In this document: positions 1-64,000 of the stretch, piece by piece
How the letters are laid out: the number at the start of each line of letters is the position of its first letter
How positions within the stretch are numbered: the first letter of the stretch is position 1
DNA from: an uncultured Alphaproteobacteria bacterium
GTDB taxonomy: Bacteria > Pseudomonadota > Alphaproteobacteria > CAAHEQ01 > UBA3637
Length of the DNA stretch: 64,000 nucleotides
Assembly (NCBI GenBank): GCA_944392585.1
Contig: CALXXA010000028.1
Span: 521-64,520 of the forward strand
Direction of reading: 5' to 3'
Translations under genes and position numbers: made by a program
Notes under the pieces: model-generated
What the model was told of the DNA's origin: nothing
The model's database searches: none
Seen by the model: only the letters and a program-made list of their open reading frames with translations

Positions 1-143
1 ACTCTTTTATGTTCGGCCGGTGTCAGGTTAATGGTTTCGACCACCGCCACAGTCTCCAGTCTGTTGCTGTTGGCTCTGGTTGTGCTCTTTACTTCGTCGA
101 GGTCGGAGGGCTTCCTGACCATGTAAGTTTTAACTGTTTTCAT
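1..143 (-). CDS. 5'-partial hypothetical CDS running off the window start (begins MKTVKTYMVRKPSDLDEV...)
   Basis: ATG at 141-143 on the minus strand, preceded by an AGGAG-like RBS (revcomp of 'catgataatctcc'). The frame stays open to position 1. No homolog recognised. Confidence 0.3.
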   Translation of the reverse strand, partial: MKTVKTYMVRKPSDLDEVKSTTRANSNRLETVAVVETINLTPAEHKR

Positions 144-242
144 GATAATCTCCTTTCGCATCACAATGAATGCTCTTTTTCGAAGAATTATCCAGTTATT
201 TCTGTACTAAATCGCAAGAAATATGCATTATTTTGAGGGGGG

Positions 243-339
243 GTGACCAGCCAGAAGTGACCAGTGACCAGCCAGGAAAAATCGGACCCTATTATAACCC
301 TTGTATTTATTGGGGTTTGAGATATACCCGACCAGCCAG
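243..339. repeat. Cluster of GTGACCAG(CC) direct repeats, iteron-like
   Basis: 'gtgaccagccagaagtgaccagtgaccagccagg' at 243-276 and 'cgaccagccag' at 329-339. These share the TGACCA core with the tandem repeats downstream. Confidence 0.6.
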
Positions 340-367
340 AATTTTTCTGTTTCGCTAGAAATATGGC

Positions 368-385
368 GCGGCTTGCGTCCCCGCA
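368..385. repeat. Left copy of an 18-bp direct repeat, 'gcggcttgcgtccccgca'
   Basis: 17/18 identical to 582-599. The two copies bracket the tandem iteron block. Confidence 0.6.
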
Positions 386-434
386 TATGAAATCTCGCCA
401 GGAAGGACCCATGGCCGGACACCCAACTACCCAG

Positions 435-490
435 GTGACCACCCAAAAGTACCAAGTGACCACCCAAAAGTACCAAGTGACCACCCAAAC
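435..490. repeat. Tandem 21-bp repeat 'gtgaccacccaaaagtaccaa' (~2.7 copies), putative replication iterons
   Basis: Perfect copies at 435-455 and 456-476, a partial copy at 477-490, and a degenerate copy 'ctgaccactgaccacccaaaa' at 536-557. This periodicity is what generates the repetitive 'VVTWYFW' ORFs in the six-frame track. A Rep-like gene lies ~750 bp away. Confidence 0.65.
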
Positions 491-581
491 TTAAAATAAA
501 ATCTTGTAACTCTTTGATATTTATGTATTTTTATCTGACCACTGACCACCCAAAATTTTTTGGTTTTACTGAAAAAACACT

Positions 582-599
582 GCCGCTTGCGTCCCCGCA
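582..599. repeat. Right copy of the 18-bp direct repeat, 'gccgcttgcgtccccgca'
   Basis: Matches 368-385. Confidence 0.6.
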
Positions 600-602
600 G
601 AC

Positions 603-632
603 ATAAAAAAGCCACCTTTTTGATCAGGTGGC
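603..632 (-). terminator. Rho-independent terminator downstream of the nitroreductase gene
   Basis: Hairpin gccacct-N8-aggtggc at 611-632, followed on the minus strand by a T-run (complement of 'ataaaaaa' at 603-610). It sits directly after the minus-strand stop at 656. Confidence 0.6.
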
Positions 633-655
633 TAGCGACCAAAACAACGGAGAAA

Positions 656-1171
656 TTATAAAAATTGAACGGTATCGGACAAGGGCTTCTTGTTCGTATG
701 CGTTGGCGCTGGTGCCGCCGAGGCTGTCGGATAACCGAACATCATGAGCAAAACGGGCACTTCGTTTTTGGGTAAATCAAAAGCCTTGCGCGTTTCATCC
801 GGGTTAAACATATTCACCCAAGTGGAATGAACGCCCAAGTCTGCGGCCTGCAACATCATGTGTGTTGCCACAATGGATGCATCCTCAACGCCCGAAGTAA
901 TAGTCTCATCAGTTGGGTTGTGCCATTCTTGATTTTTATCATAGCAAATAATCATGGCAAGCGGGGCATTGTAGTGACAAGGTGTCACAGCCCGCAACTT
1001 TTCCATGGCCGCCGGTGATTGAACAACATAAACCTTTTGCGGTTGGTTGTTCTTGGCGGTAGGGGCCACTCGACCTGCCTGTAAGATCTTTTGGATTTTT
1101 TCATCTTCAACAGGTTTAGTATCATAACTTCTTTGCGTATAACACACTGTACTCAGTTCTTCAAATGTCAT
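656..1171 (-). CDS. Nitroreductase-family protein, likely cargo of the mobile element
   Basis: 171 aa. NfsB/nitroreductase-fold-like sequence by eye. Clean ORF with a downstream terminator. Confidence 0.65.
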   Translation of the reverse strand: MTFEELSTVCYTQRSYDTKPVEDEKIQKILQAGRVAPTAKNNQPQKVYVVQSPAAMEKLRAVTPCHYNAPLAMIICYDKNQEWHNPTDETITSGVEDASIVATHMMLQAADLGVHSTWVNMFNPDETRKAFDLPKNEVPVLLMMFGYPTASAAPAPTHTNKKPLSDTVQFL

Positions 1172-1249
1172 TGTATATCCTTTCTATTTGTGATTATTAT
1201 ATAGCACTGTTTTTCAAAAAAAGAAAGTAAATTAGTAAGCTAAAAACTT

Positions 1250-2014
1250 TTAAGCCCCTTCATTGGTTTTTGCATATTCTTCCCCGTACATTTCCCATTG
1301 GTCAACCGAGCGCTTCCAATCTTTAATTGGATTGCCATACTTATCACACCACTTTTTGCGGGAATAATAAACATGGAACTGGTAAGGGTTGATTTTATGA
1401 TACTGCCTTACTTGACAATACTCTTCCACTTGTTCTATGGACGGGCTGTTATCACTTAGCCCCAACAGCTGTCCGATTGGAACCGGACCTTTAGAAATTG
1501 AGCCTTGCCTTGGCACACTCCAATTCATTGCCAAGCCTGAGGGAGTTTCTTTTTCATTATATACATTCTGGGCATTCTTTCCTTTCTTATTTATAGCCGC
1601 AGGTAGTTCGCCGGTCGTCCGCAGGTAGTTCGCGCCTGAGTCGCATGGGGATAATTCATCACCGCCTAACACATTGAAATCATTATATTTTAACATCTTT
1701 ATAAGTAGTCCGTTTGCTAAGCGTTTTGTATCAACTTCACCGGTTTTTTTGAGTTTTGCTATAACCCGCTTGATTTGTTGCGGGGATTTTTTTAAGGCCT
1801 CTGAGATCACAGCATAACTGGTCAGCAATTCGCCTTTATGGATAACATATTCATAAAGTTCTTTATCTTGGAAATTTGCCCGCAGTAAGAGATAAAGGTA
1901 CACTTGGCAGACATTTTCATCCGGAAGCCAACGCCAGTTTAAATAACGTCTGTCTAATTTGACAAAGCCAAGAGGAAAATGCGGATCATCCGTTTTTTGT
2001 TTGTTTTGAGACAT
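1250..2014 (-). CDS. Phage/plasmid replication-initiator-like protein (N-terminal winged-helix, DnaD/RepA-like), hypothetical
   Basis: 254 aa. N-terminal region resembles the wHTH of replisome-organiser/Rep proteins. Operonic with the serine recombinase and upstream of the iteron array. Confidence 0.45.
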   Translation of the reverse strand: MSQNKQKTDDPHFPLGFVKLDRRYLNWRWLPDENVCQVYLYLLLRANFQDKELYEYVIHKGELLTSYAVISEALKKSPQQIKRVIAKLKKTGEVDTKRLANGLLIKMLKYNDFNVLGGDELSPCDSGANYLRTTGELPAAINKKGKNAQNVYNEKETPSGLAMNWSVPRQGSISKGPVPIGQLLGLSDNSPSIEQVEEYCQVRQYHKINPYQFHVYYSRKKWCDKYGNPIKDWKRSVDQWEMYGEEYAKTNEGA

Positions 2015-2047
2015 CAGGTGTGTCCTTTCTAATGAGAAGGAAAAGGG

Positions 2048-3760
2048 TTAATCTTTGACGGGTGGAAAACCGAACAGTTTTCTTTGTTCGGTCCAACTGG
2101 CCGGGATAGAGGCCCTGAGCAATTCTCGGGCGGTCATTGTTTTGGGTTGAGCTCCCCGTAAAATGGCATCAATAATATCCGGTGCCAAAAAGGTGAGCCG
2201 AATTTGCGCTCCGATATAGGCTGGATCCTGATGATATACTTCGGCCAGTTCATGCAGGTTTAAGTTCTTGGCTTCCTGGGTTTCACGATAAGTAAAACCG
2301 TTGGCTAAAATCTTAATGAGATAACGGTCTTCTTTCTTGGATGGCTTTTCACCTGAGGTCAAATACAGCATATCCGACACTGTTTCGGGCAAATGAATCT
2401 CCTTGCTCCCACGATGTGTAATCAGGTTAAAGGGGACGGTAGATTCCATCAGTTCCGGCTTTGATTCATTGGGTTTCAAACTGGCTTTTAAGCGTTTATC
2501 CATCAGGTGAAGGGCCAACGGTTTCCAGACCACAATAATTTTATCGGCAAAAATCGTTACCCCTTGAAGCAGAAGGCTGACTATTTTTTCCTTTTGTGTG
2601 CCGGTCAGTTGTTGAAAAACAGAATCCGTTTCACGCATTGCATAAAAGACCTCGCTTTCTTTTAAGTCCGGTTGCACTTGGCAGGCTTCCTGCGTCAGCG
2701 CCTGTAAAACATACGGGGATTTAATCAGCGGATTGAGCAAGTCCATCACCAAATTATCCAACAAGTGCATGGGGATGGCATTCAGCCGACATGAATGAGG
2801 TCCGTATTTTTTGTGGGTGCTATCGGTATAATAATAGTATCGTTTGCCATTTTTTAAAGAATATCTGGGATAAAGTTTTTGCTCACAACATCCGCAAGAC
2901 AGAATCCCTCGAAGTAATCCGTTTTCCTCGTTTTTACTGACCGGTTTTAACCGCCGCCGCCGTATTTTTTGTGAATGTGAATTGAATAACTCCTGGGCGG
3001 CCTCAAAGGTTTTCTTATCAATAATCGGTTGATGCAGGCCCGGGAAAGAAGTCCCTTTATGCGTAATCTCGCCGATATAAACACGATTGTTGAGCATACT
3101 CCTTAAAAAGGTCCAGCCGGGAACTTTTCCCCGGAAAGTGCAATTTTCCCGTAAAAGGGTATGGCCCACCATGGATAAATTACCGGATGATAAAAACAGT
3201 TCATAAACGTGCTTGACCTTTTCGGCATCTTCCGGCACAACCACCAGTTTTTTATTTTCACCTTTATAACCAAACGGGGGAACACCGCCGACCCACATAC
3301 CCTTTTTCTTGGATGCCAGAATCTTATCGCGGATGCGTTCTCCACTGATTTCTCGTTCAAACTGCGCAAAGGATAACAGTACATTCAACATCAATCGCCC
3401 CATGCTATCCGCCGTATTGATATTTTGTGTCACCGATACAAAAGAGCAGTGGTGTTTATCAAAAATTTCAATCATCTTGGAAAAATCCAAAAGAGATCTG
3501 GTCAACCGGTCAATTTTATAAATAACCACCATATCCACTTTATTCGCTTGAATATCGGCCAGTAATTCTTGAAAAGCCGGTCGGTTCATATTACCGCCGG
3601 AATAACCACCGTCATCATAATGTTTGTCTATCAATTCCCATCCTTGATGACGTTGCGCCTTGATATAATTTTCCCCGGCTTCCCGTTGAGCTTCCAGGGT
3701 ATTAAATTGTTTTTCTAATCCTTCGTCTGTTGATTTACGTGTATAGATTGCACATCTCAT
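2048..3760 (-). CDS. Large serine recombinase (resolvase/invertase N-domain plus recombinase and zinc-ribbon domains)
   Basis: 570 aa. N-terminus 'IYTRKSTDEG...KIDRLTRS' carries the catalytic Ser-containing resolvase motifs. Cys-rich region 'CGCC...C' in the C-terminal half. Confidence 0.85.
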   Translation of the reverse strand: MRCAIYTRKSTDEGLEKQFNTLEAQREAGENYIKAQRHQGWELIDKHYDDGGYSGGNMNRPAFQELLADIQANKVDMVVIYKIDRLTRSLLDFSKMIEIFDKHHCSFVSVTQNINTADSMGRLMLNVLLSFAQFEREISGERIRDKILASKKKGMWVGGVPPFGYKGENKKLVVVPEDAEKVKHVYELFLSSGNLSMVGHTLLRENCTFRGKVPGWTFLRSMLNNRVYIGEITHKGTSFPGLHQPIIDKKTFEAAQELFNSHSQKIRRRRLKPVSKNEENGLLRGILSCGCCEQKLYPRYSLKNGKRYYYYTDSTHKKYGPHSCRLNAIPMHLLDNLVMDLLNPLIKSPYVLQALTQEACQVQPDLKESEVFYAMRETDSVFQQLTGTQKEKIVSLLLQGVTIFADKIIVVWKPLALHLMDKRLKASLKPNESKPELMESTVPFNLITHRGSKEIHLPETVSDMLYLTSGEKPSKKEDRYLIKILANGFTYRETQEAKNLNLHELAEVYHQDPAYIGAQIRLTFLAPDIIDAILRGAQPKTMTARELLRASIPASWTEQRKLFGFPPVKD

Positions 3761-4191
3761 TATCCAACTCCAAAAAAGCGTTTTCCCGAGGTGCGTATGC
3801 CTGTGATATGATGGGCAGCTGATGATAAACTGGTGTAATAGGTGCCGTCCATATCTACGCCCCTTTCCAAAATAGTGACACGATAGTCCGTCCCTTTATA
3901 GGTGCGGACTATCACTGTTCCCACCGGATATAAGCTTTTCTTGCGTTGTTGTTTTTCAAAGAGTTTTTTAATCAGGCTTTTTGTCTTTAAGGATAATCCC
4001 CCATGGCGTAATTCTTGCAAACGGTAAGAAACGCGCAAGATGTAAAACTCTTTATTGCCAATGCGGGCTTCTTGATTATACAGTTGCATATAATACTGTT
4101 TCAGGACATGAAAAGGCAAATCCGGCACAGTGCTAATATCAATGTTTAAGTCAAGATTTGTATCAACCATAGCGACTCCTTGTGAATACAA
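3760..4191 (-). CDS. DUF2924-family protein, a frequent partner of large serine recombinases
   Basis: 143 aa. Tail 'SLSSAAHHITGIRTSGKRFFG' is typical of DUF2924. Start overlaps the recombinase stop. Confidence 0.6.
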   Translation of the reverse strand: MYSQGVAMVDTNLDLNIDISTVPDLPFHVLKQYYMQLYNQEARIGNKEFYILRVSYRLQELRHGGLSLKTKSLIKKLFEKQQRKKSLYPVGTVIVRTYKGTDYRVTILERGVDMDGTYYTSLSSAAHHITGIRTSGKRFFGVG

Positions 4192-4321
4192 TAACGCTCT
4201 TTTTACAATTTATATCCAGTTAATTCTGATTATTTTTGGCACTTTCTTCCCCTTGATTGAAAACTTTCAGCAAAGTGGGGAGTATGACCAGCGCCAATTC
4301 GTGTAACGGATTGTTCATGGG

Positions 4322-4534
4322 CTACCTCTTATCAAAAGTGATTGCTGTTTTTTCGGCCGATTCCACCCAAGCATCTAAATCCGCCACATCATAAAAACTA
4401 TGACCGCGTACTTTTCTGAACTTGGGGCCGGAACCGTCCACCCGGTATTTTTGCAAGGTGCGTTGGGCTAACCCCAGATAGGTGGCGGCATCTTTTGTTG
4501 TATAAAAGCGTTGCGTTACTTTTCTTTTTTCCAT
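4322..4534 (-). CDS. AlpA/excisionase-family HTH phage regulatory protein
   Basis: 70 aa. 'TTKDAATYLGLAQRTLQKYRVDGSGPKF' matches the AlpA/Xis-type HTH. Confidence 0.7.
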   Translation of the reverse strand: MEKRKVTQRFYTTKDAATYLGLAQRTLQKYRVDGSGPKFRKVRGHSFYDVADLDAWVESAEKTAITFDKR

Positions 4535-4768
4535 CTTTTATTTCTCCTTAATTTATTGTTGACATTGCTCGCCTTATGCGAACAAGGCAAAGATAAAGCT
4601 TAAAAAGAAGAATAAACATTGAGATTTTTTTGAAGAAAACTAGCATTTTTTTAAAAATCCCAGTCTGCGAAAAAAAGTGTTGAGTACAAAAAACTTGTTC
4701 CTGTTCCCCCTGAAAAATATTGCCTTTTTATCGCCTTTTGACTATATCTTTGGATATAGGAGTATCTG

Positions 4769-5530
4769 ATGAAGGAATTTTACAGGAATTTATTTCAAGT
4801 ATATTTGTTTATGGCCCGGGCTTTATTTCCGAAAGATTCTGCTCTGCAACGCGAATTTTTACTGATAAAGGTCTCAGGCCTTGAAAAGGAAATGCCCGAA
4901 GTTTTTGAAAAATTGGGTGGGGTTTCACTTTTACGCCTGTACCGATCGGCCAAAGAGATGAAAAAATTACAAGAGCATATTCAAACAACCGATTGGTCTT
5001 ATGTCATGCGGATGTTAAAAACAATGCAGTCCATGCAACAGGATCCCAAATTGGCCGGTAAAGTCAGCCTCAACAAAGCGGCATTTGTTTTGGATAAAGA
5101 CATCAAAGAGGGAAAAGCTAAAGATTCCCAAAAGAACAATGCCCCTCGCTATAAAGATATCTGGCGCCAATATCGGGGTGTGGCCCATCTGATAGAGGCC
5201 CTTCAAATCATGAAAATGCAGTATCTGGAATGGACAGACAATCCTATCCCTTTTGAAGCCTTTTTGGCGTTGGCACTGGATCACCTGAATTTGGCCGCCT
5301 ATCAACAAGGGGAAGAACTGAAGAAATTGTACGAAGGACATACCAAAAAGCCCATTGTGCCGGCGGATGAATTTTTTGCGATAGAAAAACCAAAACTGGC
5401 CGAAGATGAATTAGCCATTGCCTTGGTGAAAGAGTGCCTTTTAAGCGACCCAACACTCAGTAAGAAAATCAGTAAATACCGCGCCCCGGTCTTTGACTAT
5501 GGGAACTTTGTCATTCCAAGCGATAACTAA
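4769..5530 (+). CDS. Hypothetical protein (253 aa) whose 3' end is duplicated downstream of the Abi cassette
   Basis: Clean ORF, GC-richer than the core genome, divergent from the alpA-like gene. The C-terminal 14 codons plus stop recur at 7104-7159. Confidence 0.55.
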   Translation: MKEFYRNLFQVYLFMARALFPKDSALQREFLLIKVSGLEKEMPEVFEKLGGVSLLRLYRSAKEMKKLQEHIQTTDWSYVMRMLKTMQSMQQDPKLAGKVSLNKAAFVLDKDIKEGKAKDSQKNNAPRYKDIWRQYRGVAHLIEALQIMKMQYLEWTDNPIPFEAFLALALDHLNLAAYQQGEELKKLYEGHTKKPIVPADEFFAIEKPKLAEDELAIALVKECLLSDPTLSKKISKYRAPVFDYGNFVIPSDN

Positions 5531-5541
5531 AATTGCTTAGC
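5486..5541. repeat. Direct repeat A (~56 bp) flanking the AbiE cassette; spans the last 14 codons and stop of CDS 4769-5530
   Basis: 'ccggtctttgactatgggaactttgtcattccaagcgataactaaaattgcttagc' is ~49/56 identical to 7104-7159. Confidence 0.8.
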
Positions 5542-5576
5542 TGATGTCATATTTTATCTATTTTGTAAAAAAATGC

Positions 5577-5605
5577 TTGATTTTCTCCTAAAACTCTAAT
5601 ATAAT
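5577..5605 (+). promoter_or_regulatory. Near-consensus sigma70 promoter for abiEi: TTGATT, 17-nt spacer, TATAAT
   Basis: -35 at 5577-5582, -10 at 5600-5605, RBS AGGAGA at 5615-5620, ATG at 5625. A 6-bp inverted repeat ctccta/taggag (5585-5590 and 5614-5619) flanks the -10 and is a possible autoregulatory operator. Confidence 0.5.
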
Positions 5606-5624
5606 TGGAGTAATAGGAGAAAAT

Positions 5625-6212
5625 ATGATATATTCTTTTGACGATTTAAAAACAAAATATAGTAATTACGCCAAAATTTACGATAAAATACGATATGAAG
5701 TAAAGGCAGGCCGCTTGATACCTATTGCACGTGAATTATATGAAACCGATCCTACGACCGATGGACAATATCTGGCCGGACGTATTTTCGGACCGTCGTA
5801 TTTATCTTTTGATTATGCACTGTATGTTTATTCCCTCATTCCGGAAACTGTTTATAAGACATATACATCTGCCACATTTAACAAGCGCAGAAAAAAGAAG
5901 TATCAAAATAATTTTGGTTTGTTTACATACAGGGATGTTCCGGCAGAAGTATACCCTCTTGCCGTATTAATTCATGAGGAGAATGGCTATTCTTACCAAA
6001 TTGCAACGCCCGAAAAGGCATTATGCGATAAATTATACACTTTACCGCCCATCAAGAATTTGACAGAATTAAAGGAACTTTTGTTTGAAGATTTGCGGAT
6101 AGATGAAGGAGAGTTCGCCAAGCTTAATAAGGAAGTATTAGAAAAAATAGCTCCTCTTTATCATTCAACCAATCTTCACATGCTTAGTAAGCTGATTAGG
6201 AGAACTTTATAA
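5625..6212 (+). CDS. AbiEi-like antitoxin/transcriptional regulator (type IV TA, N-terminal wHTH)
   Basis: 195 aa. 'VKAGRLIPIARELYE' matches the AbiEi wHTH signature (G-x-L-x-R-[IV]-[AR]-R-G-x-Y). Stop overlaps the ATG of the downstream DUF1814 gene (ATAATG). Confidence 0.65.
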   Translation: MIYSFDDLKTKYSNYAKIYDKIRYEVKAGRLIPIARELYETDPTTDGQYLAGRIFGPSYLSFDYALYVYSLIPETVYKTYTSATFNKRRKKKYQNNFGLFTYRDVPAEVYPLAVLIHEENGYSYQIATPEKALCDKLYTLPPIKNLTELKELLFEDLRIDEGEFAKLNKEVLEKIAPLYHSTNLHMLSKLIRRTL

Positions 6213-7072
6213 TGCAAACCATTTTAACCCAGATGTTGGAACAATATCAAACAAAAACTCTGACGGAAAAGAAAAACGCTATAAAGGAGGTTGTCCAAGA
6301 GATTGCCTTATGCGGGTTATCTCGAGCCGATTTCTTTAAACATGTTGCATTTTATGGCGGTACAGCATTGCGTATTTTTTATGGCCTCGATCGTTTTTCT
6401 GAAGATCTGGATTTTTCGCTTATATCTCCAAATCCGGATTTTGATTTAAAACCATATTTTAATGGGCTGGAAACAGAACTGGCTTCGGTCGGCTTAAAAT
6501 TTTCCATAGAAGAAAAAATAAAGTCCGTTGATTCTGACATTAAATCAGCCTTTTTAAAGGGAAATACAAAAGAACATATTGTCAGTATTTATGGCGTGCA
6601 GGACATCAATATTAACCCTAGTGAGATAATCAAAATAAAGTTTGAGATTGATACCAATCCTCCGGCCTTTGCCTCCTTTGAGAATAAATACCGATTACTG
6701 CCGTCACCATATCAAGTTAAACTTTATGATATGCCGTCATTATTTGCCGGTAAGGTTCATGCAGTTATTTGTCGGACTTGGAAAAATCGTGTTAAAGGGC
6801 GTGATTTATATGACTATATATTTTACCTGTCGCACCGATCAAAAATAAATTTACCCCATTTAAAAGCAAGACTTGTAGATTCTGGTGTTTTAAAGGACGA
6901 TGATACATTTACGATAGAAACTTTAAGAACGATGTTAAATGAACGTTTTGAAGCTATTGATTACGAAAGTGCAAAACAGGATGTATTACCGTTTATTACC
7001 GATGCGAATAAATTGGATCTATGGAGTAAGGAGTTTTTCATAGATATTAGTAAAAATCTTGCGGATAAATGA
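6212..7072 (+). CDS. AbiEii/AbiGii-family nucleotidyltransferase toxin (DUF1814)
   Basis: 286 aa. 'FYGGTALRIFYGLDRFSEDLDFSL' is the hallmark AbiEii NTase motif (GG...DLDF). Translationally coupled to the upstream wHTH gene. Confidence 0.8.
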   Translation: MQTILTQMLEQYQTKTLTEKKNAIKEVVQEIALCGLSRADFFKHVAFYGGTALRIFYGLDRFSEDLDFSLISPNPDFDLKPYFNGLETELASVGLKFSIEEKIKSVDSDIKSAFLKGNTKEHIVSIYGVQDININPSEIIKIKFEIDTNPPAFASFENKYRLLPSPYQVKLYDMPSLFAGKVHAVICRTWKNRVKGRDLYDYIFYLSHRSKINLPHLKARLVDSGVLKDDDTFTIETLRTMLNERFEAIDYESAKQDVLPFITDANKLDLWSKEFFIDISKNLADK

Positions 7073-7103
7073 TCAATAACAAATAAAGATTTACTTCTAA
7101 TAT

Positions 7104-7159
7104 CCGGTCTTTGACTATGGTAATTTTGATATTCCAAGCGATAATTAAAATTGCCTAGC
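7104..7159. repeat. Direct repeat B; encodes '...PVFDYGNFDIPSDN*', i.e. the tail of the 4769-5530 protein with mostly synonymous changes
   Basis: Alignment to 5486-5541. Differences are ggg/ggt, aac/aat, gtc/gat and aac/aat. 'attgcctagc' recurs at 7208-7217. Confidence 0.8.
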
Positions 7160-7179
7160 GGATAAAGATACGAAACGAA

Positions 7180-7206
7180 AAAGGCGCAAAGTTATGCCTT
7201 TTTATG
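7180..7206 (+). terminator. Possible rho-independent terminator after the Abi cassette
   Basis: aaaggc-N10-gccttt followed by tttta. Confidence 0.35.
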
Positions 7207-7374
7207 GATTGCCTAGCAAAGAAAGTTTTGGGTGGTTCATTTGCTTAAATAGCACTTTTGCTTTCATCTCACAAAAAACACAGATGAATTGTGGTAAATG
7301 GGCATTTTCACATTGAGCCTAAAATTCATCACAAGAGCCTTTATAACTTAGCTTTCATCGCCTCATTTCAGGCA

Positions 7375-7400
7375 CGAAAAAAGCCCGTCTAAAACGGGCT
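7375..7400 (-). terminator. Rho-independent terminator of tRNA-Ala
   Basis: agcccgt-ctaaa-acgggct hairpin, followed on the minus strand by TTTTTTCG. Confidence 0.6.
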
Positions 7401-7411
7401 GAATCTTAAAT

Positions 7412-7487
7412 TGGTGGAGGTAAGGAGGATCGAACTCCTGACCTTTGCAATGCCATTGCAACGCTCTCCCAGCTGAGCTATACCCCC
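7412..7487 (-). tRNA. tRNA-Ala, anticodon GGC
   Basis: Reverse complement: GGGGGTATAGCTCAGCTGGGAGAGCG TTGCA-ATGGCAT-TGCAA AGGTCAGGAGTTCGATCCTCCTTACCTCCACCA. Cloverleaf with a 7-nt anticodon loop centred on GGC. CCA is encoded. Confidence 0.9.
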
Positions 7488-7548
7488 GTTTGATAAAATA
7501 TGAGTATATATAAATTTTTTTTTTATACAAGAAAAAAATAATTTTTTC

Positions 7549-8262
7549 TTATTTTAAATGACCTTCCATCTTTAATGAAGTTGCTCCAGTCCTTGAAATA
7601 ATAATATGGTCGCTTAATTCAATGGATAAAGAAACAGCGACATCTTTGAGTTGTTGGGTTGTTTTTATGTCTTGTATGGAAGGACGGGCATCTCCAGAAG
7701 GATGATTATGAATTAAAACCATAGACGTCGCACCAAGTTCCAAAGCTTTGTGAATAATTTCTCTCGGATATAAAGGAACTTTATTAATGGTTCCTTCCCC
7801 CATTTTCTGATCTAAAAGCAAGTGAAGTTTTGCGTCTAAAAATAAAATATGAAAAGATTCTTTTTTCTCACGACCAAGAGTCGAATAGCAATAATCCATA
7901 ATTTTAGCTCTGTTTCCCAAAATAGGTTGATTGATTAAATCTCTTCTTAAAATGGTTGCATGAGCGGCGCGAATAAGTTTAAACAATACTATTGTATTTT
8001 CTTTGATATATTTAAACCGATAAAGTTGTTCCGCCTCGGCGCATAAGACGTTTCCAAGCGTGTAAAACTCTGCTAAAAGCTGTTTAGCCAGCAGTTTCAC
8101 GTCTTTTCTGGGAATAGAATACATTAAAAGAGCTTCTAAAATCTCGTAATCATCAAAAGAACTTAAATCTGTTTTTAATATTTTTTCTTTGGTTCTCTCT
8201 CTGTGCCCGTGCAACAGAAGTAAAGGAGATTGATCATCTGGATGAGAAGGTTTCTTTTTCAT
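7549..8262 (-). CDS. radC: RadC-family JAB-domain protein
   Basis: C-terminus 'HNHPSGDARPSIQDIKTTQQLK' is the JAMM/RadC motif. The start probably lies at the internal Met (MKKKPSHPDD...), not the track's 8412 start, which would overlap map by 180 bp. Confidence 0.7.
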   Translation of the reverse strand: MKKKPSHPDDQSPLLLLHGHRERTKEKILKTDLSSFDDYEILEALLMYSIPRKDVKLLAKQLLAEFYTLGNVLCAEAEQLYRFKYIKENTIVLFKLIRAAHATILRRDLINQPILGNRAKIMDYCYSTLGREKKESFHILFLDAKLHLLLDQKMGEGTINKVPLYPREIIHKALELGATSMVLIHNHPSGDARPSIQDIKTTQQLKDVAVSLSIELSDHIIISRTGATSLKMEGHLK

Positions 8263-9067
8263 TTTTAACTGTCTTTTTCTGAATAAAATAAGGAGGATAA
8301 TCATATCCGGCCGGAGATAAAGTAAATACCTCAGGCCCATTTTTTGTAATTCCAATGGTGTGTTCAAATTGTGCGGACAGAGAGCGATCTTTTGTAATAG
8401 CCGTCCATCCATCTGATAAAATTAATGTATCAGAACCTCCAATATTAACCATAGGTTCTACTGTAAAAATCATTCCTTCTTGAATAGGCATTCCGTCTCC
8501 TTTTTTCCCATAGTTTAATACATTTGGTAATAAATGAAAGGCTTGCCCTACGCCATGTCCACAAAAATCTTCCACAACAGAGAAACGTTCTTTTGAGGCG
8601 CATAACTCGATGGCATGACCAATGTCTCCCATGGTGTTTCCTATTTTTGCCTGATTAATTCCGGCCCACATGGCATGAAAAGCGCATTCGACTATCCTTT
8701 TTGCCTTAATAGAAGGAGTTCCGACATAGTACATTCTGCTGCTGTCTCCATACCATCCGTTTAAAATAGGAGTAATGTCTATGTTGACGATATCTCCGTC
8801 GTAAAGGACTTTATCTCCTGGTATTCCATGGCAGACAATATGATTCGCCGAAATACAACTGGCTTTTGGATAGCCTCTGTATCCAAGAGTTGCCGGAATG
8901 GCTCCATGATCTCTCATGAATTCTTCCATTAAAGAGTCTAATTTTCCCGTTGTAATGCCGGGGACGACAAAAGGCGTGATATAATCTAGCGTTAAGGCAG
9001 CCAAATGGCCGGCTTGACGCATTCCTTCAAATTGTTCTACTGCATATAATGCTATTTGTTTATTCAT
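8234..9067 (-). CDS. map: Methionine aminopeptidase type I
   Basis: 277 aa. M24-family metal-ligand pattern (D..D..H..E..E) and typical MAP sequence. Confidence 0.85.
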   Translation of the reverse strand: MNKQIALYAVEQFEGMRQAGHLAALTLDYITPFVVPGITTGKLDSLMEEFMRDHGAIPATLGYRGYPKASCISANHIVCHGIPGDKVLYDGDIVNIDITPILNGWYGDSSRMYYVGTPSIKAKRIVECAFHAMWAGINQAKIGNTMGDIGHAIELCASKERFSVVEDFCGHGVGQAFHLLPNVLNYGKKGDGMPIQEGMIFTVEPMVNIGGSDTLILSDGWTAITKDRSLSAQFEHTIGITKNGPEVFTLSPAGYDYPPYFIQKKTVKNEKETFSSR

Positions 9068-9156
9068 TTTGACTTTCTCTTTTCGTTGAGTTAGAATATA
9101 CCCGTTGAAGTGATTTTTCTACTTAATTTTTAATTTTTTTATAAAAAGGTGTGAAA

Positions 9157-9246
9157 ATGACGAATAGACAGAAAATGGCATTGATGATTTTTATTTTAGC
9201 TGTAATATGTTGTTTGTTACTTTTAAACTCTCCTTTGGCAAACTAG
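9157..9246 (+). CDS. Possible 29-aa hydrophobic small protein (MTNRQKMALMIFILAVICCLLLLNSPLAN)
   Basis: ATG with an upstream GGTG/AAAGG-like RBS. Single predicted TM helix. Sits in the rpmF upstream region. Not verifiable by homology here. Confidence 0.2.
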   Translation: MTNRQKMALMIFILAVICCLLLLNSPLAN

Positions 9247-9468
9247 TTTCTTAAAAAAGACTTCTCCGAAAAGATAATAAAATTTTAAAGAAAGTAGAGA
9301 AAAAGACTTTGTTTTTTTAAGTTCTATGTTTCTTTTTATGGAAAAGAGTTATAAAAAGTACTTGCAAAAAGTTAAAAAATGTGTATGTAATAAGGTCTTA
9401 AAATAGTTTTTTTATTATTCAGTCACGGATAATAAGTTTGTTTTATTTATGAAGGAAAGAGTAAGAAA

Positions 9469-9654
9469 ATGGCTACACCAAAGAAAAAAACGTCTAAGTC
9501 TCGCAGAGATATGCGCCGTTCTCATCATGCCTTGGCAAAGAATTCCATGGTAGAATGTCCCAAGTGCGGCGAGATGATGCGTCCGCATCATGTTTGCGAA
9601 GCATGTGGCTTTTATAATAAGCGTGAAGTTATCGTAACTGCTAAAGCCGAATAA
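9469..9654 (+). CDS. rpmF: 50S ribosomal protein L32
   Basis: 61 aa. '[18 protein letters not shown]' plus a CxxC...CxxC zinc ribbon. Confidence 0.9.
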
Positions 9655-9668
9655 AAAAGGCGTGATAA

Positions 9669-10709
9669 ATGGCTGATCCAATCGTTATCTCTATTGATGT
9701 CATGGGAGGGGATAATGCTCCTGAAACTGTCGTTGAAGGGGTAAAACTAGCAAGTGAAAAACAAAAAGATGTTTTTTTCCTGCTCTTCGGAGATGAACGA
9801 AGAATTGCTCCCGTGGCAAAGTCTAAAGGACTTCCTGAGTCGGTCTATAAAATTTATCACACAGATGAGATAATAAAAGCTGATGAAAAACCATCGGCAG
9901 CTGTTCGATATGGTCGTAACAGCAGTATGTGGAAAGCAATTTATGCTGTAAGGACGGGGGAGGCTAAAGCGGTTGTTTCTGCCGGAAATACAGGGGCCTT
10001 TATGGCAATTTCTAAAATTTGTTTAGGAACAATTGCCGGCGTTGACAGGCCGGCTTTGGCGGCGATGATGCCGACTTCTAAAATCGGACAACCTGTCGTA
10101 ATGTTGGATCTTGGGGCAAATGCAGAGTGTAATGCAACAAATTTAGTTGAATTTAGTATTATGGGATCTGTTTTCTATCATTTGTTATATAAAGTCAAAA
10201 ATCCTTCTGTTAGCCTTTTAAATATAGGATCGGAAGAAACAAAAGGAAGAGAAGAAATCAGACAAGCCGCATTAATTTTAAAAGAAAATAAAAATAAAGT
10301 GAATTATTCCGGCTTTGTGGAAGGGTTTGATATTAACTCTGGGAAAACACATGTCATCGTTTCTGACGGATTTTCTGGAAATGTTGCTTTGAAAACAATA
10401 GAAGGAACGGCGCGATTGGTAAAAAATGCCTTTAAAAAAGCGATCCAATCTTCATGGCTTGCAAAAATAGGCTTTGTTTTAACTATGCCGACGTTATTAA
10501 AATTAAAAAAGCGGATGGATCCTCGTCTTTATAATGGGGCTATGTTTCTAGGATTGAACGGTATTTCTGTTAAAAGCCATGGAGGCGCAGATGCTTTGGC
10601 TTATTCCTATGCCGTTGCTGTCGCAATTGACTTGGCTCGGCATGATTTATGCGAAAAAATCCGTGTTGAATTAGAAGATTTAATCTTAACTTCCGACGCA
10701 ATTTCATAA
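9669..10709 (+). CDS. plsX: Phosphate acyltransferase PlsX
   Basis: 346 aa. 'ISIDVMGGDNAP' N-terminus, typical of PlsX. Conserved rpmF-plsX-fabH order. Confidence 0.9.
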   Translation: MADPIVISIDVMGGDNAPETVVEGVKLASEKQKDVFFLLFGDERRIAPVAKSKGLPESVYKIYHTDEIIKADEKPSAAVRYGRNSSMWKAIYAVRTGEAKAVVSAGNTGAFMAISKICLGTIAGVDRPALAAMMPTSKIGQPVVMLDLGANAECNATNLVEFSIMGSVFYHLLYKVKNPSVSLLNIGSEETKGREEIRQAALILKENKNKVNYSGFVEGFDINSGKTHVIVSDGFSGNVALKTIEGTARLVKNAFKKAIQSSWLAKIGFVLTMPTLLKLKKRMDPRLYNGAMFLGLNGISVKSHGGADALAYSYAVAVAIDLARHDLCEKIRVELEDLILTSDAIS

Positions 10710-10730
10710 GATCATTTTTATGAGGGGAAA

Positions 10731-11708
10731 ATGTCTGTTATCCGTTCAAAAATTTTGGGAGTTGGCTCCTATTTACCTGAAAGAGTTATGACAAATGATG
10801 ATTTATCTAAAATGGTGGATACTTCTGATGAGTGGATTGTTGAGCGAACGGGTATTAAAATTAGGCATATTGCTTCAGAATATGAGATGACTTCGGATTT
10901 GGCCGTGAAAGCAGCTCAAGATGCTTTGGGAAAAAATCATATATTGATAGGAGATTTGGATGCGGTCATCGTTGCGACGACGACTCCAGACAGAACGTTC
11001 CCGGCAACAGCGACAAAGGTTCAAACGCAATTAGGAATGACGCGTGGATTTGCTTTCGATTTGCAAGCTGTGTGTTCCGGGTTTCTGTATGCCATGACGA
11101 TGGCGGATAGTTTAATTCGTTCCGGTCAAGTAAAAACAGCTTTAGTTATCGGGTCTGAAACGTTATCTCGGTTGGTGGATTGGAAAGATAGAAATACGTG
11201 TGTCTTATTCGGAGATGGGGCCGGAGCGGTTGTCTTATCCGCAGCTCAAGGGGATGGAACAGTTGAAGATACGGGAATCTTAAATACAAAAATTTTCTCT
11301 GATGGTTCTTTCGGGGATCTGTTATATACAACTGGAGGACCTTCCTATTCTCAAACGGTGGGAACAATTTTTATGAACGGGAGAGAAGTTTTTCGGCAAG
11401 CAGTCGGAAAACTAGCAACCGCAGCAGAACAAGTCCTGTCAGAGGTCGGTGTGAAAAGTGATGATTTATCTTGGTTCATTCCTCATCAAGCTAATTTACG
11501 AATTATCGATTCAACAGCTAAAAAATTAGGGCTTCCATTATCTAAAGTCGTTGTGACTGTTCATCATCATGCGAATACTTCCGCGGCTTCTATTCCTTTA
11601 GCTTTGGCTGAAAAAGTCAATTCTGGGGAAATTAAAAAAGGAGACTTGCTATTGTTTGATGCAATGGGCGGCGGGTTTACTTGGGGCGCTATGTTGGCGA
11701 GATTTTAA
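10731..11708 (+). CDS. fabH: 3-oxoacyl-ACP synthase III
   Basis: 325 aa. Active-site Cys context 'AVCSGFLYA', plus 'HQAN' and C-terminal 'GGGFTWGA'. Confidence 0.9.
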   Translation: MSVIRSKILGVGSYLPERVMTNDDLSKMVDTSDEWIVERTGIKIRHIASEYEMTSDLAVKAAQDALGKNHILIGDLDAVIVATTTPDRTFPATATKVQTQLGMTRGFAFDLQAVCSGFLYAMTMADSLIRSGQVKTALVIGSETLSRLVDWKDRNTCVLFGDGAGAVVLSAAQGDGTVEDTGILNTKIFSDGSFGDLLYTTGGPSYSQTVGTIFMNGREVFRQAVGKLATAAEQVLSEVGVKSDDLSWFIPHQANLRIIDSTAKKLGLPLSKVVVTVHHHANTSAASIPLALAEKVNSGEIKKGDLLLFDAMGGGFTWGAMLARF

Positions 11709-11779
11709 AAAAAACTTGATTTTTTATACTGTTCTTTTAAAATGACAAGTAACTAAAATTGATGCTTTATGAGGAAGAG

Positions 11780-12082
11780 ATGAAAAATATTACACGTGCG
11801 GATTTATCAGAGGCTGTTTACAGAGATCTAGGCTTGTCTTATACAGAATCCGAAAAATTAGTTGATTTGGTTTTTGAAGAAATAATCAAAGCTTTTGAGG
11901 CAAATGAAGATGTTAAAATTTCTTCTTTTGCTAGTTTCTATTTAAAAAAGAAAAAAGCGCGAGTCGGACGTAATCCAAAAACAGGGAAGGAGTATCCTAT
12001 TACCTCTAGAACAATTTTATCTTTTTGTCCTTCTCAGATTCTAAAAAATGAAGTAGCGGCGGCTCTAAAAAATAAGGATTAA
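11780..12082 (+). CDS. ihfA: Integration host factor alpha subunit
   Basis: '[14 protein letters not shown]...[12 protein letters not shown]' is the IHF/HU fold. The start is placed at the internal Met, which has an AGGAAG RBS. The track ORF begins at 11759. Confidence 0.8.
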
Positions 12083-12083
12083 A

Positions 12084-12407
12084 ATGAAATCTGAAGGCGC
12101 CTATCGTACCATTGCTGAAGTTTCCGATATGTTGAATGTTCCAGCTCATGTATTACGCTTTTGGGAAACACAATTTCATCAGATTAAGCCTGTTAAACGA
12201 GTTGGGGGAAGGCGTTATTATAGAAATGAAGATGTCAATCTTATCGCTCAAATCAGAGACTATCTCTATAAAGATGGGTATACGATTAAGGGTGTTCAAA
12301 AGATTCTTAAATCTTCAAAGAAAGAAGAAACTTCATCAAGTGATGTCTTAGAGAAATTTGTTGATGAGATGAAAGAAATTCGGAACTATCTTAAACAATA
12401 TATATAA
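12084..12407 (+). CDS. MerR-family transcriptional regulator
   Basis: 107 aa. '[22 protein letters not shown]' is the MerR HTH. Conserved ihfA-MerR pairing in alphaproteobacteria. Confidence 0.8.
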
Positions 12408-12762
12408 TCCTATATGGCCGAAAGAACTTGACTATACCTGGAACAGAGCTCCAAAATCAAGGCTCAATATGAAAGATTACTCGACTCATGTTATAATAAA
12501 TAATTATGAGAATGGGGGACAGCTTAAAGGCTTATAAAATGTTCAAGGTGTTATGCTTGGTTTGAAAAAATTTATTTCTGTTTGAGTAAATATAAAAGAA
12601 TAAAAAGCAGTTCTTTTTATATGAAAAAAGTTAATAAAAATTTTTTTATTTTCTAGAATTATCTGTTGGTTAAGATAAAACTTGATAATAAGCTGAGTGG
12701 ATATAGGGGAACCAGCGTCTATCAGACGGCTCTGTTTATTTAGTTGAAGTTTATTCAATTGA

Positions 12763-12797
12763 AAAATCCCCTACTTTAAGGGCAGGGGATTTTTATT
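12763..12797. terminator. Bidirectional rho-independent terminator (ppdK 3' end)
   Basis: aaaatcccct-N11-aggggatttt with flanking T/A runs. Confidence 0.6.
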
Positions 12798-12814
12798 GTT
12801 AATGAAACAAAAGA

Positions 12815-15475
12815 TTATTTCTGTTCCTGTTTAACAGCAGCTTGAGCCGCAGCTAAACGTGCAATAGGAACACGATACGGGGAACAAGAAACACCATCTA
12901 AGTATTGATTTAAATACATGATGGAAGCAGGATCTCCGCCATGTTCACCGCAAATGCTCAAATATAAGTTCTGATTTGTTTTCCGACCATCTTGGCAAGC
13001 TATTGCGATAAGTTTCCCAACGCCTGATTGATCTAATGATTGGAAAGGATCTTGTTCATAAATACATTTTTCAACATATTTCGGTAAGAAAGATCCTGCA
13101 TCATCACGGCTCATTCCTAAAGTCGTTTGAGTTAAGTCGTTTGTTCCGAATTCAAAGAAGTCGGCTGTTTCTGCAATTTCATCAGCTAATAGAGCAGCTC
13201 TTGGCAGTTCTATCATTGTTCCGACGAAATACTTTACTTTAGCTCCTTTTTCAGCGAATACTTTTTCTGCTGTTTCATCTATGATTTTTTTGCAAATTTC
13301 TAATTCTTTTTTAGAAGAAATAAGCGGAACTTCTATTTCGGGAATAACTTTGATACCTTGAGCAGAAACTTCTAAAGCAGCCTCAATAATAGCTCTTGTT
13401 TGCATTTCGCAAATTTCTGGGAATACGACGGCTAAGCGGCATCCACGGAGACCTAACATGGGGTTTGCTTCATGAAGTTGAACTGTTCTTGAAGCTATTT
13501 CTTCTACAGAAACACCTAATTCTTGAGCTATTTCAATTTGCTCTTCACGTTTATGAGGCAAGAACTCATGTAATGGGGGATCTAATAAACGAATAGTTAC
13601 TGGTAATCCTTCCATAATTTTAAATAGTTCAACGAAATCATTTCTTTGATAAGGGAGTAATTTTTCTAAAGCGACACGGCGATCGGCTTCTGTCTTTGCA
13701 AGAATCATTTCACGCATGTGATTGATTCTGCTGGGATCAAAGAACATATGTTCTGTTCTGCATAAGCCAATTCCTTCTGCCCCGAATTGACGTGCTGTTA
13801 AAGCATCTTTCGGTGTTTCTGCATTGGCACGGACACGCAGTTTGCGTATTTCATCAACCCAACTCATAAATTCTCCGAAATTGCCGGTCATTTCCGGTAA
13901 AACCAAAGGTAAAGCTCCGTTCATGACTTCTCCGGTTGACCCGTCGATAGAAATCATTTCTCCTTCTTTTATGATTAGTTCTCCGACTTTTAAGAATTTC
14001 CCCGCATAATCAATACGTAATTCAGGTACTCCGGAAACACAAGGTTTCCCCATTCCTCGTGCAACAACTGCCGCGTGAGATGTCATTCCTCCTCGTGCTG
14101 TTAAAATTCCTTGCGCAACATGCATTCCGGATATGTCTTCCGGAGATGTTTCAACACGAACTAAAACAACTTTTTTCCCTTGTTCCGTCCAGCTTTCGGC
14201 GTCAGCTGCCGAAAAAACAACTTGACCAACTGCGGCTCCGGGAGAAGCAGGCAATCCTCTGGCAATCACGTCTTTTTTTGTTTTTTTGTCAAACATCGGA
14301 TGTAGTAATTGATCTACTTGTCCGGCTTCCACTCTCATGATAGCTGTTTTCTTGTCAATTAAGCCTTCTTTGACCATTTCTACAGCAATACGCAAGGCCG
14401 CTGTTCCAGTTCTTTTCCCATTCCGTGTTTGTAACATCCATAATTTCCCGTCTTGAATGGTAAATTCCATATCTTGCATGTCTTTGTAATGTGCTTCTAA
14501 TTTCGAACGAATATCAGATAATTGTTTGAATAAATCTGGGAATTCTTCTTCCATGCAAGGCATATCTGTCCCTGACCGTTCTTTGACTAATTTTGTCATT
14601 GGTTGGGGGGTGCGAATCCCTGCAACAACATCCTCTCCTTGAGCATTTTTTAAGTATTCTCCATAAAAGTAATTTTCACCGGTTGCCGGATCTCTTGAAA
14701 AACAAACGCCGGTTGCGGAATTATCTCCGGAATTTCCAAACACCATCGTTTGAACATTAACGGCTGTTCCCCAATTCCCTGGAATGTTATTAAGCTTCCG
14801 ATATGTGATCGCGCGGTCTATCATCCAAGAACCGAAAACAGCTCCGATAGCTCCCCATAATTGAGTTTGTGGATCTTGTGGCAAGGGTTTCCCGGCATCT
14901 TCACAGATTCTTTTGAATTGAGATATAACTTCTTTTAATTGTTCTACCGTCATTTGGTTATCAAACTTATAACCATTTTCTTCGCGAACTTTATCTAAAA
15001 CGTGTTCAAAATGATCGGAATGAACCCCCATGACAACATCTCCATACATTTGGATGAAGCGACGATAGGAGTCATAAGCGAACTTTTCATTTCCGGAAAC
15101 TTTTGCCAAGCCCTTAACTGTTTCGTCATTTAAACCTAAGTTGAGAACAGTGTCCATCATTCCTGGCATCGAAACACGAGCCCCAGAACGAACAGAGAAT
15201 AATAATGGGTTATTTGCGTCTCCGAACTTTTTGCCCATTTTAGATTCTATACCGGCTAATGCCGCATTGACTTGTTCTTTTAAATCAGAGGGGTATGTCT
15301 TATTATTTTCGTAAAAATATGTGCAGACTTCCGTTGTAATCGTAAATCCCGGAGGAACGGGAACTCCTATACTCGCCATTTCTGCAAGGTTAGCCCCTTT
15401 CCCCCCTAATAAATTTTTCATGTCAGCACGGCCTTCTGCTTGACCGTCACCAAATGTATAAACCCATTTCGTCAT
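12815..15475 (-). CDS. ppdK: Pyruvate, phosphate dikinase
   Basis: 886 aa. Catalytic His motif 'GGMTSHAAVVARG' and PEP-utilising C-terminal domain. Confidence 0.9.
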   Translation of the reverse strand: MTKWVYTFGDGQAEGRADMKNLLGGKGANLAEMASIGVPVPPGFTITTEVCTYFYENNKTYPSDLKEQVNAALAGIESKMGKKFGDANNPLLFSVRSGARVSMPGMMDTVLNLGLNDETVKGLAKVSGNEKFAYDSYRRFIQMYGDVVMGVHSDHFEHVLDKVREENGYKFDNQMTVEQLKEVISQFKRICEDAGKPLPQDPQTQLWGAIGAVFGSWMIDRAITYRKLNNIPGNWGTAVNVQTMVFGNSGDNSATGVCFSRDPATGENYFYGEYLKNAQGEDVVAGIRTPQPMTKLVKERSGTDMPCMEEEFPDLFKQLSDIRSKLEAHYKDMQDMEFTIQDGKLWMLQTRNGKRTGTAALRIAVEMVKEGLIDKKTAIMRVEAGQVDQLLHPMFDKKTKKDVIARGLPASPGAAVGQVVFSAADAESWTEQGKKVVLVRVETSPEDISGMHVAQGILTARGGMTSHAAVVARGMGKPCVSGVPELRIDYAGKFLKVGELIIKEGEMISIDGSTGEVMNGALPLVLPEMTGNFGEFMSWVDEIRKLRVRANAETPKDALTARQFGAEGIGLCRTEHMFFDPSRINHMREMILAKTEADRRVALEKLLPYQRNDFVELFKIMEGLPVTIRLLDPPLHEFLPHKREEQIEIAQELGVSVEEIASRTVQLHEANPMLGLRGCRLAVVFPEICEMQTRAIIEAALEVSAQGIKVIPEIEVPLISSKKELEICKKIIDETAEKVFAEKGAKVKYFVGTMIELPRAALLADEIAETADFFEFGTNDLTQTTLGMSRDDAGSFLPKYVEKCIYEQDPFQSLDQSGVGKLIAIACQDGRKTNQNLYLSICGEHGGDPASIMYLNQYLDGVSCSPYRVPIARLAAAQAAVKQEQK

Positions 15476-15652
15476 GGATCAGTTATCCTTTCACATAGTT
15501 AAATAAAAAATACACCGTTTTTTAAAGAAAAACAAAAAACGAATCTCTTTCAAAACGAGAAAAAACTTTCTAAAACAGCATTGTTTTTAACACGGTTTCA
15601 ATGACTTGGCAAGGACTTTTTTTACCTTTTTATGGAGTTAAAAAAGAGATTT

Positions 15653-16174
15653 TTATCTTTTCCTGTAATAAGATAAAATGTAATCTTCGATTGGTCTGCT
15701 TTCTTGCAGCTTAAGAGAAATCTTCGGATTATCGTCCTTGAATAACCTAATTCCCTTACCGAGAAGTATAGGAGCCGTCATTAATATGTATTCATCTAAT
15801 AAATCTTCTTTTATTAAAATGTTGGTAATTTCAGAACCTCCCATCACCCAAATGTTTTTTCCTTCTTCTGCTTTGAGTTTTTGGACAAGACCCATAATGT
15901 TTTCATGGATAAAAGTTACATGTTCGTCATTTTGTTTTAAATAGTGCGTAATGACATATACTTTCTTTTCTTTGTACGGCCATTGAGCTAAACTTTTTAC
16001 TTGGTCATATGTTTTCCGACCCATTAAAATAACGTCCACGGAAGATAAAAAGGTTTGAAAATCTTCTGATTTTCGGCGGCTTTCTTTTATTAAACAATCA
16101 CTATTTCCATTTTCATCTGCGATGAAACCGTCTAAAGATGTTGTTATATATAAAATACATTTACGCTTTGACAT
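15653..16174 (-). CDS. Dihydrofolate reductase-family protein (RibD C-terminal domain-like)
   Basis: 173 aa. 'ILYITTSLDGFIAD...ILMGRKTY' is the RibD_C/DHFR-like fold. Confidence 0.7.
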   Translation of the reverse strand: MSKRKCILYITTSLDGFIADENGNSDCLIKESRRKSEDFQTFLSSVDVILMGRKTYDQVKSLAQWPYKEKKVYVITHYLKQNDEHVTFIHENIMGLVQKLKAEEGKNIWVMGGSEITNILIKEDLLDEYILMTAPILLGKGIRLFKDDNPKISLKLQESRPIEDYILSYYRKR

Positions 16175-16337
16175 CCGTACTTCTCCTTATATAAAAAATC
16201 ATGTTGATTTATTATGAAATGTTTTCTACGAAATGGCAAGTTTCTTTTATGAGTTTTTTATATAAAATAAAACTAACAATCAATAAACAGAGATATTTTT
16301 TGTATCTCAGTGAAATTTAAACGGAATTTTTTTAAGG

Positions 16338-16413
16338 TGGTGCCCAGAGGCGGAATCGAACCACCGACACGGAGATTTTCAGTCTCCTGCTCTACCGACT
16401 GAGCTATCTGGGC
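16338..16413 (-). tRNA. tRNA-Phe, anticodon GAA
   Basis: Reverse complement: GCCCAGATAGCTCAGTCGGTAGAGCAGGAGA-CTGAAAA-TCTCCGTGTCGGTGGTTCGATTCCGCCTCTGGGCACCA. Confidence 0.9.
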
Positions 16414-16472
16414 AATCGATATTTCTCTTATAAACGATTCTCAAAAAAATGTCTAGCCTTTTTTTATAAATT

Positions 16473-17888
16473 TTATTCAACAGTTAGAATGTGAATAATA
16501 TTGGTTGCTCCTTTGCGCGCAAAAGGAACTCCCGCCGTAATCATGACTTGATCGCCGGATCGGATTATTTCTTTTGCTTTGCCGTATTCAAGCGCTATGG
16601 GAGAGATATCTAAAATAGAGTCAACTGTTTGAGTTATCATTGGAATAACTCCCCAGATAAGGACACATCTATGCATTACCTTTTCGTCTGTCGTTAAACA
16701 CAAAATAGGGATACCTGTTCGCTCCCTGGCAACACGTAACGTTGTTGACCCGGATATGGAATATGTGACAACACAAGCGGGTTTATCTAAAACGCGAACC
16801 ATATTGGGAATAGAAGAGGTTATAGCGCTTGCGATTAAGTGATCCGGAGGTAAGGTGAGAATTTCCATTTGTTTCTTATATAAAGGATCTTCTTCTGTTT
16901 GCGCGATTATTTTCCTCATCATAGAGACTGTTAAAACCGGATATTCACCTACGGCTGTTTCTCCAGACAACATAACACAGTCCACTCCGTCGTAAACAGC
17001 TGTTGCAACATCTGAAACTTCTGCGCGGGTCGGAGTTGGATTATGTATCATGCTTTCTAACATTTGTGTCGCTATAATAACAGGTTTCCCTTGCCTCCTA
17101 CATGAACTTACAATGTCTTTTTGCAAAGAAGGAAGACTTTCTAATGGAGACTCGACCCCTAAATCTCCTCTTGCGACCATAATGGCATCGGATAATTTAA
17201 TAATTTCTTCTAAATTTTTAAGCGCTGTTGGTTTCTCTATTTTTGTAATAATCCAAGCTCTTTCGTTGATTTTCTCTTTTGCCATAATAATATCTTCCGG
17301 ACGCTGAACAAAAGAAAGCGCTATCCAATCAACTCCCATTTCCAAAGCATATTCTAAATTGACTAGGTCTTTTTCAGTAAGAGCACTTATCGGTAAGGTT
17401 ATTCCGGGAATGTTGACACCTTTGTGATCCGATAAGATTCCTCCTGTGATAACAAGCGTATTTGCATAGCGAGCTCCGACATCTGTGACGCGTAGCCTAA
17501 TATTTCCGTCATTTAATAAAAGATAGGTTCCTTCTTCTATAGCATCAAAAATCTCTTGATGAGGAAGCTGCACGCGTGTTTCATCTCCTAGTTCATCAAC
17601 CATGTCCAGTCGAAAGGGTTGTCCTTCTTTAAGTTCAATGGATCCGTCTTTAAATTGACCAATGCGTAGTTTCGGACCTTGCATGTCCGCGATAACTCCA
17701 AGAGGCGTGTCTAATTCTTTTTCTATTTGACGAATGGCGTCATAGTTTTTTTTGTGAGATTCTAATGTCCCGTGACTGAAATTTAAACGAAAAACATTTG
17801 TTCCAGCCTTCGCTAATTCTAATATACGTTCTTTCGAAGATGTCGCAGGCCCTAATGTTGCTATAATTTTTGTAAAAGTTCTTTTCAT
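16473..17888 (-). CDS. pyk: Pyruvate kinase
   Basis: 471 aa. 'KIIATLGPAT...MVARGDLGVE' are PK signatures. Confidence 0.9.
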   Translation of the reverse strand: MKRTFTKIIATLGPATSSKERILELAKAGTNVFRLNFSHGTLESHKKNYDAIRQIEKELDTPLGVIADMQGPKLRIGQFKDGSIELKEGQPFRLDMVDELGDETRVQLPHQEIFDAIEEGTYLLLNDGNIRLRVTDVGARYANTLVITGGILSDHKGVNIPGITLPISALTEKDLVNLEYALEMGVDWIALSFVQRPEDIIMAKEKINERAWIITKIEKPTALKNLEEIIKLSDAIMVARGDLGVESPLESLPSLQKDIVSSCRRQGKPVIIATQMLESMIHNPTPTRAEVSDVATAVYDGVDCVMLSGETAVGEYPVLTVSMMRKIIAQTEEDPLYKKQMEILTLPPDHLIASAITSSIPNMVRVLDKPACVVTYSISGSTTLRVARERTGIPILCLTTDEKVMHRCVLIWGVIPMITQTVDSILDISPIALEYGKAKEIIRSGDQVMITAGVPFARKGATNIIHILTVE

Positions 17889-18788
17889 TTAAATGTCCTT
17901 GACTGTGAAAACAATGCTTCCGGAGAGTTCTTCCTTCGGCCCTATACTTTGAATGCCTGTCCCAATGACTCCTTCCGAGGCCAGATTAAAAGCGTTGTTA
18001 GCCATTGTGGTTGGCTCAAGACATATAAAATTTTTGCGAGGAGGCGTAAAAAGAACAATATGAGTAAATATCTTATCGGTTTTTATTTCAAGAGCTTTTT
18101 TAAATTTGAGCCAGCTTATTTCTGCTTTTCCATCAAATCCTCCGAAACACGTATCAAATTCTGTTTCTCTCACTTCTCGAGCTTCCGAAAAAGACCATTC
18201 TTTCGGAGTTTGATATGGATGTTTAATAGGATCTTCTAAATGAGACCAAACATTTTTTGTTTCAAACTTTAACAGTGTGTTTGGAACTTTTACAAAAAAA
18301 GGATGCAGCCCCATTCCGCAAGGCATCGGAAGAATAGATACATTATTTATGCAAATTGTCGTTTTTAAAGTAGGACCATTCATTTCATAAATTAACTTAG
18401 CTTCATATGAAAAAGGGAAGCCTTTCTTTGTTTTGTCATGAGACATTGTCAAGACAACACTTGTAGGCGTTTTCTGAGAAACCGTCCAGGCTGTTTTCCA
18501 GCCGTCTCCATGAATAGGATCTGGAATTCCGGCATGATTCTTTTGAACATAACGTGTTATTCCCCAATATGTGAATTTCCCGTCTTTTATATGATGCGTA
18601 AAAGGAAGCATCGGGAACATACCCATTCCGGTTGGATCTTTTTTTTGGATAGATGTTGCTGATGCGGGGCGTAATAAGTCATAAGATTTTTCCCCTCTTG
18701 TCCGTAAATAAGTTAAGGAGCCTCCACAAAAAGGAGCGATCCCTGCCTCTAATTCTTCTGTTTGTATGATAATAATCTCATCGGACAT
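17889..18788 (-). CDS. Aldose 1-epimerase-family protein
   Basis: 299 aa. Galactose mutarotase-like fold by sequence pattern. Abuts pyk. Confidence 0.6.
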   Translation of the reverse strand: MSDEIIIIQTEELEAGIAPFCGGSLTYLRTRGEKSYDLLRPASATSIQKKDPTGMGMFPMLPFTHHIKDGKFTYWGITRYVQKNHAGIPDPIHGDGWKTAWTVSQKTPTSVVLTMSHDKTKKGFPFSYEAKLIYEMNGPTLKTTICINNVSILPMPCGMGLHPFFVKVPNTLLKFETKNVWSHLEDPIKHPYQTPKEWSFSEAREVRETEFDTCFGGFDGKAEISWLKFKKALEIKTDKIFTHIVLFTPPRKNFICLEPTTMANNAFNLASEGVIGTGIQSIGPKEELSGSIVFTVKDI

Positions 18789-18799
18789 TTTTATCCTTC

Positions 18800-19846
18800 C
18801 TATTTCGATTTTTGCATATTTTCTTTAAGAGATTGATTAGCTCTTACAAGCATGGCATCAATAGAATCTTTTTCATCTACTCGTCCGGCTATACCGAATG
18901 CTGTCGTTATAAACGCATTCCCTATTTCCGTTTTTAAGTTCTGCTCTTGTATCTTAAGGCGCAATCTTTCTGCCAAAAACTGTACATTTTCAATAGGCGT
19001 TTCTGGAAGTAAAATAGCGAATTCAACATCTCCAATCCGACCTAAATAGTCGGAATCTCTGATGGAATCTTTACAAATATGAACTGTTTTTTGCAAGGCT
19101 TCATCCCCAAAACTATATCCAAACTCTTGACCAAGCATGCGAAAATGATCTAACTTTAAAACCAATAAAGAAACTTTTCTGTCATAACGAATGGCTCTTT
19201 TTATTTCTTTATTCCCGATTTCTAGGAAAGCTGCTCTGTTTAAAACGCCTGTTAAAGGATCCATTGATGTGAGCTGCTTTAATTTTTCTTCCAATTGTTT
19301 TCGTTTTGTAATGTCAAAACCAACAGAACGAATTTCTATAGGATTATTGTCCTCGTCGTATACAACTCGGTTTGTCCAAGAAACCCAGACGGTGTCTCCG
19401 TTTTGACGTACGTTTTTTGTTTCTATATCCACATAAAGTTGAGGATTGAGTAAAATTTTCTCAACTAAAGTAGGTTGGTTGGCATCTTTGTGCGTAGATG
19501 GGGGCATAATTGTATCTATAATGCTATGATGAAGGAGATCTTTTTTATTAAATCCAAAAAATTCCTCAGCGTAATCGTTGATATAAGTAATTATCCCTTT
19601 TTTGTCTATTGTGATAATAATGCTTCGGGCGTTTTCTGTGGAAAAAGAGTCTGTAATATCGGAACTGTTTTTTTTGAATTCTTCTAATTCTTTTGTTTTC
19701 GCAGATAAGGACTCAGAGATATTCTTTAATTCTAAACAAGTGCGATTATATCGAATGCGTAATTGGGCGTACAAAAAAATCAAAAAACAAGTGGATATTC
19801 CCAGGAAGACAGCAAAAACCCATGACTCTGCACATGTCGATACCAT
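18800..19846 (-). CDS. Membrane-anchored PAS-GGDEF protein with a degenerate active site (GDVEF) and an intact RxxD I-site
   Basis: 348 aa. N-terminal TM segment, coiled coil and PAS ('IITIDKKGIITYINDYAEEFFG'). 'IRDSDYLGRIGDVEF' aligns to RxxD...GG(D/E)EF. Confidence 0.7.
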   Translation of the reverse strand: MVSTCAESWVFAVFLGISTCFLIFLYAQLRIRYNRTCLELKNISESLSAKTKELEEFKKNSSDITDSFSTENARSIIITIDKKGIITYINDYAEEFFGFNKKDLLHHSIIDTIMPPSTHKDANQPTLVEKILLNPQLYVDIETKNVRQNGDTVWVSWTNRVVYDEDNNPIEIRSVGFDITKRKQLEEKLKQLTSMDPLTGVLNRAAFLEIGNKEIKRAIRYDRKVSLLVLKLDHFRMLGQEFGYSFGDEALQKTVHICKDSIRDSDYLGRIGDVEFAILLPETPIENVQFLAERLRLKIQEQNLKTEIGNAFITTAFGIAGRVDEKDSIDAMLVRANQSLKENMQKSK

Positions 19847-19980
19847 AATCAGCCCCTTTAAGTTTCTAAAAATATACCATAAAGATTAATAGATAAAAAA
19901 ATAATCTGCAACCAAAATCGTATTTATTGACATTTTTTCATTTTTGAGGCAAGGTTGAGGAATATTTTAAGAGACTGTAA

Positions 19981-21420
19981 ATGGCACAAAAAGAAATTGA
20001 AAATATAATTGATGCATCTTATAAATATGGGTTTGAAACGGATGTGGAAACCGAAACGGCCCCAAAAGGGTTGAGTGAGGAAGTCATTCGTTTCATCTCA
20101 ACGGAAAAAAAAGAACCGAAATGGCTTTTGGATTTTCGGTTGAAAGCTTATAATCACTGGTTGTCCTTAAAAGAACCTCAGTGGGCGAAGATAAAATATC
20201 CACCGATTGATTATCAGTCTCTTTATTATTACACAGTGCCTAAAAAGAAAAAAAATCTTAAAAGCTTAGATGAAGTTGATCCAGAGATTCTAAAAACTTA
20301 TGAAAAATTAGGAATCCCTTTGCAGGAGCAAAAGGCTTTAGCCGGCGTTGTTGCTGTAGATGCGGTCTTTGACAGTGTTTCTGTCGCAACAACCTATCAG
20401 AAGCACTTAGCTGAAAAAGGTATTATTTTTTGCTCTATGTCAGAGGCTGTTCAAAATCATCCGGAACTTATCAAAAAATACTTGGGCTCTGTCGTTCCTT
20501 ATACAGATAATTTTTTTGCATGTTTGAATAGCGCTGTTTTTTCAGATGGATCTTTTGTGTTTATCCCAAAATCCGTGAAGTGTCCGATGGAATTATCTAG
20601 TTATTTTCGTATTAACGCTCGTCATTCGGGACAGTTCGAAAGAACTTTAATTATTGCCGAAGAAGGATCTTACGTCAGTTACTTGGAAGGATGTACCGCT
20701 CCTCAGCGGGATGAAAATCAGTTGCATGCGGCAGTGGTTGAAATTGTTGTTTTGAAAAATGCAGAGGTAAAATATTCAACTGTTCAGAACTGGTATCCGG
20801 GAGATAAAAACGGAGTCGGAGGTATTTATAATTTTGTGACAAAACGAGGCCTTTGTCATGATTATGCGAAGTTATCTTGGACACAAGTGGAAACAGGATC
20901 CGCAATTACATGGAAATATCCTTCATGCGTCTTATTAGGAGACCATAGTGTCGGAGAGTTTTATTCAGTCGCTTTGACAAATAATTATCAACAAGCAGAT
21001 ACCGGGACAAAAATGCTCCATTTAGGAAAAAATACGCGTTCTACGATTGTTTCTAAAGGAATTTCCGCAGGATATTCCAATCAAACATATAGAGGCCTTG
21101 TTAAAATGAGTAAAAATGCGTTAAATGGACGAAATTTCTCTAGATGCGACAGTCTGCTTATAGGGAATAAATGCGGAGCTCATACCATTCCTGTTTTAAT
21201 CAATGAAAATAAAACGGCTCAGGTTGAACATGAAGCGACAACTTCTAGAATCAGTGAAGAACAGTTGTTTTATTGTGAACAACGAGGAGTTAATCCTGAA
21301 GATGCGGTTTCTTTAATCGTTAACGGATTTTGTAAGGAAGTTATGCAGCAGCTTCCAATGGAGTTTGCTATAGAAGCCGGGAAATTAATCGGGATTAGCT
21401 TGGAAGGAAGCATAGGATAA
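19981..21420 (+). CDS. sufB: Fe-S cluster assembly protein SufB
   Basis: 479 aa. Typical SufB. Confidence 0.9.
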
Positions 21421-21494
21421 TAAATGAAAATAAAAAATATATTCTCTCAAAATAAAGGGTTTTGTTTAAAATCTAAAACAATTAGAAGGGTCAA

Positions 21495-22238
21495 ATGGCA
21501 TTATTAGAAATTAAAAATTTACATGTTTGTGTCGGAGATAAGGAAATATTAAAAGGTCTTACATTAACAATAGAACAGGGGACTGTTCACGCTATTATGG
21601 GACCAAACGGTTCTGGGAAAAGCACTCTTTCCAACGTGATTGCCGGGAATCCTGTGTATGAGGTTACAGAAGGTGAGATTTTATTCAAAGGGAAAAATTT
21701 ACTTGCTCTTAAGACAGATGAAAGAGCCAACGAAGGGGTGTTTTTAGGTTTCCAATATCCAATTGAAATTCCTGGAGTTTCTTATGCGACATTTTTAAAA
21801 CAAGCTCTCTCTTGTAAGAGAAAATATTTAGGAGAAACTCCTTTGGATCCTGTTCAATTCATAAAACGATTGAAAATTCGTGCTCAAGCTCTGGGTGTCT
21901 CGGATGATATGTTGAAGCGCTCTGTCAATGTAGGATTCTCAGGCGGAGAAAAAAAACGGCTTGAAACACTTCAAATGGCCTTTCTAGAACCCGATTTTTG
22001 TATTTTGGATGAAATGGATTCCGGTTTGGATGTAGATGCTTTGCGCGTCGTCGGTCAAGGAGTCGGCATCATGAGAGAAAAATGTAGATCTTTTATGTTA
22101 ATTACACATTATCAAAGGTTATTAGATTATATTGAACCGGATATTGTTCATATTATGATAAATGGAAAAATCGTCGCCTCAGGAGATAAATTATTGGCTT
22201 TGAGAGTGGAAGAAAAAGGTTATGCGTGTTATAAATAA
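21495..22238 (+). CDS. sufC: Fe-S cluster assembly ATPase SufC
   Basis: 247 aa. Walker A 'GPNGSGKST' and ABC signature 'FSGGEKKR'. Confidence 0.9.
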   Translation: MALLEIKNLHVCVGDKEILKGLTLTIEQGTVHAIMGPNGSGKSTLSNVIAGNPVYEVTEGEILFKGKNLLALKTDERANEGVFLGFQYPIEIPGVSYATFLKQALSCKRKYLGETPLDPVQFIKRLKIRAQALGVSDDMLKRSVNVGFSGGEKKRLETLQMAFLEPDFCILDEMDSGLDVDALRVVGQGVGIMREKCRSFMLITHYQRLLDYIEPDIVHIMINGKIVASGDKLLALRVEEKGYACYK

Positions 22239-22839
22239 AAGACTTTCTCCTTCTGAAATCTTTCACGAGGATGTTATAGATGCTTCTGGAACATATGTTA
22301 TTGAAGTTCCTGAAGCTGCGCAATATGAAGGTGTTTTTTTGTTAAAGGGGGAAAATCTCAAAATAAATATTTCTCTGTCCGGGGAAAAAGCAAGCTGCCG
22401 TGTTAAAATTGTTTATTTGTCTTGTAATGAGTTAAATAATAACATCTTATGTGATATATATCACAACGTCCCTCAAACGTATTCTTCTCAGTTTGTTAAA
22501 GGTATTTTAGCTGAAAGTGGCAGGACAGATTATCATGGGACTATTCATATTCCGTTTGATAGTCAGAAATGTGAGGGGATGCAAAATCATCAAGCGATAT
22601 TGTTATCTGATACGGCAAGTGTGATATGTGTCCCAGAACTGGAAATTTATGCAGATGATGTTAAGTGTTCTCATGGTTCGGCCATAGGAGCTTTGGATTC
22701 TTCGCAGCTTTTATACTTGCAGACAAGAGGAATCGATTTAAAAGAAGCTCGAAAAATGCTGATACAAGGATTTTTATCAGACCTTTTACCGAAGTCTTTC
22801 GAAAAAGATATTTTAGATTGGATGGTTCAACATGCTTAA
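22222..22839 (+). CDS. sufD: Truncated SufD-like protein, C-terminal half only (205 aa)
   Basis: 'PELEIYADDVKCSHGSAIGALDSSQLLYLQTRGI' is the SufB/D C-terminal signature. Overlaps the sufC stop, leaving no room for an N-terminal domain. Confidence 0.7.
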   Translation: MRVINKRLSPSEIFHEDVIDASGTYVIEVPEAAQYEGVFLLKGENLKINISLSGEKASCRVKIVYLSCNELNNNILCDIYHNVPQTYSSQFVKGILAESGRTDYHGTIHIPFDSQKCEGMQNHQAILLSDTASVICVPELEIYADDVKCSHGSAIGALDSSQLLYLQTRGIDLKEARKMLIQGFLSDLLPKSFEKDILDWMVQHA

Positions 22840-24028
22840 AAAAGATTTCCCTATTTTCCAAGAAAAAGTTTACGGAAAAGATCTTGTTTTTTTAGATACG
22901 GCAGCTTCGGCTCAAAAACCAAAAGCTGTTTTGGATGCGATGCATAGAGCCGCAACAAAAGAATATGCTAATGTGCATAGAGGGGCATATTATTTATCCG
23001 AAGTGGCGACAATCCATTTTGAAGATGCTCGGAAACGAATTGCTGAATTTATTCACGCGCAGCCAAGAGACATTATTTTTACTCGAGGGGCAACTGATGC
23101 GATTAATTTGGTCGCAGGAACTTATGGAAGAACATTGAAAAAAGGAGATGAAATTATTTTGTCTGTTGCAGAGCATCATTCCAATATGGTTCCTTGGCAG
23201 TTGCTGCAAAATGAAAAAGGAGTCATTTTAAAGTTTATTGATGTCACAAACGAGGGTGTGTTAGATTTAGAGGCTTTTCAAAAAGCTCTGACGAAAAAAA
23301 CAAAATTAGTTGCGATGACGCAAATGTCTAATGTATTAGGGACGGTTTTCCCTGTTAAAGAAATTGTTCGGCTTGCTCATGAAGTCGGGGCAAAAGTATT
23401 AATTGACGGGTGTCAGGGAATTGTCCATATTCCGACAAATGTAAAAGATATAAAATGTGATTGGCTCGCTTTTTCAGGGCACAAAATCTATGGTCCGACT
23501 GGGATAGGCGTATTATATGCGAAATGGGATGTTATGAATGAGTTACCTCCCTTGCAGGGCGGAGGCGATATGGTCAAATCCGTCCATCTTCATCAAGCTG
23601 TTTATACGGATTCACCGGCAAAATTCGAAGCAGGAACTCCCGCTATTTTGGAGGCGGTAGGGCTTCATGCGGCAATTGATTATGTTTCTGCCATCGGAAT
23701 GGATTCTCTCAATCAAAATGAAGAGCATTTAATGAAAATTTTAATTGAAGAATTAGAAAAAATCCCTGAAATTATTCCTTTGGGAGAATTAAAGTGTAAA
23801 AAAAGTTTGGTATCCTTTAATGTAAAAGGTTTGCATCCGCAAGATGTTGCTATGATTTTGGATCAACAAGCCGTCGCTGTTCGTATCGGGCATCATTGTG
23901 CACAGCCTATCCATGAGAGATTCGGCGTTCCCGGAAGCATTAGAGTCTCTTTAGGATTGTATAATGATGAGACAGATGTTTTCGCTTTTATTGAAGCTTT
24001 GAAAAAGGCTCAAAGGATGTTGTTATGA
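22832..24028 (+). CDS. sufS: Cysteine desulfurase SufS
   Basis: 398 aa. PLP-lysine context 'FSGHKIYGPTGIGVLY' and catalytic Cys 'HHCAQP'. Confidence 0.9.
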   Translation: MLKKDFPIFQEKVYGKDLVFLDTAASAQKPKAVLDAMHRAATKEYANVHRGAYYLSEVATIHFEDARKRIAEFIHAQPRDIIFTRGATDAINLVAGTYGRTLKKGDEIILSVAEHHSNMVPWQLLQNEKGVILKFIDVTNEGVLDLEAFQKALTKKTKLVAMTQMSNVLGTVFPVKEIVRLAHEVGAKVLIDGCQGIVHIPTNVKDIKCDWLAFSGHKIYGPTGIGVLYAKWDVMNELPPLQGGGDMVKSVHLHQAVYTDSPAKFEAGTPAILEAVGLHAAIDYVSAIGMDSLNQNEEHLMKILIEELEKIPEIIPLGELKCKKSLVSFNVKGLHPQDVAMILDQQAVAVRIGHHCAQPIHERFGVPGSIRVSLGLYNDETDVFAFIEALKKAQRMLL

Positions 24029-24393
24029 CAGAAGAGGATTCTCTTTTCCACGCTCGTTTCGGAAGAGCTCTCCCCAAAGGGAGTTCTGTCGCAACAAAGG
24101 AAATGATTATTGATGCTTTGAAAAAAGTTCAAGATCCTGAGTTAATGCTGGATGTATGGAGCTTGGGCCTCATTTATAATATTGATATTCATTTAAATGG
24201 AGATGTTTCAATTCAAATGACTTTAACTTCTCCTACATGCCCTATTGCTGGTGAAATGCCGGGAATGGTTGCCATCGCAGTCGGCGCCGTTAAAGGAGTC
24301 GGTGTGGTGGATGTTGCTTTGGTTTGGGATCCTCCCTGGTCGGTTGATTTTCTAAGCGATGAACTGAAATTAACTTTAGGTATTGATAAATAA
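24025..24393 (+). CDS. SufT/DUF59-family Fe-S assembly protein
   Basis: 122 aa. 'QDPELMLDVWSLGLIY...TLTSPTCP' is the DUF59/MIP18 fold. Confidence 0.75.
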   Translation: MTEEDSLFHARFGRALPKGSSVATKEMIIDALKKVQDPELMLDVWSLGLIYNIDIHLNGDVSIQMTLTSPTCPIAGEMPGMVAIAVGAVKGVGVVDVALVWDPPWSVDFLSDELKLTLGIDK

Positions 24394-24506
24394 ACTCAAA
24401 GAAGATTATTCCTTCGATAAAGGTTTATACGATAATGTCATGCGCTTTGAAAAAGCATATATTTTAAAATAAAATGTTCTTTTTGAAGAGAGTTGTGATA
24501 GAAACT

Positions 24507-24537
24507 AAAAAGACCGCTTTTAAAAGCGGTCTTTTCT
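24507..24537. terminator. Bidirectional terminator between the sufT-like gene and rpsU
   Basis: aaaagaccgctttt-aaaagcggtctttt palindrome. Confidence 0.6.
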
Positions 24538-24540
24538 AGA

Positions 24541-24747
24541 TTAATACCCTTCGGCCCACTTCCGTTTTCTTTCTATTTTTCTAGCACGGCGAATCCCTTC
24601 TGCTTTCTCTCTTTTTCTTTTTTCAGAAGGTTTTTCAAAATTTCTCCGAAGCTTCATTTCTCGGAAGAGCCCTTCACGCTGCATTTTCTTTTTTAATGCT
24701 TTAAGCGCTTGTTCCACATTATTTTCACGAACAATAACTTGAACCAT
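24541..24747 (-). CDS. rpsU: 30S ribosomal protein S21
   Basis: 68 aa. '[25 protein letters not shown]'. Confidence 0.9.
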
Positions 24748-24783
24748 GATACATCCCTCCTTTCCAGAGTTTATAGAGTATTA

Positions 24784-25344
24784 TTATTCAGCTTTTTTTT
24801 CCGTTGTTTCTTCTTTGTTTTCCTCTTGACTTTGTTCTTCCGTTTCAACCGGCTTGACTAAATCAGAGTTATAAGAATGAGCTAAACGAACAGATTCTTC
24901 TTGACTCCTGGCAACCGTTACTTTGATTTTTTCAATGACATCCGGATGTAAAACAATGCGAACATCAAAGACACCGATATTTTTTAACGGTTGAGGTAAA
25001 TCGACTTGATGTCTTTCTACCTTAACATTTATGTCGCGTAATGCATCATGGATGTCTCTTGCAGTGACAGAACCATATAATTGACCGGCTTCGGAAGCTT
25101 GACGCACCAATACAACTGATAAACCTTTGATCGCTTGAGCTGCTTTTTCGGCTTCTTGGCGACGTTTTAAATTCCGAGCTTCCAATTCTGCCTTTTGGGT
25201 TTCAAAATAAGCTAGATTTTCTTTTGTTGAGCGAAGGGCTTTCTTTTGAGGCAGTAAATAGTTACGGGCATAACCTGTTTTAACTTTAACGACATCTCCC
25301 ATTTGCCCTAAGCGTTCAATACGTTCTAATAAAATAACTTCCAT
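24784..25344 (-). CDS. rplI: 50S ribosomal protein L9
   Basis: 186 aa. 'MEVILLERIERLGQMGDVVKVKTGYARNYLLPQ'. Confidence 0.9.
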   Translation of the reverse strand: MEVILLERIERLGQMGDVVKVKTGYARNYLLPQKKALRSTKENLAYFETQKAELEARNLKRRQEAEKAAQAIKGLSVVLVRQASEAGQLYGSVTARDIHDALRDINVKVERHQVDLPQPLKNIGVFDVRIVLHPDVIEKIKVTVARSQEESVRLAHSYNSDLVKPVETEEQSQEENKEETTEKKAE

Positions 25345-25353
25345 TATTTCCTC

Positions 25354-25596
25354 CTAGTTTTCTGTTCCAGAGACGAAAGGGAGGAGTGCCAAAAAGCGGG
25401 CTCGTTTGATAGCCTTAGCTAATTCGCGTTGTTTTTTTGCCGAAACGGCAGAGATTCTGGATGGAACTATTTTCCCTCGTTCCGAGATGAAACGAAGTAG
25501 TAATTTGACATCTTTATAGTCAATTTTCAGAGCGTTCTTGCCGGAAAAAGGGCAAGATTTTGTACGACGAAAAAATGAATGACGAACTTCCTGCAT
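25354..25596 (-). CDS. rpsR: 30S ribosomal protein S18
   Basis: 80 aa. '[24 protein letters not shown]'. Confidence 0.9.
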
Positions 25597-25973
25597 TAAA
25601 ATTCCTCTCTTTCTTCTGTATCTAATAAGATGTCTTCTTCTTTTTTGTTGGTTTTAGGAGCCAACATAACGGAAGGACCTTCTTCTAATTCATCAACTTT
25701 TACGGTTAAATGGCGGATAACGTCTTCATCTATCCGAATTAAACGTTCCATTTCTTTGACTGCTGCGGCAGGGGCATCTATATTCATCAATACGTAATAA
25801 CCCTTGCGGTTTTTATTAATTCGATAAGCGAGGTTTCTTAAACCCCAATATTCACGTTTTGTAACTTTCCCACCCATTGTCTCTATAACAGAAGCATATT
25901 TCTTTGTTATATCTTCCACTTGAGCAGATGATAAGTCTTGACGTGCAATAAATACATGTTCATAAAAAGACAT
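25596..25973 (-). CDS. rpsF: 30S ribosomal protein S6
   Basis: 125 aa. '[15 protein letters not shown]'. rpsF-rpsR-rplI operon. Confidence 0.9.
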
Positions 25974-26133
25974 TGTCTTCTCCTTTTGGATATCTCGGCC
26001 ACGTTTTAAACTCTTGATAAAACCATCTTAGCAAGGCTTGCGGCATAGTCTGCCTTTGAATGCAGACAAGGAGCTATCTGTGCGCCATCATACACTTTTT
26101 TTTAAATATGTCAAGAAAAAAAGTATTCTCTCT

Positions 26134-26165
26134 TACATAAAAAGTCCCGCTATTAAGCGGGACTT
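26134..26165 (-). terminator. Rho-independent terminator of aspS
   Basis: agtcccgc-ttaata-gcgggact hairpin followed by a T-run on the minus strand. Confidence 0.6.
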
Positions 26166-26172
26166 GAACTTT

Positions 26173-27957
26173 TTAATCTTTTTTTTCTGATGTTCTTAGT
26201 TTTATATGAAGCTCTCTTAATTGTTGCTCTGTGGCATAGTTCGGAGCATGCATTAATAAATCTTGCCCTCTTTGTGTTAACGGGAAAGCTATAACTTCTC
26301 TGATATAGTCCTCTTCCGCCAGCAACATGACCAAGCGGTCTATCCCGAATGCACAGCCTCCGTGAGGTGGAGCTCCATATTTAAAAGCGTTTAACATTCC
26401 TCCGAATTTTGCCTCAACAACATCTTTCCCGTATCCGGCTATTTCAAAGGCTTTGTACATGATGTCTTCACGATGATTCCTAATCGCTCCGGACAAAATT
26501 TCAATTCCGTTACAAACCATATCAAATTGGTAGGCTTTTATTTCCAATGGAGAGCTGTTTTGTAAGGCTTCCATTCCTCCTTGGGGCATTGAAAACGGAT
26601 TATGAGAAAATTCTATAACTTTTGTTTCTTCATTTTCTTCATAAAAAGGGAAATCCGTAATCCAACAGAAAATAAACTGGTGGCTGTCAATTAAACCTAA
26701 TTCTTCTCCCAAAGTTGTTCGAACCCTGCCGGTGAATTTTGTTGTTTGAGCTCCTTTCCCGGCAATGAAGAAGACGGCATCTCCTTCGGCTATGTTATTA
26801 ATCTTTTTAATTTGCTCAATCTTTTCGGACGTTAAATTTTTGGCTATCGGTCCTTTTGTTCCTTCCGGAGTAAAGCTAATGTATGCAAGACCGCCGAATC
26901 CTTCTTCTCTCGCCCAATTCCCCAGCTTATCAAACCATGAACGCGGTTTTCCCGCCGCTCCGGGCGCTTTTATCGAACGAATAAAAGCTCCTTCTTCAAC
27001 CATCCTGGCAAAAATACCAAAATCAGAATTTCGGAAAACTTCCGTTACCTCTTTTATTAGCAACGGATTTCTTAAATCCGGTTTGTCTGTTCCATAGGTT
27101 TTCATCGCTTCGTCAAAAGGAATTTCTTTGAATGGGTAAGAAGACACTTCTCGAGAACCAGAAAACTCTTTAAACGCTCCATATATTACCGGCTCTACCG
27201 CCTCAAAAATATCCTTTTGCGTGACAAAGGACATTTCTATGTCAAGTTGATAAAATTCTCCGGGGCTTCTGTCAGCGCGACTGTCTTCATCTCTAAAACA
27301 AGGAGCTATTTGAAAATATCTGTCAAATCCAGAAACCATTAACAACTGCTTGAACTGTTGAGGCGCTTGAGGTAATGCGTAAAATTGACCAGGGTGGAGG
27401 CGACTTGGGACCAGAAAGTCTCGAGCTCCTTCCGGAGAAGAAGCTGTTAATATGGGTGTTTGATATTCTGTAAATCCTTGTTTCCACATCCGTTCTCTTA
27501 ATGATCTAATGAAGTTGGATCTTAAAACTATATTGGCGTGTGCTTTTTCTCTTCTTAAATCCAAAAAACGATAAGTTAAACGTTGTTCTTCCGATAAGTC
27601 GGAGGCGTCTCCGTTTACTTGCATTGGTAAAATGTTTGCTTCTCCCAGAAGCTCAATATCTTCTATCGCTACTTCAATATGACCCGTCGGTAGTTTCTCA
27701 TTTACGGTTGATCCTTCACGTACCAGTACTTTCCCGTCTACTTTTATAACACTTTCCGGACGAATCTTTTCCAACTTCGCAAAACACGGGGAAGAGGTAT
27801 CGACAACGCATTGTGTAAGCCCATAGTGATCTCTTAAATCTATAAACAACAAATTTCCATGATCTCGTTTGGAATGAATCCATCCGGATAAGCGGACTTG
27901 TTTCCCGGCGTCTTCTTTTCGGAGTGCCGCACAGGTATGAGTTCTATATGTGTGCAT
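26173..27957 (-). CDS. aspS: Aspartyl-tRNA synthetase
   Basis: 594 aa. Class II aaRS motifs. '[14 protein letters not shown]' motif 2 region. Confidence 0.9.
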
Positions 27958-27974
27958 TTGGTTTCCTTTTGTTT

Positions 27975-28140
27975 TTGTTTAAGTGTAAGGGCGAATTTCG
28001 TTCGCGGTGCCACCTTACTTTACGCCAGAGACTTCCTCAAGCGCCTTAAAACACGCTGTAACGGGCATTCCCGGAAAGGTCTAATCAGAGCAGGCTCTTT
28101 TCTTCTTTCAGCTCCGCTGTGTCTGCAGCATCAAAGCTAT
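27975..28140. ncRNA. GC-rich (~54% GC over the counted 112-nt core) structured non-coding patch in the aspS/rmuC divergent intergenic region; candidate sRNA or aspS leader, strand unresolved
   Basis: Composition is far above the ~36% surroundings. Several short hairpins. No credible ORF: the overlapping 98-aa track ORF has no RBS or homology. I could not match it to tRNA, tmRNA, SRP or RNase P signatures by eye. Confidence 0.25.
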
Positions 28141-28267
28141 TGCTTCCCTTTATACAACAAAATCTTATCTATGGCAAGAATTTATTTTTATTAAAAGGCT
28201 CATAAAAGTTGTGATTTCTGTCATTTTATTTTACTATTGTGGAAATTGTTTTTTATAAGGATGAAAA

Positions 28268-29371
28268 ATGCAAGTAACACTTATCATAATTATTATTGTT
28301 CTAATCGTGAATTTAATTCTATTATTTTACGTTATGACGCGCTTGAGCCGTACAGGGCAATTATCTTATGATTTAGAACGTTTGGAACGTCATAATAAAG
28401 AAGACTCAGGATTATTACGGCAAGAGTTAAATGCAAACTTATTAGGATTTAATGATTCTATTAGATTGGCTATTGAAACTCAATTGGATAAAATGAGAGC
28501 CACTGTAGATGAAAAACTTCAAACAACTTTGGAAAAACGTATCGGGGAATCTTTCTCTCAAGTGAGCGAACGATTGGAAAAAGTTCATCAGGGGTTAGGA
28601 GAAATGCAAAATCTGGCCTTAGGTGTCGGAGACTTAAAACGTGTCTTGACAAATGTTAAAAGCAGAGGCGTTTGGGGGGAAGTTCAGTTAGGGGCTTTAT
28701 TAGAGCAAATGTTGGCTCCGGATCAATTTATGAAAAATGTGAAAATTAAAGAAAATACAATGGAAGCCGTTGAATATTGTGTTTGTTTGCCAGATGGATT
28801 AATCCCTATCGACGCTAAGTTTCCTTATGAAGATTATGAACGGTTGATTGAAGCTGCTGATAAAGGAGACAACATATCAGCAGACCTTTATGCGGCGGAA
28901 CTTGAAAAAAGAATTAAATTAGAAGCAAAGCGAATCTCGGAAAAATATATTTACGTCCCGAAAACAACGGATTTCGCTATTATGTTTTTACCAACAGAAG
29001 GGCTTTATGCCGAGGTTATGCGACGTCCTGGTTTGTCTGCGGAAATACAACACAAATATAAAATCACAATTACTGGTCCAAGTACATTAGGTGCTTTCTT
29101 AACAAGTTTACAAATGGGCTTTAGGACTTTAGCTATTCAAAAAAGATCAAGTGAAGTATGGGAGGCTTTGGGAGAAGCTAAAAATGAGTTTGAAAAATAC
29201 GGTTCTTGGGTTGAAAAAGTAAAAAAGAATATCGAAGCCGCCGGGAAAACTCTAGATGAAGCAGGAACAAGAACAAGAGCTATTGAAAGAAAATTACGTG
29301 ATGTCAGCGAAAATGTCGTAGAGCAAAATTCCGATTTGAAAAAATTGGGAAAGTCTATGTCGTCTGATTAA
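28268..29371 (+). CDS. rmuC: DNA recombination protein RmuC
   Basis: 367 aa. N-terminal TM, coiled coil and C-terminal RmuC domain. Confidence 0.8.
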   Translation: MQVTLIIIIIVLIVNLILLFYVMTRLSRTGQLSYDLERLERHNKEDSGLLRQELNANLLGFNDSIRLAIETQLDKMRATVDEKLQTTLEKRIGESFSQVSERLEKVHQGLGEMQNLALGVGDLKRVLTNVKSRGVWGEVQLGALLEQMLAPDQFMKNVKIKENTMEAVEYCVCLPDGLIPIDAKFPYEDYERLIEAADKGDNISADLYAAELEKRIKLEAKRISEKYIYVPKTTDFAIMFLPTEGLYAEVMRRPGLSAEIQHKYKITITGPSTLGAFLTSLQMGFRTLAIQKRSSEVWEALGEAKNEFEKYGSWVEKVKKNIEAAGKTLDEAGTRTRAIERKLRDVSENVVEQNSDLKKLGKSMSSD

Positions 29372-29464
29372 AAAGAGATTTTTCTATTGCATTTTTTTGA
29401 ATAATCTTTTATTAAAGAAAAAAAAAGAGGAGTGTCTATTAATGCTTAAACTCATTTGTAAAAT

Positions 29465-29496
29465 AAAGGATTAAAAGAAGTCCTTTATTTTTTTAT
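29465..29496 (+). terminator. Rho-independent terminator after rmuC
   Basis: aaagga-N10-tccttt followed by atttttttat. Confidence 0.45.
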
Positions 29497-29525
29497 GTGG
29501 AGTTGTTAAATAACAGGAGATTCTT

Positions 29526-31166
29526 ATGACTAGATACGTGTTCATTTTAGGAGGCGTTGTTTCAAGCTTAGGGAAAGGAATTGCTTCGGCGGCTATTGGC
29601 TCATTGCTTCAAGCGCGAGGATATAAAGTCCGTATGCGGAAAATGGATCCTTATTTGAATATTGATCCGGGAACGATGAGCCCGTATCAACATGGAGAGG
29701 TCTTTGTTACAGAGGATGGCGCTGAAACAGATTTAGATCTAGGGCATTATGAGCGGTTTGTCGGCGTTTCTTGTCGTAAAACAGACAGCATTTCCGGAGG
29801 AAGAATCTATTATAATGTCTTGACGAAAGAAAGAAAAGGCGAATATCTTGGGGCGACTGTTCAAATGATCCCTCATGTGACAGATGAATTAAAGCTTTTT
29901 ATTAAATCAGATTTAAAAGAAGAGGATTTTGTCCTTTATGAAGTCGGAGGAACCGTCGGCGATATAGAAGGAACTTTGCTATTAGAGGCTATAAGACAGT
30001 TCTCAAATGAAGTCGGACGAGAAAATTGTTGCTTCGTTTATTTAACTCTTCTCCCGTATATTGAGACAGCAGGAGAATTGAAAACAAAACCAACGCAACA
30101 AGCCGTTAAAAAACTATTAGAGTCTGGAATCCAAGCAGATATTTTATTATGTCGCAGTAAAATGGATATCCCCGCAGAAGAGCGGCGTAAGTTAGGGTTG
30201 TTCTGTAATGTGTCTAAAGAAGATGTCGTCGCTGCTCTAGATGTGGATAATATCTATAAAATTCCCCTCTCTTACCACGAACAAGGCTTGGACACTCAAG
30301 TTTTAAAACATTTCGGGTTGTATGAAACAGCTCCGGAACCGGATTTAACAAAATGGCACGAGATTTTAAATGTGATGGGAAATTTCGAACATCATGTAAA
30401 TGTCGCAGTCGTCGGGAAATACTGTGGGTTGCCGGATGCTTATAAGTCTTTGAGAGAAGCTCTTGTTCATGCAGGAATCTCAAATAAAACAAAAGTCAAT
30501 ATGGATTGGATCGATAGTGAATCTTTGGAGGGAATGACAAATCAAAATGTGGCGAATCAGTTAAAGCCTTATCATGCTGTCTTAGTCCCCGGAGGTTTCG
30601 GTATCAGGGGAATTGAAGGAAAAATCAAGGCCATTACTTATGCAAGAGAAAATAATGTTCCTTTTTTCGGAATTTGCTTAGGAATGCAAATGGCTGTCAT
30701 TGAAGCTTGTCGGAATTTGTTAGGGATTTCAAACGCTCATTCAACAGAATTTACAAGTGATTGTACTCCCGTGATTACACGAATGAAGGTTTGGGAGAAA
30801 AATGGTCAAAAAATGATCCGACCGGAAGAGGGAGATATGGGAGGAACAATGCGATTGGGAGCTTATCCGGCTGTCTTGAAACAAAATTCTTTGGCAGAGA
30901 AAATTTATCAATCTTCGATTATTTATGAACGTCATCGGCATCGTTATGAAATGGATATATCTTATGAACAGAAGTTAGCGGAAAAGGGTTTTATTATTTC
31001 CGGAAAATCTCCTGACGGTCTTTTGCCGGAAGTCATTGAAATTCCAGCGCATCCTTTTTTCATTGCCGGACAGTTCCATCCAGAGTTTAAGTCAAAACCT
31101 TTTGCTTGCTCTCCTTTATTTAAGGCGTTTATTCAAGCTGCTATGAAACAAGCAGAGTTACTTTAA
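29526..31166 (+). CDS. pyrG: CTP synthase
   Basis: 546 aa. '[16 protein letters not shown]', plus the GATase Cys 'GICLGMQ'. Confidence 0.9.
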
Positions 31167-31260
31167 AAAAGCGTGTTTGCTGCTCTTTGCTTATTTAACT
31201 TGATTCAATGTCCGTTTCTCTTTATATTGAACAAGAGTATTGTAAAAAAAGGGGGGCCTT

Positions 31261-32400
31261 ATGTTTAAAGTATCTCATTGGATTGCTGATGAAGAAGCTT
31301 TTATGACTAAATTATCTGCTTTTTGGGATTTTTTGCTTGTTGCAATAGTCATCTCTTTCGTGTCTTTTAACCAAGATATTGAATATGATGAAAATATGAA
31401 AAATATTCTTTTATTTTGCGGAACCTTGTCAATCTTTTACCTTTTATACCGTATGATTCGACGCTTTTCGGCGTTGTTAAACGAACCTTATCTTGATTTT
31501 GAAGGGCGGCAGCAACAAAAAAAACAATCTTTACCTTTACGGTATTTAATAAATTCTTTATTTGTTTTTTGTGCGTTTTTAATTCTGATTGACTTATTTA
31601 AAGTCAATTTCCAATTTATAAATCATTTGTCCAGAGGCTTTACCTTTGCCGGTCTTGTTATTTCTACGAGAACCCTTATCTTGGCAGGGTTTGTATTCTT
31701 ACTTGTTATGACTGTCACGCGTATCATTCAAAAAATAACTCTGGAGAAATTACAAGATTATGTCGAAATGGGAATTACCTTTAAGAATTCATTAATACGG
31801 AGCCAAGGATTTTTAGGATTAACTTTTGCATATTGCGGATTATTTGCTATGTTGGGGGCGAATATTCTACCATTTATTTTGTTGCTGGCCGCTTTGTTTA
31901 TAGGTTTGTGTTTCGGTCTGAAAGACACGATTCAAAACTTTGTCTCCGGAATGCAAATTCTTTGGACAAGATCTATTAAAATAGGAGATTGGATCGTTTT
32001 AGATGGGGCAGAAGGGTTTGTTAAGCGTATAACCTTATGCTCTACGGAGATAGAAACTTTAAATAAAGCATCCGTGATTTTTCCAAATATAGATATTACA
32101 ACAAAAAAAATAGTTAATTGGACTCATGAAGATTCCATAGGAAGAATAGATATAAAAATAACAATCCCTTTCGGTGTAAAAATGAAAAAAATTAGAGATA
32201 TTATGTTGAATGTAGCAAACAGCCATCCCAGTGTTTTAGAAGATCCTGCTCCGTCTGTCGTTGTCTCGGATATCCGACAGGACTATACAAGTGTTGAATT
32301 AAGATGTTTTATCCCGAATAAAGTTCAACGCTTTTCTATTGCGAATACTTTACGAGAAGAAATTTATGATGCTCTTGTAAAAGCCAAAATTAAGGCTTAG
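31261..32400 (+). CDS. MscS-family mechanosensitive channel protein
   Basis: 379 aa. Multiple TM helices and the MscS beta-domain. Confidence 0.7.
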   Translation: MFKVSHWIADEEAFMTKLSAFWDFLLVAIVISFVSFNQDIEYDENMKNILLFCGTLSIFYLLYRMIRRFSALLNEPYLDFEGRQQQKKQSLPLRYLINSLFVFCAFLILIDLFKVNFQFINHLSRGFTFAGLVISTRTLILAGFVFLLVMTVTRIIQKITLEKLQDYVEMGITFKNSLIRSQGFLGLTFAYCGLFAMLGANILPFILLLAALFIGLCFGLKDTIQNFVSGMQILWTRSIKIGDWIVLDGAEGFVKRITLCSTEIETLNKASVIFPNIDITTKKIVNWTHEDSIGRIDIKITIPFGVKMKKIRDIMLNVANSHPSVLEDPAPSVVVSDIRQDYTSVELRCFIPNKVQRFSIANTLREEIYDALVKAKIKA

Positions 32401-32698
32401 TTTTTTCTGAACATCTGAAAATAGCTGTGTTCGGGGTTAATAACGTGCAATTAAAATAGCGCGTTTCTATACGTTGTGCTGGCTTTTTTGTCTTGGAACA
32501 TGCTGCGTTAGCTAAGTTTTGTAATCCAATCTCATCACTGACTAATCCATTGTAGCAAACGGCTATCAAAGGGGGGCGGGATTGTCCGACAAGATGAGCA
32601 ACTCCAGCTTCTCTTCTGGAGTCTATGTACGGGCTGCAGCCGATTAATAAAAAAAGAGTGGGAATAAGTGAAAAAAAACATTTCATAATACTGGACAA
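32390..32698 (-). CDS. Putative small lipoprotein
   Basis: 102 aa. Signal peptide with lipobox 'LLIGC'. Overlaps the mscS stop by 11 bp. Confidence 0.35.
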   Translation of the reverse strand: MSSIMKCFFSLIPTLFLLIGCSPYIDSRREAGVAHLVGQSRPPLIAVCYNGLVSDEIGLQNLANAACSKTKKPAQRIETRYFNCTLLTPNTAIFRCSEKTKP

Positions 32699-32780
32699 CT
32701 CCTACTTATTTATGTCATGATGTAAAAACTTAAGTGTTTTTTATTTATACGATATATCAAAAATTTTTAAAAGAGGGGAA

Positions 32781-33794
32781 ATGGAAAAAAAATATAGACT
32801 TCTCACACGAGATGACTTTGATGGGTTGGTGTGTGCCATTCTGTTAAAAAAATTAGATTTGGTTGATGATATTGTGTTCGTTCATCCAAGAGACGTGCAA
32901 CATAACAGAGTCTCCGTCTCCGCAAGAGATATTTCTGCTAATCTGCCGTATGTCCCCGGTGTTTACATGGCGTTTGATCATCATCCTCCGGAAAATAAGC
33001 AGGCAATATCATATACAAATTTTGTTTGTTCCCCGAAGGCTCCTTCTACGGCACAGGTCATTTATGATTTCTTTAATATGGAAGAAAAGTTCCCGAACGT
33101 TTTTGATGAAATTCTTCACGCTCTTAATAAAGCAGATACAGCCGATTTTTCTCAGCAGGATATTTTGGACTCTCAAGGATGGGCTTTGTTTAACTTTATT
33201 TTAGATCCTAAAACAGGCTTTACTCGTTTCCATGATTTTCAAACACAACATGAAGATCTTGTACGTTTATTGATTAATTCTATTGAAGGGATGTCTATCA
33301 ACGATATTTTAAATATGCCGGATATACAAGAACGGGTAATGCTTTATAGAACATATCAAAATCATTTTAAGGATCAAATCGAAAGATGTGCAACCGTTTT
33401 CCAAAACTTAGTCGTCGTTGATTTACGTGATGAGGAAATTATTTATCCGGGGAATCGTTTTTTAGTATATGCTCTTTATCCAAATTGTAATTTGTCTTTA
33501 ATGATCGAAAAAGATGTTAAATCAGAACGAATTACATTTTCTCTTGGAAGATCTATTTTAAATAAATCGTCCAAAGTGAACGCAGGAGCAATAATGGCAC
33601 TGTACAACGGGGGAGGACATACAAAGGCAGGGACTTGTCAAAGCTCTATTTTTGATGTAGAAAAAGTAAAAATGGATCTAATCGCGGCTATTTTGATGGC
33701 CTCCAAAAAAACGGACAAGGGAGAGCAAATAAATGAATATTCACGAGTATCAAGCGAAAAAAATATTCAGCCAGTATGGAATTCCAATTCTTAA
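32781..33794 (+). CDS. DHH-family phosphoesterase (NrnA-like)
   Basis: 337 aa. DHH motif 'MAFDHHP' and N-terminal 'DFDGLVCAILL' (DxD). Confidence 0.65.
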   Translation: MEKKYRLLTRDDFDGLVCAILLKKLDLVDDIVFVHPRDVQHNRVSVSARDISANLPYVPGVYMAFDHHPPENKQAISYTNFVCSPKAPSTAQVIYDFFNMEEKFPNVFDEILHALNKADTADFSQQDILDSQGWALFNFILDPKTGFTRFHDFQTQHEDLVRLLINSIEGMSINDILNMPDIQERVMLYRTYQNHFKDQIERCATVFQNLVVVDLRDEEIIYPGNRFLVYALYPNCNLSLMIEKDVKSERITFSLGRSILNKSSKVNAGAIMALYNGGGHTKAGTCQSSIFDVEKVKMDLIAAILMASKKTDKGEQINEYSRVSSEKNIQPVWNSNS

Positions 33795-34911
33795 AGGATG
33801 TATTGCTTATACGTCTCAGGAAGCTTATCGCTGTACGGATAAAATTGGGGGAAACAAGTGGGTTGTTAAAGCTCAAATACACTCTAATGCCAGAGGAAAT
33901 GGAAGTTTTATCGAAGCTCAAGCCGGGACCGGAGGAGGTATCCGCTTCGTTTCTTCCGCAGAGGAAGCCGCTAAAGAAGTTGATAAAATGTTGGGGAGGA
34001 CTTTAGTAACTGTTTCTACCGGTTCGGGAGGGCAAGAAGTTAAAAAAGTTTATATAGAGGAATATGTGGATATTTCTTTGGCGTATGCTTTAAGCATCTA
34101 TATTGATTTTAGCGTGGAAAAAGTTTTTTTGTCTCTCTCGGAAGTCAAAGAGGGCGCTAAAGAATGCCGTCCTTCTTTAAATGAATTGGATATTAATAAA
34201 AAAATGACACTTCTTGGAGCTAAAAAATTTGTGAAAAAAATAAAAATTCCTCCAAAACATGTGACAATGGTTGCTGAGATTATACAGAAAATGTATGAAA
34301 TCTTTAAAACATATTCTGCTTTTAGAATCGAGATCAATCCATTGGTTATTACTTCCGAAAATAAATTGTTTGCTTTAGATGGGAAAATTACTTTTGATCC
34401 AGATTCCGTTGGAAAGTATAAAGAAATTACCTGTATGCGAGATGTGGAAGAGGAAACTCCGAGCCAAATTAAAGCTCGTTTAAATAATTTCAGGTATATC
34501 AAACTTAAAGGAAACATCGGATGTATTATTAATGGATCTGGACTTGGGATGGCTACGTTGGACTTAATTCATCTCTATGGCGGAAAACCGGCGTGTATTT
34601 TGGATTTAGGAGGAGAACCAACAAAAGAAACGGTGACAAATGCTTTTAAATCTATTTTATCAGAACCTGATGTAGAAGGTGTTTTGATTAATATCTTTGG
34701 AGGTTCTTCCAGATGCGACATTATAGCAGAGGGATTAATCGCGGCTTCTCGCGAAATTAGCATTGGAATGCCGTTGGTTGTTCGAATGGATGGAACAAAT
34801 GCTCAAATAGGATCTCGATTGTTGTTTGAATCAGGATTGCCTTTTACAGTTAAACAAAGTATGGATGAAGCAGTGCGTGTGATAATTCAATCTATTCAGG
34901 AGATTGTCTAA
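33733..34911 (+). CDS. sucC: Succinyl-CoA synthetase beta-subunit homolog (ATP-grasp), divergent
   Basis: 392 aa. 'MNIHEYQAKKIF' and 'GNIGCIINGSGLGMATLD' are conserved. The ATP-grasp loop 'HAGGRGKAGG' reads 'HSNARGNGS' with an insertion. Overlaps the upstream gene by 62 bp. Confidence 0.8.
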   Translation: MNIHEYQAKKIFSQYGIPILKGCIAYTSQEAYRCTDKIGGNKWVVKAQIHSNARGNGSFIEAQAGTGGGIRFVSSAEEAAKEVDKMLGRTLVTVSTGSGGQEVKKVYIEEYVDISLAYALSIYIDFSVEKVFLSLSEVKEGAKECRPSLNELDINKKMTLLGAKKFVKKIKIPPKHVTMVAEIIQKMYEIFKTYSAFRIEINPLVITSENKLFALDGKITFDPDSVGKYKEITCMRDVEEETPSQIKARLNNFRYIKLKGNIGCIINGSGLGMATLDLIHLYGGKPACILDLGGEPTKETVTNAFKSILSEPDVEGVLINIFGGSSRCDIIAEGLIAASREISIGMPLVVRMDGTNAQIGSRLLFESGLPFTVKQSMDEAVRVIIQSIQEIV

Positions 34912-35807
34912 TGAGTATATTAGGAGATGAAAAAACACGTGTTATTTGTCAGGGAATTTTAACGCCGGAAGGGTTGAAACATACAGAACAAGCGTTGGCC
35001 TATGGGACAAACATTGTCGGAGGTGTTGCCAAAGAGAAAAAAGGAGGACAAATTTTCGGTGTTCCTCTTTATCACTCTGTTAAAGAGGCGGTAAAAGAAC
35101 AAAATCCGGATGTTAGTGTGATTTATACAACTCCTTTACAAGCAGCAGAAGAGATTATGGATGCGATAAGGGCTCAAGTTCCTTTGATTGTCTGCACGAC
35201 TGAACGTGTCCCTGTACAAGATATATTGAAAATCAGGAGCGTTTTGAAAAATTCAAAAAGTCGCTTAATTGGACCGGCTTCTCAAGGAATTATTACGGCG
35301 GGGGCTTGTAAAATAGGAACGATGCCGGCTCATTTGTTCCAAAAAGGGAATGTCGGGATTATGTCTAGATCCAGCTCCGTAATGTATGAAGCTCTGCAAC
35401 AACTTCATAATAAAGGACTGGGAGTGACAACTTGCGTCGCTTTGGGAGCTTACCCTATATTAGGAACTTCTTTTAATGATATTTTAGATTTGTTCTTGAA
35501 AGATAAGCAAACAGAAGCTATTTTATTAATAGGAGAAATAGGGGGATCTTTTGAACAAGATTTAGCAGAGTATTATCTCCAAAAAACAAATAAGAAACCT
35601 TTAATAAGTTATGTGGTGGGGAGTTTCGTCCCTCTTAAAACGTATATGGGAAATATTGGAGCCATTGTCAGTAAAAAAACAGAAACAGCTTCTTTTAAAA
35701 AAGAAATATTGAAAAAATCAGGCTCTATTATTGTTGATTCTCCAGTTCAAATCGGAGATGCTGTCTTTAAGACTTTAATACAACAAACATCAAAGAGTAA
35801 AAAATGA
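34911..35807 (+). CDS. sucD: Succinyl-CoA synthetase alpha-subunit homolog lacking the catalytic His (GHAGA to GNIGA) and the GxTGxxG CoA motif
   Basis: 298 aa. Aligns along its full length to SucD. 'VICQGILTPEGLKH' replaces 'VICQGFTGSQGTFH', and 'YMGNIGAIV' replaces 'RMGHAGAII'. Confidence 0.75.
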   Translation: MSILGDEKTRVICQGILTPEGLKHTEQALAYGTNIVGGVAKEKKGGQIFGVPLYHSVKEAVKEQNPDVSVIYTTPLQAAEEIMDAIRAQVPLIVCTTERVPVQDILKIRSVLKNSKSRLIGPASQGIITAGACKIGTMPAHLFQKGNVGIMSRSSSVMYEALQQLHNKGLGVTTCVALGAYPILGTSFNDILDLFLKDKQTEAILLIGEIGGSFEQDLAEYYLQKTNKKPLISYVVGSFVPLKTYMGNIGAIVSKKTETASFKKEILKKSGSIIVDSPVQIGDAVFKTLIQQTSKSKK

Positions 35808-36358
35808 ATATAGAGTTAACAAATTTAATTTATACGCGAATCAGTCATGATTTATCAAATCCGGCAGGAGCTCTTTATAACGGAGTAGAGTTGTTGTCCG
35901 AAAATGTTTCGGATCTTCAGGAAATGACCATCCTTTTGCAAAATAGTGCAACGGTTCTAATGGCAAGGTTGAAATTTTTTAGACAGGCTTTCGGTCTTCA
36001 AAATGTAACTTCTGAGGACGCAACGCAAGATTATTTGGCTTCATTATCTTCTCCGGTCCGTTTGGTCGGCGTTTGTTTGGATCCGTTGTCAAAAGTTTGT
36101 GCTATGGTTCTGGCAGATTGTTTAATTCGAGGCGGAACCATCACTGTAAAAGAAAATGAAATTACTGCTTATGGCGATAATATAAAAAGCCTCCCGAATT
36201 TAAAGGAAATTTTAGAAAAAGGAGAAAATGTTTCTGTTCCCGCGTTGGCGCCGGCTTATTATGCATTCTATTTAGCAAAAAGACAAAATTTAAAACTTTC
36301 TTTTTCCTATGATGTTCAAAGAAATTTTATTTCTTTAAAAAAAGTTGTGTTTTCTTAA
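35804..36358 (+). CDS. chpT: ChpT-like histidine phosphotransferase
   Basis: 184 aa. 'RISHDLSNPAGALYNGVELL' is the ChpT/HPTransfase H-box-like motif. Confidence 0.55.
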   Translation: MNIELTNLIYTRISHDLSNPAGALYNGVELLSENVSDLQEMTILLQNSATVLMARLKFFRQAFGLQNVTSEDATQDYLASLSSPVRLVGVCLDPLSKVCAMVLADCLIRGGTITVKENEITAYGDNIKSLPNLKEILEKGENVSVPALAPAYYAFYLAKRQNLKLSFSYDVQRNFISLKKVVFS

Positions 36359-36385
36359 AAAATATGACATCCTATAAAATAAGGA

Positions 36386-36748
36386 ATGAAAATGAAAAAA
36401 GCTCTTATTATCGAAAAGGCGCCTCACATCGCTGCTATTACAAAAAAAATGCTCGAGGATTTAGGGTTTATCGGGGTTATTGTCAATAATAAAGATGATG
36501 TTCTCCCGACTTGTGAAACAGAACAACCGGATCTGGTTATAATGGGGTATTCCACCTGTCAAGAAAGTAGTGCCGTATTTATTCCTAAAATGAAAAAAAT
36601 TTGCCAGCCGCAGATTATCTTTTGCTCTTCAAACTCTGAACCCGATAAAATTAAAGAGGCTCTGGATAGCGGGGTGGATGAATATATTATGAAGCCTTTT
36701 GATCATGATATCTTACAAAGTAAAATTTCTATGGTCGGTTTGTTATAA
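36386..36748 (+). CDS. Single-domain response-regulator receiver lacking the phospho-acceptor Asp (pseudo-receiver)
   Basis: 120 aa. CheY-like fold with conserved K ('YIMKPF') and S/T. The acidic pocket DD reads EK, and the D57-equivalent position after β3 'DLVIM' is Gly. Confidence 0.55.
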   Translation: MKMKKALIIEKAPHIAAITKKMLEDLGFIGVIVNNKDDVLPTCETEQPDLVIMGYSTCQESSAVFIPKMKKICQPQIIFCSSNSEPDKIKEALDSGVDEYIMKPFDHDILQSKISMVGLL

Positions 36749-36760
36749 GAGGTCCCTAAT

Positions 36761-37642
36761 ATGATTCCGAATGATTTTTATTTTATCGCCCAAATCCTTA
36801 AAGAACGTTCCGGCTTTTCTTTAACCGCGGATCAAATATATTTATTGGAAAGTAGGTTGAGTCCGATTATTCGTCAGAATAATCTAATTAGTTTGGAGGA
36901 TTTAATTAATTCTTTGAAGCTTAACAATAAAGAATTAAAGGAAGCTGTTATCGAGGCCGTAAGTATTAATAATACGAGGTTCTTTAGAAATACATATGCT
37001 TTTCAGACTATTAAAGAGTTCTTGCAAGATCTTTTAAAGAAAGATGCACAAAAGAAAAATTTTAAGATCTTATCCGCTGGGTGTGCCAGTGGGCAAGAAC
37101 CTGTTTCTATCGCGATCTTATTAAAAGAAATGAATCTTCCAAAAGATATTCGAATAGATATTTTTGCGCTTGATATGTCGCATCATATTATAGATCGTGC
37201 TAAAAAAGGCATCTATACTCATTACGAAGTGCAAAAAGGACTTCCGATCAGATTTTTGCTGAAATATTTTACGCATTTGGAAGAAGCATGGCAGCTCCAT
37301 CCGGAGATTATGCAATTAATTCATTATCATGTTCATAACATTATGGATCTCTTTTATGAACAAAATTTTGATATAATATTGTGTAGAAACATGCTCTCTT
37401 ATATGACAGATGAGGCTCAGAAAAAAGCGGTACAGAATCTTCGAGAGATTCTATCTCCGGAAGGTTTGTTAATTGTCGGAGCTTCTGAAACACTGCATCA
37501 AATGGAAGGATTCGAAAAAGTTCCGGATCGTGTCGGATGTTATCAAATTAAACAGATTGATAAAAAATTGGAAACTGTCCCTAAAACAGCATGGACAATT
37601 ATTAAAAAACCTTTATTTAAACCGGCTGTCCCTAAGAAATAA
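36761..37642 (+). CDS. CheR-family SAM-dependent protein-glutamate methyltransferase, orphan
   Basis: 293 aa. 'ILSAGCASGQEPVSIAILL' matches the CheR SAM-binding motif. No other che genes are in the window. Confidence 0.7.
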   Translation: MIPNDFYFIAQILKERSGFSLTADQIYLLESRLSPIIRQNNLISLEDLINSLKLNNKELKEAVIEAVSINNTRFFRNTYAFQTIKEFLQDLLKKDAQKKNFKILSAGCASGQEPVSIAILLKEMNLPKDIRIDIFALDMSHHIIDRAKKGIYTHYEVQKGLPIRFLLKYFTHLEEAWQLHPEIMQLIHYHVHNIMDLFYEQNFDIILCRNMLSYMTDEAQKKAVQNLREILSPEGLLIVGASETLHQMEGFEKVPDRVGCYQIKQIDKKLETVPKTAWTIIKKPLFKPAVPKK

Positions 37643-37721
37643 ATATATTGAACTTTTGTTCAAATTAAAAATAAAAAGATTCTTCTCTTAAAGAAGAGCA
37701 TAGTATAATAAATTCGTGCGC

Positions 37722-38297
37722 TTATTTATGTAATTGATGATAAATTTCCTCTGCTTTGGGCAAAGCTTCTTCTACGGAATTGACAAAATAAACATAATTA
37801 ATTTTTTCTTGATTTAATGTTCCGTCGGTATACATGCGAGTTAATTGTTCTTTAAAACAATCCCAAAAACCGTAAAGATTAATAAAAATCAAAGGTTTTT
37901 TCTTTATCTCTCCCGTTTGAATTAAAACAGAAAATTCCGCAAGTTCGTCTAATGTTCCCCACCCGCCGGGGAGTATAAAAATAGCATCTCCTTCTTTAAA
38001 CATTTTGAATTTTCGTTCAGATAAAGTAGCGACGATTTCAATTTCTCCTTCTTTGAATAAACCTGGATTTTCACATTGAAGAGCTAATAATTTAGGTGTT
38101 GTTATACCGCGTATAGAACCGCATTCTCTCAAAGCTCCATGGAAAACTTCTCCCATCATCCCATTATCTCCTATGCCAAAAACAAGTTGTAAATCATTTT
38201 TGGCAATGATTTCTCCAAGCTTAAATGCTGCTTCATTATAGCGAGGATTAATGTTCTTTGCGGCGCCTCCAAAAACCGTTACTCGTTTGAATATCAT
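37722..38297 (-). CDS. LOG-family protein (TIGR00730, cytokinin riboside 5'-monophosphate phosphoribohydrolase-like)
   Basis: 191 aa. 'PGGWGTLDE' LOG motif and 'VFGGAA' N-terminus. Confidence 0.8.
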   Translation of the reverse strand: MIFKRVTVFGGAAKNINPRYNEAAFKLGEIIAKNDLQLVFGIGDNGMMGEVFHGALRECGSIRGITTPKLLALQCENPGLFKEGEIEIVATLSERKFKMFKEGDAIFILPGGWGTLDELAEFSVLIQTGEIKKKPLIFINLYGFWDCFKEQLTRMYTDGTLNQEKINYVYFVNSVEEALPKAEEIYHQLHK

Positions 38298-38391
38298 TTT
38301 TTCTCCTTTTTTATAAAGTATTGAATAAAACTCCTTAATCTTTTATTAAGATAAAAAAGATAAACTCTTTTTAAGAGAAGGGGCTGATTTT

Positions 38392-40140
38392 ATGATAAAT
38401 ACAGATATTTCAAAATATATTATTGATTATACCGAAAGGAATAGAAAAGAAAAGTTAATTCATTTAGTTGGGCGAAATGAGGAACTGAACAGATTAACGC
38501 ATATTTTATCGAGAAAATACAGAAATAATCCGTTAATTGTTGGATCTGTCGGGATTGGGAAAACGGCTCTTATCGAAGGACTTGTTTGTTTTTTGGATTC
38601 TGATGTCGCTCCAAAAGGATTAAAAAATAAACACATTGTTGGTGTGGATATTTCTTCTTTGATGTTGGATTGCGAAAATGACACTATATATACTCAAAAA
38701 TTAAAAGCGATTTTCGAACAAATCACGGCTTCTGGAAAACAGAACATTCTTTACATTAAGGATGTTAGTTTTTTAGTTAGGACAAATATAAATCCTGAAA
38801 ATACAGAACCCGCCAAGTTTTTGAAATTAAAGTTATTAGAAGGAACTTTAAATTGTATCGTGGAAACAGATCCTTTCCATTATAGGTCTTTTTTGGAAAA
38901 AGACACGGCGGTTCTTCAAATGTTACAAACAGTATTTCTTGAAGAGCCGACTCTTTCGGAAACGATTGAAATCGTTTCTAATCTTAAGAAAAATTATGAA
39001 GATTTTTACCACGTGATTATTCCTGATGCTTTTGTTGAAGTAGCGGTAAATTTAACACATCGTTATATTAAACAACGATTTTTCCCGGAGAAAGCATTAG
39101 ACTTATTAGATGATGCAGCCAGTCTGTTGCAAATAGAACAAACTATGGGAAAATTTCCTCAAGAAGTAAAAGAGCTCCCCGTAGATTTTGCAAGACAAGT
39201 TGTTTCTTTGTGGACTGGAATTCCTGTCGAAAAAGTAGATACAGAAGATAAAAAACGACTGGCTCATGCAGAAGAGTATCTAAAGAAACGTGTGGTGGGA
39301 CAAGATAATGCCGTTGGAGTCGTTTCCGATGCGTTGCGTCGTTCAAGATCTGGGTTACAAGATCCTAATAGACCTATAGGATCTTTTTTATTTATCGGAG
39401 AAACCGGTATTGGGAAAACAGAGTTAGCTAAATCTTTGGCTGAATTTGTGTTTAGTGATGAGAGTGCTTTATTACGGTTAGATATGTCGGAATATATGGA
39501 AAAAAATTCTGTTTCCCGCTTAATCGGTCCGCCTCCGGGAACACCGGGCTTCGAATTAGGAGGGCTATTAACTGAAAGTGTTCGATTAAAACCATTCCAA
39601 GTCATTTTATTTGATGAAATTGAAAAGGCTCATCCGGATATCTTAACGTTGCTTTTACAAGTTTTAGATGAAGGGCGATTAACAGATAGCAAAGGAATCT
39701 CTGTCGATTTTAAAAATACGATAATTATTATGACCTCAAATGTTGCTTCCAGTATGCCGACTTATCAAAGAATGGGCGTGTTGACACAATATTTTAGACC
39801 TGAGTTTTTAAACCGTATTGACGATGTTGTTACATTTCATCAATTAAAGGAAGAACATTTACATAAGATTATTGATATTCATTTGAATAAATTATTAAAG
39901 CGAGCAGAAGCTGAAGGCTATTATTTAACGGTGGATGATAGAGCTAAACAATGGTTCGTTGATGAGGTCTTTACATCAAAGTTCGGAGTTCGTGCTTTGA
40001 AACGATTGCTGCAGCATCAAATTGAAAATCCATTAGCTTTCTTAATCATGCAGGAAAAAGTCAAACCGGGAACTTATGTATTGGTCTCAATGGATAGCTC
40101 CGGGAAAAAGATACAGCTCTTTGCAAAGAAGAAAAAATGA
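38392..40140 (+). CDS. Clp/Hsp100-like double AAA+ ATPase lacking the N- and M-domains, with degenerate NBD1 Walker B and pore loops
   Basis: 582 aa. Walker A 'GSVGIGKTAL' and 'GETGIGKTELAK'. NBD2 Walker B 'ILFDEIEKAHPD' is intact. The NBD1 Walker B region reads 'ILYIKDVS' (no DE). The pore-2 'GYVG' reads 'GTPGF'. Confidence 0.7.
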   Translation: MINTDISKYIIDYTERNRKEKLIHLVGRNEELNRLTHILSRKYRNNPLIVGSVGIGKTALIEGLVCFLDSDVAPKGLKNKHIVGVDISSLMLDCENDTIYTQKLKAIFEQITASGKQNILYIKDVSFLVRTNINPENTEPAKFLKLKLLEGTLNCIVETDPFHYRSFLEKDTAVLQMLQTVFLEEPTLSETIEIVSNLKKNYEDFYHVIIPDAFVEVAVNLTHRYIKQRFFPEKALDLLDDAASLLQIEQTMGKFPQEVKELPVDFARQVVSLWTGIPVEKVDTEDKKRLAHAEEYLKKRVVGQDNAVGVVSDALRRSRSGLQDPNRPIGSFLFIGETGIGKTELAKSLAEFVFSDESALLRLDMSEYMEKNSVSRLIGPPPGTPGFELGGLLTESVRLKPFQVILFDEIEKAHPDILTLLLQVLDEGRLTDSKGISVDFKNTIIIMTSNVASSMPTYQRMGVLTQYFRPEFLNRIDDVVTFHQLKEEHLHKIIDIHLNKLLKRAEAEGYYLTVDDRAKQWFVDEVFTSKFGVRALKRLLQHQIENPLAFLIMQEKVKPGTYVLVSMDSSGKKIQLFAKKKK

Positions 40141-41135
40141 ACAATTTGACAGAGTTATTATTGGATTGGTACCGTCAAAAAGGAAGAAATCTCCCATGGC
40201 GAGTCAAAGGGGGAGCTCATCAAAACGCTTATTTAGTTTGGGTATCTGAAATTATGCTGCAGCAAACAACCGTTCAAACAGTTTGCAGTTATTTTAATCA
40301 ATGGATACAAAGATTCCCAGATCTAAAAACTTTAGCCGATGCTTCTTTAGATGATGTCTTGCATATGTGGCAAGGATTAGGATATTACACTAGAGCAAAA
40401 AAAATGCATGAATGTGCTAAAATCCTTGTCTCTCAATATAATGGGCATTTCCCTAAAAATCGTGAGGAATTATTAAAGCTGCCGGGAATAGGGCCTTATA
40501 CAGCTTCTAGTATTTGCGCATTTGCTTTTAATCTTCCGGAAACAGTTGTGGATGGAAATGTTGTTCGTGTTATCTCTCGTTTAAAAGGAATAACAACCGA
40601 AGTTGATAAAAAAAATATTTATGAACATGCCAAAAAATTGACTTCTTTCAATCATAGCGCCGATTATGCTTCTGCTATCATGGACTTAGGCGCTACTGTT
40701 TGCAGACCTCAAGCCCCTTTGTGCCAGAGTTGTCCATGGAATCATGCTTGTCAGGCAGTCGCCTTGGGAATCGTAGAGAAAATTCCTCAAATAAAAAAAA
40801 TACAGAAAAAGAAAAAAAACGGAGCCGCTTTCATTATTTATGACTCTCAAAACAGATTATTTATTTTAAAAAGATCTCAAAAAGGATTGCTCTTCGGTCT
40901 ATGGGAATTGCCGTGGACTGATGAAGGTGAAAAAGTTCCGTTCGATGGCTTGTGGATTAAAAAAAATGAAACGGTAAAGCATGTGTTTACACATGTAGAT
41001 TTAACTTTGAACCTTTACGAAACTAAAGTTTCTTGTCTAAACGATTTCTTAGAAAAGGGACTGTTCGTTCAAAAAGATATGTTACATGTATATGCTTTTT
41101 CAACGTTAATGAAAAAAATCTTGAGTAAAATTTAA
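40137..41135 (+). CDS. mutY: A/G-specific adenine glycosylase MutY
   Basis: 332 aa. HhH-GPD 'LPGIGPYTA', 4Fe-4S Cys cluster 'CxxxxxxCxxCxxxxxC', and a C-terminal NUDIX-like domain. Confidence 0.85.
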   Translation: MNNLTELLLDWYRQKGRNLPWRVKGGAHQNAYLVWVSEIMLQQTTVQTVCSYFNQWIQRFPDLKTLADASLDDVLHMWQGLGYYTRAKKMHECAKILVSQYNGHFPKNREELLKLPGIGPYTASSICAFAFNLPETVVDGNVVRVISRLKGITTEVDKKNIYEHAKKLTSFNHSADYASAIMDLGATVCRPQAPLCQSCPWNHACQAVALGIVEKIPQIKKIQKKKKNGAAFIIYDSQNRLFILKRSQKGLLFGLWELPWTDEGEKVPFDGLWIKKNETVKHVFTHVDLTLNLYETKVSCLNDFLEKGLFVQKDMLHVYAFSTLMKKILSKI

Positions 41136-43204
41136 TATGTTCCTTTTAATAAGATAAAACTCCAAGCGGAAACAAGCAAACTCTTCTTTTTAATCGTCGG
41201 ATAATTATTCTCTTTAGAGGTATCTAAAATTATTTTCCACTTTATTTTCTGAGTATGTTCTGGGGTCTTATATTCAATATCTGTGTCCGAAGAATTAAGT
41301 ATTATGTAATAATAGAGCTCTTTTTTTTCATCTTTCACATAAAATGAGAAAGAACGAACATAGCCGTGCCAATCTGTTTCTCCCATTGGGATCCCGTCTG
41401 GTCTTAAAGCGGTAATATGATTCTCTTGATGATTTTCATGTGCGTGAATTAGTAAATTTATTAGCTCCGGATTACTTCCCCTTATATGAATTAATTCTCG
41501 AACAAAATCAAAGAAATCCAAGTGGATTTTTTTTGTAGTATTCCATTGTTTCCAAGATATTTTATTGTCTTGACAATAAGCGTTGTTATTTCCGTTTTGG
41601 GTGTGTAGGTTTTCATCGCCTCCTAGAAGCATGGGAGTCCCGTTGGATAAGAAAAGGGTAGCCAACATGGCTTTTATTCTTTGAATTCGAAAATTTAAAA
41701 TGTCTTGTTTTTTTGTATGGCCTTCGACTCCGCTGTTCCAACTATAATTGGCATCATTTCCATCTCTATTTTGTTCTTTGTTTCCATCATTGTGTTTATA
41801 ATTGTAACTGACTAAATCATAAAGAGTGAAACCATCGTGAGCTGTTATGAAATTAATTTTTTTTAATACAAAATTTTTTCCTTTTTTTTCTCCGATTATA
41901 GGCTTGGTCATATGATAAAACATAGTGTGGGCTTGTCCTAAATCTCCCTTCCAAAAACGGCGAGTCACGTCACGAAATTCTCCATCCCATTCAGAGAAGA
42001 AAGAAGGAAAATTTCCGAGTTGATAGCCGTTAGGACCTAAATCCCAAGGTTCCGAGATTAATTTGACTTTTGATAAAACGGCGTCTTTTTGTAAGACTTT
42101 GAAAAAAGCAGCGTCGGGAGTGTAATTGTTATCTCCATTGCGCCCAAGCGTAACGGCTAAGTCAAAACGAAATCCATCTATATCAAATATCTCTGCCCAA
42201 TAACGCAGAGCCTGAAGCGTTATCTGAAGAGCTGCCGGATGTGATAAGTTAAATGTATTTCCACAGCCTGTATCATCTATGTAATAACGAGCCTCATTCG
42301 GCATTAATCTATAATAAGAAGCGTTATCAATCCCTCTGTAAGAAAGCAAAGGTCCCATATAACCGCCTTCTCCCGTGTGATTGAAAACAACGTCTAATAA
42401 AATCTCTATTCCGGCGCTGTGATAAGCTTGGACCATTGTTTTTATTTCTTGAAGATTCCTTGAAGATAAATAGCTTGTATGAGGGGCCATAAAACAAACA
42501 GGATCGTATCCCCAGTAATTTGTCATTCCCAAATTTAATAAATGTTCTGATGTGTTAAAAGCTGCAATCGGTAAAAGCTCTATGGTCGTAACGCCGAGAG
42601 TCTTTAGATAATGAAGTGTGGAAGGATGTGATAAACCGGCAAAAGTCCCGCGGACTCGTTTCGGCAGATTAGGATTTTTAATCGTTAATCCTTTAACATG
42701 AGTTTCATAAATAATAGTCTTTTCATAAGGAATAAAAGGTTTCGTACTTTTAGGTTGTTTGTAATCGGTTTCATTGACAACGATACATTTGGGTGTGAAT
42801 GGAGCACTATCGGATTTACTAAATGAAAATTCTCTTTTTTTATGACCGATTATGTAGGGAAGTTGAGTCCCATGAAATAAAATAGGACCTGTTATTTGTT
42901 TTGCAGCTGGATCTAACAAAAGTTTGTGCCCGTTAAATAAATGACCGTTTATCGGATCATAAGGACCATAAACTCGATATCCATATAGTTGACCGGCCTT
43001 GATATTATGTACGAAAACATGCCATATATCTTCGGTACGGTTCATTGAAATGTGATGTGTTTCATATCCCCATGAATTAAAGAAACATAAAACAACTTTT
43101 TCGGCATGATGAGAGTAAAGTGAAAAATTCACACCTTTGTCATGAATAGAAGCTCCTAATGGAGAAGGGAAGCCGATGTCTGTTTTTAATTTTTGAGAAA
43201 ACAT
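41132..43204 (-). CDS. glgX: Glycogen debranching enzyme GlgX
   Basis: 690 aa. GH13 catalytic regions 'GFRFDLA' and 'SEPWD'. Confidence 0.85.
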   Translation of the reverse strand: MFSQKLKTDIGFPSPLGASIHDKGVNFSLYSHHAEKVVLCFFNSWGYETHHISMNRTEDIWHVFVHNIKAGQLYGYRVYGPYDPINGHLFNGHKLLLDPAAKQITGPILFHGTQLPYIIGHKKREFSFSKSDSAPFTPKCIVVNETDYKQPKSTKPFIPYEKTIIYETHVKGLTIKNPNLPKRVRGTFAGLSHPSTLHYLKTLGVTTIELLPIAAFNTSEHLLNLGMTNYWGYDPVCFMAPHTSYLSSRNLQEIKTMVQAYHSAGIEILLDVVFNHTGEGGYMGPLLSYRGIDNASYYRLMPNEARYYIDDTGCGNTFNLSHPAALQITLQALRYWAEIFDIDGFRFDLAVTLGRNGDNNYTPDAAFFKVLQKDAVLSKVKLISEPWDLGPNGYQLGNFPSFFSEWDGEFRDVTRRFWKGDLGQAHTMFYHMTKPIIGEKKGKNFVLKKINFITAHDGFTLYDLVSYNYKHNDGNKEQNRDGNDANYSWNSGVEGHTKKQDILNFRIQRIKAMLATLFLSNGTPMLLGGDENLHTQNGNNNAYCQDNKISWKQWNTTKKIHLDFFDFVRELIHIRGSNPELINLLIHAHENHQENHITALRPDGIPMGETDWHGYVRSFSFYVKDEKKELYYYIILNSSDTDIEYKTPEHTQKIKWKIILDTSKENNYPTIKKKSLLVSAWSFILLKGTY

Positions 43205-43212
43205 CTCATATC

Positions 43213-45423
43213 CTATTCTTTTTTCTTTTTAAGAAGAATTGTTCCTAATGGAGGCAATGTTAAATCTAAAGCATACTTTTTAAAATTCCATCCAGGTTCT
43301 TTCGTTTTAAGATCTCCTTTGTTTAGTACATTGCTCCCGCCGTATTTAGTATGATCTGAATTAAAAATTTCTTCATAAGTTCCTTCAATGTTTATTCCGA
43401 CTTGATAATGATAAAGTACGGACGGTGTTAGATTACAAACGACAATAATAAAGTCTTCCGGATTTTTTGCTTTTCTAATATAGCTGATAACACTATGTTC
43501 AACATCGGATCCGTCAATCCATTCAAAGCCGGTTTCGTCAAAGTCAATTTCATGGAGCGCTGCTTGAGTCTTATGTAGATGATTTAGATCTTTGACAAGA
43601 TGTTGGATCCCTTTGTGTTCGGGATATTGTAATAAATGCCATCCTAGGCTTTGATCGTACTTCCATTCCCAGCCTTGAGCGAATTCATCTCCCATAAACA
43701 GAAGTTTTTTGCCGGGATGTGTGTACATAAAAGTATAATAAGCTCTTAAGTTAGCAAATTTTTGCCATCTGTCTCCCGGCATTTTGTCAATTAAAGGTCC
43801 TTTCCCGTGGACGACCTCATCATGAGATAATGGTAAAATAAAATTTTCCGTGAAAGCATACATGAAACTAAATGTCATTTCACTTTGATGATACTTACGG
43901 TAAATAGGATCTCTGTGCATGTACTGCAGAGAATCATTCATCCACCCCATATTCCATTTGAATGAAAAACCAAGCCCTCCAAGGTATGTCGGGCGAGAAA
44001 CCATAGGCCATGCGGTTGATTCTTCCGCAAATGTCATAGCACCACATTGTTCTGCATAAATCCATTCATTTAAGCGCCTTAAAAAATAAATAGCTTCTAT
44101 ATTTTCATGTCCGCCATATTTATTGGGGAGCCATTCTCCGTTTTTCCTCCCATAATCTAAATAGAGCATCGAAGCAACGGCATCTACACGTAATCCGTCA
44201 ATATGATATTCTTTTATCCAAAATAATGCGTTGGATAAGAGAAAATTAGAAACTTCATTGCGTCCATAGTTGTAAATTTTAGTCCCCCATTCCTTTTGCT
44301 CTCCTTTACGAGAATCCGCATGTTCGTAAAGAGCCGTCCCATCGAAATAGGATAATCCGTAATCATCTTTAGGGAAATGAGCCGGGACCCAATCCATGAT
44401 GACTCCTATATGAGCCTGATGAAGACAATCAATAAGAAACTTAAAATCATCAGGGCTTCCATACCTTGAGGTCGGAGCATAAAGACCGAGTGTTTGATAT
44501 CCCCAAGAACCATCAAAAGGATGCTCTGATATAGGTAAAAATTCTACATGGGTAAAACCCATTTCTTTAACGTACTCTGGGAGCTCTTTCGCAAGTTCTC
44601 TATATGTTAAAAATCTATTGTTCTCCAGTGAATTGCGCCGCCATGACCCTAAATGAACCTCATATATTGATAAAGGCTTATGAAAAGGATTGGTCTCTGT
44701 TTTCCGTCTTTCCATCCATGAGGTGTCTCGCCAAACATAACGATTGGGATTGTAAACAATAGAGGCTGTGTTCGGACGTAATTCACAAAAAAAACCAACT
44801 GGATCGGATTTTAAAGGAAGAACTTGATTCTTTGAGTTTAATATCTCGTATTTGTAATATTCCCCTTCTTTTAACTCTGGAATGAAAAGCTCCCATATCC
44901 CGCTGGATTCTCTGCGGCGCATCATATGGCGACGACCATCCCAGGTGTTAAAATTTCCTATGACGCTGACTCTTTTCGCATTCGGAGCCCAAACAGCAAA
45001 AAAAACACCATTAATTCCATCCAGCGTCATTAAATGCGAACCTAATTTATGATAGAGATTTTTATGTGTCCCTTCATTTACTAAATGTAAGTCAAAATCA
45101 CTTAATACCGGAGGAAACCTATAAACATCATAAGTGGTGTAAGAAGAACCGTCTCCGAATAAAACACGCAATTTATATCTGAAAAAATTTTTTTCTTCCG
45201 GTAAGTCTAACTGAAATAACCCGTAATCATGAATGCGCTGCATTCGTCCTATTTCTGTTTTCTCATCCTCACTGACGACTAGTACGTCTAACGCTTGGGG
45301 ATAACAGACACGAATAAAAAGTCCTCCTCGATCTGATTCATGCATGCCTAAAATATCAAAAGGATTCGAAATCCCATAAGTCATTATGTGGTGCATGTGT
45401 TGTGATGATAAAGTACTTTTCAT
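43213..45423 (-). CDS. glgB: 1,4-alpha-glucan branching enzyme GlgB
   Basis: 736 aa. GH13 '[10 protein letters not shown]' and 'FAEESTAWP'. Confidence 0.9.
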
Positions 45424-45605
45424 GCGATTCTCCCCGGGTTATTTTTTCCTTATATCATCCTTCCATCGGAAAAGAAAGAGAAAAGTCATCGCTTTATGAA
45501 ATAGGAAAGTATTTTTTGCTGAAACTTGTTTAAATTTTTCTTTTCTTTTTTTTAAAATATGATTATAGTGTGCTTATTTGTTAAAATTTTATTAAGAGGT
45601 TTTGA

Positions 45606-45977
45606 ATGTTTATTACATCTGCAATGGCCCAGGTGGCGAATCAACCAGAAGCGCAGGAAGCTGTTAATTCTTTTTCGGGAATGCGGACTTTTATTCAATT
45701 AGCGTTAATTTTTATTATTTTTTATTTGTTTTTAATTCGCCCACAGCAAAAGCGAGTCAAAGAGCATGAGAAAATTCTTAATGCGATAGAAAAAGGAACT
45801 CAAGTCGTTTTCGGTGGTATAATCGGGAAAGTTGTTCAAATCTTAAATGAACAGGAGCTTTTGGTTGAAATTTCTACAGGAGTTCAAATTAAAGTTCTAA
45901 GGTCTCACGTCTCGCAAGTTATTCGTGAAATGGAAGTTACAGATAAATCAAAAAAACAACAATTAGAAAAGGAATAA
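45606..45977 (+). CDS. yajC: Preprotein translocase subunit YajC
   Basis: 123 aa. TM plus 'QKRVKEHEKILNAIEKGTQVVFGGIIGKV'. Confidence 0.85.
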   Translation: MFITSAMAQVANQPEAQEAVNSFSGMRTFIQLALIFIIFYLFLIRPQQKRVKEHEKILNAIEKGTQVVFGGIIGKVVQILNEQELLVEISTGVQIKVLRSHVSQVIREMEVTDKSKKQQLEKE

Positions 45978-45980
45978 AAA

Positions 45981-47540
45981 ATGTTTGGTTACCCAAAATG
46001 GCGCGCATGGACGGTCATTCTTGTTTCTGTTTTCGGGATTATTTTTAGTGTTCCTAATTTTCTGCCTAAGGTTGTCTATGAGAAAATTCCGGCATCTATT
46101 CAAGAATGGTGGCACCCTATGACGTTAGGTCTGGACTTACAAGGGGGATCCAGTTTGTTAATGGAAGTCCAGATAAATGATCTGGTCCAAGAACGTTTAA
46201 ACGGATTGATGGATGCTACTCGATCCGGATTGCGTGAAAAACGGATTAAATTCACGGGATTGAGTGTTCAAGATGGTGTTATGTCCGTTAAGATTTTAGA
46301 CAATTCCGAATTATATACAGCCAAAAATCTTATTCAGGAACAAGAAAAAAATGCGTATAATGTGGACATAGATGAAAATGTTTTGCGTGTTTCTTATAAC
46401 GAGGAAGCTTTAACCTCTTTGAAAGTAAAAGCGATCGAACAATCTATAGAAATTGTCCGTCGTAGAATTGATGAACTGGGGACAAAAGAACCGTCTATTC
46501 AACAACAAGGAGAGGACAGAATCCTTTTACAGTTACCGGGAGTTCAAAATCCGACAGAAGTGAAGGCTCTGTTAGGGAAAACGGCTAAGATGACTTTTCA
46601 CTTGGTGGATGAAGAAACATCTGTTCAAGACGCTCAAAGAGGAAAAATTTCTTCGGATTCTATGCTTGTCTCGGGTGATGAAACAATTGTTTTAAAAAGA
46701 GCTGTCGCTGTCGGAGGAGATAGACTAACAAATGCATCTGTAGGGTATGGAGAAAGAAATGAACCTGTGGTGAACTTTTCTTTTGACAGCGTAGGAGCAA
46801 AGGCTTTTGCAAAGGTGACGCGTGAAAATGTCGGCAGGCGCATGGCTATTGTCTTAGACAACGAGATTATTTCTGCACCGGTTATTAATTCTCCCATAAC
46901 AGGTGGAAGTGGAATTATTTCTGGAAGTTTTACTCTTGAGTCCGCGGAAAATTTAGCGATGATGCTTCGTTCTGGAGCTTTACCGGCTCCGTTAGAAGTT
47001 ATTGAAGAACGTGTTGTCGGGGCAGGATTGGGAACCGACTCAATTCAAGCCGGAGCTATGGCGTGTATTATCGGTTCTATTGCTGTTTTTATCTTTATGG
47101 TTGCTGTTTATGGAAAATTCGGAATGTTTGCTAATGTCGCTCTTGTGATTAACGTTTTTTTATTAGTTGCTTTGTTAAGTGTTTTAAACGCAACATTAAC
47201 TTTACCGGGATTAGCGGGAATTGCGTTGACTATAGGAATGGCCGTCGATAGTAATGTACTGATTTATGCACGGATGCGAGATGAAGCAAGATTAGGTCGT
47301 GCTCCTTTGCAGATCATTAACGCGGGATTCGAGAACTCGTTCTCGGCTATTTTTGATGCTCAGATCACAACTCTTTTCGCAGCGGTTGTTTTGTTCTTTA
47401 TGGGATCCGGTCCTGTTAAAGGATTTAGTGTCACCCTAGGTATCGGGGTTGTTACTTCTTTATTCACAGCGGTAATGATTACAAAATTCCTGATTATGGT
47501 TTGGTATACTGTGAGAAAACCTAAATCTATTCAAATATAG
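45981..47540 (+). CDS. secD: Protein translocase subunit SecD
   Basis: 519 aa. yajC-secD-secF order. C-terminal 6-TM region. Confidence 0.9.
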   Translation: MFGYPKWRAWTVILVSVFGIIFSVPNFLPKVVYEKIPASIQEWWHPMTLGLDLQGGSSLLMEVQINDLVQERLNGLMDATRSGLREKRIKFTGLSVQDGVMSVKILDNSELYTAKNLIQEQEKNAYNVDIDENVLRVSYNEEALTSLKVKAIEQSIEIVRRRIDELGTKEPSIQQQGEDRILLQLPGVQNPTEVKALLGKTAKMTFHLVDEETSVQDAQRGKISSDSMLVSGDETIVLKRAVAVGGDRLTNASVGYGERNEPVVNFSFDSVGAKAFAKVTRENVGRRMAIVLDNEIISAPVINSPITGGSGIISGSFTLESAENLAMMLRSGALPAPLEVIEERVVGAGLGTDSIQAGAMACIIGSIAVFIFMVAVYGKFGMFANVALVINVFLLVALLSVLNATLTLPGLAGIALTIGMAVDSNVLIYARMRDEARLGRAPLQIINAGFENSFSAIFDAQITTLFAAVVLFFMGSGPVKGFSVTLGIGVVTSLFTAVMITKFLIMVWYTVRKPKSIQI

Positions 47541-47551
47541 GATGCTAGAAA

Positions 47552-48526
47552 ATGATAAATATTATAAAGTTTATGGAACCTTCTAAGAAAATTAATTTTA
47601 TTGCTCAAAGCAAATATGCTTTTATTGTGTCTTTAATCTTAATTGTTGCTACTTTCTTTTCATTAACTTTTAAAGGGTTGAATTACGGAATTGATTTCCA
47701 AGGAGGAATCTTAATAGAAATCGAATCTCCCGAGGTTATTGACATGTCTGATATGCGTTCTCAAATTTCAAAAATGAATTTAGACGAAGTAAATTTACAA
47801 TCTTTAGGAACTTCTGGAACAGAAATGATGGTGCATGTTTTAGTCGATACGGCTGACGAAAAAGCTCAAAACGAGATTGTTAATCAGCTGAAAGAGACAC
47901 TGGGAGAAAATGTTGATTATCGTCGAATCGAAGTTGTTGGACCGAAAGTCGGAGCGGAGCTTTTTAAAAAGAGTATTATTGCTTCTATTTGTGCGTTGTT
48001 GGCTATTTCCGTTTATATTTGGTTTAGATTTGAATGGCAATTTTCTTTAGCGTGTTTAATCGCTTTGGCGCATGATTTGATTTTAACCGTTGGATTGTTC
48101 TCTGTTTTTGGGTTTGATTTTAATATGACGGTTATTGCCGGTCTGTTATCTTTAGCCGGGTATACGACAAATGATAAAGTGGTCAACTTTGATAGAGTTC
48201 GTGAAAACTTAAGATTATATCGTAAGATGCCTATTCCTGAATTGTTAGATAAAAGTATGAATCAAACGTTATCGCGGACGATTTTAACGTCTATGACGAC
48301 GATTTTAGTGTTAATTATTTTACTTGCGATGGGGGGCGAGACTTTGTCAGGTTTCTCTATCTGTTTATTATTTGGGATTATTGTCGGTACATATTCCTCT
48401 TTGTATATCGCTGTTCCTTTACTGCAATTTTTTGACATTCGTAATGTAGGTGCGAAAGCCGATGAAAACGGACCTTATGCCGAGGCCGCCAAATATGAGC
48501 TTCAAGCAAAAAAGATGAATAAATAA
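47552..48526 (+). CDS. secF: Protein translocase subunit SecF
   Basis: 324 aa. Confidence 0.9.
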   Translation: MINIIKFMEPSKKINFIAQSKYAFIVSLILIVATFFSLTFKGLNYGIDFQGGILIEIESPEVIDMSDMRSQISKMNLDEVNLQSLGTSGTEMMVHVLVDTADEKAQNEIVNQLKETLGENVDYRRIEVVGPKVGAELFKKSIIASICALLAISVYIWFRFEWQFSLACLIALAHDLILTVGLFSVFGFDFNMTVIAGLLSLAGYTTNDKVVNFDRVRENLRLYRKMPIPELLDKSMNQTLSRTILTSMTTILVLIILLAMGGETLSGFSICLLFGIIVGTYSSLYIAVPLLQFFDIRNVGAKADENGPYAEAAKYELQAKKMNK

Positions 48527-48533
48527 TCTAAAA

Positions 48534-48568
48534 AGAAAGCGCTTTGAAATAAGCGCTTTCTTTGTTCG
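48534..48568. terminator. Strong palindromic terminator after secF
   Basis: 12-bp perfect stem aagaaagcgctt-tgaaat-aagcgctttctt followed by 'tgtt'. Confidence 0.6.
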
Positions 48569-48910
48569 AACATAGTACCTCTGTAAAATAAAAATCTATG
48601 CTTCTTTCCCAGGCTGTGCAGTTTGGGAAGATTAATGAAGTTTAAAAGAGTTCATGTCCCGTACGGATGTCGGTAGAGACTAATCAAATAAATTTAAATA
48701 ATTCTTTATCTTAAGGAAACAGAACTTAATTGTGTCCGTGTTTTTGTAAAAAGTGTCTTAAAAGCATTTCTTTAAGAAATAAAAAAATTTTCTTTTTGTC
48801 TCTTAAGACAATTTTTTTGTCATAAAAAAAAAGAATTTTTTCTTTTTTTTTTAATAAAAATAAGGTATTCTACAAAAATAATATGAATATTTTTATAAGG
48901 TAAATGTTAA

Positions 48911-49228
48911 ATGACCGAAGTGATTGTTGAACCAAATGGTGAGTATGATATTCTTCAAAATGAACGTCATGAGGTTTTAATGGTTATTCGTGCTCGAATG
49001 GGCGGGATTGATGCTCCTCGGATCTTGTATGATGGACAAGATAAGATTTTATTTTATCGTAATAAAAATCAAACAATTGTTTTTAATCAAATTATTCCGA
49101 ATGTCGCAACTGCAATTATGCAGGCGGATGAGGTGTTGTTCGTTGAAGTTCAGGATGAGGCAATTGTACGGGAATACAAGGTCCCTTTACAAAAGGTACC
49201 GCGTATCCCTGCCATAAAAAAAGATTAA
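48911..49228 (+). CDS. Hypothetical protein (105 aa)
   Basis: Clean ORF after a long AT-rich, A/T-tract-rich region. No recognisable motif. Confidence 0.4.
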   Translation: MTEVIVEPNGEYDILQNERHEVLMVIRARMGGIDAPRILYDGQDKILFYRNKNQTIVFNQIIPNVATAIMQADEVLFVEVQDEAIVREYKVPLQKVPRIPAIKKD

Positions 49229-49422
49229 AACATTTTATAATATTAATGTAATGTTTAAGCCTTTCTCATATCGATGGGTGCTTGTTTCTTTTAGGGTTTT
49301 TTTAGGGTAGGCATCTTATTTGGAATAGAGGTTTTAAAATAAATTTAAATCTCGAAAAAAGAATTCTTATAGATGCTGATGCGTTTGAAAGAATGATATA
49401 CAAGACTGAGAAAATCTTTCCT

Positions 49423-51615
49423 TTACCGGAGGACTTCGCGGACTTTTTGTGTTAATTGAGACAAGCTAAAAGGTTTGGGAAGGAAAGAGAAAGTTTGAGA
49501 ATCATCTTTCCCATGTCTGGCGAAGTCTTGAGAATAGCCGCTCATTAAAATGACTCGGATATTAGGATATCGATTTTTAGCAAGTTCAGCAAGCGTTTCT
49601 CCATCCATTCCAGGCATCATCATATCGGTTAGCAGTAAATCAAAAGGTCCGTTTTCTTCCATTTTTTTGAGAGCCTGTTCTCCGTCGGAACATTCTGTTA
49701 CGGTAAATCCTTTATTTTTAAGGACACGCGAACTAAAAGCACGAACAGCATCTTCGTCTTCTACCAGTAAAATTTTTGCGGAGCTTGTCGGAAAAGTATG
49801 AATGATTGTATTTTTCTGATCCGGCTCTTTTGATGCTTGCGTGAAGCGAGGTAAGTAAATAGTGAAAGTCGTTCCTTTTCCTAAAGAACTTTCCACTTGA
49901 ATATATCCGTCTGTTTGAGTAATGATTCCATAAACGGTTGATAATCCCAGACCTGTTCCAGAACCGGCGATTCCTTCTTTTGTCGAGAAGAAAGGTTCGA
50001 ATATACGAGATAAATTTTCTTGAGAGATACCGCATCCTGTATCAGTGACTGTAATAACGATATAAGTTCCCGGTATCATGATATCAGATCCGACGGTCCT
50101 TGTTTTTTTAAATGTTTCAACTTTGCTTTTGATTGTTAAAGATCCTCCATTCGGCATAGCGTCTCTTGCGTTGACGGCTAAGTTTAAAAAAACTTGGGTT
50201 AATTGATTAGGATCTACTTTAACGAAACCTAATTCCGGCGCATGTTGTGTTTTGAGCTCTATTTTAGGTCCGATACTGCGATGTAAAAGAGCCGTTAATT
50301 CCGAGAAAGCATCAGCAATATCTATAAGGCGAGGTTTTAAAGGTTGTTTTCTTGAAAAAGCGAGTAATTGACCAACTAAAGCAGAGGCTCTGTTTGCATT
50401 ATGCTTTATTTGCATAATATCGGCAAAAGAAGGATCTCCCATAGTATGTTTTTGTAAAAGTAGATCCGAAAAGCCGATAATTGCTGTCAACAAGTTGTTA
50501 AAATCATGAGCGACACCTCCGGCTAATTGCCCCATAGCCTGCATTTTTTGAGCGTGTGCCATTTGCATTTCCAGATTTTTTCGTTCAGATGAGTCGGTTA
50601 AATACAAAATGAAAGAGGAAACATCTGTCTCCTCAAGCCCGTTCATCTTAGGTTGTATAGGAGCTATAAATGCAATGGCGCTTCGTGTTTGCCCGTGAGG
50701 GAAAATAAAATTTAATTCGCATTTTTCAAATTTTTGAGCTTTCATTAGAAGCTTTGATAGCTTAAGCGGTAATGTTTCTTTGCTTTCTGTGTCAATAAAA
50801 GATAAAAAAGATTGGTCTTTTATTTGTTCAAATGGCAATGCCATCATCTTTTGAAAAGCTATATTCGCTTCTAAAACGGATAAATCCATTGCATCAATAA
50901 CGACCATTCCTAAAGGAGCATTTTGGAAAAAATCCGGAAATCCATCCGTATGGAATGAAGAGGTCGACGGAGAATCTTCTTCTTTAATGACAATGCTTTG
51001 GAACATTGTTTTCCCATCTTGATCAAAAGATGTTTGATAGACTTTGGCTGGGAAGGTCTTTTTCCCCGATTTAAATAAAACGCTTCCGCTCCAAGCTCCA
51101 TTCATATCAGGAAGTAATCCTTTGATGATTTCTTGTAAATGACGACCTTTAATATCTTCTTGTTTTTTATCCGTCCAATGAGATAATACGTCATTCATAA
51201 ACTGAACGCATCCTTCTGAATCAACAATATAAAGTCCGACGGGAAGTGTATCAATCGATTCTTGTAAAGTCGCTTGTTCTTGTCGAATTAAAGATTGAAT
51301 GACAACGGTGTCTGTTAAATCTTCTCCTATTAAAAGAAAATCTTTATTTACTTTCTTGAGCGTTATTTTATATGTTTTTTCTTCAACTTCTATTTGAACG
51401 CTTAAAGGACATCTTTGCATATAAGCGCTTTTGAGCTTTTCCAAAACGTTTTGTTGCGTTGTTTCTTTTAAAAAAAGAAAAGGATCTGTTCCTTCTTTAA
51501 AAAGTTGACGCCCTTTTTTGTTGGAAACCAAAACACGGCCATGGCTGGAGCGAAGTTGGCGCGCATCCGATTCTGTGTCTAGCAACGCTTGAAGAGCTTT
51601 GTTTTTCCCAATCAT
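49423..51615 (-). CDS. Hybrid sensor histidine kinase/response regulator (PAS-PAS-HisKA-HATPase-REC), CckA-like, apparently soluble
   Basis: 730 aa. H-box 'GVAHDFNNLLTAI', G2 box 'GTGLGLS', receiver 'LLLTDMMMPGMDG'. No N-terminal TM segment is evident. Confidence 0.8.
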   Translation of the reverse strand: MIGKNKALQALLDTESDARQLRSSHGRVLVSNKKGRQLFKEGTDPFLFLKETTQQNVLEKLKSAYMQRCPLSVQIEVEEKTYKITLKKVNKDFLLIGEDLTDTVVIQSLIRQEQATLQESIDTLPVGLYIVDSEGCVQFMNDVLSHWTDKKQEDIKGRHLQEIIKGLLPDMNGAWSGSVLFKSGKKTFPAKVYQTSFDQDGKTMFQSIVIKEEDSPSTSSFHTDGFPDFFQNAPLGMVVIDAMDLSVLEANIAFQKMMALPFEQIKDQSFLSFIDTESKETLPLKLSKLLMKAQKFEKCELNFIFPHGQTRSAIAFIAPIQPKMNGLEETDVSSFILYLTDSSERKNLEMQMAHAQKMQAMGQLAGGVAHDFNNLLTAIIGFSDLLLQKHTMGDPSFADIMQIKHNANRASALVGQLLAFSRKQPLKPRLIDIADAFSELTALLHRSIGPKIELKTQHAPELGFVKVDPNQLTQVFLNLAVNARDAMPNGGSLTIKSKVETFKKTRTVGSDIMIPGTYIVITVTDTGCGISQENLSRIFEPFFSTKEGIAGSGTGLGLSTVYGIITQTDGYIQVESSLGKGTTFTIYLPRFTQASKEPDQKNTIIHTFPTSSAKILLVEDEDAVRAFSSRVLKNKGFTVTECSDGEQALKKMEENGPFDLLLTDMMMPGMDGETLAELAKNRYPNIRVILMSGYSQDFARHGKDDSQTFSFLPKPFSLSQLTQKVREVLR

Positions 51616-51962
51616 GCAATCTCCTTATCTAAAATATGCTAGCAAAATTCCAAAAAAGAATCGAGTGTTTTTGTAAAAGACTCTATAAAAGCTCATTTTG
51701 TTTTTTTTCTTTTTTTTTATCAGTATCTTCCTCTGTTTAAAATAATTTTTTTTTCTGAAAATCCTCAGAATAAGTCGATTTTAAGAGGAATGATAAATTT
51801 TATTAAAATAATACAATATGTTAGTTAAAAATGTTTTTTTTTGTCTCTTTTTTCTGTTTTTTAGACAAAGAACTTTTCTTAATAAAAGTTAATAAAAAAA
51901 ACTTTATTTTTGAATGTGTTAATAAGAATGTAAAATTTTTATTCTTTTTTTTAAAAAAAGAG

Positions 51963-51992
51963 TTGACAGCGTGTTTCTTAAAACGCTATCTT
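51963..51992 (+). promoter_or_regulatory. Putative sigma70 promoter of nrdD: TTGACA, 18-nt spacer, TATCTT; the spacer contains an imperfect palindrome gcgtgttt...aaaacgc
   Basis: Read directly from the sequence. It lies in a 420-bp AT-rich divergent region. The palindrome could be an operator (NrdR or FNR-type site not confirmed). Confidence 0.3.
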
Positions 51993-52035
51993 GAACTCTA
52001 CATATAAAAAAGAAGACTAGATATAGTAGTTTAAT

Positions 52036-54111
52036 TTGACAAGAGGATACAAAATGTTGGAAGTCATCAAAACATCAGAAGCAGAACCCTATCAAATAGA
52101 TATAGCTCCTTTGACAGATGTTATTAGTCGGGATGGTCAGGTTATTTCTTTTGATGCTTCAAAAATCGTAAGAGCAATTGAAAAGGCTGGGAAAGCTACC
52201 GGAGAATTCGGATTAGATGAAGCATGGCTTTTAGCAAGTCAAGTCGTTAAAGTTCTTAAACATCGGTTTGCTCATGGAACAGCACCGCAAGTTGAGCAAA
52301 TTCAAGATGTCGTTGAGCAATGTTTAATATCTTCTAATTATTATAAAACGGCTCGTGCATATATTGTTTATCGTGAGCGCAGAGAACAAGATAGACAAGA
52401 TAAAAAAACATTCGTTGATGTCATCGCATCTATTAATGAATACTTAGATCGTTCTGATTGGCGTGTTAGTGCCAATGCTAATCAAGGATATTCTTTAGGA
52501 GGATTGATTCTTAACACCTCCGGGAAGATGATTGCTAATTATTGGTTGAACCATGTGTATCCTAAGGAAGTCGGAGAGACTCACAGACGAGGAGATTATT
52601 ATATTCATGACTTAGATATGTTGTCAGGGTATTGTGCCGGGTGGTCTTTGAGAATGTTGCTGACGGAAGGGTTTAACGGGGTTCCAAATAAGGTTGAAGC
52701 ATTACCTCCCAAACATTTGGATACAGCATTTTTGCAAATGATTAATTTCTTAGGGACACTTCAAAATGAATGGTCCGGAGCGCAGGCCTTTAGCTCTGCG
52801 GACACATATTTGGCTCCTTTTATTCGCAAGGATAATCTTTCTTATGAAAAAGTTAAACAGGGGATGCAATCTTTTATTTATAATGTGAACGTTCCTTCTA
52901 GATGGGGAACTCAAACTCCCTTTACAAACTTAACTTTTGATTGGGTGTGTCCTGAAGATTTACGAAATGTACATCCTATTATCGCCGGGGAAGAAGTTGA
53001 TTTCACTTATGGAGAGCTTCAATCAGAAATGGATATGATTAACAGAGCGTATATTGAAATCATGACCGCTGGGGATGCTCGCGGGCGTCCGTTTACTTTC
53101 CCTATCCCGACGTATAATATCACAAAGGATTTCCCATGGAATTCTAGAAATACAAATCTTTTATTTGAAATGACTGCCAAATATGGGTTGCCATATTTCC
53201 AGAATTTTATTAACTCTTCTTTGTCTCCAAAACAAGTTCGCTCTATGTGTTGTCGGTTGCAATTGGATTTAACAGAGTTATTGGCAAGAGGGAATGGCTT
53301 GTTCGGATCCGCTGAACAAACAGGTTCTATCGGTGTTGTTACAATTAATTGTGCTCGATTGGGGTATCTTTATAAGGGAAATGAAGAAGCGATGATAAAG
53401 CGCTTGGATGAGCTGTTGGAGTTGGCTAAGACTTCTTTGGAAATCAAGCGTAAGGTTATTCAATCATATATGGATTCGGGGTTGTTCCCCTTTACAAAAA
53501 GATATTTAGGGACTTTACGCAACCATTTCTCAACAATTGGTGTTAATGGAATTAATGAAATGATCCGTAATTTTACGAATGATCAATATAACATTGCAGA
53601 TGCTGAAGGTATGAAATTCGCTATTCGGTTGTTAGATCATATCCGGGGAAAAATGGTTCAATTCCAATCTGAAACAGGTCATATGTATAATTTAGAAGCA
53701 ACTCCGGCGGAGGGAGCTACGTATCGGTTTGCTCGAGAAGATCAAAAACGGTTTCCTGATATTATTCAAGCGGGAACTCACGATGCTCCATATTATACGA
53801 ACTCTTCTCAATTACCGGCCAATTATACGGATGATCCTTTTGAAGCGTTGGATTTACAAGATACTTTACAGACTAAATATACCGGAGGAACAGTCTTACA
53901 TCTATATATGAATGAGCGAGTTTCTAATTCGGACACGTGTAAAGCTTTTGTTAAAAATGTTTTGGAGAATTATCATCTGCCTTACTTAACAATTACGCCT
54001 GTTTATTCTATTTGTCCTAAACATGGATATTTGTCTGGTAAGCATAAATTTTGTCCGCGTTGCGATGAGGAGTTAATTGCAAAAAAGCGTAAAAAAGTTT
54101 CTGTGTCTTAA
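52036..54111 (+). CDS. nrdD: Anaerobic ribonucleoside-triphosphate reductase large polypeptide, ending after the C-terminal Zn ribbon
   Basis: 691 aa. ATP-cone N-terminus. C-terminal 'CPKHGYLSGKHKFCPRC' Zn ribbon. No glycyl-radical motif in this ORF. Confidence 0.85.
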   Translation: MTRGYKMLEVIKTSEAEPYQIDIAPLTDVISRDGQVISFDASKIVRAIEKAGKATGEFGLDEAWLLASQVVKVLKHRFAHGTAPQVEQIQDVVEQCLISSNYYKTARAYIVYRERREQDRQDKKTFVDVIASINEYLDRSDWRVSANANQGYSLGGLILNTSGKMIANYWLNHVYPKEVGETHRRGDYYIHDLDMLSGYCAGWSLRMLLTEGFNGVPNKVEALPPKHLDTAFLQMINFLGTLQNEWSGAQAFSSADTYLAPFIRKDNLSYEKVKQGMQSFIYNVNVPSRWGTQTPFTNLTFDWVCPEDLRNVHPIIAGEEVDFTYGELQSEMDMINRAYIEIMTAGDARGRPFTFPIPTYNITKDFPWNSRNTNLLFEMTAKYGLPYFQNFINSSLSPKQVRSMCCRLQLDLTELLARGNGLFGSAEQTGSIGVVTINCARLGYLYKGNEEAMIKRLDELLELAKTSLEIKRKVIQSYMDSGLFPFTKRYLGTLRNHFSTIGVNGINEMIRNFTNDQYNIADAEGMKFAIRLLDHIRGKMVQFQSETGHMYNLEATPAEGATYRFAREDQKRFPDIIQAGTHDAPYYTNSSQLPANYTDDPFEALDLQDTLQTKYTGGTVLHLYMNERVSNSDTCKAFVKNVLENYHLPYLTITPVYSICPKHGYLSGKHKFCPRCDEELIAKKRKKVSVS

Positions 54112-54127
54112 AATTAAGGAGGGAAAT

Positions 54128-54322
54128 ATGAATACAGAAGAAATCTTATTATCTGATGATGAACGCCAACCTGTGGAATGTTGGACTCGTGTGATGGGTT
54201 ATTATAGACCGGTGATTTTTTTCAATAAAGGGAAACAAAGTGAGTTTGCTGAAAGAGTTTGGTTTAAAGAAGACAAGGCTGTTTCCGGAATGAACAGGAG
54301 TGATTGTATCAAAGAAGCCTAG
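54128..54322 (+). CDS. Stand-alone NrdD glycyl-radical domain (64 aa): 'TRVMGYYRPV...FNKGKQSEFAERV'
   Basis: Strong RBS AAGGAGG at 54116-54122, 5 nt before the ATG. The motif matches the NrdD C-terminal 'RVCGYLG...NxGKQxExxxRV' region. It is in a different frame from nrdD, 16 nt after the nrdD stop. Confidence 0.6.
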   Translation: MNTEEILLSDDERQPVECWTRVMGYYRPVIFFNKGKQSEFAERVWFKEDKAVSGMNRSDCIKEA

Positions 54323-54337
54323 GTTTATGAAAGATAG

Positions 54338-54367
54338 AACGCTCCGATGATCGGAGCGTTTTTTCTT
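54338..54367 (+). terminator. Rho-independent terminator between the glycyl-radical ORF and nrdG
   Basis: aacgctccga-tga-tcggagcgtt followed by ttttcttaaaaa. Confidence 0.65.
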
Positions 54368-54384
54368 AAAAAGAGAGAGAAAAA

Positions 54385-55092
54385 ATGATAAAAATAGGTG
54401 GCTTATTGCCTTTTACAATGATAGATTTTCCAGGAGAATTGGCCGCAGTTGTCTTTTGTCAAGGGTGCTTATTGAATTGTCCGTATTGCCATAATCCGGA
54501 GTTGAAAAGTTTATCGGATTCAACTCAGACTACGTGGAGCGATGTTATAAGCTTTCTAAAAAAACGTCAAAAGTTGTTAAGAGGCGTTGTTTTTAGCGGA
54601 GGAGAACCGTTACTTCAAAAGAATTTACACCAAGCGGTTTTAGAAGTTAAGTCTTTAGGGTTTAAAGTTGCGTTACACACTTCCGGAGCTCTGCCGGAAG
54701 CTTTGGGAAAACTGTTACAAGACCTTTCATGGATTGGATTAGATATAAAAGGTTCTTTCTCAAAATATCATAAAGCCTCGGGGACGAAAGTTGAGTTAAA
54801 TATAGCAGCATCTGTTCAAAAATCTCTAGATATGATATTAAGCGCCGGTGTTCCTTTCGAAGCACGAACAACAACAGATCCTAGAGTGCTAACAAAAGAG
54901 GATATTTTGGAGATGGCGTCATATTTATCTCAAAAAGGCGTTAAAACATACGCTTTGCAAGAGTATCGTCCTTGTAATAATGGGAGGATGCCGGAACCTT
55001 CTATGGAGGCTATCAGCGCTTTTTATCTGGATAAAATTTTCCTAAAAAAATTAGAAGATTTATTTGATTCTTTTATTATTCGGCGGGCGTAA
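54385..55092 (+). CDS. nrdG: Anaerobic RNR activating enzyme (radical SAM)
   Basis: 235 aa. 'CQGCLLNCPYCHNP' is the CxxxCxxC cluster motif. Confidence 0.85.
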   Translation: MIKIGGLLPFTMIDFPGELAAVVFCQGCLLNCPYCHNPELKSLSDSTQTTWSDVISFLKKRQKLLRGVVFSGGEPLLQKNLHQAVLEVKSLGFKVALHTSGALPEALGKLLQDLSWIGLDIKGSFSKYHKASGTKVELNIAASVQKSLDMILSAGVPFEARTTTDPRVLTKEDILEMASYLSQKGVKTYALQEYRPCNNGRMPEPSMEAISAFYLDKIFLKKLEDLFDSFIIRRA

Positions 55093-55570
55093 TTTCAAGA
55101 AAGTGTTTTTTCTTGGTTATTATTGATTCAAATTCATCTAAAACCTGAAGATAGACGTTTTTTTTAAAAGGAACAATATGATTTATTAAAAAATCCTTTT
55201 CAACCCATTGGAAATCATCAAACTCCATATCTTGGCGAGAGGAAAAGTCTTTTTGTATATTTAATCCCGTATATAAAAACAGGAACCATTTTTGTTTTTG
55301 TCCGCTCCATTTTTTTCGCTTTTCTTCGGGAATCCAATCCGGGAAGTCATAAGTATACCAATTTTTTGTTTGGCTGATATAAGAAATTTCGCGGATTCCC
55401 GTTTCCTCAAAAAGCTCTCGTTTCGCAGCATCGAAAGGATTTTCATTTTCATCAATTCCTCCTTGAGGCATTTGCCAGCGGTAAGAATCTGTTTGTCCTT
55501 TTCGAGAAGCAACAAAAATTTTATGATTATTATTTATAAGCATTATTCCAACGTTAAGACGATAAGTCAT
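55076..55570 (-). CDS. rppH: RNA pyrophosphohydrolase (NUDIX)
   Basis: 164 aa. NUDIX box 'GGIDENENPFDAAKRELFEETGI'. Confidence 0.85.
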   Translation of the reverse strand: MTYRLNVGIMLINNNHKIFVASRKGQTDSYRWQMPQGGIDENENPFDAAKRELFEETGIREISYISQTKNWYTYDFPDWIPEEKRKKWSGQKQKWFLFLYTGLNIQKDFSSRQDMEFDDFQWVEKDFLINHIVPFKKNVYLQVLDEFESIITKKKHFLEITPAE

Positions 55571-56552
55571 TTTTATCTTCCATTAGTAGAGTTGATACAG
55601 GTACAAACTCGATATCAGGAGATGAATTTTCTGATATCCATTTTGCCAATGTTTGAAGAACTACTGGAGCAGGAGAGAAAATTCCAATAGCACTTCCTTT
55701 TTCTAGAGCAGTTTTTTCGAGCTTTTGAATATATGTATGAAAAGCTTCAGGGTATAAATTATCGTGAACGTCTAAATCGACGTGACGACTTAACGGTAAG
55801 GTTATCTTTGAACTGGAAATATAAATAAGCCCTTTTTGAGAGATATTTTCTTCTATTAAAGTTTTTAACTCTGGTGTTTTCTCGATTAAAGCCGTGTTCT
55901 GAGAAAGAACTCCGCTGATAGGGAGGTAATTTGATAAAATATTCTCAATAATTTTTTGGTTTGTTATATTGTCTTGAAAAGAATATATTGCTTTTTCACC
56001 GGGGTCGTAAGCAGGGAAATCATCAGTTTCCATGGGTAGGTTGAGCATTGTTTCGAAGCCTTTTTGACGAGCGTCTTCAAGCTGAGCCGTTAAATTAGGA
56101 GCTTTTGACGAATATGAAAGAGTGACTAAATCGGGAAGAGATGAAAGAACTTTTTCTGTTACCTGTTTATTTAATCCTAAAGGTGAAATGATTAAAGCGA
56201 TTTGTTTTTTATCAGGATGTTTTTTTATGGGTTTTCTATACTTGACGGCCGCGGTTGTTTCTTTTAATAAGGGTTGATCAGCTTTGATAACAGATAATGG
56301 GGTGGTGTGGAAAACATAGTTCATAGAAGATTCTAAGTTGTCTGAAGACCCTGTTGGAACAGGTAAGTCTGTTTGCTTGGAAATAGAAGGGAGCAAAGAG
56401 GTTGAAGTTGTTTCAAACATAAATTTTGGAACATAAAAAGAAGTCCGAGGAATCCATAAAGATTCTTTTTCCCAAGTCTGAACTAACCTCCATCCTCCCC
56501 AAATAGTTAGGAGGAAAACAAGAAAGTAGATAATGAAATATTCTTTTTTCAT
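55554..56552 (-). CDS. Divergent polysaccharide deacetylase-family protein (YibQ-like)
   Basis: 332 aa. N-terminal TM. Conserved position between rppH and ctpA. Confidence 0.65.
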   Translation of the reverse strand: MKKEYFIIYFLVFLLTIWGGWRLVQTWEKESLWIPRTSFYVPKFMFETTSTSLLPSISKQTDLPVPTGSSDNLESSMNYVFHTTPLSVIKADQPLLKETTAAVKYRKPIKKHPDKKQIALIISPLGLNKQVTEKVLSSLPDLVTLSYSSKAPNLTAQLEDARQKGFETMLNLPMETDDFPAYDPGEKAIYSFQDNITNQKIIENILSNYLPISGVLSQNTALIEKTPELKTLIEENISQKGLIYISSSKITLPLSRHVDLDVHDNLYPEAFHTYIQKLEKTALEKGSAIGIFSPAPVVLQTLAKWISENSSPDIEFVPVSTLLMEDKNDLSS

Positions 56553-57875
56553 TTATTTTTTTTGCTCCTGTTGTCTGTAAATAGCGATAGAAGTCAAAAT
56601 ATCCATTGCACGATCTAGTTGATAATCCGGTTTTTCCTTAATATCGTCTGTTTTATTTTCTGAAGGGGATTTTTCAGAGGAAGTTTCTTTTTTGATAGAA
56701 TCTTTATTTTTTTCGCCTTCTTGTTGTCCCAGTGCTTTTGGCAAATTGGATTCGCTATAACCCTCTATAATAGGGAGTTCTTTAATTTCTGCTCTTGGAA
56801 TAATAACATCCGGAGTAATTCCTTTTGCCTGAATGGAGCGCCCGGAAGGTGTGTAATACCTTGCGGTAGTTAATTTAATTGCTCCGTATCCGGGGATAGG
56901 TTTGACACTTTGAACAGATCCTTTCCCAAATGAAGGCGTTCCGACTAAAACGGCACGCTTATGATCTTGTAAGGCTCCAGCAACAATTTCAGATGCGGAG
57001 GCAGATCCTTCATTGATAATAACGACTATTGGAAGCCCGTTTGTTAAATCTCCTTTTGTCGCTGACAATCGCATTGTTTCTTCCAGAATTCGAGAACGGG
57101 TCGAAACAATTTCTCCTTCGTTTAAAAAAGCATCAGTGACTCCAACAGCTTGTTCTAATAAACCTCCGGGGTTATTGCGAAGATCCAAAATAAACCCTTT
57201 AATCTTATTTTTTCCAATTTGTTTGGTTGTTTCTTTTATCGCTTTTTTTACATGATCTGTCGTTGTATCGCTAAATGTAATAATGCGAATGTACCCAATA
57301 TCTTTTTCTGCTTTATATTTAACAGATTCAATCTTTATAATATCTCGAGTTAACGTAACATCAAAAGGTTCCTCGTTTTTGCGTCGAATTGTAAGCGTAA
57401 TTTTAGATTTAGGTTTTCCACGCATTTTATCAACGGAATCTGTTAAACTCATTCCCATGACGGCAGTTCCATCAATATGTGTAATAAGATCTCCAGGCTG
57501 TATTCCGGCTTCAAACGCAGGAGTATCGTCAATCGGAGACACAACACGAACAAATCCGTTTTCCATTGTTACTTCAATTCCAAGTCCCCCAAACTCGCCT
57601 TTGGTTTGTACTTGCATATCGTTAAATGACTCGTCATTAAGGAATCCGGAATGAGGGTCTAAAGATGTCAGCATTCCGTTAATCGCCGCCTCAATAAGTT
57701 CTCTGTCCGATGTTTCATCTACATAATCTGTACGAATGGATTGAAAAGCGGATCCAAAAAGTTCTAATAATAAGTAGGGATCATCTTTAATCGTTTTTTC
57801 TTTTTGAGGCTTTTCTGCTAAACAAGAGTTTGAAAATATTAAACAAGCACATGCGATTAATAATAATTTTTTCAT
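56553..57875 (-). CDS. ctpA: Carboxy-terminal processing protease (S41)
   Basis: 440 aa. PDZ domain, catalytic Ser in 'GSASASEIVAG' and Lys in 'FGKGSVQ'. Confidence 0.85.
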   Translation of the reverse strand: MKKLLLIACACLIFSNSCLAEKPQKEKTIKDDPYLLLELFGSAFQSIRTDYVDETSDRELIEAAINGMLTSLDPHSGFLNDESFNDMQVQTKGEFGGLGIEVTMENGFVRVVSPIDDTPAFEAGIQPGDLITHIDGTAVMGMSLTDSVDKMRGKPKSKITLTIRRKNEEPFDVTLTRDIIKIESVKYKAEKDIGYIRIITFSDTTTDHVKKAIKETTKQIGKNKIKGFILDLRNNPGGLLEQAVGVTDAFLNEGEIVSTRSRILEETMRLSATKGDLTNGLPIVVIINEGSASASEIVAGALQDHKRAVLVGTPSFGKGSVQSVKPIPGYGAIKLTTARYYTPSGRSIQAKGITPDVIIPRAEIKELPIIEGYSESNLPKALGQQEGEKNKDSIKKETSSEKSPSENKTDDIKEKPDYQLDRAMDILTSIAIYRQQEQKK

Positions 57876-59065
57876 TTACTTTTCCTTTTTTGTTGTTTTA
57901 CAGCAAACCAATTTATAGGATTAATCGGTTGTCCGTCTTTTCTAAATTCAATATATAACTTTTGAGGGGCATTTGTCGACATATTTCCGACAGGTTCTCC
58001 AGTTAAAATATTTTGACCTACGTTTGCATCAATATGTCCTAATCCTGCTAAAAGAGAATGGTATCCTTGTCCATGTTCTATAATTAATAAATTGCCATAG
58101 CTCTTAAAAGGACCGGCGAATAAAACAGTTCCATCAAAAGGAGCAACAACTTGAGCATTATTTCTTGTTTGCATTGTTAATCCTTTTGCTGTTAATCCGG
58201 AATCAAGTTTATCTCCGTAAGATTGAATAATTCGTCCTCTGACGGGAAGAGGTAAATTTCCTTTTGATTTATAAAACGCCGCGTCATTTCGAGATGGCAT
58301 AGGAATATTGAAAATCGGTTTTTGTTTATTGGCCAGAGAAAGTGTTTTTTGTCGTTCGATGTCTAACTTTTGTAACAAGTCTCGGAGATCTTTAGCCTGT
58401 TTCCCCAATTCAATGCTTTTTTTGCGAGCTTGTTGACTTTCTGTTTCGAAATGTGTTTGTAGTATGAATTTTTGTTTCATTAGTTTTTCCATATTACTTT
58501 TTTCTTCTTCTAATCGATGAGAAGCTACTTTTATTTGAGTTGCTTGTGCTTGTAATGCAGCTTGTAGGGAAGTCAGCGTATCTAAATCTTGGCGAAGCTT
58601 TTCTGTTTGAGCTAATAGAGGTGTTCTGCCTTGTTTGAGCAATAAAGAACTTCGAAGCGCGAGAATGGGATCTTGCGCTTGGAAAAATAATGTTTCCGGA
58701 GGGTTAATTGCCATTTTTTGTAAGGCGCTCATGATTTGGACGAGTTGTTGATGTCTTTCTTTAAGATGGTTTTTTATTTTTTCTTCATCTTTTTCCAATT
58801 CAGCGCGTTTTTTTTCTAATTGCGTTAAAGTTTCTTCAAAGTCTTGAACTGTTTGAGCGGCTTTGACCATTTTCTTTTGAACCGAAGAAACTTCAGATGC
58901 AATACTTTGTGCCTTACGTTTGAGTTCTTTATGCGTTTGTTGTTCTTCTTTAATTTGATCTTGTAACTTTTTTAAGTCATGAGGAGAAGGAGCTGCATAT
59001 GTGGTTATGTTGCTCCATGATAAGAAGATGCTTAAACATAAAAAGAAAAAACATCGTCTACACAT
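57872..59065 (-). CDS. EnvC-like murein hydrolase activator (coiled coil plus degenerate M23/LytM domain)
   Basis: 397 aa. Long coiled coil. The C-terminal M23 domain carries 'KLYIEF' where the catalytic 'HxHxE' would sit. Confidence 0.7.
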   Translation of the reverse strand: MCRRCFFFLCLSIFLSWSNITTYAAPSPHDLKKLQDQIKEEQQTHKELKRKAQSIASEVSSVQKKMVKAAQTVQDFEETLTQLEKKRAELEKDEEKIKNHLKERHQQLVQIMSALQKMAINPPETLFFQAQDPILALRSSLLLKQGRTPLLAQTEKLRQDLDTLTSLQAALQAQATQIKVASHRLEEEKSNMEKLMKQKFILQTHFETESQQARKKSIELGKQAKDLRDLLQKLDIERQKTLSLANKQKPIFNIPMPSRNDAAFYKSKGNLPLPVRGRIIQSYGDKLDSGLTAKGLTMQTRNNAQVVAPFDGTVLFAGPFKSYGNLLIIEHGQGYHSLLAGLGHIDANVGQNILTGEPVGNMSTNAPQKLYIEFRKDGQPINPINWFAVKQQKRKSK

Positions 59066-59066
59066 G

Positions 59067-60608
59067 TTAATCTTTCTTCAATAAAGAATGTCCCGTCATC
59101 TCGGTTGGTTTCGGTAATCCCATTAAATCCAGTAAAGTAGGGGAAATATCAGCCAAACGACCATCTTTTAAGCCGACAATATTCTGGGGGGGACATACTA
59201 AAACGGCTTTAACCGGTAAAGTGGTATGAGCCGTATAAGGAGCGTTCGTCTTCGGATCTTTCATCAGCTCCGCATTCCCATGGTCTGCCGTGACTAGCAT
59301 TGTTCCTCCTGCCGTACAAACGGCTTTTTCAACTCTCCCTATACATTCATCTACCGCTTCTACGGCTTTGATGGCAGCATCCATAATTCCTGTATGTCCA
59401 ACCATATCTCCATTTGCATAGTTTACTATAATAGCATCAAATTTTCCCGAAGAAATGGCTTCTATTAGTTTTTCAGTTACTTCATATGCGGACATTTCAG
59501 GTTTTAAATCATATGTCGCCACTTTAGGGCTGGGGATTAAAATCCGTTCTTCCCCTTTGAACATCTTCTCCTCTCCTCCGTTAAAGAAAAATGTAACATG
59601 AGCGTATTTTTCTGTTTCCGCGATTCTTAATTGTTTTTTTCCATTTTCTTCTAAGACCTCACCGAATATTTGATTCAATTCTACCGGGGGGAAAAGTGTT
59701 TTTAGCCATTGATTATGAGCTTCCGAGTACTCTGCCATTCCAACAGCCGCCGCAAAATGAATGACTTTTGAACGAGGTGCTTTTTCAAACGAAGGGTTTA
59801 AAAGCATTTCTAAAATTTCCCGAGCTCTGTCCGATCGGTAATTGACCATGAGAATTCCATCTCCTTCTTTCATTCCGTCATAATGACCGATGACGACTGG
59901 TTTCATAAATTCATCTGTTATCCCGGCGGCATAAGAGGCTTCTATGGCTTCCGCGGCTGTTTCAAAACGAGGAGCTTCTGCTTTTACCAACGCATTATAA
60001 GCTTGGGTTATACGTTCCCATCTGTTGTCTCTGTCCATAGCGTAATATCTTCCGCAGATAACAGATATACGAGTGTTTTTTAAATCTTTTGTCTTTTCTA
60101 TAAATTGAGAGACATAGTCTCGTCCGGAACTCGGAGGTGTATCTCTCCCATCTAAATAAGCGTCAACACAGACAGGAATCCCCGCATGATCTAAAATCCG
60201 AGCCAATGCTATAAAATGATCCATGTGAGAATGAACTCCTCCAGGTGACATTAAGCCCATTAAATGACAGCGACCGTTACTTTCTTTAAGACGGGATATT
60301 AAATCCAATAAAACAGGGTTTGTTTTTAGTTCTCCTTTTTGAATGGCTTGATCTATACGGGGAAGGTCCTGCATGACAACTCTTCCGGCTCCTAAATTTG
60401 TATGCCCAACTTCTGAATTTCCCATTTGACCATCCGGAAGCCCGACATCTAGTCCTGATGTGTGAATGGTTGCCGTAGGATATTCTTTTAGCCAACGATG
60501 CCAATTTTGAGTGTTCCCTGTTTCTATCGCATTGTCTTGTTTTTCTGTTCGATATCCCCATCCATCTAAAATACATAAGATAACCGGGCGAGGTATTTGG
60601 ATATTCAT
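59067..60608 (-). CDS. gpmI: 2,3-bisphosphoglycerate-independent phosphoglycerate mutase
   Basis: 513 aa. 'VILCILDGWG' N-terminus and a metalloenzyme domain. Confidence 0.9.
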   Translation of the reverse strand: MNIQIPRPVILCILDGWGYRTEKQDNAIETGNTQNWHRWLKEYPTATIHTSGLDVGLPDGQMGNSEVGHTNLGAGRVVMQDLPRIDQAIQKGELKTNPVLLDLISRLKESNGRCHLMGLMSPGGVHSHMDHFIALARILDHAGIPVCVDAYLDGRDTPPSSGRDYVSQFIEKTKDLKNTRISVICGRYYAMDRDNRWERITQAYNALVKAEAPRFETAAEAIEASYAAGITDEFMKPVVIGHYDGMKEGDGILMVNYRSDRAREILEMLLNPSFEKAPRSKVIHFAAAVGMAEYSEAHNQWLKTLFPPVELNQIFGEVLEENGKKQLRIAETEKYAHVTFFFNGGEEKMFKGEERILIPSPKVATYDLKPEMSAYEVTEKLIEAISSGKFDAIIVNYANGDMVGHTGIMDAAIKAVEAVDECIGRVEKAVCTAGGTMLVTADHGNAELMKDPKTNAPYTAHTTLPVKAVLVCPPQNIVGLKDGRLADISPTLLDLMGLPKPTEMTGHSLLKKD

Positions 60609-60767
60609 TTTCTTTCCTTTCTTTAAGTTTATTTTTTATTTAATATAAAATGTTTTCTAAAAAAAAGGGAGTCTTTTTTAATTTTTCTTTATTCTTAAAC
60701 GTTAAAGTTGCAATTTTTTTATAAAGACGGTACATTAAAAAAAATACTATTTATTAAGAGGAAAATA

Positions 60768-61466
60768 ATGCTTTCTTTTGTCTTTGCGTTTATTTTTGGT
60801 TTTTGTACGCCGTTGGTGGCCTCTCGGTTCGGGAAATTCTTACCAACGGATTTAGGTACGGTTTTGGCATCTCTTTGGCATTGTCCCAGATGTCCGAAAT
60901 GTCTTTCTCCTCAATGGGTAAATCTGTTTTATGGAAAGTGGAGGAAACTTTTAAGGTGGTGTTTTGTATGGGCTTGTTTACTTGTTTTCTTATTCTATCT
61001 CATTCATTTAAATTTTGATAATCAATCTCAGGTTTGGGTTAAAGCTTTAGTATGTATTTTGGCTCTGTTGACAGTTATTGATGATCGGTATTTTTTACTA
61101 CCGGATGTATTGACAATTCCTCTTTTATTCTTAGGATTCGGGTTTAGTATCTGGGGAGGGGAAATATCTTCGGCAGCTAGTTTTTGGGGATCCGTATATG
61201 GTTATTTGCTTCCCAGTGCCGCGGTTTTGTTCATCCATCCGTTTATTAAAGACAGTTTCGGGGGTGGAGATGTAAAAATGTTGACGGCTCTGGGAGCGTG
61301 GTTTGGTTTCTATGGCTTAAATATCGTATTATTAATTTCTGTCGTTTCTTTTTTTGCATGGTCTCTTTGGTCTCGTCGCCGCAGCGGAGCTTACGGTCCT
61401 CATTTGGCTTTCGGATCTCTTGTTTATTTATTTATTTCCCATTTCCAATATACTCACTTTTTTTAA
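60768..61466 (+). CDS. Type IV prepilin peptidase (A24 family)
   Basis: 'CPRCPKC' Zn motif, 'DDRYFLLPD' and 'GGGDVKML' catalytic Asp regions. Start moved to the internal Met at 60768, which has a GAGGAAA RBS. Confidence 0.7.
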   Translation: MLSFVFAFIFGFCTPLVASRFGKFLPTDLGTVLASLWHCPRCPKCLSPQWVNLFYGKWRKLLRWCFVWACLLVFLFYLIHLNFDNQSQVWVKALVCILALLTVIDDRYFLLPDVLTIPLLFLGFGFSIWGGEISSAASFWGSVYGYLLPSAAVLFIHPFIKDSFGGGDVKMLTALGAWFGFYGLNIVLLISVVSFFAWSLWSRRRSGAYGPHLAFGSLVYLFISHFQYTHFF

Positions 61467-61529
61467 AAAATGATTGAAAATTTTTTTTAACTTATTTAAA
61501 ATAAACAATTATATAAATAAGGCAGAAAA

Positions 61530-62378
61530 ATGGCAGAAATAAAACAAATAAATGTTGACAATCAAGAACAAGAAAATAATGTCCTAAAAGTAGGGCAAAT
61601 CCTTGCTCGCGCGCGTCAGAAAAAACGTAAGGAAATTAAACGGATTGCGGAACAGTTATGTATTCGCCAGTCTTATTTGGAAGCCTTGGAAAATAGTCAG
61701 TACGACGTTTTCCCCGGGCAATTCTATGCAGTCGGGTTCCTCAAAACTTATGCAAATTATTTAAATTTAAATGCAAATGAGCTTATAGATTTATATAGAA
61801 AAGAAACAGACTTTTTAGATCCAAAGCCTGTTATTATGCCTATTCCCGAAAAATCCAGCATGATGCCTTCCGTATCATATATTTTGGCCGGTGTTTTTAT
61901 TTTAGCAGTCGTGTGGGGAAGTTGGTTTTTCTTGTCTTATCAAAATACGCCTAAAAATGCTCCTCTGCCGGAACCCGTAGAAATAAAAACAGATATGGTA
62001 CCTGTTCCGGACGAGGTTATCCTATCTCCGGACGAGGCTATTATGGAACCTGTCCCGGAAACCTCAGAAACAGAGACAACTCTTGCAGAACAAACTTCTT
62101 CTCAACTTTCGGCAGATGATACCGCTCGAATTAAAATTATTGCAAATCAAGATGTTTGGTTGGAAATCCAAGATGAGGATATGTTCATATTTAACAGAAT
62201 CCTGAAAAAAGGTGAAGTCTTTGAAGTCCCAAATGAAAGTGAAAACATGGTGCTAAAAACCGGAAATGCCGGAGGGATGGATATTTACGTAGATGGAGAA
62301 AAAATTAAACCGTTAGGTCCCGTAGGATCTGTTCGAACGCAAGTTAAATTAGTACCGGATGTGTTAAAAAATCGTTAG
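61530..62378 (+). CDS. rodZ: RodZ-like HTH/DUF4115 protein
   Basis: 282 aa. N-terminal Xre-type HTH 'VGQILARARQKKRKEIKRIAEQL', a TM segment, and a C-terminal DUF4115-like domain. Confidence 0.6.
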   Translation: MAEIKQINVDNQEQENNVLKVGQILARARQKKRKEIKRIAEQLCIRQSYLEALENSQYDVFPGQFYAVGFLKTYANYLNLNANELIDLYRKETDFLDPKPVIMPIPEKSSMMPSVSYILAGVFILAVVWGSWFFLSYQNTPKNAPLPEPVEIKTDMVPVPDEVILSPDEAIMEPVPETSETETTLAEQTSSQLSADDTARIKIIANQDVWLEIQDEDMFIFNRILKKGEVFEVPNESENMVLKTGNAGGMDIYVDGEKIKPLGPVGSVRTQVKLVPDVLKNR

Positions 62379-62450
62379 CAAATAAAGTTGAATCTAAAGA
62401 AAAGGGGTTAAAATCCCTTGTGGGGCTTTATTTTATTTAAAGAGGTTAAT

Positions 62451-63527
62451 ATGAGTTTTAAAGGTAAATTGGAGACAATTATTGCTCGTTATGAAGAACT
62501 GAATGCGTTATTGTCTGAAACGACTGATGGTTCGACTATAGTGAAATTGTCTAAAGAACAAAGTCAATTACAAGATATTGTAAAAGTAGGGAAAAGTTGG
62601 GAAAAAATGAATGCCGATTTTATAGAAGCCGAAAAAATGATGAATGAGACGAAAGATCCTGATTTAAGAGAACTGGCTTCCGAGGAATTTTATGATTTAA
62701 AAGAAAAATTACCCAAACTTGAGCAAGAGGTTAAGTTGTTGCTATTACCTAAAGATGCAGCCGATGAAAAAAATGCGATATTGGAAGTGCGTGCCGGAAC
62801 AGGAGGGGAAGAGGCTGCTTTGTTTGCTGCTGATTTATTCCGAATGTATGAGCGATATGCATCATTTAAGAAATGGCGTTTCGAAGTCATGGAATTAAAT
62901 GAAACAGGCTTGGGAGGATATAAAGAAGCTGTTGCGCGTATTTCCGGAAATAATGTATTTGCTCATTTGAAGTTCGAATCCGGCGCTCATAGAGTGCAGC
63001 GTGTTCCCGAAACAGAAGCAAGTGGGCGAGTCCATACTTCTGCAGCAACGGTTGCAATCTTACCAGAAGCTGAAGACGTTGATATTCATATTGATGAAGA
63101 AAAAGATATTAAAATGGATGCTTTCCGTTCTTCCGGCGCAGGAGGGCAACATGTCAATAAAACATCTAGTGCTGTTCGATTGACTCATATTCCAACCGGT
63201 ATCGTGGTGGAGTGTCAAGAGGAAAGATCTCAGTTTAAAAACAGAGATAAAGCAATGGCTCGATTGCGTGCGAAATTGTACGATATACAACGACGTAAAA
63301 TTGAGCAAGAGCAATCCTCTTCAAGAAAAGAACAAGTCGGATCCGGAGATCGTTCCGAACGTATTCGGACATATAACTATCCTCAAGGACGCGTCACGGA
63401 CCATAGAATTAATCTAACCGTTTATCAACTAGATGAGGTTATGGCAGGACCAGGATTAGATCAATTTGTTACAGCTCTAATCGAAGATGATCAATTAGCT
63501 AAATTATCCGCTTTTGAAAATGGATAA
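62451..63527 (+). CDS. prfA: Peptide chain release factor 1
   Basis: GGQ motif 'SGAGGQHVN' and PxT-region 'VPETEA'. Start placed at MSFKGKLE at 62451, not the track's 62418. Confidence 0.9.
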
Positions 63528-64000
63528 CTTAATTTATAATATCGCGCAACAATTAAAAGAAGCTTCTGATACGCCGTTATTAGATGCTCGTTATTTTGTC
63601 GCAGAAACAACAGATGAAAAGATATTAAATTCTTTTATTTCTCGTCGTAAAAAAGGAGAGCCTGTTTCTAAAATTATCGGACATAAAGGTTTCTGGTCGT
63701 TGGAATTGAAAGTATCTGCAGATACTTTAGATCCTCGCCCTGATACCGAAACAATTATTGATGCCGTTTTAAAATTATTCCCGGATAAATCAACCCCACT
63801 TCATTTTTTGGATTTAGGAACTGGAAGCGGATGTTTGTTATTAGCTTTATTAAGTGAATATGTACATGCTCAAGGGATTGGGATTGATGCATCTGATAAA
63901 GCTTTGATTATTGCTCGTGAAAACGGGAAGACCTTTAAACAAGCTGCTTTTTTAAATAGAAATTGGATGGACTTAAATTGGGGGCGGGATTTAGGGGCTT
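63520..64000 (+). CDS. prmC: Release factor glutamine methyltransferase (HemK/PrmC), 3'-truncated by the window end
   Basis: ATG overlaps the prfA stop (ATGGATAA). '[14 protein letters not shown]' SAM motif. Runs off the window. Confidence 0.8.

Follow-up and report, generated by a model that had tools for sequence, protein, structure and literature searches.

The first 7,410 bp of the window, the 64,000-nucleotide stretch of alphaproteobacterial DNA analyzed here, probably belong to a site-specific integrative island of 24,154 bp inserted at a tRNA-Ala gene, of which they form the tRNA-proximal third. This serine-recombinase island is a genuine mobile element of a fairly unusual sort, and it is polymorphic in one gut alphaproteobacterial species, carried by some strains and missing from others. 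Contigs of the same species (L009, L010, L011 and L013) match window positions 7411-16383 at 99.86% identity without the island, and in these empty sites RadC, tRNA-Ala and ferritin follow one another with no DNA inserted between them. The empty site runs from ...CCTCCACCAA directly into AAACTTT and the occupied site from the same ...CCTCCACCAA into TTTAAGATTCAG, a base-exact boundary at the tRNA 3' end. The complete insert, assembled from L016 and the far junction of L020, carries the 7-bp direct repeat CCACCAA at both ends; the window holds ~31% of its 24.15 kb, and the far end lies ~16.7 kb upstream of position 1. Window positions 1-7500 differ from L016 at only 7 bases.

A preliminary description of this DNA had proposed a mobile element integrated next to tRNA-Ala(GGC), ending at the 3' end of that gene and extending upstream of position 1, and all of these points held. 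It had also reported no att duplicate within the window; we likewise found no second copy there, and since internal att-like copies are absent, the island is not a tandem composite. The opposite case, the same block with core-like composition at this locus in all relatives, is contradicted by the same-species contigs that lack the block. The features of the region are collected in Table 1.

Table 1. Features of the tRNA-proximal part of the island and its attachment site (window coordinates)
Feature	Position	Strand	Evidence and remarks
Partial 103-aa phage-related ORF, 5' part	1-143	-	ATG 143-141; runs off the window; L016 gene calls, PHROG 21303
Origin-like block A	242-416	+	Conserved in nearly all relatives (L001-L006, L042, L045, L048, L050)
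Origin-like block B	424-600	+	Some relatives only; absent from L002, L003, L004, L005
Terminator-like hairpin after nitroreductase gene	633-610	-	Terminator scan
Nitroreductase cargo	656-1171	-	PF00881, E 1e-25
Rep-like initiator, 254 aa	1250-2014	-	Phage replisome-organizer type
Large serine recombinase, 570 aa	2048-3760	-	PF00239 9e-39, PF07508, PF13408; PHROG 95 'integrase' 5e-103
DUF2924 (RAMA-like DNA-binding) protein	3760-4191	-	PF11149, E 2e-29
32-aa ORF	4220-4318		After HTH_17 gene; L016 gene calls
HTH_17 (excisionase/AlpA-like) protein, 70 aa	4322-4534	-	PF12728, E 2e-10; heads leftward operon
Divergent intergenic region, orf253/HTH_17 operon	4535-4768		Presumed control region
orf253, element-family hallmark	4769-5530	+	Divergent from HTH_17 operon; in nearly every related locus
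AbiE cassette, optional cargo	5546-7103	+	Flanked by 60-bp direct repeat, 5486-5545 and 7104-7163
AbiEi antitoxin	5625-6212	+	PADLOC 2e-61
AbiEii nucleotidyltransferase toxin	6212-7072	+	PF08843, E 9e-31; PADLOC 3e-111
Conserved non-coding near end (P' arm)	7164-7410	-	85-98% identity in all related loci, any host
att core, tRNA-proximal CCACCAA copy	7411-7417	-	Last 6 bases of the tRNA plus A; recurs at L020 far junction
Host tRNA-Ala(GGC)	7412-7487	-	ARAGORN; Rfam tRNA, 62 bits; intact after insertion; B arm of attachment site

Related loci supplied 35 near junctions, which fall in 14 distinct tRNA-Ala genes (9 GGC and 5 CGC), all at the same position. The tRNA bodies vary with the host species, and the sequence immediately following ...CCACCAA is conserved. 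Across species the element is 95-98% identical, whereas its flanks cannot be aligned or reach only 72-79% identity. Element-specific DNA begins at 7410 and runs leftwards; the near end contains an iteron-like or attB-like GAACCACCCAAAAC at 7226-7238 and an element-borne terminator hairpin (7400-7382, terminator scan) that now lies directly after the tRNA. In L042 the order is far end, CCACCAA, near end, an attP-type junction of joined ends found on a single 2.3-kb metagenome contig, and a tandem array could also yield such a junction. Another relative, L038, is a mini-element of 2.5 kb that has both ends together with the CCACCAA repeat, and five loci (L001, L004, L008, L030 and L033) hold degenerate copies. 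Examination of attP and attB for inverted-repeat symmetry around the att core gave nothing convincing. Serine-recombinase elements typically have very short direct repeats (PMC5704250). The 7-bp overlap is also compatible with a tyrosine recombinase, none of which is encoded in the element. A DNA search against 72,556 plasmid records returned no match, and Rep and the far end had no relative among 2.9 million IMG/VR viral contigs.

The serine recombinase, with Resolvase, Recombinase and Zn_ribbon_recom domains all present and scores far under the CcrB and XisF cutoffs, is the only recombinase encoded in the 24-kb element; a tyrosine integrase is absent from every gene of L016 and L020. The preliminary description had remarked that large serine recombinases usually use non-tRNA att sites, and this is the point of interest here: the only recombinase is of the large serine type, and tRNA-Ala is the site occupied in 14 different hosts. 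The gene set and order given earlier for the minus strand (HTH, DUF2924, recombinase, Rep-like, nitroreductase, terminator) were reproduced with Pfam, PHROG and the terminator scan. The HTH gene had been called AlpA: it is AlpA-like, but its Pfam match is to HTH_17, an excisionase/MerR-type family, rather than to AlpA proper, and it also matches PHROG 66 'excisionase and transcriptional regulator'. The stop codon of the DUF2924 gene shares 1 nt with the recombinase start, and the gene's own start codon is probably at 4170, giving the 136 aa of the L016 gene call. The DUF2924-recombinase pair has also been reported from Wolbachia WO regions (PMC10299305), and DUF2924 has been linked to RAMA (PMC11342252). 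Upstream, the product of orf253 had no match in Pfam, PHROG, NCBIfam or PADLOC; its relatives form 74 protein clusters, all at ≥70% identity and none named, and its position makes it a candidate regulator or repressor. The intergenic region contains a single promoter-like match (4619-4646), no more than expected by chance. The dN/dS values across hosts for recombinase, Rep and HTH_17 range from <0.09 for HTH_17 up to 0.21 (recombinase, 0.10-0.13); judged by these ratios, the three genes are functional and under purifying selection.

The cargo of the island is modular and rich in anti-phage defence genes. L002, L003, L006 and L008 lack the AbiE cassette, the 60-bp repeat marking the breakpoints, and nitroreductase is missing from L003 and L005; beyond the window, the cargo includes a type I restriction-modification system with a Fic protein. 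The mosaic composition noted previously stands for the core module, whose GC content (0.41-0.46; for example the GC-rich run CCGCCGCCGCCG at 2951-2962) exceeds that of the host (0.369 ± 0.025, 1-kb windows). The AbiE cassette (0.354), described as AT-rich, is host-like, and AT-rich only when set against the remainder of the element.

The rep gene shares the reading frame of the recombinase gene, and TAA plus 11 codons lie between the two. In the AF2 model of its product, residues ~20-112 fold into an N-terminal winged helix and residues ~190-250 into a small helical domain at the C-terminus, with a disordered linker between them. The protein itself had no Pfam match, but it matched PHROG 2514 'DnaD-like helicase loader' (E 1e-13), as did 66 of 67 aligned members of its family, many of which also matched O-like or replisome-organizer families. 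Among these members Pfam detected HTH_36, Phage_rep_org_N, DnaD_N and Phage_rep_O; the relatives number 7,227 representatives, and the best BFVD matches are annotated 'Replisome organizer'. By these matches, Rep belongs with the phage replisome-organizer, DnaD-like and lambda-O-like initiators of mobile elements. A plasmid-type Rep was rejected, since the protein matches phage initiators and no plasmid Rep family; the 'plasmid-like' part of the preliminary description is better called a phage-type replication module. A housekeeping function, which had been named as a case against the proposed element, was likewise rejected, the relatives being mobile-element replication initiators.

The TGACCA repeats form a tight, single-orientation cluster with 21 bp spacing. 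At least nine had been counted; we found eight exact copies and one CGACCA, all on the plus strand between 244 and 548. The 13-mer TGACCASCCARAA has 7 matches with ≤1 mismatch within 244-555 and, in the remaining 63 kb, just two, each with 2 mismatches. In block A, three TGACCAGCCAG-type iterons (242-277) are followed by a moderately AT-rich spacer, a single further iteron (329-341) and an inverted-repeat motif of high GC content (361-390). Block B comprises a 21-bp tandem (431-489; iteron GGGTGGTCA on the rep strand), a 46-bp spacer of ~17% GC (490-535), TGACCA iterons at 536 and 543 and a GC-rich motif (582-599). The tandem, given before as perfect with 2.7 copies, is real and nearly perfect (2.8 copies, 97% identity). 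An 18-bp direct repeat said to bracket the array also exists; its exact core, GCTTGCGTCCCCGCA, is 15 nt long and lies at 371-385 and 585-599. It does not bracket the array, however, but forms the end of a segmental duplication of 56 nt, whose copies at 330-385 and 544-599 are 75% identical. No DnaA box was found near the blocks. Rep may bind the TGACCA repeats, but module swaps among relatives make the Rep-repeat link weaker than assumed: in L045 Rep is just 29% identical and the iterons are unchanged, in L050 a DUF6291-type protein replaces the winged-helix Rep and both iteron blocks are kept, and L052 and L054 have the DUF6291-type alternative module and no iterons within the available DNA.

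The repeats might instead be operators or binding sites of another element protein, such as the DUF2924/RAMA protein, the HTH_17 protein or the 103-aa protein, controlling the small-ORF operon rather than forming an origin. Block A always lies ~100 bp upstream of this orf103 operon, beside a TTGCGA-17-GATAAT promoter-like site, and the survival of the repeats when Rep is replaced or strongly diverged, together with the missing DnaA box, is in keeping with such a role. However, two iteron groups around an AT-rich spacer, with 21-bp phasing and just downstream of the initiator gene, are the layout of an origin, and L042 retains block A without the operon; we give the operator interpretation limited weight, and the two roles can coexist. 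SaPI and PICI origins share this layout of iteron groups flanking an AT-rich spacer. PLE origins are similar as well (PMC7145576).

For an integrative island with an origin of this type, a cycle of excision, replication and transfer may be proposed from the sequence. The serine recombinase would integrate the element by recombining its joined ends (attP, GTAGAAAATGAAAAAATCACCACCAATTTAAGATTCAGCCCG) with an attB site made up of the tRNA-Ala 3' end and the DNA downstream of it. Excision would need a directionality factor, for which the best candidates are the DUF2924/RAMA-like protein, its gene overlapping that of the recombinase by one base, or the excisionase-like HTH_17 protein encoded first in the operon. 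The divergent region shared with orf253 would set expression of the leftward operon (HTH_17, DUF2924, recombinase and Rep). On the excised circle, replication would start from the TGACCA-iteron blocks downstream of rep, where the winged-helix initiator would bind iterons flanking the AT-rich stretch and recruit a helicase from the host or a helper. The island would then move between hosts with a helper, either a phage or a conjugative element; such a helper is likely because no transfer, packaging or capsid genes were found in the island. The host may gain from AbiE, the type I restriction-modification system with Fic protein and nitroreductase, held in swappable cargo slots.

An immobile, decaying prophage remnant lying beside the tRNA by chance would agree with the lack of structural and lysis genes and with the truncated relatives named above. 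This explanation is largely refuted, and we consider it highly improbable, given the presence/absence between near-identical strains with base-exact junctions, the same ends at 14 different tRNA-Ala genes, the attP-type junction, the purifying selection on core genes and the contrast in identity between element and flanks. If the island were an integrative mobilizable element, a conjugative plasmid or ICE in the same cell would transfer it after excision through a helper-mimicking oriT, as with SGI1 and PIMEs. Its modules match those of PIMEs and SGI1 (bioRxiv 10.64898/2026.01.12.698999; PMC7433901), namely an integrase, an AlpA-like HTH protein, a replicase and its origin, and a large accessory region of immune genes; the wide spread between species is also consistent, and the conserved GC-rich inverted-repeat motif (361-390, 580-600) could, speculatively, belong to an oriT. 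Nevertheless, neither relaxase or secretion-system genes nor traJ, trbJ/trbL or coupling-protein genes were found in the full element, its core genes are phage-related rather than plasmid-related, and the plasmid records gave no match; mobilization appears unlikely.

Alternatively, a helper phage could trigger excision of a PLE/PICI-type satellite, which would replicate and be packaged in helper capsids; the helper would perhaps supply or induce the directionality factor, and the defence cargo would protect the host population. SaPIs and PICIs have a divergent regulator/HTH switch, and such a switch is present here. All core genes have PHROG relatives, including the small ORFs (PHROG 21303 and, for the ORFs next after the 103-aa ORF, PHROG 1933 and 1090), the cargo is defence-rich, and conjugation genes were not found in the island. 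Against this, no capsid, terminase, size-redirection or packaging genes were recognized in the full element, neither Rep nor the far end had a relative in the IMG/VR contigs, a helper phage was not identified, and 24 kb with a large cargo exceeds most PICIs; we put the satellite forward tentatively, as a possible form of the integrative island. The kind of system is already known, and its closest analogue is the Vibrio PLE satellite, with which it shares a large serine recombinase, an initiator of the winged-helix DnaD-N-like type, an origin with iterons and, for the rest, mostly unknown genes (PMC7145576; PMC9638900).

Same-species contigs with a 99.86% match to window positions 7411-16383, reached by a look-up of the neighbouring methionine aminopeptidase, have the gene order RadC, tRNA-Ala and ferritin, with nothing between them. 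The empty site reads ...CCTCCACCAA|AAACTTTAAAAG and the occupied site in the window reads ...CCTCCACCAA|TTTAAGATTCAG, the two sequences agreeing on a boundary at tRNA-Ala. The comparison with related genomes thus bears out the preliminary description, which had proposed that a mobile element equipped for replication is integrated beside this tRNA: the block is absent at the same locus in same-species contigs, and the junctions are exact. A 35-kb contig of the same species (L016), obtained by a look-up of the Rep protein, carries the same element with 7 differences in 7,500 bases and runs on past window position 1. The far junction was found in a contig reached through the ferritin gene (L020), where it reads ...GAAAAAATCA CCACCAA AAACTTTAAAAG. 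Joining these two contigs yielded an element of 24,154 bp between 7-bp direct repeats (CCACCAA), and therefore the window holds only its tRNA-proximal 7,410 bp. The part first described is thus about a third of the whole element, whose far boundary had been rightly predicted to lie upstream of position 1. Two tandem elements making up the 24 kb were ruled out, with 0 internal att-like copies. The presence/absence polymorphism, the precise junctions and the flanking direct repeats are those of a site-specific genomic island.

The identity common to attL and attR is confined to the 7 bp of CCACCAA. No long duplicated tRNA 3' segment was found in the related loci, the repeat being limited to this core. 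The sequence of the empty attB is CCTCCACCAAAAACTTTAAAAG and that of the attP-type junction is GAAAAAATCACCACCAATTTAAGATTCAG. Serine integrases characteristically act at att sites of ~50 bp with imperfect dyad symmetry and a 2-bp crossover. A dyad-symmetry scan of the reconstructed attP and attB gave nothing clearly above background, and a 9/12 match between the outer att arms was likewise dismissed as not above background, one arm being the terminator hairpin. This hairpin, AGCCCGTTTTAGACGGGCT followed by a T-run (window 7382-7400, minus strand), is brought by the island at the start of its near end, the end at tRNA-Ala; it lies 11 nt after the CCA of the tRNA, which is itself left intact. 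Elsewhere in the non-coding near end, the conserved GAACCACCCAAAAC (window 7226-7238, minus strand) resembles both an iteron, with 2 mismatches, and the attB/attR sequence CCACCAAAAAC. The strains also differ at tRNA-Phe (window 16338-16413, breakpoint ~16383). Where the tRNA-Ala island is lacking, genes for a tyrosine integrase and for a Bro-N protein lie beside tRNA-Phe (L009, L010 and L011, positions 1-2686); in the window, pyruvate kinase directly follows tRNA-Phe, and thus the tRNA-Phe site is empty there.

The gene calls and coordinates of the preliminary description hold, and the features are collected in the table.

Features in and next to the tRNA-Ala-proximal part of the island (window coordinates)
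Feature	Position	Strand	Remark
Terminator hairpin after nitroreductase gene	633-610	-	
Nitroreductase	656-1171	-	
Rep-like protein, 254 aa	1250-2014	-	
Large serine recombinase, 570 aa	2048-3760	-	
DUF2924 gene	3760-4191	-	overlaps recombinase start by one base
HTH_17 protein, 70 aa	4322-4534	-	Pfam HTH_17, not Phage_AlpA
orf253, 253 aa	4769-5530	+	unannotatable
AbiEi/AbiEii pair	5625-7072	+	complete; PADLOC
tRNA-Ala(GGC)	7412-7487	-	Rfam scan agrees

The recombinase carries a catalytic domain (PF00239, E 9e-39, residues 4-156), with the motif AIYTRKSTDEG and Ser10 read from the translation, and its C-terminal part matches PF07508 at 176-259 and the zinc ribbon PF13408 at 282-342, so that it has both the catalytic and the recombinase/zinc-ribbon domains of large serine recombinases (serine integrases). 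Its scores fell far short of the cutoffs of the CcrA/B/C and XisF families. A signature of serine-recombinase elements is that the repeats flanking them are very short (PMC5704250). Since the island has such repeats, and since this enzyme has all three defining domains and is the sole recombinase in the 24-kb element, we infer that it is the integrase by which the island would have been inserted. The DUF2924 protein and the excisionase-like HTH_17 protein are candidate directionality or accessory factors; the latter had been labelled AlpA, a name that its Pfam match does not sustain. DUF2924 corresponds in part to the RAMA DNA-binding domain (PMC11342252), and the gene order DUF2924-then-serine-recombinase has been reported in Wolbachia WO regions (PMC10299305). 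When viral contigs were queried with the recombinase, a single match was obtained, a 30%-identical protein that lacks a DUF2924 neighbour. The genes for the recombinase and Rep share one reading frame, separated by TAA and 11 codons (window 2015-2050). In a relative (L048, 6483-8993), where this TAA has become TAC, the two form a single ORF of 836 aa, perhaps through a chance mutation, perhaps as a sign of read-through.

The composition of the region is mosaic, as had been noted, with a GC content of 0.41-0.46 in the core module against 0.369 +/- 0.025 in the host; the AbiE cassette, previously called AT-rich, is host-like at 0.354. In this cassette the antitoxin AbiEi (PADLOC, 2e-61) adjoins the nucleotidyltransferase toxin AbiEii (3e-111), the two genes overlapping at 6212, which is the arrangement of an AbiE type IV toxin-antitoxin system. 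A 60-bp direct repeat (5486-5545 and 7104-7163), a duplication of the 3' end of orf253, brackets the cassette, and the breakpoints in relatives lacking AbiE fall exactly at this repeat. The orf253 gene is a hallmark confined to the element family: none of its 74 protein clusters has a name or a domain, and no function was found in any of the libraries used. The Rfam scan of 1-7700 detected no RNA family besides tRNA. Outside the island, the longest RadC ORF (287 aa, 7549-8412) overlaps the methionine aminopeptidase gene (8234-9067) by 179 nt; gene callers give a 237-aa RadC with a start further in, an ordinary start-codon ambiguity.

Beyond the window, the element has three small ORFs related to phage genes and a type I restriction-modification system in which a Fic protein is embedded. 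It also encodes a YgjP-like and a NUDIX protein, kinase-like proteins, a phosphatase, an acetyltransferase and a metallophosphoesterase. The cargo is modular, since the AbiE cassette, the nitroreductase and the repeat region that we call block B are each optional among relatives, and the slot after the small ORFs is occupied in relatives by type I or type III restriction-modification systems. In one relative (L001) the slot is instead taken by a gene whose product reads, from its translation, like a DUF262 (GmrSD-type) protein. The Fic/HTH_24 protein, which has hsdM on one side and the second hsdS on the other within the type I operon (L016, 12460-13518), is a match to PDC-S72 (E 1e-119), a candidate defence family in PADLOC.

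The replication module had been described as plasmid-like, but the PHROG, Pfam and structure matches of the Rep family are phage-type. Rep, for which 7,227 representative relatives were collected, matches PHROG 2514 'DnaD-like helicase loader' (E 1e-13), as do 66 of 67 aligned relatives; 33 aligned relatives match 'replication initiation O-like', and 'replisome organizer' families were matched too. The Pfam matches of the relatives include HTH_36, Phage_rep_org_N, DnaD_N and Phage_rep_O, and RepL was matched by only 1 of the 67 family members. Rep itself has no match in Pfam or NCBIfam, and hence none to RepA_N. In an alignment-based AlphaFold model, good for both domains (the single-sequence model was poor, pLDDT 33), a disordered linker connects a confidently predicted winged helix to a C-terminal domain that is small and helical. 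The best viral-structure (BFVD) matches to this model are 'Replisome organizer' (E 7e-12), while fold matches in the PDB are generic winged helices only, and PDB sequence searches gave nothing specific. An N-terminal winged helix with a separate C-terminal domain is the layout of organizer, DnaD-like and lambda-O-like proteins, and Rep is accordingly placed among them as a putative replication initiator. An initiator of iteron theta plasmids (Rep_3/RepA class) was rejected, because Rep matches no plasmid Rep family and its relatives are phage-type. A megablast search with 1-7500 returned no match in 72,556 plasmids and none in the phage collection.

The TGACCA repeats downstream of rep are real and far from chance. 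Eight exact copies and one CGACCA lie on a single strand within 244-548, and the 13-mer TGACCASCCARAA (at most 1 mismatch) occurs 7 times in 312 bp, whereas the other 63 kb hold two matches with 2 mismatches. There is also a tandem array of 2.8 copies of a 21-bp unit, 97% identical. The 18-bp repeat of the preliminary description exists, but it does not bracket the TGACCA array; it is the terminal part of a segmental duplication of 56 nt (330-385 and 544-599). The region is composed of two paralogous origin-like blocks, A (242-416) and B (424-600), in each of which an AT-rich spacer is accompanied by a three-iteron cluster, by one or two further iterons and by a GC-rich motif with an inverted repeat; the block B spacer (490-535) has ~17% GC. 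Direct repeats of ~20 bp beside an AT-rich region are also a feature of Rep_3/RepA theta plasmids. No DnaA box TTATCCACA (at most 1 mismatch), a further feature of such plasmid origins, was detected in 1-900. From their position directly downstream of rep, their 21-bp phasing and the AT-rich spacer that they flank, we propose with moderate confidence that the iteron blocks are a candidate origin to which the 254-aa Rep would bind. Initiators of the organizer group bind repeats at their own origin and load a helicase; for the present Rep the comparative evidence is mixed.

A live alternative is that the repeats serve as operators rather than as an origin. Block A lies ~100 bp upstream of the small-ORF operon, and the repeats fail to track the type of Rep among relatives: clean Rep-iteron covariation was tested and not seen. 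In one relative (L045) the iterons are the same with a Rep only 29% identical; in another (L050) both blocks are kept with a DUF6291-type protein in place of the winged-helix Rep, the common part being the C-terminal domain only; and in L052 and L054, which have the DUF6291-type alternative module, the TGACCA cluster is absent from the available DNA. In all these module-swapped relatives the recombinase is still 93-96% identical. The swapped modules consist of a DUF6291-type 209-aa protein and a 214-aa protein (L050 5989-7264, L052 582-1857, L054 647-1922) or of the 29%-identical Rep257 and a 224-aa protein (L045 5778-7277).

The element is found at 90-98% nucleotide identity in 8 species-representative alphaproteobacterial MAGs, the flanks of which are unalignable or only 72-79% identical. 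By scanning metagenomes with the conserved near-end sequence and looking up orf253 homologues, we counted 35 near junctions beside 14 different tRNA-Ala genes (9 GGC, 5 CGC), across which the element end is constant and the tRNA bodies vary. The dN/dS values between hosts range from 0.04 to 0.21 for the recombinase, Rep and HTH_17 genes, leaving out two comparisons with identical HTH_17 proteins. One contig (L042) carries the far end, CCACCAA and the near end in that order, the attP-type junction expected from an excised circle or a concatemer; all examined contigs carrying orf253 were integrated copies, with no circular ones among them. At another tRNA-Ala(GGC), a 2.5-kb mini-element (L038, 899-3450) has both conserved ends and the CCACCAA repeat and lacks recombinase and Rep; it may be a non-autonomous derivative that is mobilisable in trans. 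In two further loci (L029 10500-10770 and L032 850-2167), the far end is inverted beside CCACCAA and 66 nt of the near end, and a second, 58-nt copy of the far-end tip abuts a GC-rich motif homologous to window 368-385; an inversion or a secondary recombination event may lie behind this arrangement.

The full element has no recognisable gene for a relaxase, a secretion system, a capsid, a terminase or lysis, yet it is 95-98% identical between different species, and therefore a helper very likely moves it. An architecture like that of PLE and core genes that are all of phage ancestry speak for a satellite lifestyle, in which induction and packaging would depend on a helper phage. Against this, the element has no packaging genes, and IMG/VR viral contigs gave neither a Rep relative nor a far-end match, an absence that is not decisive. 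Alternatively, the island might be conjugatively mobilised, as elements of the PIME/SGI1 kind are. It resembles them in its integrase, AlpA-like HTH, replicase and origin modules, in an accessory region of more than 50% that is rich in immune systems, and in its spread between species (bioRxiv 10.64898/2026.01.12.698999). PIMEs are defined by the co-occurrence of integrase, alpA and replicase with the conjugative trbJ and trbL (bioRxiv 10.64898/2026.01.12.698999), but the present element has no trbJ/trbL, traJ or relaxase and no trb or tra domains at all, and is thus not a PIME; its serine recombinase and phage-related core genes also set it apart.

Islands that integrate, replicate and carry defence cargo are in general already well known; what is unusual here is the target, a tRNA 3' end for a serine-recombinase element. 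The island offers a clean natural case of this kind, in which attB, attL, attR and a candidate attP are known to single-base precision and attB comes in 14 natural variants, a set useful for understanding, and possibly engineering, the site choice of serine integrases, and the conserved DUF2924/RAMA candidate partner has a directly testable role. It is also a mobile carrier of defence (AbiE, type I/III restriction-modification, a DUF262-like gene and Fic) that moves among species of an uncultured and little-known group of gut Alphaproteobacteria. A further reading, to which we give only a small chance, is that it represents an undescribed family of helper-dependent satellite-like islands in uncultured Alphaproteobacteria of gut and rumen, whose recombinase would have evolved the strategy of tyrosine integrases, tRNA-3'-end targeting that spares the tRNA, with the DUF2924/RAMA-like protein as its site-selection or directionality partner. 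If this were true, the conserved DUF2924-recombinase pairing, as in Wolbachia WO, would define a new accessory-factor class for serine recombinases.

Among known systems, PICI/SaPI islands have an HTH switch, an iteron origin downstream of rep and accessory genes at the far side. The present element is likewise a site-specific island with a putative divergent regulator/HTH switch into an excision and replication operon, iterons around an AT-rich stretch just downstream of rep, and accessory or defence genes at the far side, but its integrase is serine rather than tyrosine and lies inside the rightward-type operon, and its Rep is small and organizer-type rather than a primase-helicase. No PICI-type primase/helicase Rep, capsid or packaging-redirection domain was found in any gene of the full element. 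A Gram-negative PICI is excluded by the serine recombinase, by HTH_17 instead of Phage_AlpA, and by the lack of a primase/helicase Rep and redirection genes. By analogy, the element would work most like the Vibrio PLE satellites, with no sequence relationship to them. PLEs, too, are chromosomal islands (~18-24 kb) that rely on a large serine recombinase for their movement. They have a DnaD-N-like winged-helix initiator without a helicase or primase to go with it, a non-coding region with an iteron origin (here a proposed one), other genes mostly unknown, no recognisable structural genes and an anti-phage role (PMC7145576, PMC9638900). The present island differs in its host, an uncultured gut alphaproteobacterium, in drawing its defence from standard cargo systems (AbiE, type I restriction-modification) and in having no known helper. 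The targets differ as well, that of PLE being a Vibrio cholerae repeat and that of the present island the tRNA-Ala 3' end.

With Wolbachia WO the island shares a DUF2924 gene immediately upstream of the serine recombinase in an alphaproteobacterial mobile element (PMC10299305), a likeness of published gene order; WO is a complete tailed prophage. Large serine recombinases are reported to be rare in Gram-negative bacteria (PMC7145576), and the use of tRNA 3' ends is usually ascribed to tyrosine integrases (PMC5704250, PMC11476347). In a limited literature search, we found no description of a serine-recombinase element at a tRNA 3' end, and large computational surveys may hold such cases. The three-domain recombinase and very short end repeats are shared with SCCmec (CcrAB), Tn4451, Bxb1, phiC31 and A118 (PMC5704250). 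Serine-recombinase elements typically integrate inside protein-coding genes, often disrupting them (PMC5704250), whereas the present island uses the extreme 3' end of a tRNA and leaves that tRNA intact.

Follow-up and report, generated by a model that had tools for sequence, protein, structure and literature searches.

AbiE systems, such as those of Lactococcus (pNP40) and Streptococcus agalactiae (PMC3985639), are bicistronic, with the stop codon of abiEi overlapping the start codon of abiEii, and are borne on mobile elements. They encode a DUF1814/PF08843 nucleotidyltransferase (NTase) toxin, which has motifs I/II and a motif of the GRDxYD type, together with an AbiEi-family antitoxin, and inverted repeats lie over a promoter with a 17-nt spacer. 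All of these features recur in the locus described here. It differs from the known systems in that its AbiEi lies below all Pfam AbiEi thresholds and was found by a PADLOC subfamily model only, in that the genes overlap by 1 nt instead of 4 nt, and in its host, an uncultured gut alphaproteobacterium.

Fixed positions that hold alternative defence cargoes are known from P2/P4 prophages and satellites (PMC9122126) and from hotspots flanked by core genes (PMC10250203), and in both cases cargo is exchanged between otherwise related elements, as it is here. Unlike the P2/P4 hotspots, the present one lies in a small serine-recombinase island at tRNA-Ala, and its AbiE cargo is bracketed by a 60-bp duplicate of the end of the upstream gene. 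AbiE and cargo hotspots are both well known already, and the findings leave existing knowledge of AbiE itself unchanged. They provide a natural example of the movement of a defence module, in which precise empty sites and a different cargo inserted at the very same nucleotide can serve for comparison.

The DNA analysed (the window) is a stretch of 64,000 nt from an uncultured Alphaproteobacteria bacterium (GCA_944392585.1, contig CALXXA010000028.1, positions 521-64,520 of the forward strand). It was examined against a set of 30 distinct related loci, of which 14 were occupied by AbiE, 14 were empty and 2 carried an OLD-like ATPase; a metagenome scan contributed only 3 loci. Among viral contigs, no relatives of p253 (the gene upstream of the cassette) were found and there was a single relative of AbiEii, 65% identical (L021), and therefore the island is not catalogued as viral. 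The features of the region are listed in Table 1.

Table 1. Features of the island and of its AbiE cassette (coordinates in the window).
Feature	Position	Strand	Evidence
DnaD-like putative replication/helicase-loader gene	1250..2014	-	PHROG phrog_2514, E 1e-13
Large serine recombinase, 570 aa	2048..3760	-	Pfam Resolvase, Recombinase, Zn_ribbon_recom
DUF2924 protein	3760..4191	-	PF11149, E 2e-29
HTH_17 (excisionase/AlpA-like) DNA-binding protein	4322..4534	-	PF12728, E 2e-10; PHROG 66 excisionase/regulator
p253, island core gene of 253 aa, function without assignment by homology; stop codon is the cargo insertion point	4769..5530	+	
Repeat A: last 14 codons and stop of p253 (..PVFDYGNFVIPSDN*) plus 15 nt, live	5486..5545	+	
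AbiE cassette, unique body, 1558 bp	5546..7103	+	
Sigma-70-type promoter of the abiE operon	5577..5605	+	TTGATT-17-TATAAT, 10/12 matches
21-nt inverted repeat pair, putative AbiEi operator	5580-5600 / 5604-5624		86% complementary
abiEi, antitoxin/repressor, 195 aa	5625..6212	+	PADLOC PDLC02230, E 2.4e-61, residues 8-193/195
abiEii, nucleotidyltransferase toxin, 286 aa	6212..7072	+	PF08843; PADLOC PDLC02293, E 2.7e-111
Repeat B: untranslated second p253 3' end plus 15 nt, joined to native downstream sequence	7104..7163	+	
Island terminal segment (post_B), directly joined to p253 in empty sites	7164..7411	+	
Terminator-like hairpin in post_B	7178-7203		
Second ATTGCCTAGC copy in post_B	7208-7217		
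Inverted copy of left-end repeat motif, in post_B	7226-7237		
tRNA terminator in post_B	7382-7400	-	
tRNA-Ala(GGC), integration target or boundary of the island	7412..7487	-	Rfam; adjoining in related loci

The cassette is carried by an island of ~7 kb with a large serine recombinase, located beside tRNA-Ala in uncultured gut Alphaproteobacteria. The DUF2924 protein was kept in all loci and is the usual partner of the large serine recombinases in these islands, and the DnaD-like gene is represented in related islands by alternative alleles of ~29% identity, indicating allele replacement. The islands always adjoin tRNA-Ala, yet in differing chromosomal neighbourhoods, and in one locus (L013) homology ends ~20 nt into the 3' end of the tRNA; the Rfam search returned nothing besides this tRNA. 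Island backbones were 91-98% identical (1.3-9% different) where syntenic host genes were only 69-76% identical (24-31% different). By its genes (large serine recombinase, DUF2924, HTH_17 and DnaD-like proteins), its position at tRNA-Ala in differing neighbourhoods and this contrast in identity, the carrier of the cargo is itself a mobile element. This family of small serine-recombinase islands at tRNA-Ala in uncultured gut Alphaproteobacteria was previously undescribed, and its defence hotspot can be used for mining new cargo genes.

By its sequence, the segment between the two repeats is an intact AbiE type IV toxin-antitoxin/abortive-infection operon. The original prediction of AbiEi and AbiEii was borne out by PADLOC AbiE models matching both proteins over their full length, and for AbiEii also by PF08843 (DUF1814; E 9.3e-31, 108 bits against a cut-off of 22.5, 229/238 profile positions covered). 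The Pfam model proposed for AbiEi, PF13338, gave no match, nor did any Pfam AbiEi model at threshold (best PF11459, AbiEi_3, E 0.1); the assignment rests on PADLOC PDLC02230. NTase motif I/II, defined as hG[G/S]..DhD (PMC3985639), is present in AbiEii as YGGTALRIFYGLDRFSEDLDF (F47-Y-G49-G50-T...S63-E-D65-L-D67-F), and the conserved C-terminal Asp motif GRDLYD as K195-G-R-D-L-Y-D; both align with the same motifs of PDB 4o8s. In the PDB search AbiEi had no match, and AbiEii had only weak ones at motif level, with two DUF1814 structures labelled 'putative'. The near-consensus sigma70 promoter, the overlap of stop and start codons (1 nt, TAATG at 6210-6214) and the AT-richness of the module were likewise found as predicted, GC content being 34.3% in the cassette, 42.0% in the island backbone and 37.2% in the host flank. 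The 21-nt inverted repeats overlap the -35, the -10 and the RBS of the operon, and the same layout was found in an AbiE operon that is 83% identical (L032). Autoregulation by AbiEi through inverted repeats has been described (PMC3985639, PMC7319586). By analogy with the family, AbiEii would be a GTP-binding toxin of the DNA-polymerase-beta-type nucleotidyltransferases that causes growth arrest, and AbiEi would neutralise it and repress the operon by binding the inverted repeats over the promoter. The pair may abort phage infection, stabilise the carrier element, or both.

The original prediction of a discrete insertion, with an empty site to be found in related genomes, was confirmed. The identical AbiE architecture was present in 14 of the 30 loci, all at this one site, and another 14 had a clean empty site in which the end of p253 (4769-5530) runs directly into 7164 onwards; the exact junctions were common to all occupied and all empty loci. 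One of the empty sites (L042) shares its chromosomal context, RadC-M24-L32-PlsX, with the window. In the remaining 2 loci (L011 and L043), an OLD-like ATPase (GajA/AriA-like, 558 aa) occupies the same post-stop point, flanked by 8 nt only (AATTAAAA). Thus, across the 30 loci, the position between the stop codon of p253 and the terminator-like hairpin of this gene is a variable-cargo defence hotspot that holds AbiE, an OLD-like ATPase or nothing. Since related islands have the same site empty or filled with another defence gene, the locus is an ordinary hotspot for defence cargo in the act of exchange.

The cassette has spread recently. In every occupied locus (n = 14) it was 99.4-99.8% identical to the copy in the window, and the mean pairwise difference was 0.0055 in the cassette compared with 0.10-0.13 in repeat A, repeat B, post_B and p253. 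The ~20-fold lower diversity sets in precisely at the inner repeat edges and includes intergenic and synonymous sites. In the backbone tree occupied and empty islands were interleaved, and even the smallest backbone distance (1.3%) was larger than the divergence of the cassette. These data show that the cassette is a young unit, which moved between islands of different host species after the islands had diverged.

The bracketing direct repeats of ~56 bp in the original prediction are real, but 60 nt long: 5486-5545 and 7104-7163 match at 53 of 60 positions (88%, offset 1618), compared with at most 37/60 for the best 60-nt window when the first 12 kb were shuffled 30 times. The insertion is duplicative, with the last 42 coding nucleotides, the stop codon and 15 further nt of p253 on both sides, and because the end of the gene is present on both sides of the insert, p253 stays intact. 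Repeat B reads PVFDYGNFDIPSDN* and is untranslatable, having an in-frame TAA at 7098-7100 and no start codon; nevertheless its reading frame was kept in 13 of 14 copies. Of the 15 non-major variants in the B copies, 13 were shared with live A or empty-site alleles, and A and B were slightly more similar within a locus than in random pairing (p = 0.02). Sequence comparison thus supports the derivation of repeat B from alleles of the p253 3' end. It had been proposed that B is the relic 3' end of a diverged allele; the origin from alleles of the same gene stands, but B is not one fixed, decaying relic, as its copies differ between loci and share variants with live alleles. An untranslated duplicate of a gene end can, it appears, stay 'fresh' by recombination with live alleles. 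The recurrence of a 10-nt motif downstream was also correctly predicted: ATTGCCTAGC lies at 7150-7159 and 7208-7217 (2 matches against 0.08 expected), and ATTGCTTAGC at 5532-5541 is a copy with one mismatch.

The reading favoured here, with some reserve, is that a defence cassette of recent spread is exchanged by recombination, most likely homologous, by way of the duplicated end of the gene and the sequence flanking it. Exchange by recombination between related elements had been offered in the original prediction and is the best explanation of the data. Gain, loss and reshuffling of flanks would most likely proceed by RecA-type homologous recombination via the 60-bp duplicate and the adjoining island sequence, either by Campbell-type integration and excision of a cassette-plus-repeat unit or by double crossovers in the flanks, or by both. 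Recombination with empty-site islands would reach only to the edges of homology. This would explain the sharp edges of the low-diversity tract, the live-allele variants in repeat B, and the finding that only the outermost SNPs (position 3 of B and the ..CTGAT ending of A) are linked to the cassette; in repeat A the last ~10 nt (..TAGCTGAT) travel with it. Mantel tests of linkage between adjacent segments found none (all r about 0), the region being too mosaic for breakpoints to be mapped. Campbell-type or attP integration with a replacement 3' end, as in the classic insertion of phages or islands at the 3' ends of genes or tRNAs, likewise flanks the insert with direct repeats in which the target gene's 3' end is duplicated and, as here, leaves the target intact and the second copy as an untranslated duplicate. 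It differs in that the present cassette is without integrase, and in that the repeats are mosaic and vary with the allele, whereas such integration has an identical core with a fixed crossover. Sixty base pairs at ~88% identity are a poor substrate for RecA, and the OLD-like cargo, flanked by 8 nt only, needs a different or an illegitimate joining event.

A separate observation is that the AbiE and OLD-like cargoes share a junction of a few nucleotides, TAAAA/TTGC, and that the bases directly following the stop codon hardly vary, even beside a 73%-identical variant of p253, features that weigh against homologous exchange in that they fit a specific site as well.

Site-specific capture is an unlikely competitor of homologous exchange. 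Here the conserved post-stop TAAAATTGCYTAGC.. would serve as an att-like site for cleavage by a recombinase acting in trans (the serine recombinase of the island together with DUF2924, or a tyrosine/Xer recombinase of the host), and recombinase-less cassettes bearing such a site would be integrated and excised in circular form, like integrons or IMEX elements. The joining of two unrelated cargoes within the same 8-9 nt, the sharp edges of diversity, the cassette-linked SNPs at the outer repeat edges, and the high conservation of the post-stop region and of the paired ATTGCCTAGC motifs in all loci, diverged ones included, would all agree with this. However, a fixed crossover, expected within TAAAATTGC, predicts that A or B is constant among loci, and the check for it found the bodies of both to vary, with linkage to the cassette at the outermost positions only; later recombination could have erased such a signature. 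A serine recombinase requires no more than a 2-bp core and does not produce repeats of 60 bp, the repeat of the OLD-like cargo is only 8 nt, and the cassette is present in an island (L001) whose recombinase has an internal deletion. A 1647-bp contig (L035) with a terminal overlap of 28 nt was discounted as evidence of a circular cassette, because collapse of a 32-mer common to A and B, as in L034, explains the overlap equally well. Even less probable is the more specific proposal that TAAAATTGCCTAGC.. just after the p253 stop, repeated 58 bp downstream, is a dedicated cassette-capture site with the 60-bp gene-end copy of the cassette as attachment site, allowing defence cassettes that lack a recombinase (AbiE, OLD-like ATPase) to be exchanged in the manner of integrons, with the serine recombinase/DUF2924 pair or a host recombinase as the trans-acting catalyst. 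Integron cassettes and Xer-dependent pdif/IMEX modules resemble the present case as small, recombinase-less, repeat-flanked modules of TA type that are present or absent at a fixed site, but their attC-like or dif-like architecture is lacking here, where each repeat directly copies the 3' end of a coding sequence and the sole recombinase of the island is a serine recombinase, not IntI. Repeat B folds better than shuffled sequences on the plus strand (z = -2.4) and repeat A does not (z about 0); the GGYAATTT/AAATTGCC pairing in B was allele-dependent, absent from A and without covariation across loci, and an attC/dif-like structure was therefore rejected. An integron gene cassette was likewise rejected on the allele-specific fold of B, the unfolded A and the lack of terminal inverted repeats and IntI.

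The other alternatives are weaker still than site-specific capture. That the common ancestor of the islands already had the module and the duplication, all empty sites having arisen by deletion between A and B, is improbable: direct repeats do favour deletion, and the empty-site sequences are all composed as expected of A on the left and B on the right, but the diversity of the cassette is ~20-fold below that of its immediate flanks, and its divergence below that of the two closest backbones, which argues against losses as the sole process, and the diverged islands with a p253 of 283 aa are empty. Some losses nonetheless are likely. A transposon whose target-site duplication produced the flanking direct repeats can hardly be entertained. 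Known target-site duplications are far shorter than 60 bp, the two copies have 7 mismatches in 60 positions that resemble the differences between natural alleles, and the cassette has only two ORFs, both AbiE, with no recombinase, transposase or terminal inverted repeats; the original prediction had rightly set aside a simple target-site duplication. It had further proposed p253 as a docking site or third partner. p253 belongs to an orphan family and is predicted to be all-helical, its AlphaFold2 model having a pLDDT of 45, with no match in Pfam, PHROG, PADLOC or NCBIfam, and a profile search of 1.84 billion representative proteins gave only 16, none with a Pfam domain. A three-component system, with p253 as a sensor or regulator of AbiE and its duplicated 3' end selected to keep the linkage, is very unlikely. 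Although p253 is adjacent to and co-oriented with abiE, with no terminator between them in occupied loci, AbiE is a self-sufficient two-gene system (PMC3985639). Moreover, p253 was present in every related island whatever the cargo, being without AbiE in 14 loci and with OLD-like cargo in 2, the AbiE cassette lies beside a 5'-truncated p253 in one island type (L022), and the 83%-identical operon of L032 is without p253. This distribution largely refutes p253 as a third partner and indicates that it is an island core gene, which serves the cassette as a docking site only in the sense of an insertion locus.

The AbiE module is located close to the right-hand end of a small integrative island, the features of which are listed in the table; beyond the tRNA-Ala follow the host genes RadC, methionine aminopeptidase, L32, PlsX and FabH. 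Searching collections of genomes, metagenomes and assemblies yielded 49 related loci, all in MAGs of uncultured Alphaproteobacteria, mostly from the gut, which after removal of duplicates showed three states. Fourteen loci (the window, L001, L004, L005, L006, L008, L010, L013, L020, the L022 type, L034, L036/37, L038 and L039) carried the AbiE cassette and both repeats with identical spacing. At another 14 (L002, L003, L007, L009, L012, L014, L015, L017, L018, L019, L040/41, L042, L046-48 and L049) the predicted empty site was found, in which the end of p253, the 253-aa protein encoded directly upstream, joins directly to the sequence following repeat B in the window (...GATAATTAAAATTGCCTAGCGGAT/AAAGATACG..., with the slash at the junction). 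The empty site of L042 has the same chromosomal context, RadC-M24-L32-PlsX, as the window. Two loci (L011 and L043) had another cargo, a 558-aa OLD-family ATPase (GajA/AriA-like) on the opposite strand, directly after the p253 stop codon and flanked only by AATTAAAA.

These comparisons show presence, absence and alternative cargo at one site, and bear out the original prediction of a discrete insertion. They also show that the insertion was duplicative, between the stop codon of p253 and a hairpin resembling a terminator (7178-7203). Since the AbiE, empty and ATPase states share one position, the site is a hotspot for defence cargo. All near-identical copies of the cassette that were found are at this single site.

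Features of the island and its AbiE module (window coordinates)
Feature	Position	Remarks
DnaD-like gene	1250-2014	
Large serine recombinase	2048-3760	
DUF2924 gene	3760-4191	
HTH_17 gene	4322-4534	
p253 gene	4769-5530	253 aa; followed by AbiE module
Repeat A	5486-5545	final 14 codons and stop of ORF 4769-5530 (253 aa), plus 15 nt downstream
Promoter TTGATT-17-TATAAT	5577-5605	between repeats
21-nt inverted-repeat pair	5580-5600 / 5604-5624	overlaps promoter
AbiEi gene	5625-6212	195-aa product; PADLOC AbiEi model
AbiEii gene	6212-7072	286-aa product; PF08843 and PADLOC PDLC02293
Repeat B	7104-7163	
Island terminal segment	7164-7411	248 bp
tRNA-Ala(GGC)	7412-7487	minus strand

The repeats, promoter, gene overlap, low-GC insert and recurring ATTGCCTAGC motif described in the original prediction were all recovered, although the repeat is 60 nt long rather than about 56 bp. 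Its two copies, offset by 1618 nt, agree at 53 of 60 positions; when the first 12 kb were shuffled 30 times, no 60-nt direct window exceeded 37/60. Repeat B translates conceptually to PVFDYGNFDIPSDN and a stop, but it is not expressed, since an in-frame TAA (7098-7100) precedes it and there is no start codon. GC content was 34.3% in the insert, 42.0% in the island backbone and 37.2% in the host flank.

The motif ATTGCCTAGC occurs at 7150 and 7208 (2 occurrences, 0.08 expected), the copies being 58 bp apart (7150-7217) on either side of the hairpin. Both motifs and the hairpin are kept in all related loci, in some with pairing preserved through an alternative GCG/CGC register, and the paired motifs could be a protein-binding site.

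Model matches identify both genes as bona fide AbiE family members and show an operon that is intact at the sequence level. The 286-aa protein belongs to the AbiEii/DUF1814 nucleotidyltransferase family, as predicted (PF08843, E 9e-31; PADLOC PDLC02293, E 3e-111, full length), and its motif I/II signature, YGG..x..SEDLDF, and its GRDLYD motif can both be aligned to a DUF1814 structure. In S. agalactiae AbiEii, mutating the corresponding motifs abolishes GTP binding and toxicity (PMC3985639). The 195-aa protein was matched over its whole length by a PADLOC AbiEi model (E 2e-61), from which its identity comes; no Pfam AbiEi model reached threshold (PF11459, E 0.1), and PF13338, the family proposed for it, gave no match. 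The genes overlap by one nucleotide (TAATG), and this layout, with the promoter-overlapping inverted repeats, fits published autoregulated AbiE operons (PMC3985639, PMC7319586). The module may serve the island for abortive infection, addiction or both.

The nearest AbiE relative outside the family (L032/L033, 83% identical) has only 5568-7072 (promoter through stop) in common with the window and lies in an unrelated chromosomal context with its own, different flanking repeats; in L032 the inverted repeat is in the same place. The L032 operon (L032:3924-5830) is flanked by repeats of a GC-rich family, about 40-75 nt long, with one copy upstream and three downstream, the first two starting 1625 nt apart. 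They may represent REP/MITE-like elements or a further cassette boundary.

Pairs of the 14 occupied loci differed on average by 0.0055 in the cassette (5546-7103) and by 0.10-0.13 in p253, each of the two repeats and the terminal segment, with the step located exactly at the inner edges of the two repeats. Every occupied locus had a cassette 99.4-99.8% identical to that of the window, while identities were 91-98% for the recombinase-HTH backbone, 84-97% for p253, 82-98% for the terminal segment and 69-76% for syntenic host genes. Occupied and empty islands were interleaved in the backbone tree (e.g. L004 with AbiE and L015 without, 1.3% apart), and even the closest backbones were more diverged than the cassettes. 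The low cassette diversity relative to the backbones, together with the interleaved tree, indicates that the cassette entered islands that had already diverged; its horizontal spread is recent. A history of losses only cannot account for a cassette less diverged than even the closest backbones.

Repeat B had been read as the relic 3' end of a diverged p253 allele. Its variants do match live p253 ends (translated copies, in repeat A or empty sites), but it is not one decaying relic. The 14 codons and stop are intact in 13 of 14 copies, which vary between loci at codon positions also variable in the live ends (Gly-Asn, Gly-Gln, Gly-His; GAC/GAT; CCA/CCG; AGC/AGT), and 13 of the 15 non-major variants are present in the live pool. 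Linkage to the cassette was confined to the outermost positions of the repeats; six loci have an A as the third base of repeat B, which no live copy has, and repeat A ends in ..CTGAT, versus ..CGGAT or ..AGGAT in empty sites. No linkage between adjacent segments was found, and the two repeats of one locus were slightly more similar than random pairs (p = 0.02).

Such a pattern would be expected from frequent homologous exchange with a diverse island pool, and the mosaic repeats are consistent with the predicted cassette exchange between related elements. Because exchange would extend to the edge of homology and not across it, both repeats would be scrambled and the cassette and edge-most SNPs left intact. 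The main alternative, a site-specific recombinase acting in trans at TAAAATTGCYTAGC, is favored by a junction common to two unrelated cargoes and by the extreme conservation of the post-stop region, but appears unlikely. A fixed crossover would keep repeat A or B constant, which was not seen, though later recombination could have erased that pattern. An integron-like exchange is more doubtful still; the insert did not test as an integron cassette, nor as a transposon. Most probably the cassette spreads, is lost and has its flanks shuffled by homologous recombination through the 60-bp duplication and the flanks, and the original duplication may stem from a Campbell-type event in which a circle carried 60 bp from the end of p253.

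This arrangement behaves in the same way as defence hotspots in P2/P4 and other mobile elements (PMC9122126, PMC10250203), and resembles integrase-type insertions with a replacement gene end, although the insert is without an integrase. New here is an AbiE cassette in the hotspot of a new island family, both kinds being already known; the population-genetic signature is tidy, and a new principle is not demonstrated by this case.

No family was detected for p253, which had only 16 representatives, without known domain, among 1.84 billion proteins; its structure model was all-helical with low confidence. The proposal that it is a third partner of AbiE does not hold, since p253 is present in every island whatever the cargo, is 5'-truncated in the AbiE-bearing L022-type element and is missing at the AbiE locus of L032. 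It is a core gene of the island that adjoins the hotspot, not an AbiE component. Diversity among islands in p253 (4769-5485) and the terminal segment was about 0.10-0.13, two to three times that of the backbone (2064-4700, about 0.03), and p253 may be under diversifying selection.

The L022-type element (L022:1-4318; also L023-L031 and L044) is a variant at the same tRNA-Ala with the same cassette and both repeats, preceded by only the 3' half of p253. Also encoded are an OLD-like ATPase that shares 71% identity with the cargo of L011, an AAA_15/AAA_21 gene and an AAA_33 kinase-like gene, and no recombinase backbone was found within the 4-5 kb of upstream sequence examined.

In L013 (10645-10665; window 7412-7430), island homology extends for about 20 nt into the 3' end of tRNA-Ala and then gives way to unrelated DNA; the 3' end of the tRNA is therefore apparently carried or duplicated by the island, whose boundary would lie inside the tRNA. 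The tRNA-Ala bodies show compensatory stem changes between hosts, and tRNA-Ala(CGC) replaces GGC in two hosts. Iteron-like repeats occupy the left end (239-600). The 21-nt unit CCAAGTGACCACCCAAAAGTA is repeated three times in tandem (431-493) and once more at 538-558, and there are also a set of the related GACCAGCCAGAA (244-341) and a 56-nt pair (330-385 / 544-599). GACCACCCAAAA has four copies at this end and one inverted near the right end (7226-7237), 5 against 0.34 expected. The left-end repeats may function as an origin of replication used by the DnaD-like protein, or else be the island's terminal repeats. The serine recombinase gene is damaged in several islands. About 250 internal codons are deleted in L001 (6028-6992), and the gene is truncated in L040 (1266-2492) and L049 (930-2120), so that some copies are probably immobile remnants. 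Two alleles of the DnaD-like gene exist, with only about 29% identity between them, and a nitroreductase gene (656-1171 in the window) is found in some islands but not in others.

Follow-up and report, generated by a model that had tools for sequence, protein, structure and literature searches.

An open reading frame (ORF) encoding 253 aa lies at 4769-5530 on the plus strand of a 64,000-nt stretch of DNA from an uncultured Alphaproteobacteria bacterium (the whole stretch analysed is hereafter the window), and its 3' end recurs on the far side of an adjoining AbiE cassette. An earlier note on this DNA had offered two readings of this arrangement, the ORF being either a preferred integration target or a co-functional partner of AbiE. 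The locus thus raises the question of what the ORF belongs to and how a defence cassette came to be placed at its stop codon.

Codon constraint, homologues and structure prediction indicate that the ORF is a genuine gene and belongs to a very small orphan family. It runs from an ATG at 4769 to a TAA at 5528-5530, with a GGAG 8 nt upstream of the start. Across 16 alleles (120 pairs) dN/dS is 0.19 at a dS of 0.22, with constraint evident in each 30-codon block and likewise in codons 241-253, the 13-codon tail within the repeat (dN/dS 0.18). A word-indexed search of 5.8 billion proteins recovered close homologues in 74 clusters (at least 73% identity), none of them named and all from gut or rumen alphaproteobacterial MAGs, and no more than 18 clusters emerged when 1.84 billion representatives were searched exhaustively with an HMM, about eight of which are distant full-length relatives at 20-44% identity. 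Family members share the motifs FP.D, GG..L..CRS, DW, SLNKAA, W..YR.VAHL and a C-terminal YRAP, with S100, H140, W76, W132 and Y237 invariant, and the final 12 residues, which form the coding part of the repeat, are restricted to the close clade. The earlier observation that no motif is recognisable holds against Pfam, PHROGs, NCBIfam, PADLOC and a PDB sequence profile, none of which gave a significant match, and no homologue was found by tblastn among 50,697 phage and 72,556 plasmid records or in IMG/VR contigs. A recurrent weak Pfam match was absent when 12 family members were scanned singly, and an Adaptin_binding match (E 0.04) was set aside as owing to a low-complexity helix. The segment WRQYRGVAH does not bear reading as a HEPN-like Rx4-6H motif: its conserved basic residue sits at x3 spacing, R133 lacks conservation, and the fold search matched no HEPN domain. 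AF2 predicts an all-alpha protein (pLDDT 84.3, pTM 0.81) whose last ~15 residues are of low confidence; this model was obtained with distant relatives added, one based on 15 close homologues having been discarded at pLDDT 44.8. A fold search with the model returned no neighbour in PDB or BFVD, and neither sequence nor fold search detected a helix-turn-helix (HTH) or other DNA-binding domain. The N-terminal half is basic (pI 9.6).

Window bases 1-7411 form the right-hand portion of a mobile element. Running leftward on the minus strand from 4534 are an AlpA/excisionase-like HTH_17 gene that heads the operon (4322-4534, 70 aa; Pfam HTH_17 2e-10), a conserved 32-aa ORF (4220-4318, translated as MNNPLHELALVILPTLLKVFNQGEESAKNNQN and a stop) near-identical to a gene called in locus L001 and in other loci, a DUF2924 gene (3760-4191, 143 aa; Pfam PF11149 at 2e-29), a large serine recombinase gene encoding the element integrase (2048-3760, 570 aa; Pfam Resolvase 9e-39, Recombinase and Zn_ribbon_recom), a gene for a DnaD-like replication initiator or helicase loader (1250-2014, 254 aa; PHROG 2514 at 1e-13) and a nitroreductase gene. 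The DUF2924 family is said to match the RAMA DNA-binding domain in part (PMC11342252). Nearly all related loci keep the large serine recombinase, other elements carry DUF6291 and a 214-aa module in place of the DnaD-like gene, and the HTH_17 gene is paired with the 253-aa gene in every element type seen, the tyrosine-integrase type included. The 253-aa gene is divergent from this alpA-recombinase operon, as had been noted previously, and the two are separated by a conserved control region of 234 nt (4535-4768), within which a promoter scan places a promoter-like site, TTGAGA-16-TAGCAT, facing the 253-aa gene (4619-4646, plus strand). The region is almost invariant among 17 loci (pi 0.03-0.05 versus a dS of 0.22 in the flanking genes), and the outward promoter motif TTGAGATT...ACTAGNAT is recognisable also in L045 and L041, two loci with distant homologues. 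In GC content the gene, at 42.5%, resembles the element backbone (41-46%) and exceeds both the chromosomal portion of the window (36.9%), as the earlier note had remarked of the core, and the AbiE cassette (34.3%).

At the right end of the element lies a conserved non-coding tail of 248 nt (7164-7411), which follows the gene directly in cassette-free loci. It contains a tRNA terminator hairpin recovered by a terminator scan (7382-7400, minus strand), gave no match in an Rfam search and probably includes the attR side. It abuts the 3' end of a tRNA-Ala(GGC) gene identified by ARAGORN and Rfam (7412-7487, minus strand), so that a non-coding stretch of 340 nt separates abiEii from the tRNA, and beyond it lie the housekeeping genes radC, map, rpmF, plsX and fabH. 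Among the related loci the tRNA-Ala alleles vary, with compensatory stem changes and host-type upstream promoters, while the element side is conserved, and the genes beyond the tRNA differ in every locus. We take this combination to mean that the tRNA is chromosomal and that the same element entered many hosts; the idea that the tRNA forms part of the element, suggested by the differing flanks, is ruled out by the compensatory stem changes and host-type promoters. The left end of the minimal element was also inspected for a direct repeat derived from the tRNA, and none was found.

In about 35 related loci, 21 of them from different GTDB species representatives, the 253-aa gene always faces away from HTH_17 and is the terminal gene ahead of the 248-nt tail and tRNA-Ala. 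It is one of the six genes of the smallest element (L009/L011, ~5.3 kb). The recombinase/DUF2924/HTH_17 architecture is retained in L045, where the homologue has ~44% identity, and in L041-43 (24% identity) the divergent pair of HTH_17 and the homologue lies beside a DnaD-like gene and a tyrosine integrase fragment, with neither serine recombinase nor DUF2924. Two decayed elements, L007 and L008, arose independently through microhomology deletions running from the interior of the recombinase gene to about codon 30 of the 253-aa gene, and remnants of the L008 type lack DUF2924, HTH_17, the promoter and the catalytic domain of the recombinase but retain an intact 212-aa version of the ORF, which is found in three protein clusters. 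The general layout would then be variable defence cargo, a replication gene, the large serine recombinase, DUF2924, the 32-aa ORF and HTH_17, followed by the divergent 253-aa gene, an optional cassette, the 248-nt tail and tRNA-Ala. On this comparison of gene order, the ORF is a core gene, and the terminal one, of small integrative elements that appear satellite-like and are found in uncultured gut and rumen Alphaproteobacteria.

The earlier note had also recognised that the last 14 codons of the ORF make up the repeat unit around AbiE, and the alignment bears this out. Copy A (5486-5545, plus strand) consists of these 14 codons, the stop codon and a further 15 nt, its right end (~5528-5545) being of the type that travels with the cassette; copy B (7104-7163, plus strand), the displaced earlier 3' end of the gene, matches it at 53 of 60 positions, compared with best 60-mer matches of 30-37 of 60 in 30 shuffles of bases 1-9500. 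Copy B has kept its ORF end, still translates as PVFDYGNFDIPSDN followed by a stop, and in the window is 100% identical to the single copy of the cassette-free locus L031. Wherever the cassette sits, the last 45 coding nt and ~15 nt beyond them are present twice, and the 3' end of this anchor gene follows the pattern GAYTATGG...GATAATTAAAATTGC. Between the copies lies a cassette of 1,558 nt (5546-7103, plus strand), whose edges and 99.4-99.8% identity are common to all AbiE-bearing loci and whose only genes are abiEi (5625-6212; PADLOC 2e-61) and abiEii (6212-7072; PADLOC 3e-111, Pfam 9e-31), both on the plus strand, with no recombinase. A cassette promoter, TTGATT-17-TATAAT (5577-5605, plus strand; promoter scan), is overlain by an operator-like inverted repeat (5580-5600/5604-5624). 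In phage and plasmid collections the cassette DNA was matched only by a short AbiEii segment (72%) in Arcobacter plasmids, and the exact AbiEii protein was found on only three contigs, all of this element, a look-up that cannot separate a partner from a non-partner reading of the 253-aa protein.

The stop-codon region exists in several alternative states across the related loci. It is empty in ~17 distinct loci, where a single repeat copy runs straight into the tail, and holds the AbiE cassette, with the same edges and two flanking copies, in ~12 distinct loci including seven GTDB species representatives. In L024 the same spot is occupied by a 558-aa OLD-family GajA/AriA-like gene (PADLOC) on the opposite strand, which joins just after TAAAA, is bounded by AATTAAAA and has its junctions within ~10 nt of the AbiE junction. 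In L045 a type VI retron (PADLOC RT_VI 6e-77, HTH_VI 2e-26) directly follows the stop codon, and in L041-43 there is a three-gene cassette, the last gene of which encodes a DUF488 protein (PADLOC PDC-M45C, 5e-53), flanked by a perfect 15-nt repeat, GTGATTTATTAAGTT, that spans the last three codons together with the stop codon and a further 3 nt. The repeats at the cassettes vary in length (60, 15 and 8 nt), no end motif is shared among the four cassettes (AbiE, OLD-like, retron, PDC-M45C), and two stacked cassettes occur in no locus. Judged by these occupied and empty states, the stop-codon region behaves as a hotspot at which self-contained defence cassettes are exchanged, its cargo being predicted by PADLOC to comprise the anti-phage systems AbiE, GajA/AriA-like, retron RT_VI with HTH_VI, and PDC-M45C. 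Of the two readings in the earlier note it is the integration target that stands, and the context survey of homologues that it proposed finds AbiE and other defence cassettes recurring beside a family that is clearly not one never associated with mobile elements or defence genes.

The AbiE cassette is also much younger than its surroundings. Identity to the window is 99.4-99.8% over the cassette, as against 84-97.5% over the neighbouring 717 nt of the gene and 82-98% over the tail. A pi scan of the window and nine related AbiE-bearing loci gives 0.002-0.010 for the cassette, compared with 0.06-0.10 for the gene and 0.06-0.13 for the tail, the shift in diversity falling inside both repeat copies; the lowest backbone bin over 18 loci is at least 0.012. 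At synonymous sites abiEi and abiEii have a dS of 0.009-0.011 versus 0.22 in the 253-aa gene and HTH_17, which by this measure makes the cassette some 20-fold younger than the gene. Most SNPs in the cassette are singletons, private to one locus, and in the gene tree AbiE-bearing and AbiE-free loci are interleaved. These patterns of divergence show the AbiE cassette as a discrete 1,558-nt unit that has spread recently through backbones already 3-16% diverged.

The age difference bears on two readings that would tie the cassette more closely to its neighbour. A single insertion of AbiE in a common ancestor, followed by vertical inheritance and repeated loss, with the repeat as an old target duplication, has the merit that recombination between copies A and B would yield exactly the empty state and that the single copy of L031 is identical to copy B of the window. 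We regard it as scarcely credible, since the cassette is 10-20 times less diverged than its flanks at all sites and at synonymous sites, which excludes a single old insertion with vertical descent, and since a duplication would have made the two copies identical where in fact they differ by ~9%; the same difference rules out a simple target-site duplication. The alternative advanced earlier, that the 253-aa protein is a functional partner or third component of AbiE, could explain why the gene lies directly upstream on the same strand with its 3' end overlapping the cassette boundary, but the gene is present without AbiE in ~17 loci, which is more than half, other cassettes occupy the same site, and dS is 0.22 as against 0.01. 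Moreover, AbiE has its own promoter with an operator-like inverted repeat and is a self-contained bicistronic type IV toxin-antitoxin and abortive infection system (Dy et al. 2014, PMC3985639), and the 253-aa protein has no PADLOC or Pfam similarity to AbiEi or AbiEii. A partnership is thus highly improbable, and the locus comparison argues firmly that the gene is not part of AbiE.

The sequences at the junctions suggest how the cassette may have moved. The last ~18 nt of copy A (TAAAATTGCTTAGCTGAT) are constant and unlike the resident type, which reads TAAAATTGCCTAGCGGAT or ...GCTTGAGAGGAT, from which we conclude that this end moves together with the cassette; copy B, by contrast, ends on the right in resident-type sequence. 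In their coding parts, copies A and B vary from locus to locus as much as the single copies of empty loci do (4.2 and 4.4 mismatches per 45 nt versus 5.6). Although copy B is no longer translated, nine of the 11 sites that vary in it fall at codon position 3, and its ORF end is intact in 11 of 12 loci, which indicates that its variants arose as functional gene ends. Similarity between copies A and B of the same locus is marginally above background (permutation p ~0.04). In the window, L004, L012 and L017 the left part of copy B is identical and is joined to three different resident right parts, exactly the pattern predicted by a crossover at about TAAAATTGC. Most junctions fall within TAAAATTGC[Y]TAGC[K]GAT, immediately downstream of the stop codon (~5527-5545); in L027 and L039, which have the resident C at 5537, the crossover is placed 5-10 nt further right, in L019 it appears near the left edge, and L001 and L016 show apparent conversion between their own two copies, so that L019 and L001 suggest a crossover elsewhere or later conversion. 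A single common donor with one fixed crossover was rejected as fitting only four of the 12 loci.

Overall, we think it probable that the 253-aa gene is a core gene of the element, that its stop-codon region is a defence hotspot and that the cassette moves by recombination at the repeat. Copy A completes the gene and copy B is the earlier 3' end, now stranded; the recombination would take place inside or beside the short repeat. Two routes can be envisaged, loop-out with re-insertion or short-patch exchange between co-resident elements, either of them involving several hops; loop-out would create a circular junction of the form ...TTACTTCTAATAT-CCGGTC...TAAAATTGCTTAGCTGATGTCATATTT... Three observations were counted against recombination at the repeat. 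The precise cassette edges find no explanation in a recombinase or a shared end motif; an ordinary RecA crossover would be expected in long identical stretches such as the control region and the tRNA, carrying flanks along; and the diverse left parts of A and B fit no simple single-crossover model without several hops or later conversion. Tail identity to the window is at most 98% in every AbiE locus, and the sharp boundaries are awkward for long-homology RecA exchange.

This sharpness lends some appeal to an integron-like platform, in which the stop-codon segment would serve as an attachment site for cassettes circulating as one-site circles, acted on by the serine recombinase of the element or by a host enzyme, or with the 253-aa protein as a cofactor. 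Such a platform would explain cassette edges that are identical in ~12 diverged backbones, junctions limited to ~15-20 nt beside the stop codon, and a drop in diversity that is hard to obtain by long-homology RecA recombination. It would also fit the four loci in which copy A joins a resident left to a cassette right part and copy B a cassette left to a resident right part, as well as the unrelated OLD-like cassette that joins within ~10 nt of the same point and the 15-nt stop-codon repeat around the cassette of a homologue with only 24% identity. However, no recombinase and no IntI-type gene is found in or beside the cassettes, the ends of the four cassettes have no motif in common, the repeats are of unequal length (60, 15 and 8 nt) with stacked cassettes in no locus, and the crossover points seem variable (L019, L001, L027/L039). 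Serine recombinases, for their part, require no homology and leave an overlap of only 2 nt. We therefore judge an integron-like platform rather unlikely. That the stop-codon region is a true attachment site of an integrase-independent or trans-acting capture system, in which repeat-bounded units loop out and re-insert with the participation of the 253-aa protein or the serine recombinase, is a long shot, which if true would make it an integron-like platform for anti-phage genes on satellite-like elements of gut Alphaproteobacteria.

The role of the 253-aa protein can be addressed only tentatively. We suggest, as a possibility short of an even chance, that it is a regulatory or maintenance factor of the element and a positional analogue of the satellite master regulator. 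It would be expressed from the conserved outward promoter opposite the HTH_17-led excision and replication operon, and both the outward orientation across the conserved control region and the basic N-terminal half fit such a role. Of the features of a CI/Stl-type master repressor, the divergent layout across a shared 234-nt control region is present and a recognisable HTH is absent. The lack of any HTH or DNA-binding domain in sequence and fold searches was counted against a regulator.

The decayed, immobile remnants in which a 212-aa version of the ORF is intact hint at a function independent of element mobility and leave room for a host-beneficial one such as exclusion or interference. The protein could on this account be a constitutive factor for defence, exclusion or helper-phage interference and the fixed first gene of an outward-facing defence locus. 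It faces outward beside defence cassettes in every lineage, survives in these remnants despite the losses listed above, has old and diverse alleles (dS 0.22, the highest pi of the backbone), and its invariant S100, H140, W76, W132 and Y237 could mark an active or binding site. Against this, it has no PADLOC match, no enzyme-like fold match and no homologue in phage or plasmid records or IMG/VR contigs, and selection on it is purifying overall, not diversifying, which makes a host-beneficial role unlikely in our estimation. A further candidate role is that of a recombination directionality factor or other accessory of the large serine recombinase, as the gene adjoins both the recombinase operon and the att-proximal element end. 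Serine-integrase directionality factors are unrelated to each other and some, for example phiC31 gp3 and Bxb1 gp47, are of ~250 aa. Yet the homologue in L041-43 accompanies a tyrosine integrase with no serine recombinase or DUF2924, and the pairing of the gene with HTH_17 persists across changes of integrase and replication module, an argument against a factor dedicated to the serine recombinase. A directionality factor would more usually be sought in the small HTH_17 "excisionase-type" protein of the recombinase operon, and the 253-aa gene is transcribed apart from the recombinase, so that we consider such a role distinctly improbable. A regulatory or maintenance factor, held with the reserve stated above, is the role that we put forward.

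Several features of the locus have counterparts in known systems. The cargo genes (5625-7072) form a canonical abiEi-abiEii pair whose promoter is covered by inverted repeats, as in the known AbiE system, and the 253-aa protein is unlike either component and mostly occurs without them. Closest in kind are the psu-int hotspot of P4-like satellites and the hotspots of P2-like phages, where near-identical defence systems are rapidly swapped beside diverged core genes by a mechanism that is still open (Rousset et al. 2022, PMC9122126; PMC13586616). In common with these, the locus is small (~1-5 kb), runs from a conserved core gene to the element end, and accommodates alternative self-contained defence systems at a fixed position bounded by conserved sequence (the 3' end of the gene and the tail), with near-identical cargo (99.4-99.8%) beside a diverged core gene (84-97.5%). 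It differs in its uncultured alphaproteobacterial hosts, in the combination of serine recombinase and DUF2924, in an orphan anchor unrelated to psu, and in the bracketing of the cassette by a duplicated 3' end of that anchor. Regulatory modules of phage satellites include AlpA, Stl and MerR (PMC10085698), and the present elements resemble such satellites in their integrase, AlpA-like HTH_17 and replication module (DnaD-like or DUF6291), in forming an island of 5-20 kb beside a tRNA, and in having a gene divergent from the AlpA-led operon. Unlike those satellites, the elements have no detectable helix-turn-helix in the 253-aa protein, and no packaging or capsid-redirection genes were noticed in the loci read, whose left element parts were covered unsystematically.

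Two further systems recall the junctions themselves. The prophages e14 and phage 21 insert in the 3' end of icd and, like other elements of this type, bring a substitute 3' end of the target gene along with their own integrase. As here, two target 3' ends surround the insert, differ mainly by synonymous changes, and comprise one intact end and one relic; whereas those inserts encode their own integrase and their element-borne copy is constant, the cassettes here carry no recombinase and both copies vary. Integron attI/attC systems likewise place single mobile, mostly promoter-independent units promoter-proximally at one fixed site beside a conserved gene, but the present locus has no IntI, no attC-like folded site, no common cassette-end motif and no array, and AbiE has its own promoter.

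By analogy, then, the locus belongs with the known P4/P2 defence hotspots but sits in a family of elements not described before; its novelty lies in that family and its host clade, in the orphan anchor protein and in the legibility of the junctions. Such hotspots have been recognised in phages and satellites, but the route by which near-identical systems pass from one diverged element to another is still open (PMC9122126, PMC13586616). The availability of an empty state, of a filled state with both copies of the 3' end, and of at least 12 independent backgrounds means that crossovers can be mapped within ~15 nt, which makes the exchange mechanism testable. The anchor protein adds a confident predicted fold without a solved or viral neighbour. 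The element family, defined by a serine recombinase with DUF2924 and HTH_17 next to tRNA-Ala, extends over at least 20 species-level genomes of uncultured gut and rumen Alphaproteobacteria, and its conserved anchor gene could be used to fish new defence cassettes from metagenomes.

The element, which carries a large serine recombinase, always lies directly against the 3' end of a chromosomal tRNA-Ala. This tRNA gene lies at 7412–7487 in the window, at 3070–3145 in locus L008 and at 7026–7101 in locus L037, and whereas most loci have a GGC anticodon, the latter two have CGC. A search of the left end of the 5.3-kb minimal element (L009 and L011) for a direct repeat derived from the tRNA gave none. 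Beyond the tRNA-Ala, type IV secretion genes (VirB11-like T2SSE, TrbI, CagX and VirB8) occur in two loci (L007, 10775–20528; L039, 8937–12796), and a conjugative element may therefore also flank the same tRNA.

A 21-nt unit, CCAAGTGACCACCCAAAAGTA, occurs five times at window 239–599, with three of the copies in tandem at 431–493, and a 56-nt repeat is present at 330–385 and 544–599. Window positions 103–412 are 94–96% conserved in L001, L004 and L007, which carry related elements. The repeat region looks iteron-like and may be the origin of the element. Within the recombinase operon, most related loci have a gene call for a conserved 32-aa ORF (MNNPLHELALVILPTLLKVFNQGEESAKNNQN; 4220–4318, minus strand) between the HTH_17 and DUF2924 genes. 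The part of the recombinase gene encoding the N-terminal catalytic region (3448–3650) is far less variable than its surroundings, with a nucleotide diversity (pi) of 0.002–0.006 among AbiE-bearing loci and 0.017–0.022 across 18 loci, compared with 0.04–0.11 nearby.

Within 5577–5624, the AbiE promoter (TTGATT-17-TATAAT) is overlapped by an inverted repeat with 21-nt arms at 5580–5600 and 5604–5624 that are 86% complementary, a putative site of the kind expected for AbiEi autoregulation. The outward promoter region (window 4619–4700; L041 7870–7940) contains two tandem units of ~20 nt (ATTYTTTT..AAAA..CTAG), which may serve as an operator and are common to the window and the L041 element, whose target homologue is 24% identical.

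The target gene itself varies in length and integrity. Tandem 45-nt repeat expansions (L009 4913–5047; L011 4978–5112; window equivalent ~5110–5140) encode acidic 15-aa units in the linker of the protein (aa ~115–125), giving rise to 268-aa and 283-aa alleles. Two independent microhomology deletions, at GATAAAG in L007 (9926–9932) and TTTTTAT in L008 (2131–2138), correspond to window positions 2875/4864 and 3256/4856, their right endpoints being only 8 nt apart. Both removed the recombinase catalytic domain, DUF2924, HTH_17, the control region and the first ~30 target codons, while a 212-aa ORF from Met42 is intact in the L008 type (protein clusters P0052–54).

As listed, radC is a 287-aa ORF that shares 179 nt with the map ORF (window 7549–9067); RadC is called at 237 aa in L046, so its true start is probably further downstream. 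One copy of the element that lacks the cassette is carried by a 6.8-kb contig (L031, JAZNEO010000235.1) binned as Candidatus Avelusimicrobium (Elusimicrobiota), an assignment reflecting either a binning error or cross-phylum transfer.

Follow-up and report, generated by a model that had tools for sequence, protein, structure and literature searches.

The closest described counterparts of the locus reported here are found in Caulobacter and Phenylobacterium, where the gene for the histidine phosphotransferase ChpT is followed by cheY and cheR with no other che gene between them (PMC2529317, PMC7200025). In Caulobacter, chpT corresponds to CC3470/CCNA_03584, cheYIV to CC3471 and cheR to CC3472, and CCNA_03585 is annotated as cheY (PMC7200025, bioRxiv 10.1101/2022.05.23.493133, PMC2529317); judging from the annotations and not from a sequence comparison, CC3471 and CCNA_03585 would be the same gene. 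The Phenylobacterium genes are PHZ_c0297/0298. In both genera, the cheY-cheR pair lies outside the main che clusters and has been listed among the "scattered" chemotaxis genes (PMC2529317, PMC7200025, PMC7534056). No functional study of the pair was found in the literature. The same gene order occurs in the 64-kb stretch of DNA from an uncultured alphaproteobacterium that was analysed here (64,000 nucleotides, hereafter the window), and its likeness to Caulobacter is one of gene order and annotation.

Several other systems offer partial comparisons. Pseudo-receivers without the phospho-acceptor aspartate, such as FrzS, HP1043, ChxR, CikA-PsR and KaiA-N, keep the receiver fold and act without phosphorylation. 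Most of these belong to larger proteins or are DNA-binding regulators, whereas the window's is a CheY ortholog that stands alone, and the steps of its decay can be traced in living relatives. CpdR, a ClpXP adaptor and ChpT substrate, likewise consists of a single receiver domain, belongs to the CtrA network and is active when unphosphorylated; unlike the window receiver, it keeps its aspartate and is regulated through it, and the homology of the two is limited to the receiver fold. Furthermore, MapZ, a small PilZ receptor for c-di-GMP, binds P. aeruginosa CheR1 and controls methylation. The MapZ-CheR1 complex is a precedent for a receiver-CheR pairing, although MapZ, unlike the window protein, is not a receiver domain.

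Taken as a whole, the locus is best explained, with a probability of roughly 60%, as a reduced che remnant in which a constitutively acting CheY relic is accompanied by an ordinary ChpT and an active CheR. The dead CheY is a modest variation on known biology. The analysis shows where the trio comes from, that its genes are orthologous to those of a che cluster, that the phospho-site is lost, in what order the decay ran and that selection is purifying; the binding partner, the substrate of CheR and co-transcription are inferred.

Organization of the locus

The initial annotation described ChpT-like, receiver and CheR genes running co-directionally after sucCD, and all three open reading frames were recovered in that arrangement on the + strand (Table 1). 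The sucD stop and the chpT start overlap by 4 nt (ATGA), by which chpT is predicted to be translationally coupled to sucD. The gaps between chpT and the receiver gene (27 nt) and between the receiver gene and cheR (12 nt) each hold an RBS-like motif. Terminator-like matches were fewer than in shuffled sequences, and the single one on the + strand (36053-36069) falls inside chpT. It is probable that sucCD, chpT, the receiver gene and cheR are co-transcribed as one operon. Their order is kept in the related loci L001-L008 and L092, and in most loci of the window lineage the receiver stop overlaps the cheR start. In relatives, the receiver begins at the second ATG (36392 in the window), which is likely to be the true start here as well.

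Table 1. Coordinates of the locus and of associated genes within the window.
Feature	Position	Strand	Evidence
Uncharacterised conserved gene, weakly DHH-like	32781..33794	+	Pfam DHH only 0.006
sucC-sucD	33733..35807	+	Pfam
chpT, predicted histidine phosphotransferase of the CckA-ChpT-CtrA relay, apparently intact	35804..36358	+	Pfam, NCBIfam, alignment
Aspartate-less receiver (pseudo-CheY)	36386..36748	+	Pfam, alignments, AF2, Foldseek
cheR, predicted SAM-dependent MCP-type glutamate methyltransferase	36761..37642	+	Pfam, structure match, alignments
cckA, predicted hybrid histidine kinase	49423..51615	-	Pfam, NCBIfam

The reported lack of che partners and chemoreceptor genes nearby was also borne out over a wider region. 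No ORF for CheA, CheW, CheB, MCP or CtrA was detected in the 64-kb window, either with our own HMMs or with Pfam on large ORFs, and none of these genes and no flagellar genes were detected within about 82 kb (the window plus about 18 kb beyond its ends). In the added 18 kb, all genes found are housekeeping genes or part of a restriction-modification/Fic island.

Origin from a chpT-linked che cluster

The origin of this arrangement is indicated by a scan in which species genomes were searched with the CheR alignment A4, the matches listed being without the window lineage. Among these listed matches, in alphaproteobacterial genomes, chpT lies ahead of the che genes in 40 of the 45 loci with at least 6.5 kb of upstream sequence; the modal order chpT-cheA-cheW-cheY-cheB-cheR accounts for 30 of the 45, a convergent ctrA is found downstream, within 8 kb, in 32, and the median chpT-cheA gap in the 40 canonical clusters is 145 nt. 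The nearest relatives of the window CheR outside its lineage sit in clusters of the modal order (L009). The scanned clusters are presumably of the F5 class, and we take Che1 of Azospirillum brasilense to share their gene order. Che1 belongs to class F5, and swimming speed is tuned by its CheA1 and CheY1 (PMC6759762, PMC8100600). A literature search returned no earlier description of the chpT-che linkage.

Compared with this operon, the window has orthologous CheY and CheR genes and is without cheA, cheW and cheB. The orthologous clusters carry cheA and cheW with cheY and cheR; the window and every locus of its lineage are without these two. The trio is this cluster minus cheA, cheW and cheB, and chpT, cheY and cheR are, on the evidence of gene order, neighbours by descent. 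The link to CheR, considered unusual in the initial annotation, is not unusual: it is seen in the 40 of 45 listed alphaproteobacterial loci and in the bare order of Hyphomonadaceae, Caulobacter and Phenylobacterium. Orthologs of the window CheR do form part of complete che operons, whereas the CheR gene in the window's genome segment does not.

Reduction of a similar kind is seen elsewhere. A Hyphomonadaceae locus (L010) contains chpT, a 184-aa ORF, cheY and cheR; this ORF aligns to the CheA P1 domain (E = 1e-7) with its phospho-His replaced, and is best read as a decayed CheA-P1 remnant. The Magnetovibrio locus L088 is likewise reduced and retains cheY and cheR. In both loci, CheY keeps the canonical active site and helix α1. 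The Hyphomonadaceae ortholog (from a MAG with the same gene order) has DD/D/T at the active-site positions, R at the K109 position and a canonical α1, whereas the window receiver is without D13, D57 and a canonical α1.

Under the main reading, an ancestral and widespread cluster would have comprised chpT, cheA-cheW-cheY-cheB-cheR and a convergent ctrA. In a low-GC uncultured lineage, deletion of the cheA-cheW segment and of cheB would have left chpT, cheY and cheR abutting, and this block would have been placed behind sucCD as one probable operon. The poorly studied chpT-cheY-cheR genes of Caulobacter would then be what is left of a che operon. Throughout Alphaproteobacteria this operon is linked to chpT and ctrA, which suggests that the CtrA relay and one chemosensory system have long been connected.

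ChpT and the CckA relay

The ChpT of the window (184 aa) matches Pfam HPTransfase (PF10090) at 4.3e-9, above the gathering score, and its C-terminal HATPase-like (pseudo-CA) domain is present (residues 100-169; 36.6 bits, PF10090 cut-off 22.9). The NCBIfam ChpT models match its N-terminus at 6.9e-15 and 1.2e-10, with scores of 55 and 41 bits that lie under the equivalog cut-offs of 240 and 225. The N-terminal helical hairpin carries the phospho-accepting His15 in "RISHDL", and a further motif reads "RLKFFRQAFG". H15 and D16 are invariant in the 21 sequences of alignment A2, and 20 of the 22 positions conserved among 42 canonical-cluster ChpTs are retained. The nearest solved structures are Brucella ChpT (4qpj, 3e-8) and Caulobacter ChpT (4fmt), with residues 4-71 aligned. 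By these features, ChpT looks intact, though its lineage is divergent.

The kinase 12 kb away, noted earlier as CckA-like, has a PAS-HisKA-HATPase-REC architecture (Pfam PAS, HisKA, HATPase_c, Response_reg), and the NCBIfam profiles that match it best, by a wide margin, are two CckA models (1e-157 and 8.5e-119, below the equivalog cut-off). It is the expected phosphodonor of ChpT, which most likely serves the CckA-CtrA relay; genes for CtrA and CpdR were not found in the 64-kb window. CtrA and CpdR are the only known substrates of ChpT (PMC2877005). Under the main reading, ChpT would be an ordinary CckA-to-CtrA/CpdR phosphotransferase whose adjacency to the receiver reflects descent and not signalling. 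For annotation, this cautions against a "response regulator" label and against drawing a ChpT-to-receiver signalling step from adjacency alone.

Stepwise decay of the receiver

The receiver (120 aa) matches Pfam Response_reg (PF00072) at 7.6e-13 over 109 of 111 profile positions. Its AF2 model (pLDDT 89.6) has a complete (βα)5 fold, and Foldseek aligned it to receiver domains with a TM of about 0.85. An Arg-rich C-terminal extension after α5 is absent, the receiver ending four residues past α5. The C-terminal signature "EYIMKPFD..I...K....G" (in its fuller form "EYIMKPFD..IL.SK....G") is common to the window receiver and to 71 canonical cluster CheYs among the loci listed, all of which carry DD/D/T/K (the residues at CheY positions 12-13/57/87/109). 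This signature, together with synteny, identifies the receiver as an ortholog of the CheY encoded in the chpT-linked che operon. A relationship to CpdR was also considered and rejected: the receiver has the signature of the cluster CheYs, and its 25 best NCBIfam matches include no CpdR model. The CpdR model does match the receiver domain of CckA, which indicates that the model works. The "CpdR-like logic" proposed in the initial annotation is not upheld by these results.

An alignment with E. coli CheY places E, K and G of the receiver at D12, D13 and D57, which agrees with the earlier suggestion that the acceptor aspartate and the acidic pocket were lost. The switch residues are kept, with S at the T87, Y at the Y106 and K at the K109 position. 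At the phospho-acceptor site, where β3 ends, the alignment offers no alternative Asp. Gly at the D57 position recurs in P0001, an independent metagenome copy with 99% identity, so the loss in the window is not a sequencing error; close relatives have Cys or Ala. With both the acceptor Asp and the acidic Mg2+ pocket gone, the receiver, as judged from its sequence, can no longer be phosphorylated. Of the phospho-independent adaptor envisaged for it, action without phosphorylation follows from the sequence, and the adaptor role is a guess.

Relatives of the window point to how this state was reached. The ancestral-type CheYs of canonical clusters have DD/D/T/K; in the chpT-REC-cheR context the states are [LF]D/D/S/K (L001, L007, L008), ER/D/S/K (L091), ER/A (L092), EK/C (L004) and EK/G (the window). 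These states show a stepwise decay ending in E[KR]/(A,C,G)/S/K, with a provisional branching order. All trees were built by simple NJ, and that of CheR conflicts with the housekeeping tree; synteny and the housekeeping tree were relied on, and these group L092 with the window clade. Helix α1 has also diverged, with BLOSUM scores of 2-19 compared with 49 among canonical members, and the receiver has lost the canonical α1 docking helix. Conserved across all three receiver groups are I95, A98, G102, E105, Y106, K109, P110, F111, D112, I115 and K119, and the α4-β5-α5 output face is retained. ChpT, the receiver and CheR of this lineage are all long-branched, so that rapid evolution overall and low GC, and not changed function, may account for part of their divergence.

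In this sequence of events, on the provisional branching order, CheY lost its CheA-docking helix α1 first, after the loss of CheA. The Mg2+ pocket followed (D13 to K/R), and last the acceptor Asp drifted to A, C or G. The remaining α4-β5-α5 face is the CheY surface for target binding, by which the receiver would bind its old partner, the flagellar switch or another Che component, constitutively. Its effect would thus be set by the amount made, along with sucCD and chpT, and not by phosphorylation. Most likely, the CheY relic would need no phosphorylation for its action, be it on its old target or on CheR. The lineage offers a natural series of response regulator decay after kinase loss, in which docking helix, metal pocket and acceptor Asp go in this order while the output face is conserved, and is a good test case for the origin of pseudo-receivers and for the binding that remains to them.

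Constraint on the aspartate-less receiver

It is highly improbable that the receiver, and perhaps cheR too, is a non-functional relic in the course of being lost. Such a reading could draw on the destroyed phosphorylation site, whose dead position varies by branch (A, C, G), on the absence of partner genes nearby, and on the fast evolution of the L092 receiver (38% identity to the window, compared with 73% for sucD), which hints that constraint is relaxed in at least one branch. It is disfavoured by the reading frame, intact in every copy seen, by the confident and complete fold model, by 31 of 118 positions that are invariant across relatives of 41-83% identity, and by a gene order that persists across genomes in which sucD is only about 65% identical. 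Synonymous sites were saturated, and therefore dN was compared among neighbouring genes instead of dN/dS. Between the window and L004, dN is 0.137 for the receiver, 0.139 for CheR, 0.119 for sucD and 0.360 for ChpT. The dead receiver is thus under purifying selection, with a dN like that of sucD.

The idea closest to the initial annotation, that the receiver serves ChpT as a pseudo-substrate or modulates it, is improbable. Unable to accept phosphate, it would dock on ChpT and compete with CtrA and CpdR, which would tune cell-cycle and motility output along with the expression of sucCD. Its position directly downstream of chpT in one probable operon would suit this role, and so would the remodelled α1 of the lineage, as it is by α1 and the β5-α5 loop that a receiver docks on ChpT in the Brucella ChpT-CtrA structure (4qpj); the α1 of L092 scores 11.9 against CtrA and 2.1 against CheY. 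The window α1, however, shows no CtrA resemblance (4.4, compared with 47.6 among CtrAs), which rules out CtrA mimicry by this helix. Adjacency to chpT is inherited, given the median 145-nt gap to cheA in the canonical clusters listed; the receiver is not of the two known substrate types, and the retention of cheR would be left unexplained. Reportedly, profiling of all receivers in Caulobacter gave no transfer to CC3471.

CheR and its possible pairing with the receiver

The CheR of the window (293 aa) matches Pfam CheR (PF01739, 1.4e-47) and CheR_N (PF03705, 3.7e-8), which cover the SAM-binding and all-α domains. The best solved structure is P. aeruginosa CheR1 (5xly, 3.4e-34), aligned over residues 5-249. 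The motifs "FFR" (in "FFRN"), "GCASGQEP", "ALDMS" and "CRNMLSY" are retained in alignments A3 and A4. Catalytic and SAM residues (R of "FFR", Y of "CRN...Y", the motif-I Gly loop and the Asp after β2) were assigned after Salmonella CheR. By its motifs, the enzyme looks intact. This CheR has diverged in a lineage-specific way, has a basic C-terminal tail ("AWTIIKKPLFKPAVPKK") and keeps 58 of the 97 positions conserved in canonical-cluster CheRs; the other 39, including W104L, Y115V and F215M/D216T, are changed, which could mean an altered substrate. Under the main reading, CheR would stay an active methyltransferase and modify chemoreceptors encoded elsewhere in the genome.

A functional pair of receiver and CheR is rather unlikely. 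Here, the aspartate-less CheY would bind CheR and tune or localise methylation, in a manner similar to MapZ, and the two would have survived reduction because they work together. This proposal gains from the fact that cheY and cheR are exactly what three reduced loci retain (the window lineage, Hyphomonadaceae L010, with Caulobacter by literature, and Magnetovibrio L088), from the stop-start overlap of the two genes in most lineage loci, from their nearly equal dN within the window clade, and from CheR1 as the closest solved structure. Two of the structure entries of P. aeruginosa CheR1 are complexes with MapZ. The CheYs of L010 and L088, with their canonical active site and α1, nevertheless fit an ordinary CheA-served CheY better, and deletion of cheB from between two neighbours fully accounts for the adjacency. 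Still less likely is that the aspartate-less CheY and the divergent CheR have taken on a new role as a module independent of phosphorylation, with CheR, for instance, methylating a non-chemoreceptor substrate and the receiver serving as its specificity or targeting subunit. Expressed from the sucCD-chpT operon, such a module would couple central metabolism to cell-cycle or motility output under CtrA control, in a lineage that perhaps has no chemoreceptors.

A conserved gene beside the locus

The weakly DHH-like gene lies upstream of sucC in all lineage loci. Pfam and NCBIfam profiles assigned it to no informative family. A homologue was absent from the other 69 listed loci for which 4 kb or more of downstream sequence was available, and one is found directly 3' of cheR in Magnetovibrio L088 (6e-90). 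The gene travels with the locus and may have an unrelated function.

The chpT-receiver-cheR trio and its probable operon

The three ORFs that the initial annotation had described directly 3' of sucCD are real and were confirmed in the sequence (see table). The chpT start is overlapped by the sucD stop, gaps of 27 nt (chpT to receiver gene) and 12 nt (receiver gene to cheR) both carry RBS-like motifs, and no terminator-like sites were found in the intergenic gaps from sucCD to cheR. Together, these features make a single sucCD-chpT-REC-cheR operon likely. In relatives, the receiver (REC) starts at the second ATG (36392). ChpT keeps its phospho-accepting His and 20 of 22 conserved positions. CheR, the best conserved of the trio when relatives are compared, retains its catalytic and SAM motifs but differs at 39 of the 97 positions that canonical clusters conserve. 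Since ChpT, REC and CheR all sit on long branches, some of this divergence may belong to the lineage as a whole. A basic C-terminal CheR tail, AWT[IL]IKKPLFKPA[IV]PKK, is conserved in the window and in the relatives' loci L001, L004 and L007, and is absent from relative L008 and from canonical-cluster CheRs.

Features of the window and of related loci
Feature	Locus	Position (strand)	Length	Description
Island	window	2048-8412		Small, mobile-looking
tRNA-Ala	window	7412-7487		Adjoined by island
Diguanylate cyclase gene	window	18800-19846 (-)		PAS-GGDEF
DHH-like gene	window	32781-33794		5' of sucC
chpT	window	35804-36358 (+)	184 aa	Pfam HPTransfase above threshold; N-terminus matches NCBIfam ChpT models
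REC	window	36386-36748 (+)		Full-length receiver domain match, 7.6e-13
cheR	window	36761-37642 (+)		Two-domain CheR, 1.4e-47
CheR basic tail	window	37589-37642		C-terminal
Double-AAA ATPase	window	38392-40140	582 aa	Clp/Hsp100-type
CckA-like gene	window	49423-51615		Hybrid kinase
nrdD, activase gene	window	52036-55092		NrdD with TTG start; radical-SAM activase
Prepilin peptidase gene	window	60708-61466		Type IV
REC of L092	L092	6001-6381		Ala-bearing branch
chpT-linked che cluster	L013	2016-9671		Example from scan
ORF between chpT and cheY	L010	4083-4637	184 aa	CheA P1/Hpt-like
DHH-like gene	L088	8844-9776		Directly 3' of cheR
Restriction-modification region	L095	8934-18421		Type I system and Fic protein

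Loss of the phosphorylation site in a conserved receiver

Receivers without the acceptor Asp are a known class. The new element here is a stand-alone CheY ortholog which stays conserved despite losing the acceptor, along with a decay series that can be read. The proposed loss was borne out by alignment with E. coli CheY and DivK, in which the window receiver shows E, K and G in place of D12, D13 and D57 and keeps S, Y and K at the T87, Y106 and K109 positions; the Gly recurs in a second sample, in a copy of 99% identity. AlphaFold confidently models a (βα)5 fold (pLDDT 89.6), weakest in the β3-α3 loop, the former site of the Asp; the structural neighbours of the model are ordinary receivers. 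The receiver is confidently regarded as not phosphorylatable at the canonical site.

A receiver that is a dead relic is the least likely of three rivals to the favoured mechanism (below), being countered by selection. With synonymous sites saturated between the window and its close relative L004, dN was compared between neighbouring genes: the receiver (0.137) is on par with CheR (0.139) and sucD (0.119) and well under ChpT (0.360). In addition, 31 receiver positions are invariant among relatives of 41-83% identity, and I95, A98, G102, E105, Y106, I107, M108, K109, P110, F111, D112, I115 and K119 are common to all three groups: canonical CheYs, relatives that keep the Asp, and Asp-less proteins. 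These positions mark the α4-β5-α5 face, which in CheY is the binding surface for FliM, CheZ and CheA-P2. The kinase-docking helix α1 of the lineage's receivers has diverged (BLOSUM 2-19 versus 49 among canonical members); a CtrA-like α1 was ruled out for the window, whose helix bears no resemblance to that of CtrA. The L092 receiver is only 38% identical to the window's (sucD, 73%), and branches seem to differ in how tightly the dead receiver is constrained.

A word-indexed search returned only 13 receiver relatives; those 78-83% identical carry Cys at the acceptor position, and D13 and D57 persist in those of about 42% identity. The order sucC-sucD-chpT-REC-cheR, put forward for a synteny check, proved conserved around both kinds. 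Decay intermediates were collected by exhaustive profile search and context look-ups, all in the chpT-REC-cheR setting. Written as residues at CheY positions 12+13/57/87/109, the active sites are [LF]D/D/S/K (L001, L007, L008), ER/D/S/K (L091), ER/A/S/K (L092), EK/C/S/K (L004 and others) and EK/G/S/K (window). The gene order from pyrG to glgX is common to L092 and the window, and a simple NJ tree of the DHH-like protein, sucC and sucD places L092 with the window clade and L001 outside, with which a simple NJ tree of CheR conflicts. Read most simply, the series began with loss of D12 and canonical α1, went on with replacement of D13 by K/R and ended with acceptor drift to A, C or G.

Origin from a chpT-linked che cluster

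Reached outward along the CheR family, locus L009 carries HPTransfase followed by cheA-cheW-cheY-cheB-cheR, adjoining a CtrA-like regulator and fliI/fliJ. Scanning species-representative genomes with an alignment of CheR yielded at least 80 loci, nearly all labelled alphaproteobacterial, whose neighbours were classified with our own HMMs. Among the matches listed (L011-L090), chpT precedes the che genes in 40 of the 45 that have 6.5 kb or more of upstream sequence; the modal order is chpT-cheA-cheW-cheY-cheB-cheR (30/45), most remaining patterns being ORF-calling variants; the median chpT-to-cheA gap is 145 nt; a ctrA convergent to cheR lies within 8 kb in 32/45 and just after it, within 150 nt, in 17/47; an adjacent MCP gene occurs in only three; and 71 cluster CheYs have canonical DD/D/T/K. 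The cluster CheYs share the C-terminal signature EYIMKPFD..I...K....G with the window receiver, which, given the cluster context, is therefore an ortholog of the chpT-linked operon's CheY. The trio is thus confidently read as this cluster minus cheA, cheW and cheB, a che-operon remnant.

Azospirillum Che1 has the gene order of the parent operon and may be equivalent to the scanned clusters. It is of the F5 class (PMC6759762), and its function has been described (PMC8100600). Our literature search found no paper on chpT-che-ctrA linkage other than a remark on Rhodospirillum rubrum (PMC12363192). The chpT and CheR gene numbers of Sphingomonas sp. WG, five apart (PMC8921679), fit the order chpT-cheA-cheW-cheY-cheB-cheR. 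A second cluster form, cheA-cheW-cheY-cheR without cheB, occurs in Bradyrhizobium (L035, L036, L050, L055, L062, L071, L078, L089), with two larger receiver-containing proteins encoded 3' of it; several of these loci also carry a long kinase-like ORF on the opposite strand.

Other reduced clusters and a proposed mechanism

The Hyphomonadaceae MAG L010 has the order chpT, 184-aa ORF, cheY, cheR. The ORF aligns to the CheA P1/Hpt domain (E = 1e-7) with Asp replacing the phospho-His and has no Pfam match, and so looks like a decayed cheA stump. The Magnetovibrio MAG L088 has cheY-cheR only. Both CheYs retain the active site and canonical α1 and probably still work with a CheA whose gene lies elsewhere. 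In Caulobacter, CC3471 (CheYIV) and CC3472 (CheR) form a scattered pair that Phenylobacterium has as well (PMC2529317); chpT is CCNA_03584 (PMC7200025), and the gene after it, CCNA_03585, encodes a cheY-type receiver (bioRxiv 10.1101/2022.05.23.493133). We infer that the two numberings denote the same genes, giving a chpT-cheY-cheR order like the window trio.

In the favoured mechanism, ChpT would serve just the CckA-CtrA/CpdR relay, CtrA and CpdR being its known substrates (PMC2877005), the CheY relic would act constitutively via its conserved output face, and CheR would methylate receptors encoded elsewhere. Of the three rivals to this reading, a receiver-CheR pair is the most likely, backed by the repeated co-retention of cheY and cheR. 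A receiver acting as a ChpT pseudo-substrate ranks second and is a weak candidate. The CckA-like assignment of the hybrid kinase is supported by its architecture and best NCBIfam match (CckA). The reported lack of CheA, CheW, CheB or MCP genes nearby holds for the 64-kb window and about 18 kb beyond, where CtrA and flagellar genes were likewise not found.

Other genes in the neighbourhood

An uncharacterised protein of 310-337 aa with only a faint DHH match lies 5' of sucC throughout the window's lineage, its window ORF overlapping the sucC start by 62 nt. It also lies directly 3' of cheR in L088, and is missing from the surroundings of cheR in the other 69 loci whose downstream flank spans 4 kb or more. 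The Clp/Hsp100-type ATPase is conserved at the corresponding position in L004 and L092; it matches ClpA only from profile position 167 and so seems to lack the N-terminal domain. The island contains a large serine recombinase, an AbiEii toxin gene with two unknown ORFs, and RadC, and the restriction-modification region lies on the same contig past the window's left end. Given the diguanylate cyclase gene, the organism probably uses c-di-GMP signalling, which could bear on CckA and motility control. Furthermore, the NrdD/activase and prepilin peptidase genes hint at an anaerobic or facultative lifestyle and pili.
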